Shown here: positions 1 through 64,000 of the stretch, one piece after another
Layout: the number at the start of each line of letters is the position of its first letter
Numbering within the stretch: position 1 is the first letter of the stretch
NCBI GenBank assembly: GCA_964527995.1
Contig: CAZGRP010000004.1
Span: forward strand, 20,230 to 84,229
Direction of reading: 5' to 3'
DNA from: an uncultured Cytophagia bacterium
GTDB taxonomy: Bacteria > Zhuqueibacterota > Zhuqueibacteria > Oceanimicrobiales > CAZGRP01
Length of the DNA: 64,000 nucleotides
Made by a program: the position numbers and the translations under genes
Notes under the pieces: model-generated
Seen by the model: only the letters and a program-made list of their open reading frames with translations
Told to the model about the DNA's origin: nothing
Database searches by the model: none

Positions 1-81
1 GGGCATCGATGCAACCTGGAAAGAGGGCTACCCACAGCCTCTGGCTATGTCGGAGGAAATCATCAAGAAGGTGGATCGTAA

Positions 82-1983
82 ATGGCAGAGCTACTGGAGA
101 TAAAGTTTCGCGACCGTCGCCTGGCGCCGATCTGGGAGAAGGTGCAGCAGGGCGAGCGTCTTTCGTTGCAGGATGGGGTGACGCTGTTTGAGACGGACGA
201 TCTGCTGTCGCTTGGGAAGATGGCCCAGGCGGTGCAGCGCGAGAAGAGCGGTGATGCCGTCTATTTCGTTGTCAACCGCCAGATCAATCCGAGCAACATC
301 TGCGTGCTGTCGTGCAAGTTCTGCGACTTCGCCGCCAAGCCGGGCGACCCCGACGCCTATGAGATGACCCTCGATGAGATCCTGGCCAAGCTGAACCCGG
401 AGCTGCATGAGGTCCACATCGTCGGCGGACTGCATCCGCAGTGGCCCTGGGAGTTCTACCTGGAGATGATGCGGCGGATCAAAGAGGCCTTTCCCAGGAT
501 CGACATCAAGGCGTGGACCGCCGTGGAGATCGATTTTTTCTCCAAGAAATTCAAGCTACCGATCCCCGAGGTGCTGCGCCAGCTCAAGGAGGCCGGCCTT
601 TCCACCATGCCGGGAGGCGGTGCCGAGGTGTTTTCGGAACGTGTCCGCAAGCTGCTGTTTCATCAGAAGATCGGCGCCAAACGCTGGCTGGAAATCCACG
701 AGGCCGCCCATCGTCTCGGCATCCCGACCAACGCCACTCTGCTCTACGGCCATGTCGAGACCTTCGACGAGCGGGTAGAGCACCTGATCAGACTGCGCCA
801 GCAGCAGGATCGCAGCGGCGGGTTTCTCAGCTTTATCCCACTGGCCTTCCAGCCTGGAGATACGGGCATCAAGGATCGCCAGACCTCGGCTGTGGATGAT
901 CTGAAGACCATCGCCGTATCGCGGCTGATGCTGGATAATTTCCCGCATATCAAAGCCTACTGGATCATGCTCAGCGCTGAGGTGGCACCCGTGGCCCTGG
1001 ACTTCGGCGCCGACGACATGGACGGCACGGTGGGCGAGGAGCGCATCGCCCACGCTGCCAAGGCGACCAGCCCGATCGCCCTGGCCAAGGACCACATCGT
1101 TCGCATGATCCGCAGCGCCGGCAAGGTGGCCGTGGAGCGCGACATTCTCTACAACCCTATCGCTGTCTACGGCGATTTCCCGATCGGCAAGATCCCGTAC
1201 CTCAACTGCGTGCCGATCTATCGCCGCTTCCAGCCCAGGCCCTTCAAGCAGGTGCCGATGTCGCCGCGGCAAATGGGGCGGCTGGCGGAAGATCGGCAGA
1301 TCGACGGCGGGCCGCTGTCGCTGATGGACTACTTCGCCGTCGCAGACGATTACGTGATGCTCGACTACTGCATCGCTGTGCGCGACCTGGCGCGCAGCGT
1401 CGTGCTCTATTCCAACTTTGCCTGGCGCGACCTGGACGGAAAGCGCATCGGCATCACGGCCGAGACATCCACCTCGATCGAGCTGCTGAAGGTTCTTCTG
1501 CGCCAGAAATATCGCATCGCCGCCCGGCTGGAGCGCATGCACCCGGTCTTTCAGGCGGCCGAGGCGGAGGGGTTCGATGCCGTGCTGGTGATCGGCGATG
1601 AGGCGTTGCGAAGGTCGAAGTCGGGTCTGGCAGGGTTCACCTTCGGCTTCGACCTGGGCCGCGAGTGGTATGAATGGACCGGGCTTCCCTTCGTCTTTGC
1701 GGTCTGGGCCGTGCGTCGCGACCTGGCGGCTGAGATGAAGGCCCTGCTGGCGCAGCGACTCGAGGAGGCCGCTCGCAGCGCCGACAACCGCCATGCCGAT
1801 TTCGGCACCCACCACGGCCGGCGCCTGGGGTTGACGCCCACCGAGGTGCAGGTCTACCTCAACGGCTTCATCTATCGCGTCGGCGAGAAAGAGCGACGGG
1901 CCATCGAGCTTTTTCAGACCTTTCTCGGCCGCAGGGAGTCTGTGACGGCGGTAAGTCGGGTGGGTGAAGGTGATGCGGAATGA
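82..1983 (+). CDS. Radical SAM futalosine-pathway enzyme (MqnE/MqnC family; CxxxCxxC = CVLSCKFC) fused to C-terminal MqnA-like (chorismate dehydratase, PBP-fold) domain
   Basis: N-terminal ~370 aa carry the radical-SAM Cys triad and the GGLHPQ, MPGGGAEVF and FIPLAFQP motifs typical of MqnC/MqnE. C-terminal ~260 aa carry the IPYLNCVPIY and GITAETSTS motifs typical of MqnA. ATG at 82. Confidence 0.7.
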   Translation: MAELLEIKFRDRRLAPIWEKVQQGERLSLQDGVTLFETDDLLSLGKMAQAVQREKSGDAVYFVVNRQINPSNICVLSCKFCDFAAKPGDPDAYEMTLDEILAKLNPELHEVHIVGGLHPQWPWEFYLEMMRRIKEAFPRIDIKAWTAVEIDFFSKKFKLPIPEVLRQLKEAGLSTMPGGGAEVFSERVRKLLFHQKIGAKRWLEIHEAAHRLGIPTNATLLYGHVETFDERVEHLIRLRQQQDRSGGFLSFIPLAFQPGDTGIKDRQTSAVDDLKTIAVSRLMLDNFPHIKAYWIMLSAEVAPVALDFGADDMDGTVGEERIAHAAKATSPIALAKDHIVRMIRSAGKVAVERDILYNPIAVYGDFPIGKIPYLNCVPIYRRFQPRPFKQVPMSPRQMGRLAEDRQIDGGPLSLMDYFAVADDYVMLDYCIAVRDLARSVVLYSNFAWRDLDGKRIGITAETSTSIELLKVLLRQKYRIAARLERMHPVFQAAEAEGFDAVLVIGDEALRRSKSGLAGFTFGFDLGREWYEWTGLPFVFAVWAVRRDLAAEMKALLAQRLEEAARSADNRHADFGTHHGRRLGLTPTEVQVYLNGFIYRVGEKERRAIELFQTFLGRRESVTAVSRVGEGDAE

Positions 1984-2146
1984 TGGAGGGATGGAGTGGT
2001 GGATTTGTGGAGTGGTTCGAACACGTTTGTTAGGTTCGCGTGAGAGGAAAGCAGGCGCCTCTGGAGGAAACTCGATGACTTCATTCCTCCATCGCTCCAG
2101 TTGGGTCGTTTGCTCTCGATTGCCTTCTTGAAGAATCGGAGGAAAA

Positions 2147-3292
2147 ATGCAGGACCTGGCAGTTGAATCGTTGCTAGCAAAAGCCCACGAAGGAGAACGG
2201 CTCTCCCCAGAAGAAGGCTTGGCCCTGCTGCGTGAGGCCGAATTGCTCGACCTCGGTGCCGCTGCGGAGGCGGTGCGTTATCGCCACAATCCGCGGCCGT
2301 GGGTGACCTTCATCGTCGATACCAATCCCAACTATACCAACGTCTGCAACGTCGACTGCATCTTCTGTGCTTTCTATCGACACGAGGGCGAGGAGGGTGC
2401 CTACACCTATTCCGTGGACGAGATGATCCAGAAGTTCAAGGAGATGGTGCCGTTGGGGGTGACCACTGTGCTGCTCCAGGGTGGTGTGAATCCGAACCTG
2501 CCCTTCGACTACTACCTGGAGCTCGTCCGCAGGACAAGAGCCGAGGTGCCGGAAATCCATCCCCATTTCTTCTCGACATCGGAAATTATCGGCGTGGCCG
2601 AAGTGTCTGGCCTGTCGATCCGCGAGGTGCTGCAGCAACTGTATGAGGCTGGGTTGAGAACCATCCCGGGAGGCGGTGCCGAAATTCTGGCCGATCGCGT
2701 CAAGAAGAAGATCAGCCACAAGAAGGGCACGTCCGATGACTGGCTCGAGGTGATGCGCCTGGCCCACCAGATCGGCTATCGCACCACGGCCACGATGATG
2801 TACGGCCACCTGGAGCGCGACGAAGAGATCATTGAGCATCTGGAACGCATTCGGGCGCTGCAAGACGAGACCGGCGGCTTCACGGCCTTCATCCCGTGGA
2901 GCTTCAAGCCCGGGAACACACCGTTGGAGAAGATCATCCCCACCTACGCCACGCCGAATCGCTATCTGCAGATGATTGCTCTGTCACGCATCTACCTCGA
3001 CAACTTCCCGCACATCCAGGCGTCCTGGTTCTCCGAGGGCAAGAAGATCGGCCAGGTGGCGCTGCATTTCGGCGCCGACGATTTCGGCGGCACCTTGGTC
3101 GAAGAGAATGTGCACAAGGCCGCCAACTTCGTCAACACCACCTCCACCGAGGAGGTCGTCTCACTCATCCGGGAGTCTGGTTTTGTGCCTGCCCAGCGGA
3201 CGACGCTGTATGAGGTGGTGAGAGTGTATGAGAACGGAGGGGCGGGAGTTAGGAAGCAGGAATCAGAAGGTAGTATCGCGAATCAGGTCTAG
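2147..3292 (+). CDS. Radical SAM menaquinone-biosynthesis enzyme, MqnC/MqnE family (paralog of previous gene)
   Basis: CNVDCIFCAF radical-SAM motif. Overall collinear similarity to the N-terminal domain of the preceding ORF (GGVNPNLP, IPGGGAEIL, FIPWSFKP, ALHFGADDFGGT). Confidence 0.7.
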   Translation: MQDLAVESLLAKAHEGERLSPEEGLALLREAELLDLGAAAEAVRYRHNPRPWVTFIVDTNPNYTNVCNVDCIFCAFYRHEGEEGAYTYSVDEMIQKFKEMVPLGVTTVLLQGGVNPNLPFDYYLELVRRTRAEVPEIHPHFFSTSEIIGVAEVSGLSIREVLQQLYEAGLRTIPGGGAEILADRVKKKISHKKGTSDDWLEVMRLAHQIGYRTTATMMYGHLERDEEIIEHLERIRALQDETGGFTAFIPWSFKPGNTPLEKIIPTYATPNRYLQMIALSRIYLDNFPHIQASWFSEGKKIGQVALHFGADDFGGTLVEENVHKAANFVNTTSTEEVVSLIRESGFVPAQRTTLYEVVRVYENGGAGVRKQESEGSIANQV

Positions 3293-3381
3293 GTAGCAGA
3301 GAGCCAGCTCGTCGGTGAATTGCATTCATCGACGCCCCCTTGAACCGGGCTCTCTGAAAAGGTGAGAAAGAATCTTGATTT

Positions 3382-3472
3382 GTCATTCCTGCGAAGCTTG
3401 TCCTCGCGAAGGCGGGGAGCGGGAATCCAGAAAAGTAAATAAGTTATAGATTCCCGCTTGCGCGGGAATGAC
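3382..3472. repeat. Nested inverted-repeat (REP/MITE-like or structured RNA) element in convergent mqnC-mqnD intergenic region
   Basis: gtcattcctgcg (3382-3393) pairs with cgcgggaatgac (3461-3472). gcgggaatc (3420-3428) pairs with gattcccgc (3449-3457). There is a local 8-bp hairpin attcccgc-ttgc-gcgggaat, followed by an aaaaag-tagg-cttttt A/T hairpin. Confidence 0.5.
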
Positions 3473-3676
3473 AGAAAAAGTAGGCTTTTTGGACAGCCTC
3501 TCGCTCTAGCCTGTCGGAAAGACGGGAATCATGCCGTCCTTTCTCAGGATCTCTCCCTCGTCAGTTCCTTCCAGCAGTTCCTCTGGGATCAGCAGAACTT
3601 GCTCAGCTACTTTTGCCCTCATCGGCGTTGCATTCATGAAGAGCCGGGCTGAAACCCAAAACCCAAAACCCGAAAC

Positions 3677-4513
3677 CTAGTACAGCAGCACCTCCGGCTT
3701 CGACGGAATGATGCCGCGCTCATGGGCTCGCTGGAACAGCAGCTCCAGAGCCTGCCTCCCGGGTTCGCCCATGTCGATAGTGACCTCGTTCACATACATC
3801 TTCACGAATCGTGTGCCCAGGTCGGTATCGATGCCGCGGCCGAATTCGAGCGCATACGGAATCGCTTCCTCCTGGTGAGCATAGCCGTACTCGATACTCT
3901 TGCGAAGCGCGGCAGAGATGCGGCCCGCCAGGTCCTCTCCCAGGTCTGACCGCACCACATCCAGTCCCAGCGGCAGTGGCAGCCCGCCACTCTCCTCTTG
4001 CCAGATCTCTCCAAAGTCTGCCACTTTATGAAGGCCGAACTCGCGGTAGGTGATTTGACCCTCGTGGATCAGCAGTCCGGCATCCACCTGGCCGTCGAGC
4101 ACGGCGTCGATGATCTGGTCGAACGGCATTTGAACGGCCTGAGCTCCGTCGGTGTAGATCTGAAAGAGCAGATAGGCGGTCGTCAGCTTCCCGGGGGTTG
4201 CCACCCGGCGGCCGCGCAGATCTTCCAGGCGGTCGACCTCTTTCGCCACGATGATAGGGCCGTAGCCGTCGCCCATGCTGGCTCCGGTGCGCATGATCCA
4301 GTAGTGGCCGGCAACGTAGGGGAAGGCATGAGCCGAAATCGCCGTCACCTCCAGCTCGGCGCGCAGAGCCCGTTCGTTGAGGCTCTGGATGTCCTCCATG
4401 ATGTGCTCGATCACGAAGTCGTCCAGGCTGACCTTGCCGCTGGCCAGGCCGTAAAACATGAAGGCGTCGTCAGGGTCGGGGCTGTGACCGACGCGCAATA
4501 ATCTTCCTGTCAT
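3677..4513 (-). CDS. mqnD: 1,4-dihydroxy-6-naphthoate synthase MqnD
   Basis: N-terminal LRVGHSPDPDDAFMFYGL matches the MqnD signature (GxSPCPND-F-F). Start chosen at MTGRLL (4513); the ORF extends to 4549 with alternative ATGs at 4528 and 4549. Confidence 0.7.
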   Translation of the reverse strand: MTGRLLRVGHSPDPDDAFMFYGLASGKVSLDDFVIEHIMEDIQSLNERALRAELEVTAISAHAFPYVAGHYWIMRTGASMGDGYGPIIVAKEVDRLEDLRGRRVATPGKLTTAYLLFQIYTDGAQAVQMPFDQIIDAVLDGQVDAGLLIHEGQITYREFGLHKVADFGEIWQEESGGLPLPLGLDVVRSDLGEDLAGRISAALRKSIEYGYAHQEEAIPYALEFGRGIDTDLGTRFVKMYVNEVTIDMGEPGRQALELLFQRAHERGIIPSKPEVLLY

Positions 4514-4545
4514 TTCTTTGCACTCCATGTGTGATTGTGACCCGA

Positions 4546-4791
4546 TCATCGACCCTTTGAGAGTCCGGGCGGAACCCGACCGCGCAGCAGGCTGACCAGA
4601 GTTTCGAAGTCTCTGCCGACGATGACTTCGCCGTTCCGGATCCGCCGGGCGAATTCGCTGGCCTTGTCCTGCAGCATGTGTGGGCTTTTGACTCGAGGAT
4701 CTTTGAGCAGCTTCTTCAGGTTGCGCTCCAGCACTTCGATGACCTGCTCGCGCTCCTCGATGGTGGCACGGCTGTAGTCGGCGACACCCAT
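4546..4791 (-). CDS. Hypothetical small protein (81 aa), no recognisable domain
   Basis: High GC3 coding frame. ATG (MGVADY) lies 10 nt after the stop of the upstream small ORF. Could be one frameshifted gene together with 4802-5032. Confidence 0.3.
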   Translation of the reverse strand: MGVADYSRATIEEREQVIEVLERNLKKLLKDPRVKSPHMLQDKASEFARRIRNGEVIVGRDFETLVSLLRGRVPPGLSKGR

Positions 4792-4801
4792 GTCAGCGCA
4801 C

Positions 4802-5032
4802 TCAACGACCGGCGACAGTGCTCGCTGCGCCGCCGTCCTGTGTGCGCCGCGGGGATTGAGAAGCGCCGTTCTGATCGCCTGTCGCCGCTGCCGGCTGGCG
4901 GGCGAGGACATACCCGCCTGGCTTGATATCCACAGGAATGTCGCATTGCGACAGATTCGTGGCGCCCATGATCGCCAGAACCAGCAAGAGGAGAAACAGC
5001 ACCAGAGCCATGGCGGGCGAAGGTTCTTTCAT
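4802..5032 (-). CDS. Hypothetical small membrane/secreted protein (N-terminal hydrophobic helix AMALVLFLLLLVLAIMGA)
   Basis: ATG at 5032 preceded by GGAGG (rc of 5041-5045) with an 8-nt spacer. Strong GC3 bias. Hydrophobic N-terminus. Confidence 0.3.
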   Translation of the reverse strand: MKEPSPAMALVLFLLLLVLAIMGATNLSQCDIPVDIKPGGYVLARQPAAATGDQNGASQSPRRTQDGGAASTVAGR

Positions 5033-5356
5033 CGATGGAGCCTCCAGATAGGGCCTTGAAGCTGCAGTTGGAAATCCTGCCACGCAATCGATAGGCAAAG
5101 GTAAGAGATTGAGTCACGGAACGCAACCAGATTCTTGTAGAAATCCTGTACCTGCCGCGCCGCCCGCGACAGACCTGCCATCGGTGGATGACATTCTTTC
5201 CCACTGGAGTCGGAGCGATGGCTGAAACTGTGGCAGAAAGTTCTGAAAAATGTTCCGAGCGTTCTGGTTCAGGAGGATGAACAGGGAGCGCCGTAAGCAA
5301 GTTCTTAAGTTTCGTAAAAACACTGAATTGGATTGGTTGGTTTTCGGCGGTTGTTC

Positions 5357-5372
5357 TGGCACGCGGGTTGCA
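5357..5372 (+). promoter_or_regulatory. Sigma-54 (RpoN) -24/-12 promoter: TGGCACG-cggg-TTGCA
   Basis: Exact match to YTGGCACGrNNNTTGCW. GG at 5358-5359 and GC at 5370-5371 (12-nt spacing). It lies ~70 nt upstream of the first hsp20 start. Confidence 0.55.
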
Positions 5373-5446
5373 AAATGCAACTACGAAGGATCATGTTCAA
5401 CAGCATGGACGTGATCGACCTACGAGAGGTAAGGAGGTGAGTGGCA

Positions 5447-5893
5447 ATGCTGGAGACTTTGAGTCCTGTTCTCAGGTCGGAGCCGTTCAGGGAATTGGCC
5501 CGGCTACGTGAGCGGCTGGATCGGATGCTGGAGGACCTTATGCGCATGGAGCCGAGCGCGCGCTGGGAGTACAACTTCCCGCCTTGCAACCTGATCAACA
5601 CCGATGATGAGCTGGTTCTCTATTGTGAGCTCCCTGGCGTCAGCCGCGAGGACTTCCATGTGGAGGTCATCGACAACCGCCTGATGCTGCGTGGAGAAAA
5701 GAAGTTTCCAGAGTTGCCTGAGGGCGCCCATTGGGTGTGCAATGAGCGCAGCTATGGCCAGTTCAATCGCAACATCGAGCTTCCATACCCTGTCGATCGC
5801 AGCAAGGTGAAGGCCACATTCCACGATGGGGTCCTGGAAGTCCATCTGCCCAAGACCGATGAGGTTCGGGCAAAGGAGATCGAGGTCCGTTGA
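5447..5893 (+). CDS. Hsp20/alpha-crystallin family small heat-shock protein
   Basis: Alpha-crystallin domain architecture. AGGAGG at 5433-5438 sits 8 nt before ATG 5447; the ORF begins at GTG 5441. Confidence 0.85.
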   Translation: MLETLSPVLRSEPFRELARLRERLDRMLEDLMRMEPSARWEYNFPPCNLINTDDELVLYCELPGVSREDFHVEVIDNRLMLRGEKKFPELPEGAHWVCNERSYGQFNRNIELPYPVDRSKVKATFHDGVLEVHLPKTDEVRAKEIEVR

Positions 5894-5989
5894 ACAGGGG
5901 CCGAGTGTGGTTGAGACGAACTCGAGAGGCTGAGTCGGCCTCCTGGGTTGCGGAGTCATTCCGAAGATCTGGCAAGGAGGTGATGTCCG

Positions 5990-6433
5990 ATGTTGGAAAG
6001 GTATGAGCCCGCCCTGGCTACGGAGCCGTTCGAGGGGCTCCGCACGATCCGCAGCCGGATCAATCGTCTGTTCAGTGAACTGTTTCCCGAGTTCGAGCGT
6101 ACCGAGGAGTGGTTCTATCCGACCTACGACATGATCGACACCAAGGACGAGGTCGTGCTCTTCGTCGAGCTGCCGGGGGTCGGCAAGAACGATTTCAAGC
6201 TGACCGTGAACAATGACATTCTGACCATCAGCGGCGAGAAGAGAAGGGTGGACATGCCCGAAGGGGCCAGCCGGCTGCGCAACGAAATCACCTACGGGAA
6301 TTTCAATCGGCAGATCCGGCTGCCCTATCCCGTCGATGCCGACATGATCAAAGCGGAGCTGCGCAACGGCATGCTGACCATCCACCTGCCCAAGAAGGAA
6401 GAGGTCAAGCCTAAGGAGATTCCGGTCAGCTAA
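5990..6433 (+). CDS. Hsp20/alpha-crystallin family small heat-shock protein (tandem paralog)
   Basis: Collinear with the previous protein (VELPGV, ELPYPVD, L..HLPK). RBS caaggaggtg before the ATG. Confidence 0.85.
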   Translation: MLERYEPALATEPFEGLRTIRSRINRLFSELFPEFERTEEWFYPTYDMIDTKDEVVLFVELPGVGKNDFKLTVNNDILTISGEKRRVDMPEGASRLRNEITYGNFNRQIRLPYPVDADMIKAELRNGMLTIHLPKKEEVKPKEIPVS

Positions 6434-6456
6434 CGAATGCCTGATCCTCGGTCAGT

Positions 6457-6511
6457 GCAGGCGGGCTTCCTTCCGGCGACAGTCGGATGGATGTCCCGCC
6501 TGTTTTTATTT
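6457..6511 (+). terminator. Putative rho-independent terminator of hsp20 operon
   Basis: Stem gcaggcggg (6457-6465) pairs with cccgcctg (6495-6502), followed by tttttattt (6503-6511). The loop is large. Confidence 0.45.
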
Positions 6512-6595
6512 GCTGCCAGGTCGGCGAGCGAACTTTCAGGCCTCATGCCTGGTTGTATTTCAACAGAGAGAAAACACGGTTGGTTGGTGAAGAGG

Positions 6596-8461
6596 ATGAG
6601 GCTGAAATCAAAAATTGCCATCATCTTCGTGTTGTTGGTGATTCTGCCGCTTGCCGCCGGGATCGTCGTGTCCTTGCACGCTCTCAGCGGCTATCTGTCT
6701 TTTCAGCAATATGCGGTGATTCGGCAGACGGCGGAGCAGCTCGACGATCTGATCGGTCTGGAGAAGGAGGACGTCCAGGCGATCGTCGAGGTGCTGAGTG
6801 GCACCCGTGCAGTGCGGCAGGCGGTGGCTGAACGCGACGTGAATCGGTTGCGCCTGCTGGCTCGAATCTATCAGCGTCTGGCACGTGCCGATATCGTCGA
6901 GTTTCGCGACACGGACGGCCGACTTCTTCTGCGTCGGGAGCGCCGCGGGGCTGAACTTACGCAAGATGTTCATCCCGGACCGTGGCGGGCGCCGGAGAGG
7001 CCCTCGGTTGATATTTATCCGGAGCGAGGCGAGGTGGTGATCCGGGCTACTTCGCCCGTTTTTTTCGCCGGCAAGCTGGTTGGCTCGGTGTCGGTCGCGG
7101 AGCGCCTGTCGCGCGAATTCATCGAGCGGTACAAGAGGGAGATGGGACTTGAGGTCGCCATCCTGGGGCGCAATCGCGTGCTCTACTCGACTCTGAAGGG
7201 ACTACAGTTGCAGGCCCTGCCGTTGGCCGCCATCGAGTCGGCGCGCAGACAGTCCTACGGCCGCACGCGGGTTTCTGGCAAGACCTATACCATGGCCGCC
7301 TACCCGTTGCTGGGCTCCGACGGACGCTATCAGGGCGCACTGCTTCTTTTTCAGATCGAGACCACGTTTCGAGCGGCAGTGGCGCGGGCGCGCCGGGCGA
7401 TTGCCCTGGCTGGAGTGCTCTCGCTTACCTACGCCCTGGGCGTTGGCTACGTGGCGACGCGGCGACTGCAGGCCCCGATTTTCGAGCTGCAACAAAAGAT
7501 GCATCAGGTGATGACGGGCAATTATGACGTCGAGGTGCGCGTCCGCACCTCGGATGAGTTCCGCGACCTCGCCGAAGGTTTCAACAGAATGTTGAACCAG
7601 ATCCGCCGGTCCCGAGAGCATTTGCGCATTCAGAACCAGCGACTGCGGGCTTTCGCCAGAGCCATGCAGCGCGAGCTGGACGTAGCCGGGCAGGTTCAGT
7701 CTCTGTTGATCCCGGAAGAGTACACCGACGACCGGGTCTCCGTCAGGGTGCAATACTTCCCGATGCTGCGGGTTGGTGGGGATTACGCTTATTTGCATAT
7801 GAGCGACGAAGGAGTCGGGTATTTCATCATCGCCGACGTGTCGGGGCATGGGGTAGCTGCCGCCCTTCTGATGAGCAGAGTCAGTGCCGAGGTTGAGAAT
7901 CTGGTGCGCAGCGACGCACCGATCGCTGATCTGATTTCGCATCTGAACCGTTTCATCTACGAAAACTTTTCTTCCACAGGGATGTACGTGACCTTCTTCT
8001 GTGCCCGTGTTCAGTTTCAGACGGGATGGATCGAGTATGGAAATGCTGGCCATCCGGCACAGTGGCTGTTTCGAGCCCGTGCTGACGAAGTCGTGGAGCT
8101 GCCTGCCCTGAACCTGCCGCTCGGTGCCTTCCCAGCGGAAACATTCGGCGAGCCCATGACGAAGACCGTTCCGTTCGAAGTCGGCGACCGCTTCTTTCTA
8201 TTCACCGACGGCATGTTCGAGGTCAGCGACCCCGAGGGGAACCCTCTCGGGCTCGGACGCCTGCGAGGGATTCTCGAGGAGGCTCTGAGACACTCCGAGG
8301 AGGTTCCCATCGAGTACGTGGTGAACGCCGTGAAGAAGTACAGCGGCGGCCGTTTCGAGGACGACGCGCTGTTCGTGTCGGTACGATTCCTGGGTGGGCC
8401 GGCGAGGCCGGAACCGGTGGCAGCGGCAGCGGCGGAGGCTGTCGGGGCAGAGAAGGTATGA
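6596..8461 (+). CDS. Membrane sensor protein-serine phosphatase, PP2C/SpoIIE family with HAMP linker (RsbU-like)
   Basis: Domain order: TM helix (IAIIFVLLVILPLAAGIVVSL), ~250-aa extracytoplasmic region, second TM, HAMP-like segment (DEFRDLAEGFNRMLNQI), then PP2C motifs (GGDYAY, IADVSGHGVAAALLMS, FLFTDGMFE). Start ambiguous: GTG 6587 or ATG 6596. Confidence 0.75.
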   Translation: MRLKSKIAIIFVLLVILPLAAGIVVSLHALSGYLSFQQYAVIRQTAEQLDDLIGLEKEDVQAIVEVLSGTRAVRQAVAERDVNRLRLLARIYQRLARADIVEFRDTDGRLLLRRERRGAELTQDVHPGPWRAPERPSVDIYPERGEVVIRATSPVFFAGKLVGSVSVAERLSREFIERYKREMGLEVAILGRNRVLYSTLKGLQLQALPLAAIESARRQSYGRTRVSGKTYTMAAYPLLGSDGRYQGALLLFQIETTFRAAVARARRAIALAGVLSLTYALGVGYVATRRLQAPIFELQQKMHQVMTGNYDVEVRVRTSDEFRDLAEGFNRMLNQIRRSREHLRIQNQRLRAFARAMQRELDVAGQVQSLLIPEEYTDDRVSVRVQYFPMLRVGGDYAYLHMSDEGVGYFIIADVSGHGVAAALLMSRVSAEVENLVRSDAPIADLISHLNRFIYENFSSTGMYVTFFCARVQFQTGWIEYGNAGHPAQWLFRARADEVVELPALNLPLGAFPAETFGEPMTKTVPFEVGDRFFLFTDGMFEVSDPEGNPLGLGRLRGILEEALRHSEEVPIEYVVNAVKKYSGGRFEDDALFVSVRFLGGPARPEPVAAAAAEAVGAEKV

Positions 8462-8633
8462 TGCGGGTGGTAGCCGGACCCGGAGCGGCCGAAGCGAGGC
8501 AACGGCGGGACTTTGATTGATTCAGGTTGATTTTTTAAGGACAGTTGGGTACATTAGGTACTGTTATGTCAACAGCCCGGCAGGCTTTTCTGAGGCCAAC
8601 CGGGCAATTTCATACGTCGTCAGGAGAGAACTT

Positions 8634-9050
8634 ATGGATGTCGGCACCCTTCGTTTGCCCATCGCGAGCCTGAAGCCGCATTCGCCTATTTGTGTTTCGA
8701 TGGGGACCTCCGTCTTGGAGGCTGTACGCAGGATGAATGACCAGCACATCGGCTGCCTTTGCGTCGTTCGCGACGGCGTTCTTCAGGGCATCGTGACAGA
8801 AAGAGACGTCCTCACCAAAGTGGTGGGCAGACGCCGCGACCCGAAAGGGCTGAAAGTTGAAGATATCATGACGCCGGACCCAGAGTATCTGTGGGAGGGA
8901 GACACGGTGGCGTTCGCCCTGAACCGCATGCACGTCGGCGGCTTTCGGCATGTGCCGCTTATTGATGGCGCAGGACGGCCGACGGGCATCATATCGGTCA
9001 AGGACATCGTGGCTCACCTGACACAGTGGTTCGAGGCCGGGCGAAAGTGA
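8634..9050 (+). CDS. CBS-domain pair protein
   Basis: Two CBS repeats (VRDGVLQGIVTERDVL; HVPLIDGAGRPTGIISVKDIV). AGGAGA lies 5 nt before the ATG. Confidence 0.7.
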   Translation: MDVGTLRLPIASLKPHSPICVSMGTSVLEAVRRMNDQHIGCLCVVRDGVLQGIVTERDVLTKVVGRRRDPKGLKVEDIMTPDPEYLWEGDTVAFALNRMHVGGFRHVPLIDGAGRPTGIISVKDIVAHLTQWFEAGRK

Positions 9051-9132
9051 TCGATGGAGGCGTTTGCGTGGCGCCCACGGGGCTGGCACGGTTTGCCAGC
9101 GGCGGCCGCCATCCGGCCAACCGAGCTGTGAG

Positions 9133-9696
9133 ATGAAGGAAGAACTGGAGGATTCGGCGGTGGAATTATTTGAGTTTGACGACGAGTTTCAAGAGTGGCA
9201 AGAGGAGATCGACGAGGCCGAGCAGAAGCTGTCGAAGGAGGCACTCCTCGAGCCAGTCACGGCGCTGCCTTTGAGGGATCCGACCACTCTGCCCGCCGGT
9301 GCCAGCGTCATCGAGGCCGTGGATCTGCTGGTGCGAGAGAGCGTCGGCGCGGTGCTGGTAGTGCGTGAGGGCCATCTGGAGGGTATCTTTTCAGAGCGCG
9401 ACCTTCTGCGCCTCCTGTCCGAGCCGGACGCGGATCTTTCCGCGACCAGGGTCGATCAGGTGATGACCCGCGAGCCACAGTCTTTGCGAGCAGACAATTC
9501 GATTGCCGACGCCTTGTCGTTGATGCATCGCGGCGGCTATCGCCACGTTCCGATTGTAGATGAGGAGCGCAGGCCTGTGGGGATTGTTTCGGTGCGCGAT
9601 ATCGTCGGCTACATTGTCGACTATTTCCCGCAGGAGGTGCTCAACCTGCCGCCTCACCCGCTGCATCGCGGAGCCAGGGAACGTGAGGGGGCATGA
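9133..9696 (+). CDS. CBS-domain pair protein with acidic N-terminal extension
   Basis: CBS repeats (VVREGHLEGIFSERDLL; HVPIVDEERRPVGIVSVRDIV). The ORF extends to TTG 9064. Confidence 0.6.
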   Translation: MKEELEDSAVELFEFDDEFQEWQEEIDEAEQKLSKEALLEPVTALPLRDPTTLPAGASVIEAVDLLVRESVGAVLVVREGHLEGIFSERDLLRLLSEPDADLSATRVDQVMTREPQSLRADNSIADALSLMHRGGYRHVPIVDEERRPVGIVSVRDIVGYIVDYFPQEVLNLPPHPLHRGAREREGA

Positions 9697-9738
9697 TTTT
9701 GGAATTCAACTATACTGTATGACCTGTCATTTTCGGAG

Positions 9739-11589
9739 ATGCACGCTGTCATGTCTAAGACGAAAGAAGTAGTTCCAGAGGTGACGATCCGGCTGGCCGG
9801 GGATTCCGGCGACGGGATGCAGTTGGCCGGCAATGAGCTGGCAACCACCTCAGCGATGGTGGGCAACGACATCGGCACCTACCCCGACTTTCCGGCCGAG
9901 ATCCGTGCTCCGGCCGGCACGTTACCGGGCGTCAGCGGATTCCAGCTGCACTTCAGCAGCTATGACATCCATACCCCAGGCGACGAGTACGACGTGCTGG
10001 TGGCCATGAATCCAGCGGCGCTGAAGACCAATCTGAAGGGCCTGAAGCCGAACGGAATCCTCATCGTCAACACCGACGCCTTCAGCGAGCGCAACCTTCA
10101 GTTGGCCCACTACGACAACAACCCGCTTGAGGACGGTTCGCTGGACAAGTACCAGCTTTTTCCGGTCGACGTCACCACGTTGACCCGCAAGGCGCTGGAG
10201 GAGTTGGAGCTGTCGCAGAAGGTGGTCGACCGGTGCAAGAATTTCTTCGCACTGGGAATGATCTTCTGGCTGTTCAACCGGCCGATGGATCATGCCATCA
10301 ACTTGATCAAAGAGAAGTTCGCCAAGAAGCCGGAACTGATTGAGGCCAATACTCGCGCTCTGAAAGCGGGCTACACGTACTGCGAGGCAACCGAGCTGTT
10401 TGCTACCTCCTATGAAGTCCGGCCTGCGAAGCTGGCGCCGGGCAAGTATCGCAACGTCAGCGGCAATACCGGATTGGCGCTTGGTTTGGTCGCGGCGGCC
10501 CAGAAGGCGGGTTTGCCGCTCTTTCTTGGCAGCTACCCGATCACTCCTGCCAGCGATATCCTGCACGAGCTTTCTCGCTACAAGAACTTCGGCGTCATCA
10601 CTTTCCAGGCTGAAGACGAGATTGCGGCCGTCACTGCCGCGATTGGTGCTTCCTACACCGGCGGCATCGGGGTCACTTCGACCAGTGGCCCTGGCATGGC
10701 CTTGAAAACAGAAGCGATCGGTCTGGCGGTGAGTGCAGAGCTGCCGCTGGTGGTAATCGACGTGCAGCGGGCCGGGCCCAGCACCGGCATGCCGACGAAG
10801 ACCGAGCAGGCCGATCTCCTGTTTGCGGTGTACGGCCGCAACAGCGAAGCACCGGTCGCCGTGCTGGCGGCGTCACGGCCGTCCGATTGTTTCGACGCCG
10901 CCTTCGAAGCGGTTCGCATGGCCATCAAGTATATGACGCCTGTGATCCTGCTGTCGGACGGCTATCTGGCGAATGGTGCCGAGCCGTGGCACATCCCGGA
11001 CGTCGATCGGTTGCCGGAGATCCCGGTGCATTTCGCCAAGGACCCGGAGAGTTTCGCCCCCTATCTTCGGGACGAGCACACTCTGGCGCGACCGTGGGCC
11101 GTTCCAGGTACACCCGGCCTGGAGCACCGCATCGGTGGCCTGGAGAAGGAGGCCGTGGCCGGGAACGTCAGCTACGATCCCCGGAACCACGAGTACATGG
11201 TGCGGATACGTGAGGAAAAGATCGAGCGTATCGCTGAGGAGCTGCCGCCCACTGAAGTGGATGGCCCTGAGAAAGGAGACCTTCTCGTCTTGGGATGGGG
11301 AAGCACGTACGGTCCGATTCGCACCGCCGTGGAACGCAAGCAACGGGAAGGCAAATCCGTTGCGCGCGCCCACCTGCGCTGGCTCAATCCACTGCCAAAG
11401 GATCTTGAGAGCGTGCTGCGACGCTACAAGCACGTGCTGATTCCCGAGAACAACCGGGGTCACTTGACCACACTCCTGCGCGCCAAGTTCCTGATGCCCG
11501 TTATCAGCCAGAGCAAGGTTCAGGGACAACCGTTTGCTGCTTCGGAGATTGAAGATAAGATCGATGAAATACTCGGAGGTGCATCATGA
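9739..11589 (+). CDS. korA: 2-oxoacid:ferredoxin oxidoreductase alpha subunit (KorA/OorA type)
   Basis: N-terminal IRLAGDSGDGMQLAGNELATTSAM and GTYPDFPAEIRAP are characteristic. ~615 aa. Alternative ATG at 9751. Confidence 0.8.
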   Translation: MHAVMSKTKEVVPEVTIRLAGDSGDGMQLAGNELATTSAMVGNDIGTYPDFPAEIRAPAGTLPGVSGFQLHFSSYDIHTPGDEYDVLVAMNPAALKTNLKGLKPNGILIVNTDAFSERNLQLAHYDNNPLEDGSLDKYQLFPVDVTTLTRKALEELELSQKVVDRCKNFFALGMIFWLFNRPMDHAINLIKEKFAKKPELIEANTRALKAGYTYCEATELFATSYEVRPAKLAPGKYRNVSGNTGLALGLVAAAQKAGLPLFLGSYPITPASDILHELSRYKNFGVITFQAEDEIAAVTAAIGASYTGGIGVTSTSGPGMALKTEAIGLAVSAELPLVVIDVQRAGPSTGMPTKTEQADLLFAVYGRNSEAPVAVLAASRPSDCFDAAFEAVRMAIKYMTPVILLSDGYLANGAEPWHIPDVDRLPEIPVHFAKDPESFAPYLRDEHTLARPWAVPGTPGLEHRIGGLEKEAVAGNVSYDPRNHEYMVRIREEKIERIAEELPPTEVDGPEKGDLLVLGWGSTYGPIRTAVERKQREGKSVARAHLRWLNPLPKDLESVLRRYKHVLIPENNRGHLTTLLRAKFLMPVISQSKVQGQPFAASEIEDKIDEILGGAS

Positions 11590-12638
11590 GTACGGCCTTG
11601 GAGACGAGCTCGCCGAATGGCCCGGCGACCCTCGGTCTCACCAAGAAAGATTTCGAATCGGACCAGGAGGTTCGCTGGTGTCCGGGCTGCGGCGACTATT
11701 CGATTCTGGCCCAGGTGCAGCGCACGCTACCGGAGCTGGGCATCCCGAAGGAGAGGTATGTGTTCGTCTCCGGCATCGGCTGCTCCAGCCGCTTCCCCTA
11801 CTATATGAACACGTACGGCTTTCATACCATCCATGGCCGGGCGCCCGGAATCGCCTCGGGCATCAAGCTGGTCAATCCGGAGCTGTCGGTATGGGTGGTC
11901 ACCGGCGATGGCGACGGCCTCAGCATCGGTGGGAATCACTTTATCCATCTGATGCGACGCAACCTGGACATCAACGTCATCCTTTTCAACAACCGCATCT
12001 ACGGGTTGACCAAGGGGCAGTACTCACCGACGTCGGAACTGGGCAAGATCACCAAGTCGTCTCCCTTTGGAACGCTGGACTATCCCTTCAATCCGATCAG
12101 CGTGGCCATTGGAGCGGGGGCGACTTTCGTGGCTCGCACCATGGATCGCGACCCGAAACACATGCAGCGGGTGTTGAGGCGGGCAGCCGAGCACAAAGGT
12201 ACCTCTTTCGTTGAGGTCTTCCAGAATTGCAACATTTTCAACGACGGTGCCTACTTCAAGTACACGGAGAAGGACACCCGGCCGGAGACGACGGTCTACC
12301 TGGAGCATGGCAAACCCCTCATCTTTGGCGCCAAGCGTGACAAAGGCATCCTCCTGCGTGGGTTCAAACCGGAGGTCGTGTCCCTGGCCGACGGCAAGCA
12401 TAGCGTCGAGGATCTTCTGGTTCACGATGAAGCGCAGGAGGAACCGACGCTGGCCTTCATCCTCAGTCACATGATCGAAGATCCCACTCTGCCCGTGCCC
12501 CTGGGTGTCTTTCGTGCGGTGGAGCGCATGGTATACGAGGAGGGCGCTTACGAGCAGATCGCCGTGGCCAAAGAGCGCATGGGTGAGCCGGATTTGCAGA
12601 AGCTCCTGGAGTCGGGGGACACCTGGGAGGTGAAGTAG
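11586..12638 (+). CDS. korB: 2-oxoacid:ferredoxin oxidoreductase beta subunit (TPP-binding)
   Basis: WCPGCGDYSIL, GIGCSSR and GDGDGLSIGGNHF TPP motifs. Overlaps korA by 4 nt. Confidence 0.8.
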   Translation: MSTALETSSPNGPATLGLTKKDFESDQEVRWCPGCGDYSILAQVQRTLPELGIPKERYVFVSGIGCSSRFPYYMNTYGFHTIHGRAPGIASGIKLVNPELSVWVVTGDGDGLSIGGNHFIHLMRRNLDINVILFNNRIYGLTKGQYSPTSELGKITKSSPFGTLDYPFNPISVAIGAGATFVARTMDRDPKHMQRVLRRAAEHKGTSFVEVFQNCNIFNDGAYFKYTEKDTRPETTVYLEHGKPLIFGAKRDKGILLRGFKPEVVSLADGKHSVEDLLVHDEAQEEPTLAFILSHMIEDPTLPVPLGVFRAVERMVYEEGAYEQIAVAKERMGEPDLQKLLESGDTWEVK

Positions 12639-12670
12639 AGAACGGAATGATCGAATTCGTTGTTGGATCG

Positions 12671-12699
12671 GCGCCCGCTTTGGCGGGCGCTTTTTTTTG
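12671..12699 (+). terminator. Rho-independent terminator after korB
   Basis: ggcgcccgc-tttg-gcgggcgc stem followed by an 8-T run. Confidence 0.75.
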
Positions 12700-12789
12700 C
12701 CCGGAGGTGGCGGCATGGCTCGACCGGCCCGGGGGAGGGGCACGGGCCGGCGATTGACATTCGGTTAAATTTTTGTTACTATCAAATGG

Positions 12790-13890
12790 ATGGAGAGGCA
12801 TGCGATCATCATTGTCGGCTCGGGCCCGGCCGGAGTGAGCACGGCGGCAGCTCTTTACCATCGAGCTCCGCTGCTCGCCGAAGACCTGCTGGTGCTGGAA
12901 AAAGCGTATCACCCGCGCGACAAGCTGTGTGGCGGCGGACTGAGCGGATGGGCGGATACGCTGCTGGCAGAGCTCCGCCTGCAGCCCCAGGTTCCTTCTG
13001 TGCGGATCGAGCAGGTCCGTTTCTATTTGGAAGATGAGCCGATCACGTTCACCCGCAAGAACATGCTGCGTATCGTTCGCCGCAGCGAATTCGACGCTGC
13101 TCTGGTTGCCGGTCTGCGGGAATACGGCGTCGAGGTGCGCGAGGGCGAGCAGGTGGTCGATGTCCACCGTGACGGCAATGCCATCGTCCTGGAAACCCAC
13201 CATCGCACCTACGTGGCGACGGTTGTGGTCGGTGCCGATGGCGCAAAGAGTGTCGTGCGGCGAAAGCTGATTCGCGACTCGCCTTCGCGGGTGAGCCGCC
13301 TGATGGAAGTGCTCGTGCCGGTGGACCCTGATCGCACCCCCGAATTCCGGGAGAAGATGGCTGTGTTCGATTTCCGCCCGAACCGTTGCGGGTTGCAGGG
13401 CTACCTGTGGGATTTCCCGAGCCTGGTAAACGGCAAGCCGCACCTGAACATCGGAGCTTTCGACAGCCGGGTGATCGAAGGGCAAAGGGCGGATATGAAG
13501 GCACTTCTGAGCGACAGGCTGGAGGCACGCGGTCTGGCCAGCGAAGAAGTTCGCTTCGAGGGGCATCCGGAGCGCTGGTTCGATCCACGCGGCGTCTACT
13601 CGGCGGCCAACGTCATTCTGGTGGGCGACGCTGCCGGCATCGAACCGTGGCTGGGTGAGGGGATTTCGATGTCGCTTGCCTACGGTCCGGTTGCGGCCGA
13701 GGCCATCGTGGCCGCCTTCGAGAAGGATGACTTTTCCTTTTCCCACTATCGATCGTACATTCTGCGAAGCTCGCTCGGCCGCGTGCTGCGACGGAATCAG
13801 CGTATTGCCAGATATTTCTACCAGCCCAAGTTGCGTCCTCTGCTTCCGGCTTTTGGAAGAATGCTGAAGTGGGTGTATGAGCACGGATGA
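12790..13890 (+). CDS. FAD-dependent oxidoreductase (geranylgeranyl-reductase-like family)
   Basis: N-terminal IIIVGSGPAGVSTAAAL Rossmann dinucleotide-binding fingerprint. Internal GDAAG motif. Confidence 0.65.
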   Translation: MERHAIIIVGSGPAGVSTAAALYHRAPLLAEDLLVLEKAYHPRDKLCGGGLSGWADTLLAELRLQPQVPSVRIEQVRFYLEDEPITFTRKNMLRIVRRSEFDAALVAGLREYGVEVREGEQVVDVHRDGNAIVLETHHRTYVATVVVGADGAKSVVRRKLIRDSPSRVSRLMEVLVPVDPDRTPEFREKMAVFDFRPNRCGLQGYLWDFPSLVNGKPHLNIGAFDSRVIEGQRADMKALLSDRLEARGLASEEVRFEGHPERWFDPRGVYSAANVILVGDAAGIEPWLGEGISMSLAYGPVAAEAIVAAFEKDDFSFSHYRSYILRSSLGRVLRRNQRIARYFYQPKLRPLLPAFGRMLKWVYEHG

Positions 13891-15500
13891 GTAGCAGATC
13901 TTGTGACATCTTGATCATCGGCGGCGGCATCAACGGCGCCGGCATCGCCCGTGAAGCAGCGGCGCGCGGGCTGTCGGTCATCCTGCTGGAGAAGAGGGAC
14001 TTCGCCTTCGGCACCACCTTCCGGTCGACCAAGCTCATCCACGGCGGACTGCGCTACCTGGAGCAGTACGAGATCGGCCTGGTGCGTGAGTCCCTGCGCG
14101 AGCGTGAAATCCTCCTGAAGCATGCCCCTCATCTGGTGCGGCCGCTGCGCTTCCTGCTGCCGCTCTACAAGGGCGGAAAGTATGGGTTCACCAAGGTCAA
14201 ACTGGGCCTGTTCGCGTACGATCTTCTTTCCTACGACAAAAGCCTGGAGAATCACCGGGCGTTGACCGACGACGAGTTGCTGGCGCTGGAGCCGTCGCTG
14301 AAGCCCGAGAGCCTGGTCGGCGGCTTTCTCTACACCGACTGCCAGTGCCTCTACCCGGAACGCCTGTGCATCGAGACCATCCTGTTGGCGGTCGCGCACG
14401 GCGCCAAGGTGCATCCCTATACCGAGGTCGTTGACGTCATTCGGTCGAGCGAGCGCATCTACGGCGTGGTTGCGCGCGATCAGTCGACCGGCAAGAAACA
14501 CGAATACTACGCCACGATGATCGTCAATGCGGCCGGTCCCTGGGTCGATGAGGTGTGCCGGCTGGTACGTGCCGATATGCCCCGCAAGATCGGCGGCACC
14601 AAGGGCAGCCACATTCTGCTGCCTGGGTTTCCCGGCGCTCCCCGACACGCTGTCTATGTCAGCGCATACCAGGACGGACGGCCCTTTTTCATCATTCCAT
14701 GGCGTGAATACTACTGGGTCGGCACCACCGACATACCGTATGATGGCGATTTGGACCGGGTGCGGGCTTCTACCGAAGAAATCCGCTACCTGCTTGCCGA
14801 GGTCAACCACCTGATTCCGGAGGCCGGGGTCACCGAAGCGGAGGTGCGTTACGCCCTGGCCGGGGTCAGGCCGTTGCCCAATTTGCCTGCGAGCGAGCCG
14901 GGCGAAATCACCCGCAAGCACATGATCCACGACCACGAGGAGCGCGACGGCATCAAGGGAATGGTGTCCATCATCGGCGGCAAGCTGACCACTTATCGCA
15001 GCCTGGCTGAGCAGGTGGTCGACTGGATCGGCGAGCGGATGGAGTGCAGGCTTGCGGCTTCGAAGAGCGCACATGAGCCGCTCTGGGGCGGGGGTGTCGG
15101 CGACTTCGAATCGTACCGGGATGCGGAGGTACGATGGGCCTGCGGCGAGTACCGTATTCCCGTGGACGCGGCGGAAAACCTGCTCGACCTTTACGGCACG
15201 CGCCATCGCGATGTGCTGGCGCTGACGGACGCCGACCCGTGGTTGCGGCAGCCGCTGTGCAAACATCACCCCGACCTCCGGGCACAGGTGGTTTACGCCG
15301 TGCGACGGGAATTCGCACGTCATCTCGCCGACGTCTATTTGCGCCGAACCGGTATCGGCACCTCGGACTGCCGCGGCCTGGACTGCACCGAGGAAGGTGC
15401 CGCCGTGTTGGGGCGCGAGCTGGGGTGGAGCAAGGAGCGCATCGCAGAAGAAATCGACAACTATCGGCAGGAGGTGGACCTGTTGTTTAGCTGGGAGTAG
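13887..15500 (+). CDS. glpD: FAD-dependent glycerol-3-phosphate dehydrogenase (GlpD/GlpA-like)
   Basis: DILIIGGGINGAGIAREAAARG, then LLEK.DFA.GTS.RSTKLIHGGLRYLE, diagnostic of GlpD. Overlaps the upstream gene by 4 nt. Confidence 0.75.
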   Translation: MSSRSCDILIIGGGINGAGIAREAAARGLSVILLEKRDFAFGTTFRSTKLIHGGLRYLEQYEIGLVRESLREREILLKHAPHLVRPLRFLLPLYKGGKYGFTKVKLGLFAYDLLSYDKSLENHRALTDDELLALEPSLKPESLVGGFLYTDCQCLYPERLCIETILLAVAHGAKVHPYTEVVDVIRSSERIYGVVARDQSTGKKHEYYATMIVNAAGPWVDEVCRLVRADMPRKIGGTKGSHILLPGFPGAPRHAVYVSAYQDGRPFFIIPWREYYWVGTTDIPYDGDLDRVRASTEEIRYLLAEVNHLIPEAGVTEAEVRYALAGVRPLPNLPASEPGEITRKHMIHDHEERDGIKGMVSIIGGKLTTYRSLAEQVVDWIGERMECRLAASKSAHEPLWGGGVGDFESYRDAEVRWACGEYRIPVDAAENLLDLYGTRHRDVLALTDADPWLRQPLCKHHPDLRAQVVYAVRREFARHLADVYLRRTGIGTSDCRGLDCTEEGAAVLGRELGWSKERIAEEIDNYRQEVDLLFSWE

Positions 15501-15668
15501 GGTGCATCGATGGAGGATTGGAAATCTGGAGTCCTGGAGTTCTTCCCTGTTGTTTGTTTCATGCCCGTCTTCACTCCATGTCTCCAACTCTCCAACCCTC
15601 CAGCACTCCAACACCCCAGGATAATCCGAATCGCTCCACGATTCTGCTGAACACCACATCGCACCAGA

Positions 15669-17015
15669 ATGCAAACGATGAACTACCGTGCCACCTACCG
15701 CTGCTTCGCTGGATGCCACGGCGAGTACGATCTCACCGAAATCATCTATCGTTGTCCGCAATGCGGCGGGCTGCTGGAGGTCCATCACGACCTTGAGCGC
15801 CTGCGGCAGCGCCCGGCCGATGCCTGGAAGGAGCTCTTCGACGCCCGCTGGATGCGCACGCAGTGGCCCTATGGCAGTTCGGTATGGGGTAAGAAGGAGA
15901 TTGTCTGTCCGCGCGTCCACAATGACCACATCGTTTCCACCTTTGAAGGCGGCAGCAACCTGTTCCGGGCCGACCGCCTCGGCAGGGAGATCGGGGTCCC
16001 GGATCTGTGGATCAAACAGTGCGGCAACAGCCACACCGGCTCCTTCAAAGACCTGGGGATGACGGTGCTGGTATCGATGGTGCGGCAGATCATCGCCGAG
16101 GGGGCGCCGGTGCGGGCTGTGGCCTGCGCTTCGACGGGCGATACCTCTGCCTCGCTCGCCGCTTACTGCGCCGCCGCAGGTCTGCAGGCCGTGGTGATCC
16201 TGCCGCGGAACAAGGTGTCCCTGGCCCAACTGATCCAGCCGATCGCCAACGGTGCCCTGACGCTGGCCCTGGATACTGATTTCGACGGCTGCATGCGCAT
16301 CGTCCAGCAGTTGACTCAGTCGAAGGAGATCTATCTGGCCAACTCGATGAATTCGCTGCGCATCGAGGGGCAAAAGACCGTGAGCATCGAGATCGTGCAG
16401 CAGTTCGATTGGGAAGTGCCCGACTGGGTGATCGTGCCCGGCGGCAACCTGGGGAACACGGCGGCGCTCGGCAGGGGCTTTCTCATGATGCGTGATCTCG
16501 GCCTGATCGACCGCCTGCCGCGACTGGTGTGCGCCCAGGCGGAACGGGCCAATCCGCTCTACGAGAGCTTTGTGCGCGGGTTCACGGAGTTCCGGCCGAA
16601 GAAAGCCGGACCTACGCTGGCAAGTGCCATTCAGATCGGCGACCCTGTGAGCGCGAACAAGGCTATCCGCGTCCTGAAAGAGCTCGACGGTCTGGTGGAG
16701 CAGGCCAGCGAAGACGAGCTGGCCAATGCCGCGGCTCGCGCCGACCGTGTGGGGCTGTTCACCTGCCCGCACACCGGCGTGGCGTTGGCTGCTTTGTTCA
16801 AGCTCGTCGAACGGGGCGAAATCAAGTCCCGAGACCGCGTTGTGGTGATCTCGACTGCAAACGGGCTGAAGTTCACCGACTTCAAGATTCGCTACCACGA
16901 AGGGCGGCTGCCGGATGTCCAGCCGCACTACGCCAATCGGCCTGTAGAATTGCCGGCGGACTACGACGCCGTGGCAGCGACCATCTGGGAGTGGACAGGA
17001 GCGGAGGCGACCTGA
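15669..17015 (+). CDS. thrC: Threonine synthase
   Basis: YRCPQCGG zinc-ribbon-like N-terminus, SFKDLGM PLP-lysine motif, STGDTSAS. Confidence 0.8.
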
Positions 17016-17223
17016 CGCAGGTATCAGGTTGCAGGTATCCGATTCCGAGCTCTGCTAGCTGATGTCGAAGTTGAGTGGGTCGAGGTTTGCAATGGCAACA
17101 CCGACTGCAAAGACACAGCCGGCGTTCAGCCTGCACCTCGCCAAGGAGGAAACTCTAAACCGTTCGGCACACACGGGGGTTGCCGACTCGACAACATGCT
17201 TGGGCAGCACGCGACTCCGGTGA

Positions 17224-19827
17224 ATGCCTGCACAACCGGAGGGAGCGATGTGCCATTTCAAAGGTATCCGTTCCACCTGGCGGCGCCTTGCCGCCGGTGT
17301 TGTGGCTGCACTTCTTTTCACCAGTCCTTCCCCTCTGCTGTTCGCGCAAATCACCTTCACCGAAGTGATGTTCGACCCCGCTGGACCGGAGTCGTCGGAC
17401 GAGTTTGTCGAGATCCTCAACCTGAGCGGCACCGACAGCGTCGATCTCAGCGGCTGGTGGTTCAGCGACGGCCGTGCCGTCGATTCCCTGCACGATGCCG
17501 GCAACGGCCTGGTCCTGGCCCCGGGGCAATATGCGCTGATCCTGGATCCAAGCTATTTCGGCAAGTCGACGTCCTACGACGCACTGATTCCCCAGGGTGC
17601 GCTGGTGTTGACCCTGGACAACGCCACTTTTGGCAGCGGCGGCCTCAGCAACAGCGTGGCGCGCACCCTGGTGCTCGGCGACGCCGCCGGCGATACGGCC
17701 TCGGTCTATACCTACTCCCTGGGCAACGCGCCCGGTCACTCGGACGAGAAGATCGATCCCACCGGCGCCAATACACCCGAAAACTGGGCGGATAGTCGCG
17801 TGTTCAACGGTACGCCCGGCGGTCCGAACAGTGTTACCCCTCCGGAGGTCGATCTGGCGCTGGGTCCGGCCGCCCCACGGTGGCAACCCGAACGGCCGCG
17901 CCAGGGCGACATCGTGGAGATCGAGATGGAGGTGAGCAACTTTGGACTTCGACCGGTGCCAGGCTATCGCCTGAGCCTCTACGACGACGCCGATCGCGAC
18001 TCGGTGGTTTCCGACGCCGAGCTGGTTCGGTCGGTGGAGGCCGGACCGCTGTCGCCGGGAGCCACGCAGCGTCTGTTTCTCGAATGGGATCGGCCTGACG
18101 CAGGAGGTCACTCTCTTCTGGCTCGCCTCGAAGCAGACGGCGATCTTCGCGCGGAAAACGACACGCTCTGGTTCCAGTTGATGATCGGCTTCCCGCCGGC
18201 TGCGCTGGTGATCAACGAATTCATGTACCGGCCGTTCAGCGGCGACCCGGAGTGGGTCGAGCTTTTCAATCCAGGCCCAAAGGCGATCGATCTGCGTGGC
18301 TGGCGGCTGAGTGACGCCGACGTCGACCGTCCGATTTCTCTGACCGAAGAGATGCTGACCGTCGCTGCCGGCAGCTACCAGGTGGTTGCCTCGGCCGTCC
18401 CTCTGAGCGCCGCATTCGCCGGCCGCTCCGACAGTGTGCTGGTGCCGTCCGGTCGTTTTCCTACCCTCAACAATACGGAAGATGAAATCGTGCTGTTCGA
18501 TCCACTGGGCTTCACCATCGACAGCGTCGCTTACACTTCCTCCTGGGGAAAGGAGACAGGCCGATCGCTGGAGAAGATCTGGTTCGAACGGAGCGGCACG
18601 GATCCCGGCAACTGGGCAGCAAGTCGTGACTCGCTCGGAGCGACGCCGGCCCGGCTCAACAGCGTCAGCCCGAGGAGCTTCGACGTCGCCGTCCGCGCCA
18701 GCGAAATCCTCTTCTCACCCGAACAGCCGGCCGCAGGCGAGGCCATTCTCCTGACAGTGCCGGTGCGCAACCTGGGACGGCTGGCGGTCGATGGTGTCGA
18801 AGTCATCGTTTTTGACGACCGCGACGGAGACCTGCGGCCTGACCCGCAGGAGGAGCTGGCGCGCCGGTCCCTGACACAGCCGCTCGAAAGCGACGAGTTG
18901 GAGAATGTCGAGTTCGATCTTGGTTCGCTCTCTTCCGGGTGGCACCTGTTGCTGATCGAAGTCCGCCTTCCGGCAGATCAGCGAATTGAAAACAACCTGG
19001 CGAAGGTCGAATTGGCCGTTGGCTATTCTGCCCTGGCGGTGGTGGTCAACGAGGTCATGTTCGATCCCCAAACGGGGCAGAGTGAGTGGGTCGAGCTGTA
19101 CAACCGCAGCCCGGAAGCAGTCGACTTGCGGAACTGGCAACTTGGGGATGCCACGGGGACTGCTCCTCTTCCCCAGCGGTCGCTGCGGCTGCCGGCCGGC
19201 GGCTTTGCCGTTCTGGCCCCCGATTCGTCTGTGCTCGGAAGGTACGGAGGTTTCGAGGGTCTTCTCGTCACGTTCAGAAACTTTCCGGCATTGAACAACA
19301 ACGCCGACAGGGTGGAGATCTGCGACATGCACGGTTTCCGCATCGACGCCATGGCGTACCGCGGTGCCTGGGGTGCGGGTCCGGGGATTTCACTGGAGCG
19401 CCTCCATCCCGATCTCGCCAGCGACGACAGCACCACCTGGTACCCGAGCGTCGCTCCGGCAGGGGCGACTCCTGGCAGGGTGAACAGCATCTTCATCCAG
19501 GTGAAACCTGCGACCACGACGCTGGAGGTTCATCCGAACCCCTTTTCGCCGGATGGCGACGGTGTCGAAGATTTCGTCGTCGTGAGTTTTCGCCTGCCGC
19601 AGCCGACGGCGAGTGTCAATCTGAAAATCTACGATATGCGCGGGCGACTCGTGCGCCAATTGCTCAACAATGCCGCGACGGGGGCCGAACGGCAGGTGGT
19701 ATGGGACGGCCTCAACGGCCGCGGCGAACCACTGCCGACGGGCATTTACATCGTCTACCTCCAGGCCATTCGCCCGCAGAGCGGCTTCTTGCGGGCGGTC
19801 AAGAAAACGGTCGTTCTGGCTCGCTAG
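17224..19827 (+). CDS. Secreted protein with three lamin-tail-domain (LTD) repeats and a T9SS/FlgD-Ig-like C-terminal domain
   Basis: Signal peptide (AALLFTSPSPLLFAQ). Three repeats of the ITEVMFDP...EFVEL-N form (at aa ~45, ~330, ~610). C-terminal LEVHPNPFSPDGDGV...IYIVYL resembles T9SS sorting or FlgD Ig-like domains. Confidence 0.7.
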   Translation: MPAQPEGAMCHFKGIRSTWRRLAAGVVAALLFTSPSPLLFAQITFTEVMFDPAGPESSDEFVEILNLSGTDSVDLSGWWFSDGRAVDSLHDAGNGLVLAPGQYALILDPSYFGKSTSYDALIPQGALVLTLDNATFGSGGLSNSVARTLVLGDAAGDTASVYTYSLGNAPGHSDEKIDPTGANTPENWADSRVFNGTPGGPNSVTPPEVDLALGPAAPRWQPERPRQGDIVEIEMEVSNFGLRPVPGYRLSLYDDADRDSVVSDAELVRSVEAGPLSPGATQRLFLEWDRPDAGGHSLLARLEADGDLRAENDTLWFQLMIGFPPAALVINEFMYRPFSGDPEWVELFNPGPKAIDLRGWRLSDADVDRPISLTEEMLTVAAGSYQVVASAVPLSAAFAGRSDSVLVPSGRFPTLNNTEDEIVLFDPLGFTIDSVAYTSSWGKETGRSLEKIWFERSGTDPGNWAASRDSLGATPARLNSVSPRSFDVAVRASEILFSPEQPAAGEAILLTVPVRNLGRLAVDGVEVIVFDDRDGDLRPDPQEELARRSLTQPLESDELENVEFDLGSLSSGWHLLLIEVRLPADQRIENNLAKVELAVGYSALAVVVNEVMFDPQTGQSEWVELYNRSPEAVDLRNWQLGDATGTAPLPQRSLRLPAGGFAVLAPDSSVLGRYGGFEGLLVTFRNFPALNNNADRVEICDMHGFRIDAMAYRGAWGAGPGISLERLHPDLASDDSTTWYPSVAPAGATPGRVNSIFIQVKPATTTLEVHPNPFSPDGDGVEDFVVVSFRLPQPTASVNLKIYDMRGRLVRQLLNNAATGAERQVVWDGLNGRGEPLPTGIYIVYLQAIRPQSGFLRAVKKTVVLAR

Positions 19828-19916
19828 TGGAGCTGCTGCGCCTGGTGGCGGGGAACTTTTCGTTTGCTTTTTAGAGGGTGAAGGGTTAAATTTAATGTCT
19901 TGATTTCTGGCCGATT

Positions 19917-20615
19917 ATGTCTATTCAGGAAAATATTCAGCGGGTTCGCGAGCGTATCGCTCGTGCCTGCCAGCGCGTCGGGCGAAGCCCCGACGAGGTT
20001 ACCCTCGTCGCCGTCTCCAAGGGGTTCTCGCCAGAGGCCATCCGTCAGGCCGTCGATGCCGGCATTCAGAAAGTGGGCGAGAATCGCGTTCAGGAAGCGG
20101 AGCCGAAAATCAGAACCCTCGGCCGAATCTGCGAGTGGCACATGGTCGGGCATCTTCAGACCAACAAAGTGCGCCGCGCCCTCGAGCTTTTCGATGTCGT
20201 GCAGTCGCTCGACAGGATGCACCTGGCCGAGGAACTGCAGCGTCGCGCCCAACAACTGGATCGCCGGGTACCGGCTCTGGTGGAGGTCAATACCTCCGGG
20301 GAGGCGACCAAGCATGGCTTCCTGCCGGCCGAAACGGTCGCTGCGGTTCGGGCACTGGCACAGTACGACCGCCTGCAGATTCGCGGCCTGATGACCATCG
20401 GGGCACTCACGGAGGACAGCGAGCGGATTCGGCGATGTTTCCGGACGCTGCAGGAGTTGCGCCGGGTGATCGAGGACGAGGGCATCGACGGTGTAAGCAT
20501 GGAGGTGCTGTCGATGGGCATGACCGACGACTTCGAGATCGCTGTGGAGGAGGGATCGACCATGGTTCGGATCGGTCGTGCTATTTTTGGGGAGCGATCT
20601 TCTGAGACCAATTGA
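19917..20615 (+). CDS. yggS: YggS-family PLP homeostasis protein
   Basis: VTLVAVSKG and HMVGHLQTNK motifs. Confidence 0.8.
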   Translation: MSIQENIQRVRERIARACQRVGRSPDEVTLVAVSKGFSPEAIRQAVDAGIQKVGENRVQEAEPKIRTLGRICEWHMVGHLQTNKVRRALELFDVVQSLDRMHLAEELQRRAQQLDRRVPALVEVNTSGEATKHGFLPAETVAAVRALAQYDRLQIRGLMTIGALTEDSERIRRCFRTLQELRRVIEDEGIDGVSMEVLSMGMTDDFEIAVEEGSTMVRIGRAIFGERSSETN

Positions 20616-20902
20616 GGGATTGCATGGGAGCGCTAATCTGGCTGATTGATACGGCTGTCGATCTTTATGTTTTGCTCATCATCGTCCGGGCAGTCCTCTC
20701 TTGGGTGAATCTGAGCCCGTATCATCCGGCGGTCCGCTTTGTCTATCGGACGACCGAGCCGGTGCTGGGGAGCATCCGGCGCTTCATCCCGCCCATCGCC
20801 GGGCTCGACCTGTCACCCCTGATCGCGATCATAGCTCTTATTTTCGTAAAGGACTTGATTCTGAGCGCCTTGTATAACCTGGTCAGCGGGCCGCGCTGGT
20901 AA
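20612..20902 (+). CDS. yggT: YggT-family membrane protein
   Basis: ~96 aa hydrophobic protein immediately after yggS and before divIVA, the conserved arrangement. Confidence 0.7.
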   Translation: MRDCMGALIWLIDTAVDLYVLLIIVRAVLSWVNLSPYHPAVRFVYRTTEPVLGSIRRFIPPIAGLDLSPLIAIIALIFVKDLILSALYNLVSGPRW

Positions 20903-20932
20903 GCGGTGCGGCTGTGACCGAGGAGGCCGACC

Positions 20933-21598
20933 TTGCGACTGACACCGTTGGACATCAAGAAGCAGGAGTTCAAACGCACCCTGCGCGGCTACGACCCCAT
21001 CGAGGTCGATGCGTTTCTCGAGATGGTCGCCGACGAATATGAAGCCGCCCTTCGCGAGAAGAACCGGCTCTCCGAGGAAGTCGTGCAGTTGCGGACGCAG
21101 TTGAAGGACTACCAGGAAGTGGAAAAGACCCTGAAGCAGACGCTGATGACAGCGGAGCAGTCGATCGCCGAGTCACGTGAAAACTCACGGCGCGAGGCGG
21201 AGATGATCATTCGCGAGGCCGAGCTCAAGGCCGACAGAATTCTGGAGGCGGCTCGCAGGCAGCTTTCAGAGCTGAAGAACGATCTGCAAATCGTCAAGGC
21301 CCAGAAGGCCTCCTTTGCTCGCCGGCTGCGACATCTACTGGAATCTCAACTGGAGCTGATCGGCGTGCTCGGCATGGACGACGTTGGTTACGGTGAGGAA
21401 GAGGAGGAGTCCCCTCCACCGGCAAGAGCTTCACGGCTTCAGACGACGAACGACCCGCGGGCCGGCCGCGAAGAGGAGCCTGTGGCCGACCAGGGGCAGA
21501 TCGACCCGGCATCCAAGGAGCAGATGCGGACGGAGGAGAGAGAGGGTGGCACATTCGAGCAAAAGCCTTCATCGACATCGGATCAATTCATCACTTGA
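20933..21598 (+). CDS. divIVA: DivIVA-domain protein
   Basis: N-terminal LTPLDIKKQEFKRTLRGYDPIEVDAFLE followed by coiled coil. Confidence 0.75.
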   Translation: MRLTPLDIKKQEFKRTLRGYDPIEVDAFLEMVADEYEAALREKNRLSEEVVQLRTQLKDYQEVEKTLKQTLMTAEQSIAESRENSRREAEMIIREAELKADRILEAARRQLSELKNDLQIVKAQKASFARRLRHLLESQLELIGVLGMDDVGYGEEEEESPPPARASRLQTTNDPRAGREEEPVADQGQIDPASKEQMRTEEREGGTFEQKPSSTSDQFIT

Positions 21599-21627
21599 TA
21601 GGACCTCAAAATGCGAGGATTGCAGCG

Positions 21628-22146
21628 ATGATCCAGCGACCGATCTCCTTCGTCCTGGTTACGGCACTGGTGCTGTCTCTGGGGTGCGCCAAACGGATCC
21701 CTGTCTATGACGAGGCGGGTGTTCCGATCACCGAGAAAGAAATCCGGCACGAAAAGAAGACTTCCAATCTGGTTCTCTATGCCATGGGGGGTGGCCTGCT
21801 GACGTTCGGGCTCAGTTTGTTTGTGGGTTCGATGGCCAGCCGTGCCTCGAACGACAGCAAGGCGGTGCTCTGGGGCACTACGTCGGCCGGCACAACCCTC
21901 GGCACGGCCATCTTCGCCACCATTGGTGCTCGCCGTGATCGCACGCTCGCGATCGAGCGGATCAAAGACCGGCGACAGCAACTGGCAGGCCAGGAGCTTG
22001 AAAAGGAGCGCCAGAAGCGTGCCCGCATCGAGGCCGAGAAAAGAGCCCTCGAGGCGGAACGCAAGAGACAGGAGGCGGAGCGCCGCCGGCTCCTGGAAGA
22101 GCTGAAGCGGCGCCAGAAACAAACGGAGAAGAACAAGAAACCGTAG
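21628..22146 (+). CDS. Putative lipoprotein with C-terminal charged coiled-coil
   Basis: Signal peptide plus LSLGC lipobox-like Cys. Extremely charged, repetitive C-terminus (EKERQKRARIEAEKRALEAERKRQEAERRR). GAGGA lies 8 nt before the ATG. Confidence 0.5.
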   Translation: MIQRPISFVLVTALVLSLGCAKRIPVYDEAGVPITEKEIRHEKKTSNLVLYAMGGGLLTFGLSLFVGSMASRASNDSKAVLWGTTSAGTTLGTAIFATIGARRDRTLAIERIKDRRQQLAGQELEKERQKRARIEAEKRALEAERKRQEAERRRLLEELKRRQKQTEKNKKP

Positions 22147-22155
22147 GCGACGGCG

Positions 22156-22980
22156 ATGAGCGAATTGCGGCAGAAGATCGAGGAAGCGGGCGCTTTTCTG
22201 AAGTCACAGACGGCCCTCCAACCTGAAATCGGCATCATCCTTGGGACGGGTCTTGGTGCGCTCGCCGAAGAGATCGACAAGGAGAGCGTGGTGTCGTACA
22301 AGGACATTCCTCACTTTCCGTTGTCCACCGTCGAAAGCCACGTCGGCAGGCTCATCTTCGGCCATCTGGGCGGAAAGCGGGTGATGGCCATGCAGGGTCG
22401 CTTTCACTACTACGAAGGCTACTCGATGCAGCAGATCACCTTCCCGGTGCGGGTGATGAAGCATCTCGGAGCCCACACCCTTTTGGTCTCCAACGCCGCA
22501 GGTGGCCTGAATCCGCTCTTTAGCGCCGGCGATCTGATGATCATCGTCGATCACATCAACCTCCTCGGCGACAATCCGCTCATCGGTCCCAACGACGACG
22601 CCCTGGGGCCACGTTTCCCCGACATGTCCGAGCCGTATACTCGCAGCCTCATCGAGCTGGCCGAGCAGGTGGCCCTCGACGAGAAGCTCCGTGTCCAAAA
22701 GGGGGTCTACGCCGCGATGACGGGGCCAAATCTCGAAACCCGCGCCGAATACCGTTTCCTGCGCCTGATCGGTGCGGACGTGGTCGGCATGTCGACGGTG
22801 CCCGAGGTCATTGTCGCCGTCCACAGCGGCATGAGGGTGCTCGGCCTGTCGGTCATCACCGATATGTGTCTGCCAGACGCCCTCAAGCCTGTGGTCATCG
22901 AGGAGATCCTGAAAACCGCCGGTGAGGCCGAGCCACGCCTGACGCGGTTGATGGCACGTGTGGTCGAGCGTATGGAGTGA
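22156..22980 (+). CDS. Purine nucleoside phosphorylase (PunA/PNP family I)
   Basis: GIILGTGLG, then SxxxHxGRLxxG, then [10 protein letters not shown], then [12 protein letters not shown] motifs. Confidence 0.75.
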
Positions 22981-23012
22981 CCGGAACCGCGAGGAAGGAT
23001 CGCAAGCTTCGA

Positions 23013-26168
<3,156 letters not shown>

Positions 26169-26216
26169 GACGGAGCACGTATCAAGAGGCCACTGTACTC
26201 TGCGACGGAGGGCATC

Positions 26217-26594
26217 ATGACCAAGAAAGACCTCGACTACTTTAGGCATCTGTTGATGCAGAAGCGCCAGGAGGCGCTGGACGAACTCGGGCACTTCAAA
26301 GAGTCCGGCATGAGCTCCACATCCAAGGAGGCTGCCGGAGAACACTCTGCCTACACGTTCCACATGGCCGACCAGGGCACCGACACCATGGAGCGCGAGA
26401 AGGCGGCGTTCTTCGCAACTCACGAAGGCCGCTATCTCTATCATCTGGACCAGGCACTGGAGCGGATCGAGTCGGGAACCTACGGGATTTGCCAGGAATG
26501 CGGCAACGAGATCAGCCGTGCCCGCCTCGAGGCGGTTCCCCATGCGCGCCTGTGCATCGAGTGCAAGTCCAAGGAAGAGCAGAACACGACGTAA
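26217..26594 (+). CDS. DksA/TraR-family C4 zinc-finger protein
   Basis: C-terminal CQECGNEIS...CIEC four-Cys finger. Conserved position between ileS and lspA. Confidence 0.75.
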   Translation: MTKKDLDYFRHLLMQKRQEALDELGHFKESGMSSTSKEAAGEHSAYTFHMADQGTDTMEREKAAFFATHEGRYLYHLDQALERIESGTYGICQECGNEISRARLEAVPHARLCIECKSKEEQNTT

Positions 26595-26612
26595 GAGACG
26601 GGCAGGAAGGCA

Positions 26613-27095
26613 GTGCGAGTGCTGAGCTATACCGCCTTCGTTATCCTCCTCGATCAGATGGCGAAGGTCCTGGTTGTCAAAATCTTTGCCCTGGGTGAGT
26701 CGATCCGCATCCTCGACGATGTCGTGCGCTTCACCTACATTGAGAATCCCGGCATGGCGTTTGGCATCCGAGTGGGAAGCAGAGGTTTTTTTACGGTCTT
26801 CTCGGCTCTGGCGAGCTTGGCGATTCTGGTGTATCTGGTGCGGATGAGGCACGACAGTTTCTATTCGCGCCTGGCGCTGGCGCTGATTCTCGGAGGAGCC
26901 ATCGGCAACTTGCTGGATCGGATGATGCGCGGTCAGGTGGTCGATTTCATCGATGTCGGTTTCGGTACCACCCGCTGGCCTGTCTTCAACGTCGCGGACA
27001 TGGCCGTCACCATCGGGATGATTCTCTTGATCGCCCAGGTCCTCTTTGAGCGCGAACCAAAAGAAGGGGGCGCCCGGGCGGTGGAAGGGGAGTAA
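26613..27095 (+). CDS. lspA: Lipoprotein signal peptidase II
   Basis: GAIGNLLDR and FNVADMAV catalytic-Asp motifs. GTG start. Confidence 0.8.
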   Translation: MRVLSYTAFVILLDQMAKVLVVKIFALGESIRILDDVVRFTYIENPGMAFGIRVGSRGFFTVFSALASLAILVYLVRMRHDSFYSRLALALILGGAIGNLLDRMMRGQVVDFIDVGFGTTRWPVFNVADMAVTIGMILLIAQVLFEREPKEGGARAVEGE

Positions 27096-27181
27096 GCGCT
27101 GCCGCTGCCAGCCGCCTTCTGTCGGAGATGCCAGATCGTTGAGCCACGATTTCGCTCGTTCCAAACACCCGCCGGGCTCAA

Positions 27182-28198
27182 ATGGAGGCTAAGCGAATCA
27201 TACGGGTCGTTGTTCCGGAGGCTCGCGCCCACGTCCGCGTCGACAAGTTCCTTGCCGAAGAGATTCCCACCCTGTCACGGTCCCGCATTCAAAAGCTCAT
27301 CGAAGAACATTGCGTGATCATCGATGGCGAGCCTGCCAAAGCCAGCAGGCCGGTGCAAGCGGGCGAGCACATCGAAGTACGCATCCCGAAGCCGCAGAAA
27401 CTGGAGATCCTTCCGGAACCGATCCCACTGGACATTGTCTACGAAGACGAGTATCTTATCGTGGTCAACAAACCGGCGGGAATGGTGGTCCACCCTGCGT
27501 TTGCCAATTACAGTGGCACTCTGGTCAATGCTCTGCTGCACCACTGCCGCTGGCTTTCAGGCATCGGTGGAGTTGAGCGCCCCGGCATCGTCCACCGGCT
27601 GGACAAAGATACGTCCGGCCTGCTTGTCGTTGCCAAAGATGATGTGACGCATCGGGCTCTGTCGCAGCAGTTTGCCGAAAAGACCAGCGAGCGCGAATAC
27701 TGGGCCGTTGTCTGGGGACATTTTCGCCGGAAGTCGGGACGTATCGATGCGGAGATCGGCCGCAGTCCCAAGGACAGGACGCGAATGACCATCCAAAGCG
27801 GCGGCAAGGTCGCGATCACCCACTACGAAGTGCTGGAGGAGTTCCATCTCTGTACGCTGGTGGCCTGTCGCCTCGAAACCGGCCGCACCCACCAGATTCG
27901 CGTCCATCTTTCCCACATTGGCCATCCTGTTTTCGGAGATGCCACCTATGGCGGCCGGGGCCGGCGGGTGACGGGTCTCAGCAGGCATGACCGCGAGCTG
28001 GCGGTCGAGTGGCTTCGCAAGATGCCGCGGCAGGCTCTGCATGCCAAAACCCTGGGATTTGTGCATCCGGTGAAGGGAGAGAAGATGCGGTTTGAAAGCG
28101 AGCTCCCCGAAGACATGCGCCAACTGCTGGCGGAACTTCGACGGGCGACATCCGTAATCAAGGAGCGCAGCGACGAACCGCGGGAGGTGAAATCATGA
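27182..28198 (+). CDS. rluD: 23S rRNA pseudouridine synthase, RluD family
   Basis: N-terminal S4-like domain. HRLDKDTSGLLVVAK catalytic motif. Classical ileS-lspA-rluD context. Confidence 0.8.
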   Translation: MEAKRIIRVVVPEARAHVRVDKFLAEEIPTLSRSRIQKLIEEHCVIIDGEPAKASRPVQAGEHIEVRIPKPQKLEILPEPIPLDIVYEDEYLIVVNKPAGMVVHPAFANYSGTLVNALLHHCRWLSGIGGVERPGIVHRLDKDTSGLLVVAKDDVTHRALSQQFAEKTSEREYWAVVWGHFRRKSGRIDAEIGRSPKDRTRMTIQSGGKVAITHYEVLEEFHLCTLVACRLETGRTHQIRVHLSHIGHPVFGDATYGGRGRRVTGLSRHDRELAVEWLRKMPRQALHAKTLGFVHPVKGEKMRFESELPEDMRQLLAELRRATSVIKERSDEPREVKS

Positions 28199-29811
28199 GT
28201 CGGCAATTTCAATGGACGGCCGGCCTGGCCTTGTGCCTCGTTTGGGTTGGAGCAGCCCTTGGCTGGGCGGCGCCTCGAGTGGGTCGTCCCGCAGAGGATC
28301 TCCGCGTGGCGCTCGATCGAGATCAGGACTTGGTGCAGGCCGCAGAGCAAAAATACCTGCAACCCGGGCATGAACACAAGGTAGTGCGGTACGAGGGGTA
28401 CACTGCCATCGCCGCCGACACCTACATTGATGGCGACGTCGTCGTTTTGCGCGGCGACATCGAGATCGAGGGTGAGATCGGCGGCACCGTCATTGCCATT
28501 CTCGGCGATGTCATCGTAGGGCGCTGGGGTGTGATCCACGGGGACGTGGTGAGTGTCGGCGGCGAGGTGCATGTGCACCGGCGGGCGGTCGTGGATGGCG
28601 ACGTGGTCGAGGCGACCGTGGAAGCTTTGCGGAGTGGCAACGGCGAAGAATCGCGCCGGGTACGCCGGCAGAGGTGGGGTCGAGGCGCTGGCCGCCGAGT
28701 GTGGAGTCGCGAGTTCTGGGACGAGGACCAGCAGGTGGTCCTGCTGCGCTACAACCGCGTCGAGGGCCTTTTTGCCGGCCTGCGACTGCCGCGCAACTTC
28801 AACCCGCGCCAGCAGGTGGTGGACTTCGGTCTGTATGGCGAAGCCGGCTACGGCTTCCGCAGCAAGGCCTGGCGCTACCGCCTGGGCGGCGAATTCTCGG
28901 CGTTCTCGGGTCCTCCTCGCGGCGTCCCCTTCCTGATGACGCTCGGCGCCGAGGTCCACGATCTCACCGACACGCAGGACCGCTGGATCATCCCCGAGAT
29001 GGAGAATTCGCTGTCGGCGTTCCTGTTCAAAAGAGACTACATGGACTTCTACCGTCGCAGTGGCTGGAGTATCTATGTGACCCAAAGAGTCGCCGGAGTG
29101 CTGTCGCTCACTGGCCGATTTGCTTCCGACGACTTCTACTCACTTCCCAATCGTACCAACTGGGCGCTGTTCGGTGGCCCGGATTTCCGACCGAATCCTG
29201 CCATCGACGAAGGCCGCATCATCAGCTTGCGCGGCGAGCTTCGCCTCGACACCAGGAACTCGCGCCAGCATCCGCACCAGGGTTGGCTCATCCAGGGTCT
29301 GGCCGAGCGCGCCGGTGGAGTGTTCGGAGGAGAATACGACTTCCAGCGCTACCTGGTGGATCTCCGGCGCTACCAGCCTTTGACTCTCGGCGACCGGCTG
29401 GACGTTCGCCTGCGGGTGGGGACCGCAAGAGGACCGCTGCCGCGACAGTACATGTACGACCTCGGTGGCCTGTCGACCTTGCGTGGCTACGGCTTCAAGG
29501 AATTCACCGGAGATCGTTTTCTGCTGGGCAACGTGGAGTATTGGGTCAATGCAGACCAGCGGCTCGGTGGTGCCTGGCTGTTCGGCGATCTGAATCTGGT
29601 TTTTCTCTTTGATGCGGGCCTGGCGTGGTTCGCCGACGATCCCTCCAGCCCCCTGGCTGATTTCTCCAATCTCGGGAACCGCAACATCCGCACGAGTGCA
29701 GGACTGGCGATTGCCAGCGACAGCGGCAATTTTCGCATTGAACTTGTCAAGCGTCTCGACCGAGGTGGCGAGAGGGTCAGCGTCCGGTTTCGAGCCAGTC
29801 GGCCCTTCTGA
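28195..29811 (+). CDS. Outer-membrane protein: N-terminal bactofilin-like beta-helix repeats fused to a C-terminal Omp85/TpsB (bacterial surface antigen) beta-barrel
   Basis: Signal peptide. DGDVVVLRGDIEIEGEIGGTVIAILGDVIVGRWGVIHGDVVSVGGEVHV matches polymer-forming/bactofilin-type repeats. C-terminal YMYDLGGLSTLRGYGF, GNVEYW, FLFDAG and a terminal F resemble BamA/TpsB barrel strands. Confidence 0.6.
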   Translation: MSRQFQWTAGLALCLVWVGAALGWAAPRVGRPAEDLRVALDRDQDLVQAAEQKYLQPGHEHKVVRYEGYTAIAADTYIDGDVVVLRGDIEIEGEIGGTVIAILGDVIVGRWGVIHGDVVSVGGEVHVHRRAVVDGDVVEATVEALRSGNGEESRRVRRQRWGRGAGRRVWSREFWDEDQQVVLLRYNRVEGLFAGLRLPRNFNPRQQVVDFGLYGEAGYGFRSKAWRYRLGGEFSAFSGPPRGVPFLMTLGAEVHDLTDTQDRWIIPEMENSLSAFLFKRDYMDFYRRSGWSIYVTQRVAGVLSLTGRFASDDFYSLPNRTNWALFGGPDFRPNPAIDEGRIISLRGELRLDTRNSRQHPHQGWLIQGLAERAGGVFGGEYDFQRYLVDLRRYQPLTLGDRLDVRLRVGTARGPLPRQYMYDLGGLSTLRGYGFKEFTGDRFLLGNVEYWVNADQRLGGAWLFGDLNLVFLFDAGLAWFADDPSSPLADFSNLGNRNIRTSAGLAIASDSGNFRIELVKRLDRGGERVSVRFRASRPF

Positions 29812-29858
29812 CGGTCGGGCCAGACTGAGGCTTGCGGAGGGAACATAGGAGGGCACAA

Positions 29859-30662
29859 ATGAGACGAGGCTTTGCGCTGGCGTCGGCAAGCATCGTGCTG
29901 GCAGTGCTGCTCGCTGGATGTGGCCCTGTCGGCGGTCGCGAGGAGTATCGCGAGTCGTTCCGCCAAAGCTATTCCTTGCAACGCGGGGGGCAGGTTTCGC
30001 TGAAGAACGTCAACGGTCGCGTCTCCGTCAGTACGTGGGACAAGGATGAGGTGCTGGTAGAGGCGGAGAAGATGGTTCGCGCATCGAGCGTGCGTGCGGC
30101 CCGCAGGGCGGCGAAGCGATTGCGCATCGAGGTGGATGATCGTCCTTCGGCCGTCATCATTTCAACCCGCTATCCTCAGGTGGGCAGTCTTTTGTCACGT
30201 TTTCTAGGTGGCGGCATGAGCTTGCAGGTCCGCTACCGCCTGACAGTTCCGCGTCAGGTCGACCTGAGCGTTGGGCTGACGAACGGCAGGATTGAGATCG
30301 AGGGCGTGCGTGGCCGCGTCGAAGCTGAAACAGTCAATGGCAGTGCCAGGCTGAATGATTGCTCCGGATCGGTGCGCGGGGAGACGGTGAACGGCGCGGT
30401 CCGAGCCAGGGTCGTCGCGCTCGATCCGTCGGACTACATCGAAATGCACACCATCAACGGCAGTGTTCACCTCTACCTGCCAGAGGATGTCGGTGCCGAG
30501 ATCAAAGCCCGGACCGTAAACGGCCGCGTGCGTCTTTCAATCCCGAACGCGGAGGTGCGTAAGAGCAGCCGCAAGCGCCTGGAGGCGCAGCTCGGCGGCG
30601 GCGGCGCCCGCATCGACTTGAGCGTCGTAAACGGTAGCATCGAGATCCGGCCGCTGCGTTGA
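29859..30662 (+). CDS. DUF4097-family beta-helical lipoprotein (putative adhesin)
   Basis: Signal peptide with LLAGCG lipobox. Repeated TVNGxxR/INGSV beta-helix rungs. AGGAGG 5-6 nt before the ATG. Confidence 0.6.
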   Translation: MRRGFALASASIVLAVLLAGCGPVGGREEYRESFRQSYSLQRGGQVSLKNVNGRVSVSTWDKDEVLVEAEKMVRASSVRAARRAAKRLRIEVDDRPSAVIISTRYPQVGSLLSRFLGGGMSLQVRYRLTVPRQVDLSVGLTNGRIEIEGVRGRVEAETVNGSARLNDCSGSVRGETVNGAVRARVVALDPSDYIEMHTINGSVHLYLPEDVGAEIKARTVNGRVRLSIPNAEVRKSSRKRLEAQLGGGGARIDLSVVNGSIEIRPLR

Positions 30663-30698
30663 CAGAAGGAGCACAAGGGGGAGGGATCAAAACTGGGA

Positions 30699-30729
30699 CC
30701 GCCGGGGCTGGAGGACGAGGCCCCGGCGG
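30699..30729 (+). terminator. GC-rich hairpin after DUF4097 gene (possible terminator, no U-tract)
   Basis: ccgccggggc-tggaggacga-gccccggcgg, a perfect 10-bp stem. Confidence 0.35.
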
Positions 30730-31164
30730 CTCAGGTAGGGAGGGGTGGATGGAACCCGACGACATGTAGACGAGGCTGTCCAAGACATCTACCTTCCAAA
30801 TGAACTGCATTCTCTACTCTCTGGACCGCCTCGTCTTGCCAGGCAACGGGTGATGGCCGGCCATCGAACCCCTGATGTCGGCCTCGACACTTCCACCGCG
30901 CCCATTCCCAATAGCATCTGCACACCTTACCATCAAGTACCATGCCACCCCGCTGATCATCCCCCAGGCCCCGGTGGGCATCTACGTAAGCGACTGTTTT
31001 CAAAAGGACGTTTGTACGTCGATCTGGGTCAGCATGCATGCGTGTCGGATGGCGTGTGTGTCTCGGGCTGAGACAGGCGCGCGTCACCCTGGCGGGCGCT
31101 GATCTTTTTCTTGACTTTATTCTGATTATATCTTAAACTCAGCCTGAAAGCCAGGCGGCCACCT

Positions 31165-32538
31165 ATGCATCCGACATCGATCCAGCATTGCAAGAACCAC
31201 CCTCGGCGCATCGCCAGGCGTAAGTGTTTTCGTTGTGGCGAGGCGCTCTGCCCCGAGTGCCAGATACGCGCACACCACCACTTTTTCTGCGGCCAGACGT
31301 GCCGTTTTCTTTTCCTGGCAGAGCGCTCGGTAGATCGCGCCGGCGCTCCCTTCCGGGTTTTTTTTGCGAAAGTCCGACGGGCTGGCCCCGGCCTGGCCCG
31401 TACACTTCTACCGTATTCGCTGCTGGCCGCTGGGGTTGTGCTGGCTCTGGCCTGGTCGAGGCAGCTTCGAAATGATGTTGAGCAGCTGCGCCGCGATCTC
31501 CAGGACGTCCGCACTGCCAGGGCCCACGATGGCGCTTCCGCCGGCACTGCCGGCAAGCTGACGATCACCCAGCCCAGCCAGGGCGCCATGGTGACCCTCA
31601 ACCGGGTCACCATCGAGGGGGAGGCGGAGCCCAACAGAATCATCAGTCTTTCGTCAGGCGACCGATTGCTCGCCGTCACCCTGGCCCGCAAAGGGCGCTT
31701 CCAGTTCAAAGACATCCCTGCCCGCCGGGGACGGAATCGCCTCGAGGTGCGCGCCATCTCGTCCGACGGCAAGGCGACGATGCTGCAGATCCTGGAATTC
31801 GTCTACAACAACCCGACCGTTGCCTACCTGGCACGAAACTTCACGCGCGGCGATCCGGGGCGCCCGCTGGTGGCGTTGACCTTCGACGGTGGCTCCGTGG
31901 CGAACGTCACTCCCGAGATTCTGGATATTCTGGCAGAGAAAGGCGTCCGGTGCACGGTCTTCCTCACAGGCGAGTATATGACCCGCTTCCCCGATTATGT
32001 CAAGCGCATCGTCGCCGACGGCCACGAGGTCGGCAACCACACCTGGTCGCATCCACATCTCACCACCTACGAGGAGAGCCGCACACAGCAGACGCGGCCG
32101 GAGGTCGATCGCGCTTTCGTGCAGGGCGAACTGCGGCGCACAGCCGACTATTTCCGCCAACTGACCGGCGCCGAGATGCAGCCGTTCTGGCGCGCGCCCT
32201 ACGGCGAGCACAATCTGGAGATCCGCGAGTGGGCGGCCGAACTCGGGTACCGTCACATCGGGTGGACCCACGGCCGCGACTGGCAGCAAAGCATGGACAC
32301 GCTCGACTGGGTGGCCGATCCGACCTCGCCCGCCTATCACTCGGCCGATGAGATCTACGATAAGATTCTCGCTGCGGCGCAACGGGAGCCGAACGGACTC
32401 AACGGTGCCGTCATCCTCATGCACCTGGGCTCGCTGCGCAACGGAGATTTTCCGCATCGAAAGCTCCCCGGTCTTATCGATCAGCTACGTGAGCTGGGTT
32501 ACGAATTCGTTCCGGTCTCCGAGCTGGTCGATCGCTGA
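31165..32538 (+). CDS. Polysaccharide deacetylase (NodB-homology) family protein with N-terminal Cys-rich zinc-finger and one TM segment
   Basis: N-terminal CFRCGEALCPECQ...FFCGQTC. TM helix LLPYSLLAAGVVLALAW. C-terminal ALTFDGG, HEVGNHTWSHP NodB motifs. Confidence 0.7.
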   Translation: MHPTSIQHCKNHPRRIARRKCFRCGEALCPECQIRAHHHFFCGQTCRFLFLAERSVDRAGAPFRVFFAKVRRAGPGLARTLLPYSLLAAGVVLALAWSRQLRNDVEQLRRDLQDVRTARAHDGASAGTAGKLTITQPSQGAMVTLNRVTIEGEAEPNRIISLSSGDRLLAVTLARKGRFQFKDIPARRGRNRLEVRAISSDGKATMLQILEFVYNNPTVAYLARNFTRGDPGRPLVALTFDGGSVANVTPEILDILAEKGVRCTVFLTGEYMTRFPDYVKRIVADGHEVGNHTWSHPHLTTYEESRTQQTRPEVDRAFVQGELRRTADYFRQLTGAEMQPFWRAPYGEHNLEIREWAAELGYRHIGWTHGRDWQQSMDTLDWVADPTSPAYHSADEIYDKILAAAQREPNGLNGAVILMHLGSLRNGDFPHRKLPGLIDQLRELGYEFVPVSELVDR

Positions 32539-32703
32539 GGTTCGTTGCTGACGCGGCGGCGTTACAGCTGAATCCACCGCTTGTTGGCCTGCGCTGGAGT
32601 GGCGCAGAGAATGCCGGTTGATTTTCGCCAAGGTATTGCTTATCTTTTTGATGATGAATCGCCCCGTGGTTGGATCCTCTGGCGGCAAGAAAGGTGGTTG
32701 GAC

Positions 32704-33516
32704 ATGAGCGAAGAAAAGCGTATACCCAGGAGCAAGGACATTTCCCCGATTTTGCGAGGCTGGGAATTTCGTCCGAATGAAATCGTGGTGAGGAAGATAC
32801 GCGGCCTCGATGGCCGGCCGAAGATCCAGATGCGCATCGACCTTGGACTGATTCAGATGGAGGCCGACGGGCGTCCGGATGGCAAGCGGCCCAACGGCAG
32901 GGAGTCGTACCTGCACTACTACCTCGCCAAACTGGCCGCCTACAAGCGGAGGACCGGCAGCGACGACGGTTTCGTGCTCGACGAGGAAGACTGCATGAAA
33001 CTGAGGGCGGAAGCGATTCAGTACTACCACCGCTATGTCAGTCTGTTTCATCTCGGCGACTACGAAGGTGTGGCGCGCGATACCGAGCGCAACCTTCGCG
33101 TCCTCGACCTGGTGCGCAGGTACGCCGAAGACGAGGAACTGGTGTGGATGTTCGACCAGTACCGCCCTTACATTTTGATGATGAACGCCCGGGCCCGCGG
33201 CGAGCTCTGCCTGAAACGCAAGGACTTCGACGGTGCGCTGCGCATCGTCGAGGAGACCATGCGCAAGATTGCCCGCTTCTACAAAGAGTATGATGTGGAT
33301 GAGGCCGGCGACCGCAGCCCGGAGATCAACTTCCTGGAAGATTGGGCGGAGGACATCCGCGATCAACGGCCGATGAGTGTGCGCGAGAAGCTGCAGGAAC
33401 AACTCCGGCAGGCGGTCGCAGAAGAGAAATACGAGCATGCCGCTATCCTGCGCGATGAACTTCGCCGCCTCGACAAACAGACTCCTGCCGGCGCCAATAA
33501 ACACCTGGAAGGGTGA
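32704..33516 (+). CDS. Hypothetical protein with C-terminal UVR (UvrB/UvrC) motif
   Basis: EKYEHAAILRDELRRL near the C-terminus. The ORF extends upstream to 32581. Confidence 0.5.
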   Translation: MSEEKRIPRSKDISPILRGWEFRPNEIVVRKIRGLDGRPKIQMRIDLGLIQMEADGRPDGKRPNGRESYLHYYLAKLAAYKRRTGSDDGFVLDEEDCMKLRAEAIQYYHRYVSLFHLGDYEGVARDTERNLRVLDLVRRYAEDEELVWMFDQYRPYILMMNARARGELCLKRKDFDGALRIVEETMRKIARFYKEYDVDEAGDRSPEINFLEDWAEDIRDQRPMSVREKLQEQLRQAVAEEKYEHAAILRDELRRLDKQTPAGANKHLEG

Positions 33517-33714
33517 GAACGGCGCCTGAATCTCCATTGGTAAGATCCGGTACGCCCAGTACCCGTAGCCACGGATCGACATTGTCCCACATACGACTCG
33601 AAAGAGCGTCCATGTCAGTCCGTGGTTCATTCTTTGTAGGAATGAATTGCCCGGTTTTTCGACAGCGGGAAGAGCCAGGCAGGCCGGTTTCACGAAGGAC
33701 AGCGAGGAGAAGCG

Positions 33715-35163
33715 TTGCGTGATCTAGCTGATCTAGCCATCGACTGCGCCCGCTCGGCGGGTGCTTCCTATGCCGATGTGCGCATCACAGAAGTGCGCAA
33801 CCAGCGCATATCCACCAAGAACGGCAAGGTGGGCTCGGTTGAAGACGCGGAGAGTTATGGTTTCGGCGTGCGCGTCATCGCCGACGGCGCCTGGGGATTT
33901 GCCAGCAGTGATATCCTTGACAGGGAGAACGTGCAGCGTGTGGCCCGGGAGGCGGTGAGCATCGCCAGGGCGAGCGCGAGCCTCAAGGAACGCGACGTGG
34001 CACTGGCTCCCGAGGAGAAGCACGTCGATACCTGGGCCACGCCGATCGAGGAGGACCCTTTTGCCGTTTCGCTGGAGACCAAGCTCGGGCTGTTGTTCGA
34101 GATCGACCGCATCTGTCGCAAGGTCAAAGGAGTGGCCGTGGTCGAGGGGCACATGGGCTTTGTGCGCAAGAAACAGCTCTTCGTCAACACCGAGGGTTCG
34201 GTCATCAATCAGACCATCGTCATGAGCGGGGTTGGCTACGCTGCCACCGCCATCGAATCCGGAGAGATCCAGAAACGTTCCTACCCGAACTCGCACGGTG
34301 GGCAGTGGGAGACGCGCGGCTACGAAATCACCCGTAGCTGGCCGCTCGTCGAAAATGCCGAACGGGTTGCCGAGGAGGCGGTGGCTCTTCTGAAAGCTGA
34401 CCAGTGCCCGAGTGGCGAGAAAGACCTGATCCTGGATGGATCCCAGCTCGGGCTACAGATCCATGAGTCGTGCGGCCACCCGGCGGAACTGGATCGCGTG
34501 TTGGGTATGGAAGCCAACTACGCCGGCATGAGTTTCCTGACCACCGACAAGCTTGGCAAGCTGCGGTATGGCTCGGAAGTGGTCAACCTGGTTTCCGACG
34601 CCACCCTTGAACATGGTCACGGCTGCGGCACGTTCGGCTACGATGACGAGGGCGTGCCCGCGCAGCGCTTCGACCTTGTGCGCAACGGTCTGTTCGTCGG
34701 GTATCTGACTTCGCGCGAGACGGCGGCTCTTGTCGGCCTGGAGCGCAGCAATGGCACCATGCGCGCCTCCGGATGGAACCGCATCCCCCTCATCCGCATG
34801 ACCAACACCAGCCTGGAGCCGGGAGATTGGGAACTCGACGACCTCATCGCCGATACCCGCGACGGCATCTACATGGAGACGAATCGCAGTTGGAGCATCG
34901 ACGACAGGCGCTACAATTTCCAGTTCGGCACCGAAATCGCCTGGGAGATCAGGAACGGCAAGAAGGTTCGCATGCTCCGCAACCCCACGTATAGCGGCAT
35001 CACCACGGAGTTCTGGAATGCCTGTGACGCCATCTGCAGCCGCAAGCACTGGGTTCTCTGGGGTGTGCCAAATTGCGGCAAAGGGCAGCCCAGCCAGGTG
35101 ATGGCCACGGGTCATGGTGCTTCGCCGGCCCGTTTCCGCGGAATCAAGATCGGAATGGGATAG
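33715..35163 (+). CDS. tldD: TldD-family metalloprotease
   Basis: HESCGH zinc-binding motif. Modulator-of-DNA-gyrase fold length. TTG start with AGGAGA RBS. Confidence 0.8.
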   Translation: MRDLADLAIDCARSAGASYADVRITEVRNQRISTKNGKVGSVEDAESYGFGVRVIADGAWGFASSDILDRENVQRVAREAVSIARASASLKERDVALAPEEKHVDTWATPIEEDPFAVSLETKLGLLFEIDRICRKVKGVAVVEGHMGFVRKKQLFVNTEGSVINQTIVMSGVGYAATAIESGEIQKRSYPNSHGGQWETRGYEITRSWPLVENAERVAEEAVALLKADQCPSGEKDLILDGSQLGLQIHESCGHPAELDRVLGMEANYAGMSFLTTDKLGKLRYGSEVVNLVSDATLEHGHGCGTFGYDDEGVPAQRFDLVRNGLFVGYLTSRETAALVGLERSNGTMRASGWNRIPLIRMTNTSLEPGDWELDDLIADTRDGIYMETNRSWSIDDRRYNFQFGTEIAWEIRNGKKVRMLRNPTYSGITTEFWNACDAICSRKHWVLWGVPNCGKGQPSQVMATGHGASPARFRGIKIGMG

Positions 35164-35306
35164 ATAGGATGAGGGATGGAAAAGGGGCCAGGGGGACAGT
35201 GTGGGTTGTGGTTCGCTGCCTCTTATCGCAGAGCCAGCGACTCATGACCATCGAGCATCAACCATCTTCCATCCAACCATAACGCATCAAACTTATTCTC
35301 AGGGCC

Positions 35307-36665
35307 ATGCTTTCTGAAGCCGAGTGCAAAGACATCATCAGCCGCCTGATCCGTTTCAGCAGTGCCGACGAGACCGAGTGTCTGCTGGCCGGCGGCCAGG
35401 ACGCCTTGACGCGTTTCGCCAACAATGTCATCCATCAGAACGTGGCGGAGCAGGGCAACACACTCTCAGTGCGCGCCATTGTAGATGGACGCCAGGCACG
35501 GGCCACCACCAGCCGCTTCGACGACGACTCGCTGCGGCAGGTGGCCGACAGGGCGGTCGAGATCGCCCGCTTGATGGAGCCCGATGAAGAGCTGCTGCCG
35601 CTGACCGAGCCCGTGGCCACGCCACGCCTGGAGCATTTCGACGCGGACACGGCGGCTGTCGCTCCGCAGCAGCGGGCCGAAGGCGTGCGCCGAATCGTGC
35701 AGGCGGCGCGAGATGCAAACCTGGTCAGTGCTGGCATCTTCGAGACAGGAGAGAGCTACCTGGCTGTCGGCAATTCACGCGGCCATTTTTGCTACTATCG
35801 TCGCACCGGGGCGACCATCAGTACCACGATGACCGGGCCTACGAGTTCAGGCTATGTTCTCGACACGGCGCCTCGGCTGCGCGAATTGGATCCAGTCGTG
35901 GCCGCGCGGGCCGCTGCCCGGAAAGCAATCGACAGCGCGGAACCGATCGAGCTGGAGCCGGGCGATTACACCGTGATCCTTGAGCCGCAGGCGGTTGCCA
36001 ACCTGGTGCCGTTCCTGCTGTTCGACTACGTCGTCGGTGCCAGCAGCTTCAGCTATACGGGGGTTTCTGAGAAGAAGAGCTATTTCACCGACCGCATCGG
36101 CACGCAGGTTTTCGGCAGCAACATCACTCTGGTCGACGACGTCTTTCACCCTCTACAGGTGGGACCTGCCTTCGACTACGAAGGAGTGCCCAAGAAGCGT
36201 GTCGTGCTGGTCGAGAACGGTATCGCCAAGAACCTTATCTACTCCCGCCTGGAAGCGAAAAAGGCCGGCGTGGAGCCGACCGGTCACGGCTTGCCACTTC
36301 CGAATACCTACGGTTCCTATCCCGAAAACATCGTCCTCCTCGGAGGGAACTCGACTCTGGAGGAGATGATCGCCTCCACCGAGCGTGGCATTCTGGTCTC
36401 CCGTTTTTGGTACATTCGGTTTGTCGATTCCGCCCGTGTCATCGTCACCGGGATGACCCGGGACGGTACCTTCCTCATCGAGGACGGCCGCATCACCAGG
36501 GGGATCAAGAACATGCGCTTCAATGAAAGCCTGGTGACGATGTTGAACAACGTCTCAATGCTGTCACCCGCGGTACGCACCAGCGACGATGAGTCGGAGA
36601 CGGTTTACGTTGTGCCGGCGATGAAAGTGGACCGCTTCCATTTTTCCAGCGCAACGAAGTTTTGA
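35307..36665 (+). CDS. pmbA: PmbA/TldE-family protein (TldD partner)
   Basis: Collinear with the TldD/PmbA family. Lacks the HExxxH motif, as expected for the partner subunit. Confidence 0.75.
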   Translation: MLSEAECKDIISRLIRFSSADETECLLAGGQDALTRFANNVIHQNVAEQGNTLSVRAIVDGRQARATTSRFDDDSLRQVADRAVEIARLMEPDEELLPLTEPVATPRLEHFDADTAAVAPQQRAEGVRRIVQAARDANLVSAGIFETGESYLAVGNSRGHFCYYRRTGATISTTMTGPTSSGYVLDTAPRLRELDPVVAARAAARKAIDSAEPIELEPGDYTVILEPQAVANLVPFLLFDYVVGASSFSYTGVSEKKSYFTDRIGTQVFGSNITLVDDVFHPLQVGPAFDYEGVPKKRVVLVENGIAKNLIYSRLEAKKAGVEPTGHGLPLPNTYGSYPENIVLLGGNSTLEEMIASTERGILVSRFWYIRFVDSARVIVTGMTRDGTFLIEDGRITRGIKNMRFNESLVTMLNNVSMLSPAVRTSDDESETVYVVPAMKVDRFHFSSATKF

Positions 36666-36871
36666 TCTGCAGGTCACCAGGGCCCGCATTTGCTTTCGTT
36701 TCGTGTACAAGAAAGAGCACGCCGCCACCCGCCACAGACGACCACGGAACTCGCTTGCCTTCGTTTCCGTGAAGATGGCCGTGCGTAGCTGTGGCAGGCC
36801 CTTTTGTGGTCTCTGTTTGGTGTCGTCCGAGTAAGGATCTTTTCCTGGGGGCATTCTCTTCGGGGTGAGCC

Positions 36872-37210
36872 ATGCGCTTCTGCGACTGGGTTCCGCTTGA
36901 GAAGTCGGGTGCAGCAGTGCCCGACAGGCCGGGGATCTTTCAGATCCGCATCGAACACGGTTTGATCCGCTACCCGCAGGGCAAGAGTGCCATGTTCTAT
37001 TACGGGTACGGGCCCAGCCTGCGCCAGGGTGTCGACGCTTTCCGGAGGAGAATTCTGCCGACACTGCGGCGAAGCGAGGAGGAGTTGCTGGTGCGCTGGA
37101 TGGAGACCGAAGAAGTGGAGGCCCACTTCCGCTCCTACCTGGCTCGATTCGCAACCAAATTCGGATCTCTCCCTGAGGGGAACGAAGTACAGTTGCGTGG
37201 TAAGTCGTAG
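36872..37210 (+). CDS. Hypothetical small protein, possible GIY-YIG-like N-terminal fold
   Basis: PDRPGIFQIRIEHG...MFYYGYGPSLRQGVDAFRRR loosely fits the PGVY...IYVGKAKNLRKR GIY-YIG pattern. Weak. Confidence 0.4.
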   Translation: MRFCDWVPLEKSGAAVPDRPGIFQIRIEHGLIRYPQGKSAMFYYGYGPSLRQGVDAFRRRILPTLRRSEEELLVRWMETEEVEAHFRSYLARFATKFGSLPEGNEVQLRGKS

Positions 37211-37413
37211 AAGCGAGATCGGTGGTGAAACTCCAACCGACTGCTGAGGGTGGCTATCCATGTGCAGCCGACTTGCTGGATAACTTCAAGGAGATCATCG
37301 GCTTTCTCATTGAGCTCGAGTTTCTGCATCCGGCCGATGGGAAGATTTTACGGTTTTGGTCTCGTTGTAATAAGTGAAACCAAAGACTTGCACGATGCCA
37401 CGAACGAGTTTGG

Positions 37414-38502
37414 ATGGCGAAAAAGCTACCGCGGATGGACAAGGGAAACAGCAAGCCTGGCAGTGTGCGTACCGCACTCTTGCTGTGCGGCGGCGGCCTG
37501 GCAGGCGCCATGTACGAAATCGGCTGCCTGCGTGCTCTCGATGAATCGTCGGGAGGTTCCTTCACCACCGAGCGGGTGGACTTCTACCTCGGGGTCAGCG
37601 CCGGGTCGGTGATTTCGGCCCTTCTTGCCAATAACATTTCCCCACGCGATCTTTACGACGCCGTCTGCGACTCCAATCATCCGGTGCATTTTCGCCGTGA
37701 TGACATCTACGGCTTCGATTGGGGTGAATTCGGCCGCTGTGTCGGCGGGGTGATGGCGCGTACACCCCGGCTTTTGCGTTACTTTTGGAAGAACCGATCC
37801 TGCTTCTCGTTCTCCGACGCCCTCGACTCTCTCCAGGAGTTGCTCCCCTCCGGCCTGTTCTCCTTGCGGAATCTGGAGGCCTTCATGCGCAGGCTGCTGA
37901 CCCAACCCGGGCGGACCAACGACTTCCGCCGGCTGCGAAAAAAACTGTTCATTCCTTCTTTCGAGCTCGACACGGGAGAACGCTGGGTGTTCGGCACCGA
38001 GGGTCTGGATGACGTACCGATCTCGGCGGCGGTGGCAGCTTCTTCCGCCCTGCCGATGTTTTTCCAGCCCTTTCCGGTGCGTGGCCACGATTTCGTAGAC
38101 GGTTCCAGCGGCCATGTGGCCCACGAGGATGTCGTGGTGGAAAGAGGGGCCAACCGTCTGGTGATCATCAACCCGACCGTGCCGGTTCGCAATGATCGCC
38201 AGACGCTGTGCATCCCCACCTTCGACGGCCACTGCGCCACCCTGCGGCGCAAGGGGCTGACCTTCGTGAGCGATCAGAGCCGCCGCATCGGTACTTGCAC
38301 GCGCCTGGAGCTGGCTCTGGAACGACTGCGTGCCAGCAGACCGGAGATTGAGATTGTGTTGATCCAGCCGGTTCCACACGAGGCAACGATGTTTTTGGCC
38401 AACGTCATGAGCTACGAGGCCCGGCAGACACTGCTGCGGTACGGCTATCAAACCACCGGGGAGTTGCTGTCCCGGCGTGCCGCCAACCTGCCACGGTTGT
38501 AG
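37414..38502 (+). CDS. Patatin-like phospholipase
   Basis: LLLCGGGLAGAMYEIGCL oxyanion motif, GVSAGS nucleophile-Ser motif, and a DGG-type Asp near aa 230. Confidence 0.75.
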   Translation: MAKKLPRMDKGNSKPGSVRTALLLCGGGLAGAMYEIGCLRALDESSGGSFTTERVDFYLGVSAGSVISALLANNISPRDLYDAVCDSNHPVHFRRDDIYGFDWGEFGRCVGGVMARTPRLLRYFWKNRSCFSFSDALDSLQELLPSGLFSLRNLEAFMRRLLTQPGRTNDFRRLRKKLFIPSFELDTGERWVFGTEGLDDVPISAAVAASSALPMFFQPFPVRGHDFVDGSSGHVAHEDVVVERGANRLVIINPTVPVRNDRQTLCIPTFDGHCATLRRKGLTFVSDQSRRIGTCTRLELALERLRASRPEIEIVLIQPVPHEATMFLANVMSYEARQTLLRYGYQTTGELLSRRAANLPRL

Positions 38503-38700
38503 GCCGAGCCCGCAACCAGGACGAGCCGGATGCAAAGGGCCTAGCGAGAGAGGAAGCCTCTCTTCACCGAGGCATCGCAGTTGCCGCGCCACCCGCAGCC
38601 GCTGCGTCCCACTTTTGTCTTTAAATCCTGCCGATATCTTCGTATATTTCAAGTGTCTTCGTTCGATTGAAATCAGGTCCCATCTTAGGATTGTGTCGAT

Positions 38701-41700
38701 ATGGCTGACGACCAACTGCACCCGTTCCTGAAGCTCCTGCGCGAAAAGATCGTCGTGCTGGACGGTGCCATGGGGACGAACATCCAGCGCCGGAACCTCT
38801 CGGCGGACGACTTCGGCGGCCTCGAAGGATGCAACGAATATCTGGTCGTCACCCGGCCGGACATCATCGAGGAGATCCATGCCTCGTTCCTGTCGGTCGG
38901 CTGTGATGCTGTGGAAACCGATTCGTTCGGCGCCAGTCGCATCGTTCTGGCTGAATACGGGCTGGCAGAGCAGGCCTACGAGCTGAATCGGCGAGCGGCG
39001 GAGCTGGCCCGGCGTGTCGCCGCGGATTTTTCCACTCCCGCGCAGCCTCGTTTCGTGGTCGGCTCCATCGGACCCACGACCAAGCTGCCGACATTGGGCC
39101 ACATTTCCTTCAGCGACATGAAGGCAGCCTACGTGGAGCAGGTTGCTGGTCTGATCGATGGCGGCGCCGACGTGCTGCTGGCCGAAACCTGCCAGGATAT
39201 CTTGCAAGCCAAGGCCGCCATCGTGGCCATCCTCGAAGTTTTCCAGCAAAAGCGGATTCGCCTGCCGGTGATGGTGCAGGTGACCATCGAGAGTACGGGC
39301 ACGATGCTGCTCGGGACCGAAATCGGCGCTGCTCTCACCGCCGTGGAGCCGTACGCTATCGATGTCTTCGGCATGAACTGCGCCACCGGCCCGGCGGAGA
39401 TGTCGGATCACCTGCGTTTTTTGTCGGCCAACAGCCCGTTTCCGATCTCGGCGATCCCGAATGCAGGTATCCCGGAGAATGTCGGTGGTCAGGCATGCTA
39501 CCACTTGACTCCCGAGGAACTGGCCCACCATCAGCGTCATTTTGCCCTGGACCTGGGGGTGAACATCGTCGGCGGCTGCTGCGGCACGACGGCCGACCAC
39601 CTGAAGGCAGTGGTTGCGGCGGTGGCGGACATCTCACCGGAGCCACGCCGCGTGCGCTTCGAGCCGTCGGTGTCGAGTCTCTACTCGCAAATGCCGCTGC
39701 ATCAGGAGCCGTCGCCGCTTATCGTTGGCGAGCGGACCAATGCCAACGGCAGCAAGCAGTTTCGGGAACTGCTGCTGAAGGAAGACTACGACGGCATGGT
39801 CAACATTGCCCGCGAGCAGTCACGGGGTGGAGCTCACGCCCTGGATGTGTGCGTCGCCTATGTCGGCCGCGATGAGGTACGCGACATGAAGGAGGTGATT
39901 CGGCGATTCAACACGCAGGTGCAAATCCCGCTGATGATCGACTCCACCGAGCCTGCCGCCATCGAAGCGGCGCTGGAGTTGATCGGTGGCCGCGCTATCG
40001 TCAACTCGATCAACCTTGAGGACGGCGAGGAGCGCATGGCCTGGGTGCTGCCGTTGTGCAAGAAGTATGGCGCGGCGGTGATCGCTCTGACCATCGACGA
40101 AGAGGGGATGGCCAAGACAGCCTCGCGGAAATTCGAGATCGCCCGGCGTATCTACGACCTGGCCACCGGCAAGTATGGCATGCGGCCCCAGGATCTGATT
40201 TTCGATGCACTTACGTTCACGCTCGGTAGCGGTGACGAGGAGTTCCGGCGCGCCGGCATCGAGACCCTCGAAGCCATCCGAAGGATCAAGGAGGGGCTGC
40301 CTGGCGTCTGGACTCTGCTGGGCGTGAGCAATATCAGTTTCGGATTGGCACCCGAGATCAGGCATGTCCTGAACAGCGTTTTTCTGCACACTGCCATTGA
40401 ATACGGTCTCGACGCCGCGATCGTCAACGCTGCCCGCATCATGCCTCTCTACAAAATCAGCGAGGAAGAGCGGGAACTCTGCCGCCGGCTCATCTTTGAC
40501 GAGCGCCGCCAGGGGTATGACCCTCTCGTCGCCCTGATGTCCTATTTCGAACCAAAGGCAGGTGCAGGCACGACAGTCCGCCAGCAAAGTCAGCCTCCGG
40601 CCAGGGTAGAGGAGGCGCTCAAGCAGCGAATCATCGACGGCGACAAGGCGGGGCTGGAAAACGATCTCGACCGCGCCTTAAAGAAGTACTCCCCTTTGCA
40701 GATCATCAACGAGTTCCTTCTGGATGGGATGAAGGTGGTCGGCGAGCTGTTCGGTTCGGGAGAAATGCAGTTGCCGTTCGTACTGCAGTCGGCGGAGACC
40801 ATGAAGGCGGCCGTGGCCTATCTGGAACGATTCATGGAAAAGGCCGACGCCGTGAACAAGGGCACCATGGTGATTGCCACCGTCAAGGGCGACGTGCACG
40901 ACATCGGCAAGAATCTGGTGGACATTATCCTGAGCAACAATGGATATCGTGTGATCAATCTGGGGATCAAGGTGCCGATCGATACCATCCTGCAGGCCGC
41001 CAGGGAACACAACGCCGACGCCATCGGCATGAGCGGCTTGCTGGTGAAGTCGACCGCCATCATGAAGGAAAACCTCGAGGTCCTGAAAGAGCGCGGTGTT
41101 CGTGTGCCGGTAGTCCTGGGGGGAGCGGCCCTGACCCGGCGTTTCGTTGAGGAGGACCTGCGCCGCATCTACGACGGCGTCCTGGAATACGCCCCCGATG
41201 CCTTCGCCGGGCTTTATTTCATGGATCGAATTACCAACAGAGAGGAAAAGCAGGCGGGTTCGAGTCGTGCAGGCGGCGGCCAGGAGACGAGAGAGTCTCA
41301 GGAGCTCGCTGCCACCGACGAGGTTGCAGAGCCGCGCTCCAGGCCGGGACGGGCGGTTCCTGCTGTTGAAGAAGGGCAAGCCGAAGTTCGCCGTTCCGCC
41401 CACGTGACGGCCCTGGTCGACATCCCTCCGCCACCGTTCTACGGCACCAGGGTTGTCAACGACGTGCCTCTCGAGGAGGTGTTTCCCTACGTCAACGAAA
41501 TCGCACTCATCCGCGGGCAGTGGCAGGTGAAGCGCGGGCGGCGGCCGCCGGCTGAATACGAGAAGGTGCTGCGCGAAAAGATCTACCCGGCCTACGAGGA
41601 GCTGAAGAAGCGTTGCATCGAAGAGCGGCTCCTCGAGCCCCAAGTAGTGTACGGCTACTTCCCGGTGCAGTCGGACGGCAACGACGTGATCGTATACCGC

Positions 41701-42216
41701 GAGGACCAGCGCACCGAGTGGCTGCGGTTCACGTTCCCAAGGCAAAAGGGGAGACGGCAACTCAGTCTGGCCGACTTTTTTGCCCCGGTTGGTTCGCGCC
41801 GCATGGATGTTCTTGGGGCTATGGTTGTCACCGTCGGAGCGCGGGCCTCGGAGGTGGCCCGCAAGCTCTACGAAGAGAGCCGGTACCAGGAGTACCTCTA
41901 CTTTCACGGCTTGAGCGTCGAGACTGCCGAGGCCCTGGCCGAGTATTGGCACAAGCGCATGCGCCAGGAGCTCGGCATCGCTGGCGAGGACGCCAAAGAG
42001 ATCCGCAAGTTGTTCTCCCAGGGATATCGTGGATCTCGTTTCAGCTTCGGTTATCCCGCCTGCCCTGAGCTCAGCGACCAGGTGAAGCTCTTCGAGATGC
42101 TGCGCCCAGAGCGCATCGGAGTGACCTTGTCCGAGGGCTACCAGATGGTGCCCGAGCAGTCGACTTCGGCCATCATCGTGCACCACCCCCAGGCGAGATA
42201 CTTCAATGTGGATTGA
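38701..42216 (+). CDS. metH: Cobalamin-dependent methionine synthase
   Basis: Hcy S-methyltransferase N-domain, pterin-binding domain, DxHxxG-type B12 domain (GDVHDIGKN), C-terminal AdoMet reactivation domain. 1171 aa. Confidence 0.9.
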   Translation: MADDQLHPFLKLLREKIVVLDGAMGTNIQRRNLSADDFGGLEGCNEYLVVTRPDIIEEIHASFLSVGCDAVETDSFGASRIVLAEYGLAEQAYELNRRAAELARRVAADFSTPAQPRFVVGSIGPTTKLPTLGHISFSDMKAAYVEQVAGLIDGGADVLLAETCQDILQAKAAIVAILEVFQQKRIRLPVMVQVTIESTGTMLLGTEIGAALTAVEPYAIDVFGMNCATGPAEMSDHLRFLSANSPFPISAIPNAGIPENVGGQACYHLTPEELAHHQRHFALDLGVNIVGGCCGTTADHLKAVVAAVADISPEPRRVRFEPSVSSLYSQMPLHQEPSPLIVGERTNANGSKQFRELLLKEDYDGMVNIAREQSRGGAHALDVCVAYVGRDEVRDMKEVIRRFNTQVQIPLMIDSTEPAAIEAALELIGGRAIVNSINLEDGEERMAWVLPLCKKYGAAVIALTIDEEGMAKTASRKFEIARRIYDLATGKYGMRPQDLIFDALTFTLGSGDEEFRRAGIETLEAIRRIKEGLPGVWTLLGVSNISFGLAPEIRHVLNSVFLHTAIEYGLDAAIVNAARIMPLYKISEEERELCRRLIFDERRQGYDPLVALMSYFEPKAGAGTTVRQQSQPPARVEEALKQRIIDGDKAGLENDLDRALKKYSPLQIINEFLLDGMKVVGELFGSGEMQLPFVLQSAETMKAAVAYLERFMEKADAVNKGTMVIATVKGDVHDIGKNLVDIILSNNGYRVINLGIKVPIDTILQAAREHNADAIGMSGLLVKSTAIMKENLEVLKERGVRVPVVLGGAALTRRFVEEDLRRIYDGVLEYAPDAFAGLYFMDRITNREEKQAGSSRAGGGQETRESQELAATDEVAEPRSRPGRAVPAVEEGQAEVRRSAHVTALVDIPPPPFYGTRVVNDVPLEEVFPYVNEIALIRGQWQVKRGRRPPAEYEKVLREKIYPAYEELKKRCIEERLLEPQVVYGYFPVQSDGNDVIVYREDQRTEWLRFTFPRQKGRRQLSLADFFAPVGSRRMDVLGAMVVTVGARASEVARKLYEESRYQEYLYFHGLSVETAEALAEYWHKRMRQELGIAGEDAKEIRKLFSQGYRGSRFSFGYPACPELSDQVKLFEMLRPERIGVTLSEGYQMVPEQSTSAIIVHHPQARYFNVD

Positions 42217-42299
42217 ATGAAGAAGGCGGGGCAAACCAGAGTTCAAGTGGGCTGGTGCTCTCAGAAGTGATTCGAGACTTCGGATGGAGCGAACCACGC

Positions 42300-43391
42300 A
42301 TGAGGAAACTCGTGGCGCCACAGACAGTGGATCCACCCGGTCACCGCGTCTCCACAGTCGACCCCACCCTCACCGGCATCGTTGGGCTCGATCGTGATGA
42401 GATGGCGGCCCTGGTGAGCTCCCTGGGCGAGCCTCGGTTCCGCGCCGACCAGCTCTTCCAGTGGGTCTACCGACGCGGTGTCTCGTCCTTTGCAGAGATG
42501 AGCAACTTGCCAGCCAGGCTGCGCCAGCGCCTCGCAGAGGCCGCTCGCATCGGCTGGTTGAGGCATATCCTCAGTCAGCGCTCTGCTGTCGATGGCACCG
42601 TGAAGTTTCTTTTCGAACTCCCCGACGGCCGGCACATCGAAAGCGTCTTGATATGCGAACAGGATCGCCATACGCTCTGCGTTTCCACGCAGGTGGGGTG
42701 TGCCATCGACTGCCAGTTTTGCGCCACCGGACGAATGGGATTCGTGAGAAATCTGACCGCCGGCGAGATCGTGGATCAGCTACTCGTTGTGCAGCGGCTC
42801 GAGGACGTGCGCCTGACCAATCTCGTGCTCATGGGCATGGGGGAGCCTTTTCACAACTACGAGGCCGCAATCAAGGCATGCCAGCTGATCAGCGACCCGG
42901 ACGGTATTGGCATGAGTGCGCGCCATATCGTGGTGTCCACCAGCGGGCTGGTTCCGCAGATCTTGCGATTCGCCGAGGAAGGACACAGGTACCGGCTGGC
43001 GATCTCACTGAATGCGACCACCGACCGGTTGCGCGATCAGCTCATGCCGCTCAATCGCCGCTGGCCGTTGCAGCAGCTTTTGAAGGCGGCGGACTTCTAC
43101 GTTCGCAAGACGGGCTCCGCCGTGACTTTCGAGTATGTCCTCATGGAGGGGCTGAATGATTCTCTGGACGACGCCCGGCGATTGAAGCAGATGTTGCGGC
43201 CCCTGCGCTGCAAGTTGAACCTGATCCCCTACAACGCCACGAAGGGACCTTTCCGTCGTCCCTCGGAGGAACGCCTGCTCCAATTCTATCGCCAGTTGGA
43301 AGGGATGCGCGTACCGGTAACCATCCGCTGGAGCCGAGGGACCGACATCGATGCGGCTTGCGGTCAACTTGCGACTGCCGAGGGGGCCTGA
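42300..43391 (+). CDS. rlmN: 23S rRNA/tRNA m2A methyltransferase RlmN (radical SAM)
   Basis: CVSTQVGCAIDCQFCATG radical-SAM motif. The ORF extends to TTG 42213. Confidence 0.8.
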   Translation: MRKLVAPQTVDPPGHRVSTVDPTLTGIVGLDRDEMAALVSSLGEPRFRADQLFQWVYRRGVSSFAEMSNLPARLRQRLAEAARIGWLRHILSQRSAVDGTVKFLFELPDGRHIESVLICEQDRHTLCVSTQVGCAIDCQFCATGRMGFVRNLTAGEIVDQLLVVQRLEDVRLTNLVLMGMGEPFHNYEAAIKACQLISDPDGIGMSARHIVVSTSGLVPQILRFAEEGHRYRLAISLNATTDRLRDQLMPLNRRWPLQQLLKAADFYVRKTGSAVTFEYVLMEGLNDSLDDARRLKQMLRPLRCKLNLIPYNATKGPFRRPSEERLLQFYRQLEGMRVPVTIRWSRGTDIDAACGQLATAEGA

Positions 43392-43414
43392 AAGAGCCGT
43401 GATGTAAAGGCTGA

Positions 43415-44491
43415 CTACTTGGGATTCGGTGGGTCTTCTGAGGATGTGGTTGTGAGGCCGGTGGCGCTTTTGGTTGTGGCGATTTTGCTCAGCTTCTGCA
43501 GATATTTCCTGGCGCGGCGTTTCTCCTCTTTTGACAGCGGAATCGCCAGCGCCAGTTTTTTTTGAGCGTCGGCCTCCGCAAGCTTTCCGAGACGGAGGTA
43601 GCACTCGGCCATACGCGTGCGTAGCACCAGCGCATTGTAGGAGCCAAGCCGTCCCTCGTTCGTGAAAGAAAGGAGCAGCGATTTGTAGAGCTTCAAAGCC
43701 GCCTGCCAGCGCCCGAGAAGGCGATCGGTGGCCGCAGCCGTCCACATGAAAAAACGGCTGGTTGGATAGGCCGCCAATGCCTGGTGTGCCAGGCGGTTCG
43801 CCTCCGGGAGTCGCTTCTCGCTCACCAGGATCCAGGCCAGGGAGTTGATGGCCGGATATCTCGAATACGTCCCCCTCTCAGCCGCCAGCCTCACCATGCG
43901 GATTCCCTCCGCCCTCTCATCGCGGACAAACGGCAGCCAGGTGAGAAACCTGGCATATTTGCTCCGGTAGTACTTGTAGGTGCCGATACCGAGGTAAGCA
44001 TCGTAGAGCGTCGAGTCGGCAGCCAAGGCCCGCTCCAGGGCGGCGATGCTCTCCATGCCGGTGCGGAAGGCTTGGACGTACTGAGCCCTTTTCCCGTAGT
44101 AGAAGGCAAGGTAGCCCAGGCCGCCGCCGAGGAAGAAGTTACCCCAGGCACTCTCAGGGTTGCGGCGTAAAAGCTTTCTGGACTTGGTGATGGTGTGCTC
44201 CACCGCGCGCTTGAATTCCTTCTCGCGACGATAGTCCTCGTAGTCGAGCATGATGGAGTGCAGCACGGCGGCATGGAAGAAGGCGCCCGCGGGGCTGTCG
44301 GGGAAGCGCCTTTCCATCTCCCGAACGTGAAGCATGGCGGCCTCGTAGTCCTGGGTGATCACCTCCTTGATTGCAGCGCTGGCCAGTGTGTCCAGGGCAG
44401 GGGAGATGAAGCCATTGCTTTCGGGCTGTGCCGTGGCAGTCGTGACGGTGGCCCCTGTGGCGAGAAGGAAGGGGAGGAGGAACCGCCTCAT
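43415..44491 (-). CDS. Secreted TPR-like repeat protein
   Basis: Signal peptide MRRFLLPFLLATGATVTTATAQ. Helical repeat content. ATG at 44491; the longer ORF to 44965 lacks support. Confidence 0.55.
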   Translation of the reverse strand: MRRFLLPFLLATGATVTTATAQPESNGFISPALDTLASAAIKEVITQDYEAAMLHVREMERRFPDSPAGAFFHAAVLHSIMLDYEDYRREKEFKRAVEHTITKSRKLLRRNPESAWGNFFLGGGLGYLAFYYGKRAQYVQAFRTGMESIAALERALAADSTLYDAYLGIGTYKYYRSKYARFLTWLPFVRDERAEGIRMVRLAAERGTYSRYPAINSLAWILVSEKRLPEANRLAHQALAAYPTSRFFMWTAAATDRLLGRWQAALKLYKSLLLSFTNEGRLGSYNALVLRTRMAECYLRLGKLAEADAQKKLALAIPLSKEEKRRARKYLQKLSKIATTKSATGLTTTSSEDPPNPK

Positions 44492-44736
44492 GATGTTCTG
44501 TCTGGTGGATCGCCGGCCAGCAGAGGGCCGGTTGGTGAGTGTGACTCGCATGGTTGGCTGCGATTCCAGCTCATGATGGTGCATGAAAACCGCCCGAGCG
44601 ATAGCTGGCAGTCGAGCTCGCCGAGGCCTGGATTCAAGATATACCAGCTCTAGAGTGAATATAGGCTTTTGGGTCAAAAAAGCAAGGATGAAAGGGCAGA
44701 GGGAACATCCGACAGGCCGAGCTTGGCAAGAAAACG

Positions 44737-44765
44737 TTGACAAACTTCGCTTGTTTCCGTATATT
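44737..44765 (+). promoter_or_regulatory. Sigma-70-type promoter TTGACA-N17-TATATT upstream of sigma-factor gene
   Basis: -35 at 44737-44742 and -10 at 44760-44765. ~60 nt before GTG 44828, which has AAGGAG 5 nt upstream. Confidence 0.55.
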
Positions 44766-44827
44766 AACAGGTTGAACCAGCTACCCACCTCCTTTCTGGT
44801 CCAACCGAAGCAGCAGAAGGAGTCCTT

Positions 44828-45685
44828 GTGGCAAAACTCACCAGTGGCAGTCGCAGTCGAAGTGAGCAGTCTCTCGAACGCTACCTCCAAGAAATTGGAG
44901 AAGTTCCACTCCTGACACCTGAGGAAGAGATTGAGCTGGCGAAGCGGATCAAGAAGGGGGACCACGAGGCACTTGAAAAACTCACCAAGGCCAACCTGCG
45001 GTTCGTGGTCAGCGTCGCCAAGCAGTATCAGAATCAGGGGCTTTCCCTGGGTGATTTGATCAACGAGGGCAACCTCGGCCTCATCAAAGCCGCCAACCGC
45101 TTTGATGAGACACGCGGCTTCAAGTTTATCTCCTATGCCGTCTGGTGGATCCGCCAGTCCATCCTCCAGGCCCTGGCCGAACAGTCCCGCGTGGTTCGGC
45201 TGCCGCTGAACCGCGTCGGCGCACTCAACAAAATCGGTAAGGCTCTGAGTGCGCTGGAACAGGAGTTCGAGCGCGAGCCTTCGGCGGCGGAGATCGCCGA
45301 TGAGTTGGACATGACGCCCTACGAGGTTTCGGACACCCTAAAGATTTCCGGCAAGCACCTTTCCCTCGATGCTCCCTTCAACCAGGACGAAGAGAGTCGA
45401 CTGCTCGACGTCCTGGCGAGCAATGAACTTCCCTCCCCAGATAACCGCCTGATGCGCGAGTCCCTCAAGATCGAGGTCGAACGCGCTCTGGCGAGTCTCA
45501 CCCCGAGAGAGGCGGAGGTCGTAAAACTCTATTTTGGTCTGGGTCGGGAACATCCCCTGACCCTCGAGGAAATCGGCGAGCGATTCAACCTGACGCGGGA
45601 ACGCGTACGGCAGATCAAAGAGAAGGCGATTCGCAGGCTTCGCCACGCCTCACGCAGCAAACCACTGCGGAGCTATCTCGGCTAG
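44828..45685 (+). CDS. RNA polymerase sigma-70-family factor, short RpoD-like (regions 1.2-4, no region 1.1)
   Basis: [18 protein letters not shown] (region 2), [10 protein letters not shown] (2.4), [25 protein letters not shown] (region 4.2). Confidence 0.85.
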
Positions 45686-45784
45686 TCAAGAATCGGTACG
45701 CTATATCTTAGGGTAATGGTTTGAGAGTCACCACGCGGTGAAATACAAACTTTTTCGTTGCTGCAATACCCGCCGATTTTTCTC

Positions 45785-45813
45785 TTGACAAGTGGTGAAC
45801 CGGTTATTATATT
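45785..45813 (+). promoter_or_regulatory. Sigma-70-type promoter TTGACA-N17-TATATT
   Basis: Same architecture as the promoter at 44737. Upstream of the M23 peptidase gene. Confidence 0.5.
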
Positions 45814-46009
45814 ACGGCTCGACTCTTAGCGCACGCTTCATCAAATCCTGCCGCAGTTAGAGGAAACGAGGTAGTTTCCGAACCATTGATCACCGTTTTG
45901 GCAAGGCCCTCTTTCGCCCTGGGGACGGCGAGCCGGCCGGTTGCGCCGCAGGTGTGGGGAATGCTTTGTGTGGAGGATTCCGGGTCCACAGATGGAGGAA
46001 GGAAAGGTG

Positions 46010-46933
46010 ATGCGCCACAAGAAGATCAAGGTGATCTACTACTCGCTGCGGGGCTCAGAGTCATCAGAGGTCAATTTCACCTGGGGCAAGTTCGTGGCTT
46101 TGATGGCGGCCGTTTTGGTCGTGGCACTGGTGGTCAGTGCCGGCCTGCTGAGCCTGCTAACGGATGTTTTCCATGATGTTCGAGTCGCTTCCCTGAAAAG
46201 GGAAAATGAAGTCCTCCAGCAGCGTTACAGCGAAATCGGTGCAAAACTCACCCGCATCGAATCACGCCTCAAGTACCTCGAAAAGCAAGACGATGACCTG
46301 AGAATATTCGCAGACCTGCCAAAGCTGGACAAGGATGTTCTCGAGGTTGGAACCGGAGGCTACGTTCGTGAGGCGAGCTACGATCCGGCCCCGCTACCGG
46401 ATGCTCTGAGCCAGGAGATCTCTGAGTTTGCGTCACTGGCCGACAAGATGGAAAGACAGATCGAGCTGTTCGTCGAAAGCCGGCGCGAGATCGACCAGAA
46501 GCTTGCCGAGGAGAACCAGAGGATTAAACATACGCCCACCATCCGACCCATCATCGGCGGCCGGATCACCGACAAGTTCGGTATGCGTATCGATCCTTTC
46601 TTGTCTCAGCGCCGCCATCACGACGGCATCGATATCGCCGTGGTGGAAGGGACCGAGGTCTATGCTTCGGCCGATGGCGTTGTCGAGCGGGTCGTGCGCC
46701 GAGCCAAGCCGAACCGTGGATACGGCAAGCAAGTTATTATCAACCACGGTTACGGCGTGCGGACGCGCTACGGGCATCTGTCAAAAATCCTCGTGCGCCA
46801 GGGCCAGAAAGTGAGTCGCTGGGACCCGATCGGCTTGGTTGGAGAAACCGGCCGCGCCACTGGGCCACATCTCCACTACGAAGTCATCGTCGACGGAAAG
46901 CCGCTGGACCCCTTCAAGTACATTCTGAATTGA
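46010..46933 (+). CDS. M23-family peptidase (LytM domain) with N-terminal TM and coiled-coil
   Basis: HDGIDIAVVEGTEVYASADG and GPHLHYEV metal-binding motifs. GGAAAGGTGA RBS before ATG 46010. Confidence 0.8.
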   Translation: MRHKKIKVIYYSLRGSESSEVNFTWGKFVALMAAVLVVALVVSAGLLSLLTDVFHDVRVASLKRENEVLQQRYSEIGAKLTRIESRLKYLEKQDDDLRIFADLPKLDKDVLEVGTGGYVREASYDPAPLPDALSQEISEFASLADKMERQIELFVESRREIDQKLAEENQRIKHTPTIRPIIGGRITDKFGMRIDPFLSQRRHHDGIDIAVVEGTEVYASADGVVERVVRRAKPNRGYGKQVIINHGYGVRTRYGHLSKILVRQGQKVSRWDPIGLVGETGRATGPHLHYEVIVDGKPLDPFKYILN

Positions 46934-47012
46934 CCTGATTTCCACCGGCGGCGCGAAAACGGTCCGGTGAGGGAACTTTCATCGGCCGGTTGGAGTCCAT
47001 AAAAGCGGATTC

Positions 47013-47373
47013 GGGGACGACATGGCTTCGACGGGGGTCGAGGAGCCAAGAACTGCATGCCGAGGTTTCCTGGAACCTCGTAAAACACCAGGAGCCCAAA
47101 TTAAACGCAGACAATTATGCGTATGCCCTGGCTGCCTAATTAATTAGTGCAGCCCGCCTTGCCTGGCGAGGCCACCTAGCCAGGTTCGGCGCCGGTAGCG
47201 GTGGCTAGCCAGCAGCTTCTGCCTGAGGGCTGCAGGCGAAACTCAATCGGGCTGGCTTTGAAACAGCTTTGCCTGTTGTGCTGTTCAAAGCGAGATAGAA
47301 CAACAGACTAAGCATGTAGAGGTTCTTGGGGACTGGCCTTCGGACGTGGGTTCGATTCCCACCGTCTCCACCA
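47013..47373 (+). ncRNA. ssrA: tmRNA (SsrA)
   Basis: 5' GGGGACGACATGGCTTCGACGGG...GCATGCCGAGG...CCTCGTAAAA. Tag ORF gca gac aat tat gcg tat gcc ctg gct gcc TAA, encoding ...ADNYAYALAA. 3' tRNA-like arm GGGTTCGATTCCCACCGTCTCCACCA. Confidence 0.85.
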
Positions 47374-47382
47374 GCTTTGTAG

Positions 47383-47433
47383 AAAGCCACACTGGGTGCT
47401 TAGGCTGGCAGCCGGTGTGGCTTTCTTTCTTTC
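47383..47433 (+). terminator. Rho-independent terminator after ssrA
   Basis: aaagccacac ... gtgtggcttt stem followed by tctttctttc. Confidence 0.6.
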
Positions 47434-47670
47434 AGGAGAGCTGCAATATCCGTTCTGTGTTCGAGGCAGGCAACCTTGTTCGTCGCGCGCCCAGGCCTGC
47501 CGGGAACGGCATGAAACCATTTGCATTCAGAGACTGAAATGCGTACTTTTGCGAGCGCATTCGGCAGGCCTGTGTCACCGGCGGCCACTTTGCCGCGGGC
47601 GAGTGCGGGGGCTTTTGCAGGATTCGGCCTTCGGTGAACTGCTTAGTGCGTGGGTGATAGGAGGAATCCG

Positions 47671-48726
47671 ATGCTTGATGTCGGGTGTTTGCCGGGCCTG
47701 AGCGGCCTTTATCATCTTTCCAATGCGCGTACGCGGTCGGTATCGGCTGAGAATCCAACTGGGGAAAAGGGTGGAGGTGCGCGTGCCGAGCCGCAGGCCG
47801 GCAGTCCCGCCGCACGACTGGGGAAAGGCTGGAAGGTGCGGCCGTGTCTGGAGCACATCCCCGCTGGCGGAACAGTCACCCTCGCCGATCTGCGCGGTCC
47901 GGGGGTCATCCAGCATATCTGGATCACCACTGATGTGAAAGTCTATAGAGACGGTGTACTGCGGTTCTACTGGGATGAGGAGCCTCATCCTTCTGTGGAG
48001 GTACCGGTAGGCGATTTTTTCGCCAACGGGCATGGCATGCGGTACGGTGTAAATTCACTGCCGGTCTGCGTCAATCCCTCCGGCGGTTTCAACTGCTATT
48101 GGCCGATGCCTTTTCGCAAGCGTGCCCGTGTGACCTTCGAAAACCAGCATCGCGACGAACTCCCTTTTTTGTTCTATCAAATCACCTATGCGGAGACCGA
48201 CATCGGCGAGGCTGCGGCCACTTTCCATGCTCAATGGCGGCGTTCCCTGACATCGCGCCAGCGGCCCGAGCACGTCTTGGTGGATGACATCCGCGGCAAG
48301 GGCCACTACGTCGGCACGCATCTGTCATGGACACAGCTTTCAGACGGCTGGTGGGGGGAAGGCGAGTTCAAATTCTACATCGATGGCGACGAAGAGTATC
48401 CCACCATCTGCGGCACGGGCACCGAAGACTACTTCGGTGGCGCCTGGTGCTTCGGAGAGACCTATTCCACTCCTTTTCTGGGCTACCCGCTCTGGCGCAA
48501 GGAGCCAGGATCGGTTCCGAAGCATGCCATGTACCGCTGGCACATTCTCGATCCCATTCGTTTTGAGCGGGATCTGCGCGTTACCGTGCAGGCCCTCGGC
48601 TGGTGGCCCGATCATACGTTTCAGCCGCTGACTGACGACATCGCCTCGGTCGCCTACTGGTATCAGAGTGAGCCTCATGTGCCTTTTCCGCCGTTGCCAC
48701 CGCCACAAGTTCGCTGGCCGCGCTGA
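47671..48726 (+). CDS. DUF2961-like protein (possible GH172-family glycoside hydrolase)
   Basis: Motifs SAENPTGEKGGG, ICGTGTEDYFGGAW and HAMYRWH recalled from DUF2961. AGGAGG 8 nt before the ATG. Confidence 0.5.
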   Translation: MLDVGCLPGLSGLYHLSNARTRSVSAENPTGEKGGGARAEPQAGSPAARLGKGWKVRPCLEHIPAGGTVTLADLRGPGVIQHIWITTDVKVYRDGVLRFYWDEEPHPSVEVPVGDFFANGHGMRYGVNSLPVCVNPSGGFNCYWPMPFRKRARVTFENQHRDELPFLFYQITYAETDIGEAAATFHAQWRRSLTSRQRPEHVLVDDIRGKGHYVGTHLSWTQLSDGWWGEGEFKFYIDGDEEYPTICGTGTEDYFGGAWCFGETYSTPFLGYPLWRKEPGSVPKHAMYRWHILDPIRFERDLRVTVQALGWWPDHTFQPLTDDIASVAYWYQSEPHVPFPPLPPPQVRWPR

Positions 48727-48901
48727 CATAGCGTTCCCACCCGGGTGGAAAGCGGGGGATGCACCCAAAGAAGCCGGAATCCGGCGGTTTCTGTAGCAGC
48801 CAGTGGGGCGCTGGTAGACGCACTTCCAGGAGGTCCGAACTGCAGCCCTGCTGTGGGCGTAAGTGGACTGAGTGGCATCCTCAGAATCAAGGAATGGCAA
48901 A

Positions 48902-50686
48902 ATGCCGGCAAAAGAGGTGAAGGGAGCAACCAAGAGGAGAGCGAAGGCGGACCCAGACAAGGCCGAACTTGCCCGCTTGCGTCGAGAAAACCAGTTGTTG
49001 GCCAAGCGGGCGCGAGCGACCAGGCGTATGGCCGACATGATGTCGGCGACTATCCGGCAGCTCGAGGCCATCAACGACCTGAACAAGTATCTCGGCGCCA
49101 TTTGGGACCTGGACAAGATTTTCGCCGAAACCATCCGCCTGTTGCGCCAGCAGATTCCTGTGGACGCAGCCTGGTTCTTCCTTTGGGACAAGACGGAGGA
49201 GACACTTCGACTCCGCGCCCAATACGGCGGCGGCAACGGTCTCACGGCGGAACTGGACCCCACCGTTCAGAGTGTGGCCGGCATCATCGTTGGGCAAAGT
49301 AAGGTCGAAGCCGCGCGTGAAATCTCACTGGTCAATCAGTCGCTGGCCGAACGCCTGTCTCGCTCTCTCATGGCGCTGGCCCTTCGCTACAAGCAAACGG
49401 CAGTGGGGGCGCTGGTCCTGCTGAGCCGGGAAGGAGCCATCTTTTCCCGTGCAGATCGGAGATTCAGTGAGAAGGTGGCCAACCAGGTGACTCTGGCGAT
49501 CCAGCGTGGCTTGTTGATCACCAAGTTCATCGATAAGAACGAGCGGCTGGCAGCGGCAAACGAAGAGCTGAATCGCGCCAAGGAACGCCTCAGCGAATGG
49601 AACCGCAATCTCGAGCAGGCCGTCGAAGAGCGGACTCACGAGCTGCGCACCTGGCACGATTTCTTGCAATCGGTCATCGACGGCTTGAGTGACGCCATTC
49701 TGATCGTCAACCGTGACCACCAGGTTCTGTTTGCCAACAGGGCCGCCAAACGCCTGGCAGAGATCGCGGCCGATTCTCTGGGCCGGTGCTACAACCGCGA
49801 CGCCGATGACCCCTGCCATTGCACGGATTGCCCCACAGCTCGCACTTTCTCGACCGGTGAGATTGGTCATACCTCCTACAGCGCTGTCGGTGGCGACGGG
49901 ATGCAGCGCTACTACGAGATGTGGACGTATCCGATCCGAGGCAAGAGCGGTGTGGTCGACCGTGTTATCGAAATCGTGCGCGATGTGTCGGAGCAGAAGT
50001 GGCTTGAGGCCCAGCTTGTGCAGGCGGAAAAGATGGCCTCCCTGGGCGAAGTGGCCAGCGGCATCGCTCATGAGATTCGCAACCCTCTCACCGGAATCAA
50101 ACTGGGCTTGAACGTCCTCAAGAATGAGCTGGACGGTGATTCAACCAAGCTGCAAGTGATGGAGCGCATCGCCCGCGACATCGACATGCTCGATCGCGTT
50201 GTGACCCAGATGCTCGAGTTTACGCGCCAGCGCGAAGTTCGCAAGGAGAGCTGCCAGCTTCTCGACGTGCTGGATAAGGCCACCTTCTACGTCAGCAAAC
50301 AAGCCCGTGACCACGGCATCGTGATTCACCGGGAGTTCAGCCCGACGCCGCCGATTCAGGTGGACCCGATTCTTATCCAGCAAGTTTTCTTGAATCTCCT
50401 GCTGAACGCAGTTCAGGCTATGCCATCGGGCGGCGACCTCTACCTTTCGGTCCGGACTCGGCATGCGCCGGACGGGATTGAAGTCGTCATCCGGGACACC
50501 GGCCCGGGGATTCCGGCGGCCAACAGGGCTCGCATCTTTCAACCGTTCTTTTCCACCAAACCGGGGGGAACCGGTCTGGGTGTACCGATTTCGGAACGCA
50601 TCGTCCGCGACCACGGGGGGCAGTTGCGCATCGATAGTGAGCCTGGCCGGGGTACTTCGGTCATCATCTTTCTACCCGAACAATGA
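48902..50686 (+). CDS. Cytoplasmic sensor histidine kinase (GAF-PAS-HisKA-HATPase_c), NtrB-like
   Basis: H-box EVASGIAHEIRNPL. N, G1, G2 boxes (LLLNAVQAM, RDTGPGIP, GTGLGVPI). No TM segments. The ORF begins at GTG 48872. Confidence 0.8.
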   Translation: MPAKEVKGATKRRAKADPDKAELARLRRENQLLAKRARATRRMADMMSATIRQLEAINDLNKYLGAIWDLDKIFAETIRLLRQQIPVDAAWFFLWDKTEETLRLRAQYGGGNGLTAELDPTVQSVAGIIVGQSKVEAAREISLVNQSLAERLSRSLMALALRYKQTAVGALVLLSREGAIFSRADRRFSEKVANQVTLAIQRGLLITKFIDKNERLAAANEELNRAKERLSEWNRNLEQAVEERTHELRTWHDFLQSVIDGLSDAILIVNRDHQVLFANRAAKRLAEIAADSLGRCYNRDADDPCHCTDCPTARTFSTGEIGHTSYSAVGGDGMQRYYEMWTYPIRGKSGVVDRVIEIVRDVSEQKWLEAQLVQAEKMASLGEVASGIAHEIRNPLTGIKLGLNVLKNELDGDSTKLQVMERIARDIDMLDRVVTQMLEFTRQREVRKESCQLLDVLDKATFYVSKQARDHGIVIHREFSPTPPIQVDPILIQQVFLNLLLNAVQAMPSGGDLYLSVRTRHAPDGIEVVIRDTGPGIPAANRARIFQPFFSTKPGGTGLGVPISERIVRDHGGQLRIDSEPGRGTSVIIFLPEQ

Positions 50687-52107
50687 GCGCATCGAGTCAC
50701 AAGCAGATCCTGATCGTCGACGACGAAGACAACATCCGCGAGTTCCTTTCGGTCTCCTTCGTGCGCGAGGGCTTCATCGTCCATACCGCCGAGTCGGGTG
50801 CCGTGGCGGAGGAGCTGTTTCAGGCATACGTCCCGGACATCGTGATCCTTGATGTTCGTCTGCCGAACCAGCACGGGCTGGATGTGTTGCGACGCATGCT
50901 CGAATTCAATCGCGACACCATGATCATCATGATCACGGCGTACGGCGACATCAAAACGGCTGTGGAGGCGATGAAGGCAGGGGCTGCGGACTACATCAGC
51001 AAGCCGTTCGACTTTGAGGAGATCCAGCTGGCCGTGGAAAGGGCGCTCCATGTTCAGGCCCTCAAGAACAAGCTCGCCGTTCTGGAGTCGCAGTCTGCCT
51101 CCTACGCCGACATGATCGGTGTCAGCGATCGCATGCGCCAGGTTTTTGCCACCATCGAGCGTGTGGCCGAAACGCCTGACTCCACGGTGCTCATCATGGG
51201 CGAGAGTGGCACTGGAAAGGAACTGGTAGCCCGGGCGATCCACAAGAGAAGCAGGCGGCACGAGAATCCTTTTGTGGCTGTCAACTGTTCCAGCTTGAAG
51301 GAACAGTTGCTGGAGAGCGAGCTGTTCGGTCATGAACGCGGCGCTTTCACCGATGCCCGGGAGCGAAAGAGGGGTCTCTTTGAGGTCGCTGACGGCGGCA
51401 CGATCTTCCTGGACGAAATCGGCGACATGGACGTCCGTTTGCAGTCCCAGCTTCTGCGCGTGCTGGAGGAGAGGGTTTTCCGGCGGGTCGGTGGCACCCG
51501 CGACATTCCCGTGGACGTACGGGTGATCGCCGCAACCAACAAGGATCTCCGGCAGGAGGTGGACGCCGGCCGGTTTCGCGACGATCTTTTCTATCGCCTC
51601 AGCGTGGTGCCTGTGGCGATTCCACCCTTGCGCGAGCGCAAAGAGGACGTACCTCCTCTGGTACGGTACTTCATCGAGGAGTTCAATCGCAAGTTGAGCC
51701 GGTCGATCCGCGGCATCACACCGGACGCGCTGAATGCGCTGATCATCTACGAATGGCCTGGAAACGTGCGCGAACTTCGAAATGTTATCGAAAGGATCGC
51801 CATTCTTGAGAATCCCGAGTTGATCCGCCTGGAGCACCTTCCGGTGGAGATCGCTCGCCGCGATGAGAGTGGATCCGGAGCGGCCGATGCCCTGGTGCAA
51901 CTGCCCTACCATGAAGCCAAGGCCCAGATGCTGGAAACGTTCGAGCGCCGTTATCTGCTCGGGTTGTTGCATCGTTATGGCGGCAACGTCTCCAAATGCG
52001 CCGAAGTAGCCGGTATCGATCGCAGTAGCTTTCATCGGCTACTGAAAAAGCACAGGATCGACTCAACGGCGTTTCGTTCCAGCACGACCGAACGGACTCT
52101 TCAGTGA
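50683..52107 (+). CDS. Sigma-54-dependent response regulator (REC-AAA+-HTH, NtrC family)
   Basis: REC domain with [20 protein letters not shown] Walker A. GAFTDA GAFTGA-like sigma-54 contact motif. C-terminal Fis-type HTH. Confidence 0.85.
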
Positions 52108-52114
52108 GGCCACA

Positions 52115-52134
52115 CTGTGGCGCTGGCGCCACAG
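52115..52134 (+). terminator. Short perfect hairpin after sigma-54 regulator gene (no U-tract)
   Basis: ctgtggcgc-tg-gcgccacag. Confidence 0.3.
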
Positions 52135-52207
52135 ACCGTAACTCGTGAGGAAACAAGGTGGAGTGTTTCTGGTGTTGTAGGCACGCCACAGTCGTCTGAA
52201 TATTTCG

Positions 52208-52236
52208 TTGACAATGGCCTTTTCCTCACTTTTATT
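52208..52236 (+). promoter_or_regulatory. Sigma-70-type promoter TTGACA-N17-TTTATT upstream of ferredoxin-sigma operon
   Basis: -35 at 52208-52213 and -10 at 52231-52236. Confidence 0.45.
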
Positions 52237-52391
52237 TCGCTGTTTTCGCCCCATTCTAGCCCATCACAGGCGGCCCTACGCAAGGAGCGTGGTACGGTGA
52301 TTGCCTTCCTTCCAGTGATCAATCATGGAGAGTGCTGGTCCGCGATTCTCCGGTAGAAGACGAGCATCTTTACAAGGGAGGTGAACGTATC

Positions 52392-52670
52392 ATGACCTAC
52401 ATCATTGCCGAGCCATGCGTGGGCGTTCGCGATCGGGCCTGCGTGGACGTGTGTCCTGTGGACTGTATCTATGAGGTCGAGGACACGCAACTCGAACCGG
52501 ATGACGAAGCCTACAAGGAAATGCTGTACATCCATCCGGAGGAGTGCATCGACTGTGGCGCCTGCGAGCCCGAGTGCCCGGTTGAAGCCATCTTCCCCGA
52601 GGACGAGGTCCCGGAGAAGTGGGAAGCCTACATCGACTACAACTACAAAGCCTTTGGGTTGAGCCGTTGA
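52392..52670 (+). CDS. Ferredoxin (two-cluster, 7Fe/8Fe-type)
   Basis: MTYIIAEPC...[10 protein letters not shown]...[21 protein letters not shown]. Confidence 0.8.
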
Positions 52671-52714
52671 CGTTGGTGATGTTACGGACGACAATCCGGG
52701 CGAGGTGAGGTTTT

Positions 52715-53575
52715 GTGGCAAGAGGTCAGCGGGGAAGCCGCGAGTATATCGACGAAGGATTCCGCCGCTACATGCGGGAGATCCAGGATTTTCCGGTTCT
52801 CACTCGGGCCGAGGAACAGCTTCTGATCCGCAAGGCCAAAGAGGGCGATCGGAAGGCGGCGGAACGGCTGATTGTCAGCAATTTGCGCTTCGTGGTCACG
52901 ATTGCCAATGAGTACAAGGATCGCGGAGTGCCGATGCTGGACTTGATCAGCCAGGGCAACCTCGGCCTGATAAAGGCGCTGGAGACGTTCGATCCGTCCA
53001 GAGGGCTGAAGTTCATCACGTATGCCGTCTGGTGGATCCGGCAGGCGATGCTGCAAGCCATCGCCGATCACTCCAGGGTGGTGCGAATACCCCAGAACCG
53101 ACTTGCCACCATGCGTCGGATTGAAATGGCCCGCCGAGAGCTTCAAAAGGTACACCAGCGCGACCCTGTGACCGAGGAAATCGGCCAGTCGCTTGGAATG
53201 GGTTCCGACGAAGTCCTCGATACCCTTCGGCTCATCCACACTGAAGTCTCCCTCGAGCAGACGCTCCAGGGCGAAAGCGATAGCCAGCTGAAGGAGCTGA
53301 TCGCCAATCCAACGTCACCTCGTCCGGATGATCGCGTCAACGCTGAATCTTTGGGACAGGATTTGCAGGACGCTTTGAGTCTGCTCAGCGACCGCGAGGC
53401 GACAATCTTGCGGCTTTACTATGGTTTGGAAAACGAGCAGGCACACTCTCTCGGCACGATCGGAGAGCGTTTTAATCTGTCACGGGAGAGAATACGGCAG
53501 ATACGCGATCAGGCCTTGAGGAAGCTCCGCCTTTCGGCGGACATCATCGCCCGCCTCCGAGAATACCTCGGCTGA
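52715..53575 (+). CDS. RNA polymerase sigma-70-family factor, short RpoD-like paralog (~50% identical to 44828-45685)
   Basis: [56 protein letters not shown] start 44 nt after the ferredoxin stop. Confidence 0.85.
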   Translation: MARGQRGSREYIDEGFRRYMREIQDFPVLTRAEEQLLIRKAKEGDRKAAERLIVSNLRFVVTIANEYKDRGVPMLDLISQGNLGLIKALETFDPSRGLKFITYAVWWIRQAMLQAIADHSRVVRIPQNRLATMRRIEMARRELQKVHQRDPVTEEIGQSLGMGSDEVLDTLRLIHTEVSLEQTLQGESDSQLKELIANPTSPRPDDRVNAESLGQDLQDALSLLSDREATILRLYYGLENEQAHSLGTIGERFNLSRERIRQIRDQALRKLRLSADIIARLREYLG

Positions 53576-53587
53576 CCCTCGCGGATT

Positions 53588-53875
53588 TCACTTCTTCTTG
53601 AACAGTTCTTCCAGCTTGCGCCGAGCCTGCTGCTGGCGGTCGGAAGGAGCAGGGTGCGGCGTTTTGGCATGCGGACGGAAGTAGTCACAGAAGTTGCCGG
53701 TCTCTTTGTCGCTGACCCAGGCGGCTTGCGGCTCACGGCACTGGTTGTGGGCGTTCGGGTCGTAGAAGTCACAATTGAGGCACACGTGCAGGTAGGCAGT
53801 GCAATGGGGGCAGGTCTCCTGCCGGCCAGGCTTTCCCGTGAGCGGGACTTCAGTCCCGCAGCGGTAGCAGATCAT
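53588..53875 (-). CDS. Cys-rich zinc-ribbon protein, hypothetical
   Basis: CYRCG...CPHC...CLNC...C...C, eight Cys. Basic C-terminus. Convergent with the sigma gene. Confidence 0.55.
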   Translation of the reverse strand: MICYRCGTEVPLTGKPGRQETCPHCTAYLHVCLNCDFYDPNAHNQCREPQAAWVSDKETGNFCDYFRPHAKTPHPAPSDRQQQARRKLEELFKKK

Positions 53876-53923
53876 CCCGCCTTCCGTGCGCAAGGTTGCG
53901 CGTCTTATGGATGGGGTAGAGTT

Positions 53924-53964
53924 GGCGCGCGCCAGGGCCTATAAAAGCCTGAAGGGCGCGCCCT
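53924..53964. promoter_or_regulatory. Dyad element: two GGCGCGCC palindromes flanking a TATAAAA-containing spacer
   Basis: ggcgcgcgcc (53924-53933) and gggcgcgccc (53954-53963). It lies in the region just upstream of the zinc-ribbon gene and upstream of the anti-sigma gene. Confidence 0.3.
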
Positions 53965-54149
53965 AAATCGGACACGCCCCTCGAAGCGCGCACGGGATAC
54001 AACACTCTAAGTAGCTGGCAAACAAAATCCGCAAGCCCTTGCGCCTTGAGCTGGTCTGCGTCGGTGGATCTTCCGCGTCTCGACGCTGACTTTGCGGCGC
54101 AAAAGCGTGTGCTAATATAGCTAACAAAAATCATCCTGTCAAGTGGAAA

Positions 54150-54869
54150 ATGGAGTTTTTGGCTCTTACCGACAAACCTTCTGCCAATCGTCCCGTAAAC
54201 AAAAAAATGTCTGAAGTCTTTCCTCACCAGAGCAAATCTCTTTCTGCCTCTGGAAAGCGACCGACACGCGCTTGGGAGGACAGCGGCCTTGAGGGGGACG
54301 GTTCTGATGTTGCACTTCCGAGTTTGTGGACCAAGAACAGCCAGGCGCTCAGCGTGAAATGGAGTTTGTGCTTTCTACCAGGGGACTTTAGCAATTTTTC
54401 CGAGACGGTGCAGATCAGCTTTCCCAGCAGGCTGGACTACGTGCCCGTAGTCGTCTCCTACCTGACCGAAGTCGCCGCCCGTCTCAAGCTGATCGATGCG
54501 GATGAATCGAACTTCCCGGTCGTGGTAGATGAGGCCCTGACCAACGCCGTAGTCCACGGCAACCGTAGCGACCACGGCAAGCTCGTGCACGTCAGGGCAA
54601 CGTTTACGCCGCACAGGCTGGAGGTCGCGGTGCGCGACGAAGGGCAAGGGTTCGACTATGATCTCTTGCCGAACCCGCTCGAAAAGGACAATCTGCACCG
54701 TACCCACGGCAGAGGTATCTTCTTGATTCGCTCCCTGGTGGATGAACTTCGCTTCAATGAAGCTGGGAATGAGATCATCCTCGTGCAGACTGTCAGACAA
54801 GATGCAGCGAGGAAGCGCCAGTCGAGCCACCCCCATTGTTCTCCCGCCCGAGACTCAGAAACCCCTTGA
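54150..54869 (+). CDS. RsbW/SpoIIAB-type anti-sigma factor serine kinase (HATPase_c_2)
   Basis: VDEALTNAVVHGN (N-box), VRDEGQGFD (G1), GRGIFLIRSLVDEL (G2). Confidence 0.65.
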   Translation: MEFLALTDKPSANRPVNKKMSEVFPHQSKSLSASGKRPTRAWEDSGLEGDGSDVALPSLWTKNSQALSVKWSLCFLPGDFSNFSETVQISFPSRLDYVPVVVSYLTEVAARLKLIDADESNFPVVVDEALTNAVVHGNRSDHGKLVHVRATFTPHRLEVAVRDEGQGFDYDLLPNPLEKDNLHRTHGRGIFLIRSLVDELRFNEAGNEIILVQTVRQDAARKRQSSHPHCSPARDSETP

Positions 54870-54894
54870 CATTGTTAAAATTCTTGAATAATAT
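54866..54894 (+). promoter_or_regulatory. Sigma-70-type promoter TTGACA-N17-TAATAT overlapping anti-sigma stop codon
   Basis: -35 at 54866-54871 and -10 at 54889-54894. Confidence 0.5.
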
Positions 54895-54900
54895 GTAACG

Positions 54901-55098
54901 CCTTGGCGAGGCCATAACGCCCCTCTCTCAGTGATTCGATGTGGCTTTGATTTGGCTTCGCCTGGGTCGTCGGCGAGTACAGATGAGTGGACTTTGCCCC
55001 TGCGGGAGGAGCCCTGTGGGTGCAGAGAAGCAGATGTTTCCTTTCGGGAACAAAGCAGGAGGCATAGCACGAAGCACGTTATGCCTCCTTTCTTTTTG
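54901..55098 (+). ncRNA. Putative ~200-nt noncoding RNA or leader bounded by promoter and intrinsic terminator
   Basis: Promoter at 54866-54894. Terminator aggaggcat (55057-55065) pairs with atgcctcct (55081-55089), followed by ttcttttt. No convincing ORF or RBS in between. Confidence 0.3.
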
Positions 55099-55138
55099 AT
55101 CCGGTGCAAGAAACTGTGGAAACTCGCGGATAGCCCCG

Positions 55139-56707
55139 ATGTCCTTCCCCGTTGCAGCCCGGTCCGACCTGCACGAAGCAGGAGTGCCCTTTGTGCCGGA
55201 GGCGCAAACGTGGGGAGCGCGGATTCTGGCGCTCCTCCCCTCTTCCGACCACTACCTCGTCGATCTCCTGGCAGGCCAGCACTGGAGTGTCGAGGCAGTG
55301 GCCGAGGCTGCATCGCTACTTGAACACGCCCGTCGCCACCAGACCGACTTGATTGTCGTCGACCTGCCGAGCCGATGCGACTGGGCGTTCGATCTCTGCC
55401 AGCGTCTCAAAGAGGATCCGGGGCTGCGTTGGGTGCCGGTGCTGGTCCTGGCAGAGGGACCACGCCAGAGGTATCTCGAACTGCTGACAGTACTGCCGGT
55501 GGAGGATTGTCTGGGCAAGCCGTTCGAGCTGGACGAACTGCTGGCCCGGATGAGCCGTCTTCTGCTGCGGCAGAACCTGCATCGTGCCACCGCCTTACTG
55601 CATGATCTGATCGACTTCGCTCACGTCATGGCCATCATCCTTGATACCAAAGGTCATGTGCGCGCCATCTCTCCCGCTGCCGCCAAGTTCCTCGGGCATA
55701 GCCAGGAGGAGGCTGTTCAGCTCAGGTCTGGCGATATTTTCTCGCCAGATTGCGCTGGCGACTTCGGGCAGCTCGTGCGCACGGCTCGAGCAGGTCGGCA
55801 GGTCAACGGACGGAGGTCACGTCTGATTGACTGTGCTGGCAGAGAGTTGGCCGTGGAGATCGACGCTGCGCCTCTTCCGACGTCCGACGGAGCGATGCAT
55901 GTGGCTCTGATTTTTCGAGACATCTCCTCGCGAGTTCGCGCCGAGAAGGAGGCGGAGGAATATACCCGGCTGCTCCAACAGGCCGTCGAAGAGCGCACTC
56001 GCCGGCTGGTGGAAACGCAGAATCAACTGATCATGTCCGAGAAAATGGCCGTTGTCGGTCAGCTCGCTGCCGGCGTTGCCCACGAAATCCGAAACCCGCT
56101 CAACATTATCGGGATGTCCGCTTATTACCTCGGCAAAGTGCTCGGAGTCCAGGCCGGTAAAGTCGGGGAGCATCTTGAGATCATCCAGGAGGAGATCACC
56201 AGGGCCCAGAAAATCATCGAGAACCTCCTGGATTTCTCGCGGCAGTCCAGCGTAAAGCGTGAAGCTGTGGACCTGAATGGATTGATCCACCTTACCCTGT
56301 CGCTGTTGCAGAAAGAGATTCAGAGAAGCGATATCGAGGTTGTGGCAGATCTGGGGGACGTCCCTCCATGCTACGCCAACAGTGACGATCTGAAACAGGT
56401 GCTCCTCAACCTGATTCTGAATGCTCGGGACGCGATGCCCAATGGCGGCGTTCTCAGCTTGAAGACACGGGCGAACGGCTCCGACTGGGTCGTCTGTGAG
56501 TTACGCGATACAGGCGTCGGCATCTCTACCAGCGACATTCCGAAGATCTTCAATCCGTTTTTCACCACAAAGCTGGAACGCAAGGGCACCGGACTTGGTC
56601 TGGCAATCGTGCGTTCAGCGATCGAACGCAACAGTGGCCAGGTGGAAGTGAAGTCTCATGTGGGAAAGGGTACGTTGTTCATCATCAAACTACCAGCGGC
56701 GAAGTAG
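55139..56707 (+). CDS. Cytoplasmic histidine kinase with N-terminal receiver-like domain (REC-PAS-HisKA-HATPase_c)
   Basis: REC-like DLIVVDL...VPVLVLAE...GKPFELDELLARM. H-box LAAGVAHEIRNPL. N/G boxes LILNARDAM, RDTGVGIS, GTGLGLAI. Confidence 0.8.
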   Translation: MSFPVAARSDLHEAGVPFVPEAQTWGARILALLPSSDHYLVDLLAGQHWSVEAVAEAASLLEHARRHQTDLIVVDLPSRCDWAFDLCQRLKEDPGLRWVPVLVLAEGPRQRYLELLTVLPVEDCLGKPFELDELLARMSRLLLRQNLHRATALLHDLIDFAHVMAIILDTKGHVRAISPAAAKFLGHSQEEAVQLRSGDIFSPDCAGDFGQLVRTARAGRQVNGRRSRLIDCAGRELAVEIDAAPLPTSDGAMHVALIFRDISSRVRAEKEAEEYTRLLQQAVEERTRRLVETQNQLIMSEKMAVVGQLAAGVAHEIRNPLNIIGMSAYYLGKVLGVQAGKVGEHLEIIQEEITRAQKIIENLLDFSRQSSVKREAVDLNGLIHLTLSLLQKEIQRSDIEVVADLGDVPPCYANSDDLKQVLLNLILNARDAMPNGGVLSLKTRANGSDWVVCELRDTGVGISTSDIPKIFNPFFTTKLERKGTGLGLAIVRSAIERNSGQVEVKSHVGKGTLFIIKLPAAK

Positions 56708-56710
56708 ACG

Positions 56711-58081
56711 ATGACGGCTGTTGCGCCACGGATCTTGCTCGTCGATGACGAGGCCAATTTCCGCAAGACGGTGGTCGATCTCCTCAAGCTCGAGGGATAC
56801 GAGGTCTTTACGGCACCGAGCGGAGCCGACGCCCTGGCGATTCTCGAAGATGTCACGGTAGACATTGTCATCACCGATGTGCGCATGCCTCGAATGTCAG
56901 GCGTGGAGCTGTTGCAGCGTCTCCGCCACGCGCATCCCGACGTGGATGTAATCGTGCTCACCGGCTACGGATCGATTCATGACGCGGTGAGAACCATCAA
57001 GATGGGCGCCTACAACTACGTCATGAAACCGGTGAATTTTGAGGAGCTGGCGCGAGACGTTCGTGACATCCTTCGGATGCGGAATCGGCTGCCCGAAGGA
57101 TCAATCGCCTCGGATTCCGCTGCAGACAGCATTGTTGGCAGCAGCCCGCCGATCCGGCACGTCCGGCATCTGATCGACCGGTTCGCGGCATCGGAACTCC
57201 CTGTGCTCATCGAAGGAGAAAGCGGAACCGGCAAGGAGCTGGTTGCCAATGCCATCCATGCGCGCAGTCCCCGAGCCGAGAATCCGTTCGTACGAATCAA
57301 CTGTGCCGCGCTTCCGGAACCACTGACCGAAAGCGAGCTTTTTGGCTACGAACGCGGCGCCTTCACGGGGGCGACCCAGCAGAAGAAGGGAAAAATCGAG
57401 TTGGCGAGCGGCGGAACGCTCTTCCTGGATGAGATCGCCGAGATGCCGCTGGGTACCCAGGCGAAGCTTCTGCGCGCCATCGAACAGCAGGAAATCGAGC
57501 GACTCGGTGGTACGGAGGTCATCAAAGTGGATGTGCGCCTGATCGCCGCAACGAACCAGAACCTGCGCGAGCTGGTGCAACGCGGGGAGTTTCGCAAGGA
57601 CCTGTACTACCGCATCAACGCCGTGTCCATCAAGACGCCGCCGCTTCGCTCGATGCCGGAAGACATTCCGCGTCTGGCCAATTATTTTCTCGACAAACAT
57701 TGCGCTGAGGTCGGAAAGCCGGTTCCCCGGCTCGGACGCGAGGTGATGCAGATTCTTCTCTCTCATCCCTGGCCTGGCAATGTGCGTGAGCTTGCAAACG
57801 TCATCCGCAGGGCGGCTATCCTGTGCGACGGCGGCGAACTGAATCCCGGACATCTTCCCGCAGAACTCGCGGAGCCGCCGGCCGAGGTTGCCGAAGACGA
57901 TGCCAGAACGTTGTCCCTGGATGAGCTTGAGCGACGTCATATCGCTCGCGTGCTGAGATTGACGGCGGGTAACAAGAATGCAGCGGCCCGATTGCTCAAT
58001 ATCCACCGCGATACGCTCTACCGCAAGATACGCAAGTACAACCTGTTATCTGATACCGGAGGAACACGCCAACCGGAGTGA
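56711..58081 (+). CDS. Sigma-54-dependent response regulator (NtrC family)
   Basis: REC (DVRMP), [22 protein letters not shown]-terminal HTH. Confidence 0.85.
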   Translation: MTAVAPRILLVDDEANFRKTVVDLLKLEGYEVFTAPSGADALAILEDVTVDIVITDVRMPRMSGVELLQRLRHAHPDVDVIVLTGYGSIHDAVRTIKMGAYNYVMKPVNFEELARDVRDILRMRNRLPEGSIASDSAADSIVGSSPPIRHVRHLIDRFAASELPVLIEGESGTGKELVANAIHARSPRAENPFVRINCAALPEPLTESELFGYERGAFTGATQQKKGKIELASGGTLFLDEIAEMPLGTQAKLLRAIEQQEIERLGGTEVIKVDVRLIAATNQNLRELVQRGEFRKDLYYRINAVSIKTPPLRSMPEDIPRLANYFLDKHCAEVGKPVPRLGREVMQILLSHPWPGNVRELANVIRRAAILCDGGELNPGHLPAELAEPPAEVAEDDARTLSLDELERRHIARVLRLTAGNKNAAARLLNIHRDTLYRKIRKYNLLSDTGGTRQPE

Positions 58082-58454
58082 TATACGATGGGAAAGAGGG
58101 TACAAGCTCAAACGACGTGGCTCCACAAGCGGCCGCCGCCGTAGGCCTGTGATGCCGAGGTTTAGGATGGACCCCCCATTTTCAGCCTGCTCGCCCGCCC
58201 GGCGAGGGCCCCAGGCGTCGGAAAGCACGGCATCTGCCGCATTTTACGACATCCTGGCGGTATCGTCCTAGTCTTTTGGAAAGCAATGGCTTAGATGGTA
58301 CTGCCTTCATTTGGAAGTCGTAATTTGTCGGCCTGAGGTTCGCTTCATTGGATCGTTACCCTCCATTTCAGGCGCTGTTTGGATGGACCTAAAAGACTGA
58401 AACCACAGCGCTTACCGGACCTTCCTCGACATAGGATTTGTCAGCGATTTGACC

Positions 58455-58471
58455 TTGGTACGTCTGTTGCA
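58455..58471 (+). promoter_or_regulatory. Sigma-54 -24/-12 promoter: TTGGTACG-tctg-TTGCA
   Basis: GG 58457-58458, GC 58469-58470 (12-nt spacing). One mismatch to TGGCACG. ~70 nt upstream of the receiver gene ATG 58539. Confidence 0.5.
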
Positions 58472-58538
58472 GAGGTGCACTGGCCTTTTGGGTGCTGACT
58501 TCCTCCGGGCGCAAGCCCGACCGACAGGGCGTACGGGT

Positions 58539-59087
58539 ATGAATCTGCTTTTGATCGATCCCGAGCGGCGTACGCTCGAGGTCTATCGTGACATCTTTGA
58601 AATATGGGGGTACGACGTGACGGCCGTCCGCACCGGCTCGGAAGCGGCAAAGGCGTTTTCCGAGGCAGCCTTTGATCTTGTCATCCTGGATGACAACCTG
58701 CCGGACACGCCGGGGGTCGAACTGATTCGGGCGATGAAGACGCAAGCGCCGGCGGTTCCGCTGATTGTGATGACGGCCAACTCGACGGTGCGTGGAGCGG
58801 TGAGCGCCATCCGTGCGGGCGCCGACGACTATTTGGCCAAGAGCACCGATGTGGAGGGTGTTCGGCACTGCCTCCAAGAGACCCTCGGGCAGCGCCCCGA
58901 AAACTCGCAGTCAGCCAAACTGCAGGCAGAGATTCTGACGAACCTTCGCCGGGTTCGCGATCATTTGGATGAGGTGATCGGATTTATCGAGCAGGCAAGC
59001 CGCCGAAGGGCCGGGCAGAGCGACACGGGGGCCTCGAGGCCGGCCCAGACAAATCGCCACGCGGAGCGTGAAGATACTGCACCTTGA
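58539..59087 (+). CDS. Stand-alone response-regulator receiver protein with ~70-aa C-terminal tail
   Basis: LLLIDPE, LVILDDNLPD (acceptor Asp), VMTANST, YLAKS. The ORF begins at TTG 58449. Confidence 0.7.
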   Translation: MNLLLIDPERRTLEVYRDIFEIWGYDVTAVRTGSEAAKAFSEAAFDLVILDDNLPDTPGVELIRAMKTQAPAVPLIVMTANSTVRGAVSAIRAGADDYLAKSTDVEGVRHCLQETLGQRPENSQSAKLQAEILTNLRRVRDHLDEVIGFIEQASRRRAGQSDTGASRPAQTNRHAEREDTAP

Positions 59088-59166
59088 TGGCGGAAGCAAG
59101 GAGGTGTTTCTGCCACGGATGAGCTGACACGTTCTGACTCAGCGAGGAAGGTTGTCTCACGGCGAC

Positions 59167-60258
59167 ATGCGTCTGCAACCAGAAACCTGGGGAATCGCAA
59201 GCGGTGATGCGGGAAGTGGGAAGACGACCGTAGCTGCCTGCCTTGGGGCCATCCTGCAACAGCAGGGGCTGCCCGCCCTCATCCTTGATGCGGACCTTAG
59301 AGGCGAGAATTACCTGCTCTCTGCTTCGGTGAGCAGCGAACCGGACGCTCTTTCTGCCAGAGTTCTTTCGGAAGGCTATCTCTTGATCTTGCGCCGCTCG
59401 CTCGGCGACGACTTCGATCGTACCATACGCGGGCTTGAGTCTATCGTGCCGCGAAGGAAGCGATCGGCGCTTCAGCTCTTGCTTGATTTTGGAACAGGAT
59501 CATCGGAAAAATATGCGGAGTTTTTTCCGCTGCTGTCCAATCCGGTGGTTGTGGCGGATCGCACCGGAGAGTCGGTCGCGAAGGCATTGTCCTTTGCTTA
59601 TCGGGCTGTTCTCCGCTGTATCGGCCGCCGACTGCGTCGATATCCAGAAGTCACCCGTATGATTCGGCAGGCTTTGACGCGCGAAGCGGAAGGCTCTGTT
59701 ACTCGGTTGAGTGAGATCGCTTACCACCTGATTGGTGTGAATCGTTATGCGGCTGAGGTGGCTCGATCGATCATTCGTGCTTATCATCCCAAAGTCGTGC
59801 TGAATCGCTCCGAAGAGGTGCAGGAACAGAAGAAGCTGCGACGGCTGTTGGCGCAGGTCCGCCTTGAAACCGATCTGGATATCTCCTTCGGCGGCACTCT
59901 TGCCAACGAGCCTCGACTTGCGGAGGTCGCGGCGCAGGCGACGAAACTGTCGCTCGACGATCCCGAAAGCGAATACGCCATCTGGCTGGCAAGAGAGCTG
60001 GCCCGGAAGCTGCAAGGAGAGAGCCGAATCGATCCACAGGGGGCGCCGCCGACGAAGCCGACCACCCGGCGCAGAAGGTGGCTCGGAGGGCTACTAGGAT
60101 CGGTAGCGATGTTCTGGACGGTATCGCCCAAAGCCGTCAGCCTGCCACCAGGCCGCCGAGCGGGGTTGACCACCGCCGGGCAGACGATTCTCGGAAGCCG
60201 ACCTTTCGATGTTACGCTTTCCCGCTATGTCAGAAAGGGGAATCGCACGATCGTGTAA
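59167..60258 (+). CDS. P-loop ATPase of the MinD/BY-kinase (CpsD/Wzc-like) superfamily, no C-terminal Tyr cluster
   Basis: Walker A GDAGSGKTT. Walker A' ALILDADLRGENY (DxDxR, BY-kinase-like). Start ambiguous (TTG 59152 or ATG 59167). Confidence 0.55.
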   Translation: MRLQPETWGIASGDAGSGKTTVAACLGAILQQQGLPALILDADLRGENYLLSASVSSEPDALSARVLSEGYLLILRRSLGDDFDRTIRGLESIVPRRKRSALQLLLDFGTGSSEKYAEFFPLLSNPVVVADRTGESVAKALSFAYRAVLRCIGRRLRRYPEVTRMIRQALTREAEGSVTRLSEIAYHLIGVNRYAAEVARSIIRAYHPKVVLNRSEEVQEQKKLRRLLAQVRLETDLDISFGGTLANEPRLAEVAAQATKLSLDDPESEYAIWLARELARKLQGESRIDPQGAPPTKPTTRRRRWLGGLLGSVAMFWTVSPKAVSLPPGRRAGLTTAGQTILGSRPFDVTLSRYVRKGNRTIV

Positions 60259-60467
60259 TCGTGGTTGTGAGGCTGGAAGCTGTTCGTCGTAGCTGAGCCT
60301 TTATTATGGGCTCGGAGGGAGACCCATCAATGGGTTCTGGGCGCAAGGTAGGATGTAGTGCCGAACGAGCCCAAAACGGAGGAAGGATGCAACCGCCATG
60401 ACGGCTGCCCGGACCCTCGCCGATCTTCGGACGGTGAGGGCGGGCAGCCGGGGTTGCTGCAAAGAGG

Positions 60468-61607
60468 ATGGAACCATCAAAGCATCAGGAGGGAGGCGTG
60501 ACTGGGTTCGAGTTCTCCTGGATTCGTGACGAGAAGGGGTTCGAAGCTTTGCAAGACGAGTGGGAGGCGCTGCTGGCGCGAAGCGGTTTGAACAGTATGT
60601 GCCTGAGCTGGGAGTGGATGTGGACCTGGTGGAGGGTCTATGGCGGGCGGAGCCAGCTCGCCCTGCTGTCGATTCGGCGCCGCGGAGAGCTGGTTGGGCT
60701 CGCGCCATTGCTTCGTGCCCCGGAGCGACGTCCCGGGCGGGAAATCGGCTGGGCCTTTCGGTTTCTTGGAAACGGCGAGACCGGGTCCGACTACCTGGAT
60801 GTCATTTGCGACACCGCCTACCAGAGAGAGGTGCTCGCAACACTGGCCGAGGTGCTTGTCGAGGAGGCGGAGGGCTGGGATGTCGTCGAGCTTTCGGCGT
60901 TGCCGGCCCACTCGGTCACCAGGCGGTTCTTGAGCGATTTCTTGAGCAGGCGGAACTTTTTTGTCGGCCGGGCACGAAACCAGGTATGCCCTTATCTCGA
61001 CCTTCCATCGTCGTGGGACGTCTTCCTGCGCCGCATCGACAAGGGGCTACGCAGCGTGCTGCGCTACAGGACCAACCAGCTCCTCCACCGTCACCGCGTG
61101 CGTTTCGAGCGCTGCCGGCGGGAAAGTCAGTTCGACGCTAGCTTTGGCACCTTAGTTCGCCTGCACCAGCATCTCTGGGAGGGACGAGGAATCTCGGGGG
61201 CATTCGCCAGCGAAAGCTACTACCGTTTTCACCGCAAGTTCGCTCAGGAGGCCCTGCGCCGTGACTGGTTGCGCCTTTTTGTGCTGAGAATCGATGACGA
61301 GCCGGTGGGGGCGGTCTGCGGCTACCATTTCGGAGACGTGGGCTATTTCTTCCAGATGGGATACGATCACGGCTGGAGTGGCCTGCAGCTCGACATCATT
61401 CTGGTGGGCCGTGCAATCCGGGATGCTATCGATTCGGGACTGTCCCAGTTTCGCTTCATGCATTCCGATTCAGAATACACGTTGCGTTGGACCAAACATT
61501 CTCACATGAACACCCACTGGGAAGTGCGACCGGCGACGAGCCTTCAGCAGCCCGGGACGACGCCGACATTTGAGAGGGTGGCCAGAGCCTACAACCCTGC
61601 TCTATGA
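60468..61607 (+). CDS. GNAT-fold FemAB/CelD-like protein (Acetyltransf_6-type, exopolysaccharide-associated)
   Basis: YYRFHRKF, LFVLRIDDEPVGAVCGYHFGDVGYFFQMGYD pattern recalled from CelD/BioF2-like proteins. Alternative GTG start at 60501 with AGGAGGGAGG RBS. Confidence 0.55.
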   Translation: MEPSKHQEGGVTGFEFSWIRDEKGFEALQDEWEALLARSGLNSMCLSWEWMWTWWRVYGGRSQLALLSIRRRGELVGLAPLLRAPERRPGREIGWAFRFLGNGETGSDYLDVICDTAYQREVLATLAEVLVEEAEGWDVVELSALPAHSVTRRFLSDFLSRRNFFVGRARNQVCPYLDLPSSWDVFLRRIDKGLRSVLRYRTNQLLHRHRVRFERCRRESQFDASFGTLVRLHQHLWEGRGISGAFASESYYRFHRKFAQEALRRDWLRLFVLRIDDEPVGAVCGYHFGDVGYFFQMGYDHGWSGLQLDIILVGRAIRDAIDSGLSQFRFMHSDSEYTLRWTKHSHMNTHWEVRPATSLQQPGTTPTFERVARAYNPAL

Positions 61608-61634
61608 TCGGTGCTCCAGAGAGGAGAGACAACA

Positions 61635-61844
61635 ATGAAGAGGAGTGTGACGCTGGTTGTATTGCTCGTGCTGGCGGTCGTGGCCCTCATTTTGCAAATC
61701 GTGGCACGGCGGGGGGCCAAATCAGATCGCCAGGGAAGCGGTGACCTGAATCGCCTCATCAACGAGCAGCCGACGCAGGTCGTGGTCTTGCCTTCGATCC
61801 ATATCCCTGCACTCGGCGACGCCAGCGAAATTCATCGGATCTGA
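61635..61844 (+). CDS. Hypothetical small membrane-anchored protein
   Basis: GAGGAGAG RBS. N-terminal TM helix VTLVVLLVLAVVALIL. 69 aa. Confidence 0.3.
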   Translation: MKRSVTLVVLLVLAVVALILQIVARRGAKSDRQGSGDLNRLINEQPTQVVVLPSIHIPALGDASEIHRI

Positions 61845-61939
61845 CCGGGCTGCAGTGCTGCGACGTATCGTTGCCCTGCAGCCAACAGCGTGTCGGCTTC
61901 GCCTCTTAACTGAGCGACCGATCCTTAGCCCTTCCTGTT

Positions 61940-62191
61940 ATGTCTTCTCGAATCTCTCGCGGCTCGCTCGAGCCTCGGGAGTGGTTGCATCCCACTCAAG
62001 AGAGCAAGCTGGGGGGATCAGCAGAAAGCGGAATCCTGCGCTCCACCGAGGTGCATGCCAGCGGCACTATGAACGTGCTCAATGCTGCCCGCCAGGCGGG
62101 CACCCGGTGCCTCGTGTTCGTCTCCTCTTTCTCAGTGTGCTCGGCTGCCAACCGGAAGTTGATTTCGAAACCGGACGACGCCGGACCCTAG
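61940..62191 (+). pseudogene. Remnant of NAD-dependent epimerase/dehydratase gene
   Basis: GTMNVLNAARQAGTRCLVFVSS matches the conserved NV.GT.N(L/V)LEAA....R.VF.SS block of the SDR epimerase family. Only ~80 codons are in frame; flanking frames are disrupted. Confidence 0.4.
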
Positions 62192-62274
62192 CCTGATCGC
62201 ACGACTACGCAAGACAACCCGCAAAAAAACGCCCAGTCCCGCAGGGGACCGGGCGTGTACGGAGGAAAGGCAAC

Positions 62275-63195
62275 TTAGCGTTCGTCGTTCTGCAGGGTGA
62301 TGCGCGTGTCCTTCTGCTGCATCAGCAGCCCCTTTACACGTTCCAGATTGGCTTGGGCTTTGGTGTTGTTCGGATCGAGCTCGACAGCCTTCGTGTAGGC
62401 GGCCTTGGCCTCCTCGACTTCGCCCAACCGTTCCAGCGTGATCCCGAGATTATTGAAGAAGAATGGCAGGTCGTCGCGCAGTGCAACGGCCCTCTGCAAG
62501 TGGGGAAGAGCCACCTCGAACCGCTCTTGCTCGATGTAGATGAGGCCGAGATTGTTGTGCGCGAAGGGATTCTCACTGTCGAGCGCGATGGCACGCTCGT
62601 AAGCCGACACCGCCTCATCAACCCGGGTTTGATTGTAGAGCACCCTGGCGAGAACGACCCAGGCATCTGGGCTGGAGCTGTCGAGCGCCGTAGCCCGGGT
62701 CGCGGCATCGAAGGCCTGTGACGTGTCGCCGAGATCGAGATCGACGCGGGCCAGGTTGAGCCATCCTTTGACGAAGTCCGGTGATATCTCCACCGCCCTC
62801 TGCAAAGAAATGCGCGCACTATCGATTTCGCCTGTGCGCCGTAATTCCAGGCCGCGAAGATACCACTGCCACGCCGTCTGCGGAGATTGTTGCGGTGCGG
62901 TCGGCATAGCCTCCTCGGCATGTTCAGCTTCGATCGTATCGGGTTCGACCTGAGTTTCGGCAACCGTCACCGGCTCAATCGTTCGGACTGTTTCGCTGAC
63001 CGGCGTGGCCGGCCGCCGAGGTGATTCGAGCGACTTCCGGGCGACCCGCTCGGGCGATTCCTTGGAATCGCCACAGCCCTGGGTGCTCTGAAGGCCGATC
63101 GCCACGGCCGTCAGAAACACCACAGCCACGAATCGGCGGGCCACGATGGCGCGCGATTCGCGCTGGGCATGACTTCGAGTGGTTGACTTGCGCAT
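62275..63195 (-). CDS. TPR-repeat lipoprotein
   Basis: ATG 63195 with AAGGAGGTG RBS. Signal peptide plus QGCG lipobox. About six TPR units (AW.NLG..Y......AI..Y..A..L.P...A..NLG). Confidence 0.7.
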   Translation of the reverse strand: MRKSTTRSHAQRESRAIVARRFVAVVFLTAVAIGLQSTQGCGDSKESPERVARKSLESPRRPATPVSETVRTIEPVTVAETQVEPDTIEAEHAEEAMPTAPQQSPQTAWQWYLRGLELRRTGEIDSARISLQRAVEISPDFVKGWLNLARVDLDLGDTSQAFDAATRATALDSSSPDAWVVLARVLYNQTRVDEAVSAYERAIALDSENPFAHNNLGLIYIEQERFEVALPHLQRAVALRDDLPFFFNNLGITLERLGEVEEAKAAYTKAVELDPNNTKAQANLERVKGLLMQQKDTRITLQNDER

Positions 63196-63647
63196 GACAC
63201 ACCTCCTTGGGTTAAGGTAATTTTGGATGACCCGCGGCTTCCGGGACTTCCATAAACCAAGAGGCGTGCCACGATTTCGGAGGGGCATCGGATAGATAGT
63301 AAGTTGTGTATTATTAGAGTGCTACGGCTATCTAGTGGTACCCATGGATGGCGGAGCCGAGGGGCCGGTGTGTCCGCGGGAACACGATTTCCGAAAACCT
63401 CGCAGCGATGGTCGTGTGGCCGAAGACACGGGCCTGTGTTCCCAGGGACACATTGGCAGACGGTAGGGTCCTCCGCACCGGAGGCGCCATACATTGCTGC
63501 GGAATCAATGCCAGCCGATTCAGGTTCATGCTCAGGCTTCTCCTCCGGCAGCGCTGGTTCTCATCCAGAGAACCACCTTGACTTTGCTGTCCCCTGGCTG
63601 TATATTGGGGCGCTTGTAGGGAACGGGCCAACAGGAGGGAACCGATC

Positions 63648-64000
63648 ATGATGGGAAAACTGCTTTGGGTCACGCTGGTGGCCCTGGTAGCATGTGGCGG
63701 ACAGGAGAAGTCGACGCAAGAGGTCTTGCCGGGCACGAAGTTCGATCCGTCCCAATCGGACCCGCAAGCGGTTAAGATTGCCGATGAGGTCATGCTGGCG
63801 CTTGGCGGCCGTGACAATTGGATGCAAGCCCGCTATCTTCGCTTCCGCTTTGTGGTGGAAAGTCGCGGCCGCGATCTGGTCGACCGCCGGCACGACTGGG
63901 ATCGCTGGACGGGTCGCTATCGGCTTGAGTACACGGATCAAGGTGGTGGCCACAACCGGGTGCTGTTCAACGTCAACACCAAACAGGGGCAGGCGTTCGT
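63648..64000 (+). CDS. Lipoprotein, partial (continues beyond window end)
   Basis: AGGAGG at 63633-63638. ATG 63648. LVACGG lipobox. No stop before the window end. Confidence 0.5.
   Translation, partial: MMGKLLWVTLVALVACGGQEKSTQEVLPGTKFDPSQSDPQAVKIADEVMLALGGRDNWMQARYLRFRFVVESRGRDLVDRRHDWDRWTGRYRLEYTDQGGGHNRVLFNVNTKQGQAF

Follow-up and report, generated by a model that had tools for sequence, protein, structure and literature searches.

A conserved, non-coding, promoter- and terminator-bounded unit and candidate attenuator leader upstream of a histidine kinase/sigma-54 regulator operon

Introduction

The bgl/sac RAT, hut, trp and pyr leaders act by terminator-based, protein-dependent antitermination or termination. 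The locus described here, located in a window of 64,000 nucleotides (the whole stretch of DNA that was analysed), resembles these leaders in the succession of a predicted promoter, a structured untranslated leader and a terminator tens of nucleotides before the gene, in the lack of a second promoter and in the sequence conservation of the segment on the 5' side of the terminator. It differs from them in having no conserved antiterminator hairpin, no nearby regulator gene and no Rfam match, and in its target, which is a two-component system instead of a catabolic or biosynthetic operon.

Terminated leader transcripts double as trans-acting RNAs in the cases of SreA/SreB of Listeria and EutX/Rli55 of Enterococcus and Listeria, which are derived from riboswitches and carry highly conserved aptamers. 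In the present locus, a short RNA would likewise arise by termination ahead of an operon and might have a role in trans, whereas the part upstream of the terminator evolves near-neutrally.

The Pxr small RNA of myxobacteria stays beside the histidine kinase PxrK and the NtrC-like sigma-54 regulator PxrR across species, is composed of several stem-loops and contains a highly conserved terminal-stem segment important for RNA accumulation; pxr itself lies downstream of the regulator gene, its predicted promoter being of the sigma-54 type and accompanied by an enhancer site (PMC5684412). The RNA predicted here is similarly non-coding, folds into multiple stem-loops, lies beside a kinase and an NtrC-type regulator and has a conserved terminal-stem segment. 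Unlike Pxr, it is located upstream of the kinase in the same orientation, is preceded by a sigma-70-type promoter, and has no detectable similarity to Pxr in sequence or structure (no Rfam match).

Locus, lineages and conservation

The features of the locus are listed below with their coordinates in the window.

54150 to 54869, + strand: upstream gene for an RsbW-like anti-sigma Ser/Thr kinase of 239 aa (Pfam HATPase_c_2, E 4e-27)
54864 to 54903, + strand: promoter block, 10/12 in the consensus scan and conserved across lineages
54900 to 54967, + strand: SL1, the 5' domain, a long imperfect hairpin of lineage-variable sequence (MFE folds)
54993 to 55026, + strand: SL3, a GC-rich hairpin with the hexaloop AGGAGC at 55007-55012 (folding, RNAalifold)
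55049 to 55056, + strand: A-tract AACAAAGC, which can pair with the U-run and lengthen the terminator (RNAalifold)
55057 to 55089, + strand: predicted intrinsic terminator hairpin with a 12-bp stem AGGAGGCATAGC / GTTATGCCTCCT and a 9-nt loop (-19.4 kcal/mol)
55090 to 55097, + strand: U-run TTCTTTTT, the predicted 3' end of the short RNA (sequence)
55105 to 55138, + strand: post-terminator block TGCAAGAAACTGTGGAAACTCGCGG...CCG, reaching the kinase ATG (conservation)
55139 to 58081, + strand: operon of a histidine kinase and a response regulator (Pfam)

The match of the anti-sigma protein to NCBIfam RsbW was under the curated cutoff. The neighbouring genes encode a sigma factor, the anti-sigma kinase, the histidine kinase, sigma-54 regulators, a receiver-only protein, a ParA-like ATPase and a GNAT protein; no gene for an RNA-binding antiterminator of the ANTAR, PRD/CAT, HutP, TRAP or PyrR type was found nearby. 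An alternative sigma factor is encoded two genes upstream of the kinase.

The unit occupies the same place in four lineages, namely the window species (with the strain variants L001-L003), L004, L085 and L086, and the gene order of kinase and regulator after the RNA is the same in L085 and L086. Kinase proteins are 66-77% identical between lineages, and the 4-fold sites of the kinase gene are 32-37% identical and thus saturated. The 5' body, the SL4 region and the hairpin loop are at the same neutral level (~35% identity), and the A-tract together with the terminator arms is ~90% identical. As judged from these alignments, conservation is confined to the putative cis elements, i.e. the promoter, the terminator and the sequence between the latter and the kinase ATG, and the predicted promoter/terminator unit is not a chance feature. 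The discrete non-coding unit between promoter and terminator that the initial annotation proposed is therefore strongly supported by conservation at saturated synonymous divergence.

Further members were sought by several routes. The search with the anti-sigma protein returned one relative (58%) on a contig of 692 bp, and that with the kinase N-terminus returned two orthologues. The scan of the genome collection with the kinase returned paralogues only, whose identity over the kinase core did not exceed 44%. The conserved terminator pattern, which does match the known loci locally, had no match in the metagenome scan, and the two matches of the promoter pattern in the metagenome scan lay in AT-rich coding DNA and were discarded as chance. 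A 95-aa Zn-ribbon neighbour has 488 homologues, around which synteny was lost in the three contigs examined. A second copy or related RNA was detected neither in the window nor among 90 other loci, and no further copies of the promoter, the terminator arm or the post-terminator block were present in the window. The family is tiny, with four lineages found and none cultured.

Promoter

The -35 hexamer TTGACA (54866-54871) and the -10 hexamer TAATAT (54889-54894) are separated by an AT-rich spacer of 17 nt, and a GC-rich GTAACGCC is located 3' of the -10 hexamer within the promoter block. The stop codon TGA of the anti-sigma gene (54867-54869) sits within the -35 hexamer. The TTGACA-N17-TAATAT promoter overlapping the anti-sigma stop, which the initial annotation had reported, was thus recovered where it had been placed, at 10 of 12 consensus positions. 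The site is one of two such sites within 3 kb, where 0.7 was predicted by shuffles. Transcription would start near G54900.

Promoter identity to the window was 29/29 in L004, 15/15 in L085 (over the portion that L085 contains) and 25/29 in L086, where 15/17 spacer positions are also retained. Since the anti-sigma stop of L086 is located 48 nt upstream of the -35 hexamer, promoter conservation is not the result of coding constraint. Both hexamers, a spacing of 16-18 nt and conservation in orthologues, the marks of a sigma-70-type promoter, were accordingly all found for TTGACA-17-TAATAT.

Terminator

The arm AGGAGGCATAGC (55057-55068) pairs with GTTATGCCTCCT (55078-55089), one of the pairs being G.U. 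The strong GC-rich stem with a T-run that had been described earlier was confirmed, and its length was corrected from 9 bp to 12 pairs. The distance from the end of the T-run to the kinase ATG, formerly given as ~40 nt, is 41 nt in the window and ~40-45 nt across the three lineages with this region. In a custom scan of both strands of the 64 kb for hairpins of at least 10 bp with a T-rich tail, two sites were obtained, the other being located at 62229-62256 on the minus strand, and none was obtained with 20 dinucleotide shuffles. A generic terminator scan missed the hairpin at 55057 only because its loop limit was 8 nt.

The hairpins of the two orthologues have energies of -15.2 and -19.0 kcal/mol and are followed by the T-runs TTTTTTGTTTCT in L085 and TTTGTTTTTT in L086, so that a stable hairpin and a U-run, the hallmarks of an intrinsic terminator, are both maintained in orthologous loci; AAA-UUU pairing between the A-tract and the U-run was predicted by RNAalifold in 3/3 lineages. 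Transcripts would end at 55097. The folding and covariation analysis that had been proposed for homologous loci was performed on the three lineages that cover the terminator: all 12 stem pairs are kept, 9 of them invariant, and the remaining three vary by one-sided changes only (G-C/G.U or G.U/A-U).

Relative to the window, identity was 19/20 and 17/20 for the A-tract plus 5' arm, 16-19/20 for the 3' arm plus T-run, and 3/9 and 4/9 (neutral level) for the loop. AGGAGG in the 5' arm is invariant, and the 3' arm accepts C-to-U changes. Since the A-tract and the 5' arm keep their sequence, although the loop varies freely and the 3' arm admits such changes, it is suggested that a trans factor reads this segment; recognition of the AGGAGG-bearing 5' arm by a factor is speculative. 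The former suggestion that AGGAGG sequesters the ribosome-binding site of the kinase was abandoned, as the motif is located 76 nt upstream of the ATG and the kinase has no Shine-Dalgarno sequence. In the three lineages whose sequence extends to the kinase ATG, no such sequence precedes it, and most genes of the window lack one as well. Though it sequesters no ribosome-binding site, the invariant AGGAGG may have another meaning.

Between the anti-sigma gene and 55057 no other terminator is present (sequence and terminator scan), so upstream transcripts would either end at the hairpin or pass it. This agrees with the reading that the terminator merely ends the anti-sigma transcript as part of its 3' UTR, that the promoter drives the operon, whose long 5' UTR would be inert, and that the hairpin stabilises or insulates without regulating anything. 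The primary sequence of the terminator is, however, conserved far beyond the needs of a generic terminator, and a strong terminator of no function between a consensus promoter and the sole downstream genes would be self-defeating; this reading is considered quite improbable.

RNA body and coding potential

The predicted transcript extends from ~54900 to 55097 (~195 nt), and across three lineages its length stays within 179-196 nt. All three full-length RNAs are predicted to be more stably folded than their shuffled counterparts (z = -2.6, -3.2 and -3.35). SL1 appears in the MFE folds of both the window and L085 as a 5' hairpin of ~68 nt, its sequence identity of 23/67 and 25/71 being at the neutral level; the two strain SNPs (54925 and 54934) both lie in its apical part. 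SL3 is identical to the window at 31/35 positions in L085 and at 20/36 in L086. Its inner 8-bp stem is retained according to RNAalifold, with two pairs changed on both sides in L086, and its loop reads AGGAGC, AGGAUU and AGAAUU across the lineages, so that GGA is not conserved. A hairpin termed SL4 was present in the window and L085 and was rejected as a conserved element, as it is out of register in the ungapped homologous alignment.

The main rival to a leader is a free-standing gene for a trans-acting small RNA, whose product of ~195 nt would act on targets elsewhere, either by base-pairing or by binding protein; the kinase would then be expressed from an unrecognised promoter of its own or by incidental leakage. 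The unit is discrete: its promoter is close to consensus, its terminator is strong and flanked by an A-tract and a U-run, and the RNA is of typical length and significantly structured. That 15/17 spacer positions survive in L086, the lineage furthest from the window, whereas the neighbouring minus-strand promoter keeps its hexamers only, may indicate that the RNA is itself subject to dedicated regulation, and small RNAs are known that have evolved together with a neighbouring NtrC-type two-component system (PMC5684412). Against this, the conserved blocks inside the RNA (SL3 and the terminator) are all paired in the three lineages compared, and no conserved single-stranded segment usable as a seed was found across them; the kinase has no detectable promoter, and the searches described above returned no second copy or related RNA. 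A small RNA gene of this kind is possible and is judged somewhat unlikely.

The earlier statement that the unit contains no plausible ORF was upheld for conserved ORFs on either strand: none is shared by the three lineages, and the plus-strand frames differ in starts and stops. A minus-strand ORF of 49 aa (54928-55077) opens with AAAGGAGG, 6 nt and GTG, and its counterparts extend to 27 and 21 aa, with neither Shine-Dalgarno sequence nor GTG in L085. Despite its perfect Shine-Dalgarno sequence, this ORF was rejected as a non-conserved by-product of the palindromic stem.

Comparison with known RNA families

The Rfam scan, also proposed earlier, was run with covariance models for riboswitches, T-box, leaders, named small RNAs including Pxr, the atoC motif, 6S and CsrB/Rsm. 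Nothing relevant was obtained in the window region at E<=10 and nothing in L085, L086 or L004 at E<=5; the only gathering-level match in the window was tmRNA, and the RNA matches no described family. A riboswitch is not supported, the 5' body (~35% identity) and the terminator (~90%) showing the reverse of an aptamer pattern, and neither are leaders of the RAT/PRD, ANTAR, HutP, TRAP or PyrR kind, whose cognate RNA-binding regulator was not found in the locus.

Like 6S RNA (RF00013 and relatives), the predicted RNA is ~190 nt long and has a strong housekeeping-type promoter that is GC-rich after the -10 hexamer. The 6S-like candidate put forward in the initial annotation was nevertheless dropped: no Rfam match was found at E<=10, the MFE and centroid folds of the three orthologues are multi-hairpin instead of rod-like, with neither a 5'-3' closing stem nor a central bubble, and the 3' end is a self-contained terminator. 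The 49-aa minus-strand ORF with its Shine-Dalgarno sequence and GTG would favour a small-protein gene, which the lack of any conserved ORF contradicts. The 12-bp inverted repeat could bind a dimeric regulator as a DNA operator, but the outer-arm change from C to T, on the 3' side only, keeps a G.U pair in RNA and breaks the symmetry in DNA, and no sigma-54 promoter is located downstream. Taken together, a 6S-like RNA, a small-protein gene on either strand and a DNA operator are very unlikely to explain the unit.

CsrB, RsmY and RsmZ also combine a strong promoter, a strong terminator and several hairpins, and some GGA is present here too. Their GGA motif density is far higher than in this RNA, in which GGA is neither enriched nor conserved in homologous loops. 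By analogy, the RNA might titrate a CsrA-like protein or, as a Shine-Dalgarno mimic, the 30S subunit through GGA/AGGAGG. Invariance of AGGAGG in the 5' arm fits such a role, as do the excess of AGGA in L086 (5 observed, 1.1 expected, p=0.0015), the marginal enrichment of GGA in L085 (8 against 4.7, p=0.04) and an L086 hairpin loop, CAAGGAUG, which resembles the CsrA SELEX consensus. In the window RNA, however, GGA occurs 5 times, close to the 4.6 expected (p=0.5), and A.GGA is absent; GGA is missing from the corresponding SL3 loop of L086, and the invariant AGGAGG is buried in a stem of -19 kcal/mol. The CsrA sponge raised from the L086 motifs was rejected on the window shuffle statistics and the loss of GGA from the homologous loop, and titration of either kind is regarded as highly improbable. 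No csrA or hfq was found by tblastn within the 64 kb covered, a span too short for this result to be informative.

Downstream operon

The kinase (REC-PAS-HisKA-HATPase) is encoded at 55139-56707 and the NtrC-type, sigma-54-dependent response regulator at 56711-58081. The post-terminator block has an identity of 25/40 and 21/41 (51-62%), against ~35% for neutral sequence, and is probably the untranslated leader and translation-initiation region of a read-through mRNA. Between the terminator and the ATG, no sigma-70-type promoter of at least 8/12 was found at a conserved position in any lineage, no GG-N10-GC sigma-54 motif was seen by eye in the window, L085 or L086, and no sigma-28 motif was seen by eye. 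The kinase could have an unrecognised promoter for an alternative sigma factor such as the one encoded two genes upstream, and the post-terminator block could be that promoter. A fold that occludes the start codon was supported in 2/3 lineages only, and the duplexes predicted between the RNA and the sequence at the kinase start were long and uninformative.

Proposed attenuation of the operon

The preferred reading, which is tentative and credited with a little less than an even chance, is that the unit is a transcribed non-coding leader in which the terminator both attenuates the kinase/sigma-54 regulator operon and gives rise to an abundant short RNA. It is favoured because the conserved parts are cis elements with no conserved single-stranded seed, and because no separate kinase promoter was found in any lineage. 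Under this reading, RNA synthesis would begin near 54900 from the near-consensus housekeeping-type promoter (54866-54894), and most transcripts would end at the terminator (55057-55097), releasing a structured RNA of ~195 nt. Since no promoter of its own is detectable, the kinase/regulator operon would be expressed only from transcripts that read through the terminator. Read-through would be modulated, speculatively by a trans factor that recognises the A-tract plus the 5' arm AAAGCAGGAGGCATA in competition with hairpin formation, and the terminated RNA might act in trans as well.

No conserved antiterminator structure was found in the three lineages, and when the 3' arm was withheld from folding, the 5' arm had no strong partner that was consistent across them; an alternative pairing stabilised by a protein may nevertheless exist. 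The terminator looks constitutive and strong, which fits a stand-alone small RNA gene equally well. It is conceivable, though unlikely, that a factor (an RNA-binding protein, or the 30S subunit through the anti-Shine-Dalgarno) docks on the A-tract and AGGAGG and blocks the terminator as a new antitermination switch. If so, the amount of a sigma-54 two-component system encoded beside a sigma/anti-sigma module would be governed by this switch.

If confirmed, the element would add an unclassified, lineage-specific regulatory RNA for a poorly known uncultured group, and would be a case of a two-component/sigma-54 operon that depends for its expression solely on leakage or regulated passage through a terminator placed after a consensus promoter. 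The invariant AGGAGG arm, at saturated synonymous divergence, offers a testable handle on whether a factor reads the terminator sequence. The element is otherwise ordinary and of conventional architecture, and with a tiny family and no cultured organism its practical impact is modest.

Second leader unit on the minus strand

A second unit, with its leader at 54107-53945, is present in the locus on the minus strand and is composed of a strong promoter, a long structured leader, a conserved terminator-like hairpin and an ORF; this repetition of the layout favours the attenuator reading of the first unit. Its Rfam search gave nothing relevant. The same docking logic might apply to this leader. 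Unlike the promoter at 54866, with 15/17 spacer positions retained, the promoter of the second unit keeps its hexamers only; it is the only visible promoter for the ORF.

Promoter, terminator and flanking genes

The predicted RNA of ~195 nt (~54900-55097, +), between an anti-sigma gene and a histidine kinase gene, corresponds to a genuine non-coding transcription unit, conserved and of conventional type, outside described families. The features were located as follows.

54150-54869, +: upstream ORF, RsbW-like HATPase_c_2 anti-sigma protein; TGA stop inside the -35 hexamer
54866-54871 and 54889-54894, +: promoter, -35 TTGACA and -10 TAATAT, respectively, 17-nt spacer; 10/12 consensus match
55057-55068 with 55078-55089, +: terminator stem, AGGAGGCATAGC with GTTATGCCTCCT; 12 pairs, one G.U
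From 55139, +: kinase ORF, REC-PAS-HisKA-HATPase
56711-58081, +: NtrC-type sigma-54 regulator, 3' of the kinase gene

The promoter, TTGACA-17-TAATAT, overlaps the anti-sigma stop as the initial annotation described, and 3 kb contained two sites of 10/12 grade, where shuffles predict 0.7. Two further promoters, at 11/12, TTGACA-17-TATATT (44737-44765 and 45785-45813, +), precede protein-coding genes, so that promoters this close to consensus are not restricted to RNA genes in the organism. The annotated strong hairpin with a T-run was also present, with a stem of 12 pairs rather than 9 bp. Its loop is 9 nt, TTCTTTTT lies directly 3' of the stem and an A-tract 5' of it, and the hairpin by itself folded at -19.4 kcal/mol. 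It was absent from the stock terminator scan because loops of at most 8 nt are permitted there. A custom scan of the whole 64 kb for a hairpin of 10 bp or more with a T-rich tail 3' of it, with 20 dinucleotide shuffles as the control, returned only the 55057-55089 hairpin and a terminator at 62229-62256 (minus), and 0 hits in the 20 shuffles.

Relatives and conservation of the unit

The lineage carrying the unit is rare. The anti-sigma protein search gave one identical cluster and a single relative at 58%, and the kinase N-terminus search gave two orthologues with reported identities of 68% and 60%; the contigs of these relatives represent three further lineages (L004, L085 and L086). L004 covers the promoter and just 58 nt of the RNA, the L085 contig ends inside the promoter spacer, and synteny is complete in L086 (sigma, opposite-strand Zn-ribbon ORF, anti-sigma, intergenic RNA, kinase and regulator). 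Three strain variants of the window species (L001-L003) showed two SNPs, both apical in the 5' hairpin. A kinase search of a species-representative genome collection yielded paralogues only and no orthologue, two metagenome pattern scans gained no further relatives, and homologues of the neighbouring genes pointed loosely towards Calditrichota, KSB1, Thermodesulfobacteriota and Dadabacteria-like groups.

Full-length alignments put the kinase proteins at 66-77% identity and their 4-fold degenerate sites at 32-37%, so that neutral sites are saturated.

Identity to the window by segment
Promoter: 29/29 (L004), 15/15 (part present in L085), 25/29 (L086, spacer 15/17)
5' body of the RNA: 23/67 (L085), 25/71 (L086); neutral level
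SL3 (internal hairpin): 31/35 (L085), 20/36 (L086)
SL4 region (internal hairpin): 8/21 (L085), 6/20 (L086); neutral level
A-tract and terminator 5' arm: 19/20 (L085), 17/20 (L086)
Terminator hairpin loop: 3/9 (L085), 4/9 (L086); neutral level
Terminator 3' arm and T-run: 16/20 (L085), 19/20 (L086)
Terminator to kinase ATG: 25/40 (L085), 21/41 (L086)

Since promoter and terminator were kept while neutral sites are saturated, the cassette that they form is, on this sequence comparison, under purifying selection. Coding constraint does not explain the promoter conservation, since in L086 the anti-sigma gene ends 48 nt before the -35. The AT-rich 17-nt spacer (54872-54888) matches L086 2293-2309 at 15/17 positions between the most distant lineages, unlike that of a neighbouring minus-strand promoter, in which the hexamers alone are conserved, a pattern suggestive of a regulator-binding site within the RNA promoter.

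The anti-sigma kinase varies in length (239 aa in the window, 163 aa in L004 (118-609) and 194 aa in L086 (1654-2238)); the window protein has a ~85-aa N-terminal extension before HATPase_c_2 and a proline-rich C-terminal tail that extends into the -35 hexamer.

RNA structure and rejected identities

The full-length RNAs of three lineages (196, 179 and 187 nt) folded better than their own shuffles (z -2.6, -3.2 and -3.35, respectively), and a small 5' helix, SL3 (54993-55026) and the terminator were kept by RNAalifold. In the folding and covariation check proposed initially, 12/12 terminator pairs were kept across three lineages, 9 of them invariant, with two G-C to G.U changes in L085 and one G.U to A-U change in L086, and each of the three allows pairing between A-tract and U-run. 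In SL3, two pairs are changed on both sides in L086, alongside a few broken pairs. The long 5' hairpin occurs in the window and L085 in unalignable form, and the L086 fold differs there. SL4 was not counted as conserved because the hairpins of the window and L085 do not line up when the homologous segments are aligned without gaps.

A described RNA family was rejected, Rfam 15 giving nothing at E<=10 in the RNA region and nothing relevant at E<=5 in the orthologues. The sole gathering-level match in the window was tmRNA (47013-47373, +, 204.7 bits; tag peptide ADNYAYALAA), with a short terminator-like hairpin 3' of its gene at 47410-47422. Of the candidates first put forward (sRNA, attenuator or 6S-like RNA), the last was dropped on folds and Rfam, as rod, closing stem and central bubble were all missing; the other two stand, with the attenuator favoured. 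The annotated lack of an ORF between promoter and terminator was confirmed, none being common to the orthologues on either strand. A minus-strand ORF (54928-55077), with AAAGGAGG 6 nt before its GTG, was rejected as a by-product of the palindromic stem; its lengths were 49, 27 and 21 aa across lineages, and L085 lacks both SD and GTG. A CsrA-type sponge was unconvincing because GGA is not enriched (5 in the window RNA vs 4.6 expected) and the homologous SL3 loop varies (AGGAGC, AGGAUU and AGAAUU). A riboswitch-like sensor was rejected, the segment 5' of the terminator being the least conserved, the reverse of the aptamer/platform pattern. Sequestration of an RBS by AGGAGG, also suggested earlier, did not hold for the kinase gene: 76 nt separate the motif from the ATG downstream. 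In the three lineages covering that region this ATG has no SD before it, and most window genes also lack one.

Cis leader or trans sRNA

The sequence evidence leans towards a cis role. The segments conserved in every lineage are cis elements (promoter, terminator and the stretch up to the kinase start), and a conserved unpaired segment usable as a seed was not found in the compared RNAs. Between terminator and ATG, neither a sigma-70-type promoter of at least 8/12 at a conserved position nor, on reading the sequence, a GG-N10-GC sigma-54 motif was seen; we infer from this that kinase and regulator mRNA must come through the terminator. The terminator-to-ATG distance is similar (~40-45 nt) in the three lineages covering that stretch, and the locus holds a second, like unit. 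For these reasons a cis attenuator is the favoured reading, tentatively and at somewhat below even confidence.

Regulation of such an attenuator is argued against by a terminator that appears strong and constitutive, by the lack of a conserved partner for antiterminator pairing with the 3' arm withheld, and by the lack of a known antiterminator protein gene among the neighbouring genes. A stand-alone trans sRNA therefore stays a serious rival, if a less likely one, against which stand the missing seed, the purely cis nature of the conserved parts and a kinase with no detectable promoter of its own. The two roles are compatible, not mutually exclusive.

Under the cis attenuator reading, the strong promoter, possibly regulated too as its spacer suggests, would fire upstream of the kinase operon; the majority of RNA polymerases would terminate at 55097, releasing the structured ~195-nt RNA, and a minority would read through to give kinase/regulator mRNA. 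The most interesting point is the sequence invariance of the AGGAGG terminator arm. Because 5' arm and A-tract are invariant while the loop has diverged and C-to-U changes retaining G.U pairs are tolerated in the 3' arm, a putative factor might read the 5' arm as sequence, competing with hairpin formation.

The layout resembles classic terminator attenuators in 5' leaders, and the unit failed the membership tests for each specific family tested. The Pxr sRNA co-evolves with an adjoining kinase and NtrC-like regulator pair, and its accumulation needs a conserved segment of the terminal stem (PMC5684412). The present unit likewise adjoins a kinase and an NtrC-type regulator and has a conserved terminator stem; the pxr gene differs in lying downstream of the regulator, with a predicted sigma-54 promoter (PMC5684412).

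Second unit and other genes of the locus

The second unit is of the same design.

54142-54114, minus: promoter TTGACA-17-TATATT, the only visible one for the Zn-ribbon ORF
Within 53945-54142, minus: structured leader, ~160 nt
53982-53951, minus: 13-bp hairpin, then short U-run AGGCTTTTAT, ending the leader
53875-53588, minus: Cys-rich Zn-ribbon ORF, 95 aa, ~75 nt after the hairpin unit

A 26-nt block running into the hairpin 5' arm is identical (26/26) in L086 (~1357-1419), and the 5' part diverges; no Rfam match was obtained for this minus-strand unit. The Zn-ribbon gene splits the sigma-factor gene (52715-53575, +) from the anti-sigma gene (54150-54869, +), in the same order in L086. The anti-sigma gene has no detected promoter on the plus strand, and read-through running antisense to the Zn-ribbon gene may transcribe it, an excludon-like arrangement.

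Beyond the sigma-54 regulator gene, the stretch 58449-61607 encodes a receiver-only response regulator, a ParA/MinD-like ATPase and an Acetyltransf_6 (FemAB-like GNAT) protein, in the same order in L085; these genes may share one operon or regulon. The Zn-ribbon protein family (95 aa), without a Pfam domain, is widespread (488 hits, labelled Calditrichaeota, KSB1, Thermodesulfobacteriota and others), and the gene context differs in three more distant contigs examined among relatives L087-L091.

Follow-up and report, generated by a model that had tools for sequence, protein, structure and literature searches.

The window (the whole stretch of DNA analyzed here, 64,000 nucleotides) contains an operon with a sigma-54 promoter and four intact genes, encoding a stand-alone receiver, a P-loop ATPase, a GNAT-fold acyltransferase and a small membrane protein. 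Our best explanation, offered tentatively, is that this lineage-restricted operon, under a two-component system and sigma-54, may serve inducible modification (N-acylation) of envelope or surface glycan precursors, with the receiver, the MinD-like ATPase and the small membrane protein acting as a switch or tether. Each part can be assigned to a known family, but this combination of them is rare and has not been described, and we infer its function.

Promoter and adjoining regulators

The promoter, TGGTACGTCTGTTGCA (58456-58471, + strand), has the -24 GG and -12 GC elements at the correct spacing and is close to the consensus TGGCACG-N4-TTGCW. Across the 64-kb window there are two matches to the pattern TGGYACG-N4-TTGCW, where 0.02 would be expected. 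In two diverged relatives the element reads TGGTACGGCTGTTGCA (L002) and TGGTATGGCTGTTGCA (L003), and its position relative to the receiver gene is unchanged. These observations confirm the sequence-only reading, which had placed a near-consensus sigma-54 promoter 3' of an NtrC-type activator gene. That gene (56711-58081, + strand) encodes a sigma-54 activator (bEBP) with REC, AAA+ Sigma54_activat (241 bits in Pfam) and HTH_8 domains and a GAFTGA motif, as proposed for an operon lying beside its likely activator, and its synteny is kept in L002 and L005. The preceding gene (55139-56707, + strand) encodes a cytoplasmic histidine kinase, presumed to be the sensor of the system, in which Pfam recognizes a weak N-terminal REC-like domain, PAS, HisKA and HATPase_c. 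It is kept upstream of the activator in L002, with a dN/dS of 0.08 relative to that genome. The proposal that the kinase and activator form a PrsK/PrsR-like pair is not supported, as the activator scores 391.7 bits with the PrsR model TIGR02915, below the cut-off of 502.6, and scores higher with the AtoC and NtrC models. The window contains no rpoN gene.

A 34-bp palindrome, GTCGGAAAGCACGGCATCTGCCGCATTTTACGAC (58217-58250, unstranded), precedes the promoter by about 205-240 bp; it hardly varies among the three aligned sequences and occurs once in the window. It is a candidate upstream activator site (UAS), which the adjacent, presumably cognate activator is predicted to bind. A conserved box that precedes the promoter by about 130 bp, GGAAGTCGTAATTTGTCG (58314-58331, unstranded), may possibly be a second UAS, to which a repeated GTCGTAA half-site, by itself no rarer than chance, points weakly.

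Operon content and conservation

The first gene (58539-59087, + strand) encodes an NtrC-type receiver of 182 residues (PF00072, 79 bits, cut-off 30.2) that is 28% identical to the REC domain and linker of the adjacent bEBP and has a helical, conserved C-terminal tail. Its phospho-acceptor Asp is kept (ILDDNLPD), and ILD51-DNLP, MT-ANS and AK-S are legible in the sequence; the L003 orthologue has Glu in the acceptor position. The receiver family has only 4 members among 5.8 billion proteins, with a dN/dS of 0.07-0.17. The ATPase and acyltransferase genes follow, and Pfam confirms the gene content originally read from the DNA: receiver (79 bits), P-loop ATPase (33.9 bits) and PF13480 GNAT (93 bits). 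The same gene order, governed by one promoter, is seen without change in three lineages. We note that the module family is tiny, with four or five sequences, all metagenomic, and that the co-occurrence evidence comes from 3-4 related genomes; synteny is therefore not independent support.

Between the ATPase and GNAT genes lies an intercistronic leader RNA (60300-60497, + strand), conserved and structured according to the alignment and RNAalifold. Within it are GGCTCGGAGGGAG, which is invariant, boxes rich in GGA, and a long GC-rich hairpin that lacks a U-tract. The RNAalifold structure has 53 pairs, of which 12 show compensatory change, and was derived from the same 3 sequences. In these 3 sequences, 84% of cells are paired, compared with 33-48% in slid controls, and the folding z is -3.3. 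An Rfam search with the leader (~200 nt) gave no match.

The last intact gene (61635-61844, + strand), which was called in each of three assemblies and is kept in L002 and L003, encodes a 69-residue single-pass membrane protein (MKRSVTLVVLLVLAVVALILQIVARRGAK...) that matches nothing in Pfam or NCBIfam. Basic residues are more numerous after the helix than before it, from which its topology may be predicted. Downstream is a deletion remnant (62042-62193, + strand) of a TviC/WbpP-like NAD-dependent UDP-sugar 4-epimerase, whose gene is intact 3' of the module in L002 and L003. When the intact 311-residue proteins of these relatives were used in tblastn, residues 92-123 aligned to 62042-62137 and residues 287-306 to 62134-62193 in a different frame, and residues 124-286 are gone. 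The sequence-only reading was thus right to call an NAD-epimerase remnant here, and the remnant is identical in two other assemblies. The intact orthologue scores 293 bits with the TviC model, below the cut-off of 760. A convergent gene (62275-63288, - strand), syntenic in L003 and L001, encodes a TPR protein by Pfam TPR families; it scores 75 bits with the PrsT model (cut-off 312), and its membership in the module is uncertain.

The pseudogene could mark the loss of the entire operon, leaving a functionless, decaying remnant; the reduction of the epimerase to two out-of-frame fragments, the aberrant Walker A of the ATPase and the extreme rarity of the family fit such a view. However, the remaining reading frames are intact, and the receiver, ATPase, GNAT and 69-residue protein are under purifying selection (dN/dS 0.07-0.21, between lineages only 55-78% identical). 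Conservation extends to the promoter, the palindrome and the leader, and the Walker A substitution is common to all four family members and therefore an old, maintained state. We consider general decay highly improbable.

A divergent MinD/FlhG-class ATPase

The ATPase gene (59167-60258, + strand) encodes a divergent P-loop protein of 363 residues, which profile comparison and the modelled fold place in the MinD/FlhG/FleN class. It matches PF01656 (CbiA) with 33.9 bits, and hhalign aligns it with MinD/FlhG-like relatives over 284 columns (99.9% probability, E 2e-33). The structure model, built on an alignment rich in FlhG-like sequences, has a pLDDT of 72 overall and >90 at residues ~120-250, with a low-confidence C-terminal tail, and the protein has a helical insertion of ~70 residues. 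The P-loop Lys, the Walker A' Asp pair and the Walker B Asp are retained. In the Walker A motif, GDAGSGKT, Asp replaces the signature Lys of KGGxGK[ST]; this position is Asp or Glu in 4/4 family members and Lys in 53/60 aligned sequences. The C-terminal tail RRRRWLGGLLGSVAMFW is basic-hydrophobic and resembles a MinD membrane-targeting sequence. Its motif RRRRWLGGLLGSV, R-R-x-x-[FW]-L-G-G-L-[LF]-G-S, is largely kept across the four members and is followed by ~45 unconserved residues. The hydrophobic moment of the tail is 0.47, a moderate amphipathicity in a region of low model confidence.

The first reading described an ATPase with ILDADLRGE and without a C-terminal tyrosine cluster, and both features are borne out. 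The Walker A' is LDADLR (ALILDADLRGE; family consensus DADLRR), in agreement with the BY-kinase pattern hhhhDxDxR, and there is only 1 Tyr among the last 60 residues, where the compared BY-kinases end in YAYxYRYY. The suggested affinity to BY-kinases is not. BY-kinases taken from the exopolysaccharide (EPS) loci of the GNAT relatives align over 45 columns, from the P-loop to Walker A' (76% probability), versus the 284 columns above; the Walker B motif, LLLDFGTG, is of MinD/FlhG type and not DTPP. The ATPase scores 18.3 bits with TIGR01007 (cut-off 108.05), and TIGR03018 gives no match at E <= 0.01.

An ordinary MinD or ParA positioning ATPase for division or for chromosome or cargo partition, neighboring unrelated genes by chance, would share the fold, and the best NCBIfam match is archaeal-type MinD. 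Yet the score with that model (minD_arch) is 29.4 bits against a cut-off of 201.75, with minD_bact 16.7 against 212.9 and with ParA_partition 21 against 180. Assignment to the MinD class thus stands, and identity as a bona fide MinD or ParA was rejected, as every score lies below its curated cut-off and the signature lysine is absent. Moreover, MinC/MinE, ParB, FlhF or other flagellar proteins, or a FleQ-type activator were not found among the window ORFs, and the arrangement of the gene with those of the receiver and GNAT behind a single promoter does not vary. The chance-neighbor explanation is the least credible of those weighed here.

The main rival to our explanation, which we regard as unlikely, is feedback of the FleN type. 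The MinD/FlhG-like protein would serve as an anti-activator by binding the AAA+ domain of the neighboring activator, the receiver would be a phosphate sink or heterodimerizing decoy, the two would jointly damp their own promoter, and the GNAT and the small protein would be the sole outputs. Binding of FleN to FleQ requires an ATP-bound dimer formed through the signature lysine K19, and K19A abolishes binding (PMC8528422); the equivalent residue is the Asp/Glu described above. With the family's own profile, the FleN match is confined to the P-loop and reaches no better than E 0.2, so that the similarity is transitive, and the structure model was itself built on the FlhG-rich alignment. Furthermore, the adjacent activator is of the phosphorylatable NtrC type and not the FleQ type, and sampled distant relatives of the ATPase are in non-bEBP contexts such as a Che cluster.

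An acyltransferase with relatives in exopolysaccharide loci

The GNAT gene (60498-61607, + strand, GTG start) encodes 369 residues and matches PF13480 (Acetyltransf_6; CelD/BcsL-type) with 93 bits (cut-off 22) over residues 194-337, in agreement with the CelD-type family that the first reading expected; PF13480 is present in 96/96 homologues, and the dN/dS is about 0.1. Identity as a PEP-CTERM FemAB protein is not supported, since TIGR03019 gives no match at E <= 0.1 (18 bits versus 260 for a relative, P0008). A search of solved structures with the GNAT profile found none.

All four sampled relatives (31-38% identity) lie within Wza/Wzz-BY-kinase/Wzy/flippase EPS loci, so the evolutionary link of the GNAT to EPS loci that had been suggested is supported. 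A polysaccharide deacetylase adjoins the gene in all four loci and a DegT aminotransferase is found in 2, which suggests amino-sugar acylation. We note that PF13480 also covers the protein acyltransferase BspF, whose model the GNAT relatives match weakly; this counts against the glycan-acylation reading.

A different account of these links, and the one raised by the sequence-only reading, is a degenerate PEP-CTERM/EPS locus, with a BY-kinase minus its tyrosine cluster, a PEP-CTERM FemAB protein and PrsK/PrsR as the regulators. In its favor, the ATPase combines Walker A' DADLR(R/G) with a non-deviant Walker A as BY-kinases do, Etk aligns to its P-loop (E 0.002), the EPS loci of the GNAT relatives encode BY-kinases, with a stand-alone receiver in one of them (L093), and the activator reaches 392 bits on the PrsR model. 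As the scan had noted, no glycosyltransferase, Wzx/Wzy or exosortase was found among the large ORFs of the window; nor did gene calls for the 7.6 kb past the window end, covered by L004, include one. However, the compact module of L002 and L003, with its epimerase intact, likewise lacks glycosyltransferases and other EPS genes; only the epimerase has decayed here. Together with the hhalign coverage, the DFGTG Walker B and the PEP-CTERM and BY-kinase model results above, this largely refutes a degenerate EPS locus, to which we give very little credence.

Proposed mechanism

In the tentative N-acylation reading, the PAS histidine kinase would phosphorylate the adjoining activator, which would bind the palindrome and open the -24/-12 promoter. 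The transcript would first yield two regulators, the receiver with its helical tail and the MinD/FlhG-class nucleotide-binding protein, and then, after the structured leader, which may have a regulatory role, the effectors: the CelD/BcsL/HfsK-type acyltransferase and the 69-residue membrane protein. A TviC/WbpP-like epimerase was probably an ancestral third effector. The receiver, the MinD-like protein and the small membrane protein may contact one another as a phosphorylation- and nucleotide-dependent tether or switch that sets the time and place of acyltransferase action at the membrane. We propose this by analogy with BcsE(REC*)-BcsQ-BcsF, EpsW~P-EpsZ and membrane-dependent HfsK.

The promoter statistics and conservation, the syntenic GAFTGA activator and kinase, and the palindrome support this explanation, as do the purifying selection, the PF13480 match, the EPS-locus relatives, the intact epimerases in L002 and L003, and the MinD/FlhG class of the ATPase with its conserved C-terminal motif. 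Several points count against it. No glycan-assembly genes were found within 54 kb upstream or 7.6 kb past the window end, and loss of the epimerase here while the rest is kept indicates that the sugar link is not obligatory. MinD/FleN dimer chemistry needs the signature lysine (PMC8528422), which the ATPase is missing, and its tail is of moderate amphipathicity and is modelled with low confidence.

Comparison with known systems

BY-kinases (Wzc/Etk/CapB; TIGR01007, TIGR03018) share with the ATPase a non-deviant Walker A (G-x-x-G-x-G-K-T) and a DADLRR-like Walker A'. The likeness ends there: the Walker B is not DTPP, scores are far below cut-offs, and the protein has neither a tyrosine cluster nor a Wzz/activator domain. 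CpaE/TadZ, thought to be a localization hub, likewise combines a REC-type module with a MinD-class protein of atypical Walker A; its N-terminal receiver-like domain is fused to the ATPase and it belongs to a tad/cpa pilus locus, neither of which is the case here. FlhG/FleN are MinD-like ATPases, FleN being the anti-activator of the sigma-54 activator FleQ. The present protein differs from them in the Asp/Glu at the signature lysine, the ~70-residue helical insertion and the lack of an N-terminal FlhF-activating segment; no flagellar genes are near it, direct similarity does not extend beyond the P-loop (E 0.2), and scores are below curated cut-offs.

HfsK (Caulobacter) and UppA/UppQ (Agrobacterium) are FemX- or BcsL-like GNATs that modify adhesive polysaccharides and, by description, resemble the present protein as cytoplasmic GNAT folds. 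HfsK is a FemX-like tandem GNAT whose homologues cluster with EPS genes and whose activity requires membrane association (PMC5362036), and UppA is a BcsL-like GNAT of a Wzy-type adhesin locus (bioRxiv 10.1101/2021.04.22.440995). These enzymes are tied to Wzx/Wzy loci, often beside a polysaccharide deacetylase, whereas no polysaccharide locus is nearby here. Membrane association of HfsK is regulated, with c-di-GMP acting through its own C-terminal tail and not through a MinD-like partner.

In Myxococcus, the phosphorylated single-domain receiver EpsW directly activates an EPS enzyme (PMC12802240). The EpsW-EpsZ pair, a case of post-translational activation, resembles the present module in that a receiver is encoded with polysaccharide-type enzymes, plausibly for protein-protein contact. 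The input of EpsW is a chemosensory system and its target a phosphoglycosyl transferase, which this module lacks; the receiver here, unlike EpsW, has an NtrC-type linker-like tail.

In enterobacterial cellulose secretion (BcsE-BcsR-BcsQ-BcsF), BcsE, which contains REC*, and BcsF, a small membrane protein, recruit the MinD-like BcsQ to the membrane (PMC7439463). That system likewise joins a SIMIBI ATPase of MinD-like type (BcsQ) to a protein with a receiver-type domain (BcsE REC*) and a very small tether that spans the membrane once (BcsF), in a polysaccharide context, and the family of the GNAT described here is itself named CelD/BcsL in the sources.

Results

The operon region begins with a histidine kinase gene (55139-56707, +; weak REC-like domain, PAS, HisKA, and HATPase_c) and an NtrC-type activator gene (56711-58081, +; with a GAFTGA motif and the domains REC, Sigma54_activat (241 bits), and HTH_8). 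An intergenic region of 457 nt leads to genes for a stand-alone receiver (58539-59087, 182 aa), a P-loop ATPase (59167-60258, 363 aa), a PF13480 GNAT with a GTG start (60498-61607, 369 aa), and a small protein with one hydrophobic helix (61635-61844, 69 aa), all on the plus strand. The 431-nt stretch 3' of the small protein gene contains an epimerase remnant and is followed by a convergent TPR gene (62275-63288). Two diverged relatives carry the same module in metagenomic loci. In one of them, L002, the 311-aa epimerase is intact and accompanies the kinase, activator, receiver, ATPase, GNAT, and small protein; the other, L003, contains the same genes from the receiver on, together with the convergent TPR gene. 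Identity to the window's ATPase is 64% for the L002 protein and 57% for the L003 protein. The closest model for the epimerase of the relatives is TviC (293 bits, under the cut-off of 760). In the window, residues 92-123 and 287-306 alone are left of this protein, back to back and in different frames, and identical decay is seen in two further assemblies of the same population. Because the relatives hold the compact module with the epimerase intact, the compact module is ancestral in the sampled lineages, and the decay here concerns only the epimerase. The dN/dS values of the receiver, ATPase, GNAT, and small protein are 0.07-0.21 (Nei-Gojobori), which are rough values because dS is close to saturation. 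Considering the broken epimerase on one side and these values on the other, we find it highly improbable that the module is a functionless remnant.

A sigma-54 promoter (TGGTACGTCTGTTGCA) is located at 58456-58471. The pattern TGGYACG-N4-TTGCW has two matches in the 64 kb, compared with 0.02 expected, and the element is kept at the same position in both diverged relatives (TGGTACGGCTGTTGCA in L002 and TGGTATGGCTGTTGCA in L003). The three-way alignment further contains a nearly invariant 34-bp palindrome, GTCGnAAA-N18-TTTACGAC, at 58217-58250, which is present as a single copy in the window, a second box containing GTCGTAA at 58314-58331, and another conserved block directly 5' of the promoter. 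This is the pattern that would be expected of an enhancer-dependent promoter, with the palindrome as a candidate and the GTCGTAA box as a possible binding site of the activator. The palindrome was also considered as the intrinsic terminator of the activator gene and rejected, as the loop of its stem is only 2 nt, a proper U-tract is missing, and no terminator is listed there. The other sigma-54 match in the window is perfect (TGGCACGCGGGTTGCA at 5357-5372, +) and lies 5' of two tandem Hsp20-type small heat-shock protein genes (5441-5893 and 5990-6433). No copy of the 58217 palindrome is found at this promoter, so a different activator probably works there.

The ATPase and GNAT genes are 239 nt apart in the window; in L002 the spacing is 210 nt and in L003 it is 289 nt. 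This gap contains an intercistronic leader of ~200 nt (60300-60497 in the window, 5224-5420 in L002, and 3196-3394 in L003). The leader is conserved block-wise and folds into several helices. It includes the sequence GGCTCGGAGGGAG, which is invariant, as well as several boxes rich in GGA and a long GC hairpin that lacks a U-tract. RNAalifold predicted 53 pairs from the three sequences, 12 of them with compensatory change, and 84% of the cells are paired, compared with 33-48% and 1-5 compensatory pairs when the partners are slid. The window sequence folds 3.3 sd better than its shuffles. Rfam gave 0 matches at E <= 1, and a search for the leader pattern elsewhere found no copy, with 0 matches in metagenome contigs. 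The leader remains a candidate RNA element because there are three sequences and the structure was derived from the same three. Its role may lie in processing or stability, or it may be bound by a CsrA-type protein or resemble a riboswitch.

The ATPase falls into CbiA in Pfam (33.9 bits), and in NCBIfam it has only sub-threshold P-loop matches, the best being archaeal MinD (29 bits, cut-off 202). Its family comprises 4 proteins among 5.8 billion searched. When 1.84 billion representatives were searched exhaustively with the profile, a single cluster fell under E 1e-30, with the next match at 2e-22, and the family patterns had no match in GTDB genomes or JGI metagenome contigs. The next relatives, found at E 1e-22 to 1e-10, are MinD/FlhG-like proteins with canonical GKGGxGK[ST], and their alignments cover profile positions ~7-290. 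Profile-profile comparison of the family with 38 such relatives covered 284 columns (99.9% probability, E 2e-33), including a ~70-residue helical insertion between strands 5 and 6. Conserved in the family are the P-loop Lys, both Walker A' Asp residues (one member has Asn for the first), the switch-I Asn, and the Walker B Asp, within DFG(T/S/A)G of the MinD/FlhG type rather than DTPP. The signature lysine position is occupied by Asp or Glu in all four members, compared with Lys in 53 of 60 aligned sequences. A largely conserved motif at the C-terminus, R-R-x-x-[FW]-L-G-G-L-[LF]-G-S, resembles a MinD membrane-targeting sequence, with only moderate support for an amphipathic helix.

From the sequence alone, the ATPase had been read as BY-kinase-like and the locus as reminiscent of PEP-CTERM loci. 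Profile-profile comparison with the BY-kinases of exopolysaccharide (EPS) loci aligned only 45 columns, from the P-loop to Walker A' (76% probability). The BY-kinase models gave 18 bits against 108 for TIGR01007 and no reported match for TIGR03018, the C-terminus has no tyrosine cluster, and the TIGR03019 model does not match the GNAT. Membership tests rejected the BY-kinase and PEP-CTERM readings, which we consider very improbable, as well as a bona fide MinD/ParA protein; an ordinary MinD is similarly remote, given the acidic residue at the signature lysine position of an otherwise MinD/FlhG-like protein. These ATPases form a new subfamily of very small size, made up of MinD/FlhG-like proteins that lack the signature lysine.

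An AlphaFold model of the ATPase built from 60 sequences has a pLDDT of 72 overall and >90 in the core (an earlier model from 4 sequences, with a pLDDT of 51, was unusable). In Foldseek searches with this model, FlhG and FleN chains are within the top five, followed by MinD and Soj, and no BY-kinase is among the matches listed in either search. The family's own profile matches solved structures only weakly and only over the P-loop, so the FleN/FlhG assignment is transitive, and the model inherits this bias. The fold ranking and the sigma-54 setting make a FleN-like anti-activator loop acting on the neighboring activator attractive, but FleN requires its signature lysine for dimerisation and FleQ binding (PMC8528422), and this position is acidic here. 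We regard such a loop as the main rival explanation, if an unlikely one.

The nearest outgroup of the family is P0101 (L010 2099-3400, from the same sample, SRR9849954; E 2e-22), whose Walker A is likewise degenerate (AGPERSGKT) and whose C-terminus is extended by a Cys-rich segment. P0101 is followed by a second CbiA-type ATPase and, two genes further on, by a stand-alone receiver, an arrangement suggesting that pairing of a degenerate MinD-like protein with a receiver may be recurrent. A more distant MinD/FlhG-like relative that shares the helical insertion, P0105, is the last gene of a complete chemosensory cluster (L012 1-7984; MCP, CheY, STAS, CheA-CheW, CheR, CheD, and CheB). Among other relatives, some have a RomY domain at the N-terminus and some have TPR repeats. 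From these contexts, the wider subfamily looks tied to signalling and not to flagella.

The stand-alone receiver is of the NtrC type. Its best partial matches are the receivers of LuxO, ZraR, and AtoC, and its identity to the REC-plus-linker of the adjacent activator is 28%. It has the acceptor Asp, Thr, and Lys and a strongly conserved helical tail, and the family has four members only in the database. The orthologue in L003 (1383-1862), the most diverged relative, has Glu at the phospho-acceptor position (ILEDNLPD instead of ILDDNLPD), which would make it phosphorylation-independent or phosphomimetic.

The GNAT matches PF13480 over residues 194-337 (93 bits). It has three close orthologues, beyond which identity is <=38%. 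All four relatives sampled beyond the close orthologues are in one recurrent type of EPS locus, bearing out, for the GNAT, the sequence-only reading of an echo of such loci. Pooled over the four loci, some of which lack some genes, the gene list includes Wza, a Wzz-BY-kinase with a YAYxYRYY tail, an initiating transferase, Wzy, a flippase, asparagine synthase, GT4 glycosyltransferases, and a heparinase II/III-like protein. The loci have one or two PF13480 paralogues (two in L008, L093, and L094, a locus type to which L006 also belongs), with a polysaccharide deacetylase directly 3' of them. In L093 and L094, the paralogues flank a DegT aminotransferase, and in L093 only, a stand-alone receiver is located between Wza and the BY-kinase. 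These locations make a role of the GNAT in amino-sugar N-acylation plausible. The GNAT profile had no meaningful match among PDB sequences, and its tandem-GNAT, FemX-like architecture is assumed from the literature, where we found PF13480 (Acetyltransf_6) in incidental mentions only. Published relatives in spirit are HfsK, a FemX-like tandem GNAT whose homologues cluster with EPS genes and whose activity requires membrane association (PMC5362036), and UppA, which is BcsL-like (bioRxiv 10.1101/2021.04.22.440995).

No glycosyltransferase, flippase, polymerase, or exosortase was found among the window ORFs scanned or among the genes called in the 7.6 kb past the window end. Housekeeping genes make up the remainder of the window: those of the futalosine pathway, IleRS, MetH, DivIVA, a lone polysaccharide deacetylase, and a large surface protein (17224-19827) in which three lamin-tail domains are combined with a FlgD-Ig/CHU_C sorting domain for type IX secretion (T9SS) at the C-terminus. 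The IleRS is <=60% identical to that of any GTDB species representative, with nearest neighbors in Ignavibacteriae, Zixibacteria, KSB1, and similar groups, which loosely indicates an uncultured FCB-group lineage; the surface protein fits this placement. Directly upstream of the operon region is a regulatory island (48872-54869) encoding a second kinase-activator pair, consisting of a GAF-PAS histidine kinase (48872-50686) and an NtrC-type activator (50683-52107; no GAFTGA match by simple pattern search). The island also encodes a sigma factor of the sigma-70 family (52715-53575) and an anti-sigma kinase resembling RsbW (54150-54869).

Discussion

The finding is real and coherent: the protein families of the locus are known, and their arrangement is undescribed. 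MinD/ParA-class proteins are increasingly seen organising envelope machines (BcsQ, TadZ, and FlhG), and there are emerging cases of single-domain receivers that regulate polysaccharide enzymes directly, at the post-translational level (EpsW). The locus would join a receiver and a MinD-like protein with a CelD/HfsK-type acyltransferase, co-transcribed under sigma-54 control. Since the signature lysine, thought to be essential to the class, is gone, the ATPase would naturally lend itself to testing which share of the MinD mechanism a switch or tether needs. With its five genes, the compact system could also help to assign a substrate to PF13480, a large family that is biochemically uncharacterised. 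The family found at this locus is limited to four or five metagenomic sequences, closely related to one another, of an uncultured lineage in the FCB group; given this narrow distribution and a function that is inferred, the general importance is modest.

The best-supported reading, which we favor tentatively, is that the operon is an inducible envelope-glycan modification module. The GNAT, ancestrally together with the epimerase, would be the enzymatic part, and the receiver and MinD-like protein encoded ahead of the enzymes, perhaps with the small membrane protein, would be the regulatory or tethering part. A more novel and rather doubtful reading, less probable than the FleN-like loop, is that an undescribed switch is formed by the receiver, the MinD/FlhG-like protein that lacks the signature lysine, and the 69-aa membrane protein, in which receiver phosphorylation, not ATP-sandwich dimerisation, would recruit the Fem/HfsK-type acyltransferase to the membrane. 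In this reading, feedback of the ATPase on the sigma-54 activator is a further possibility, and the conserved ~200-nt leader would be a new cis-regulatory RNA setting the regulator-to-enzyme ratio.

Three published systems each work partly like the proposed glycan modification module: BcsE(REC*)-BcsQ-BcsF, in which a MinD-like protein is recruited to the membrane (PMC7439463), EpsW~P, which activates an EPS enzyme by contact (PMC12802240), and HfsK, which is regulated through membrane association.
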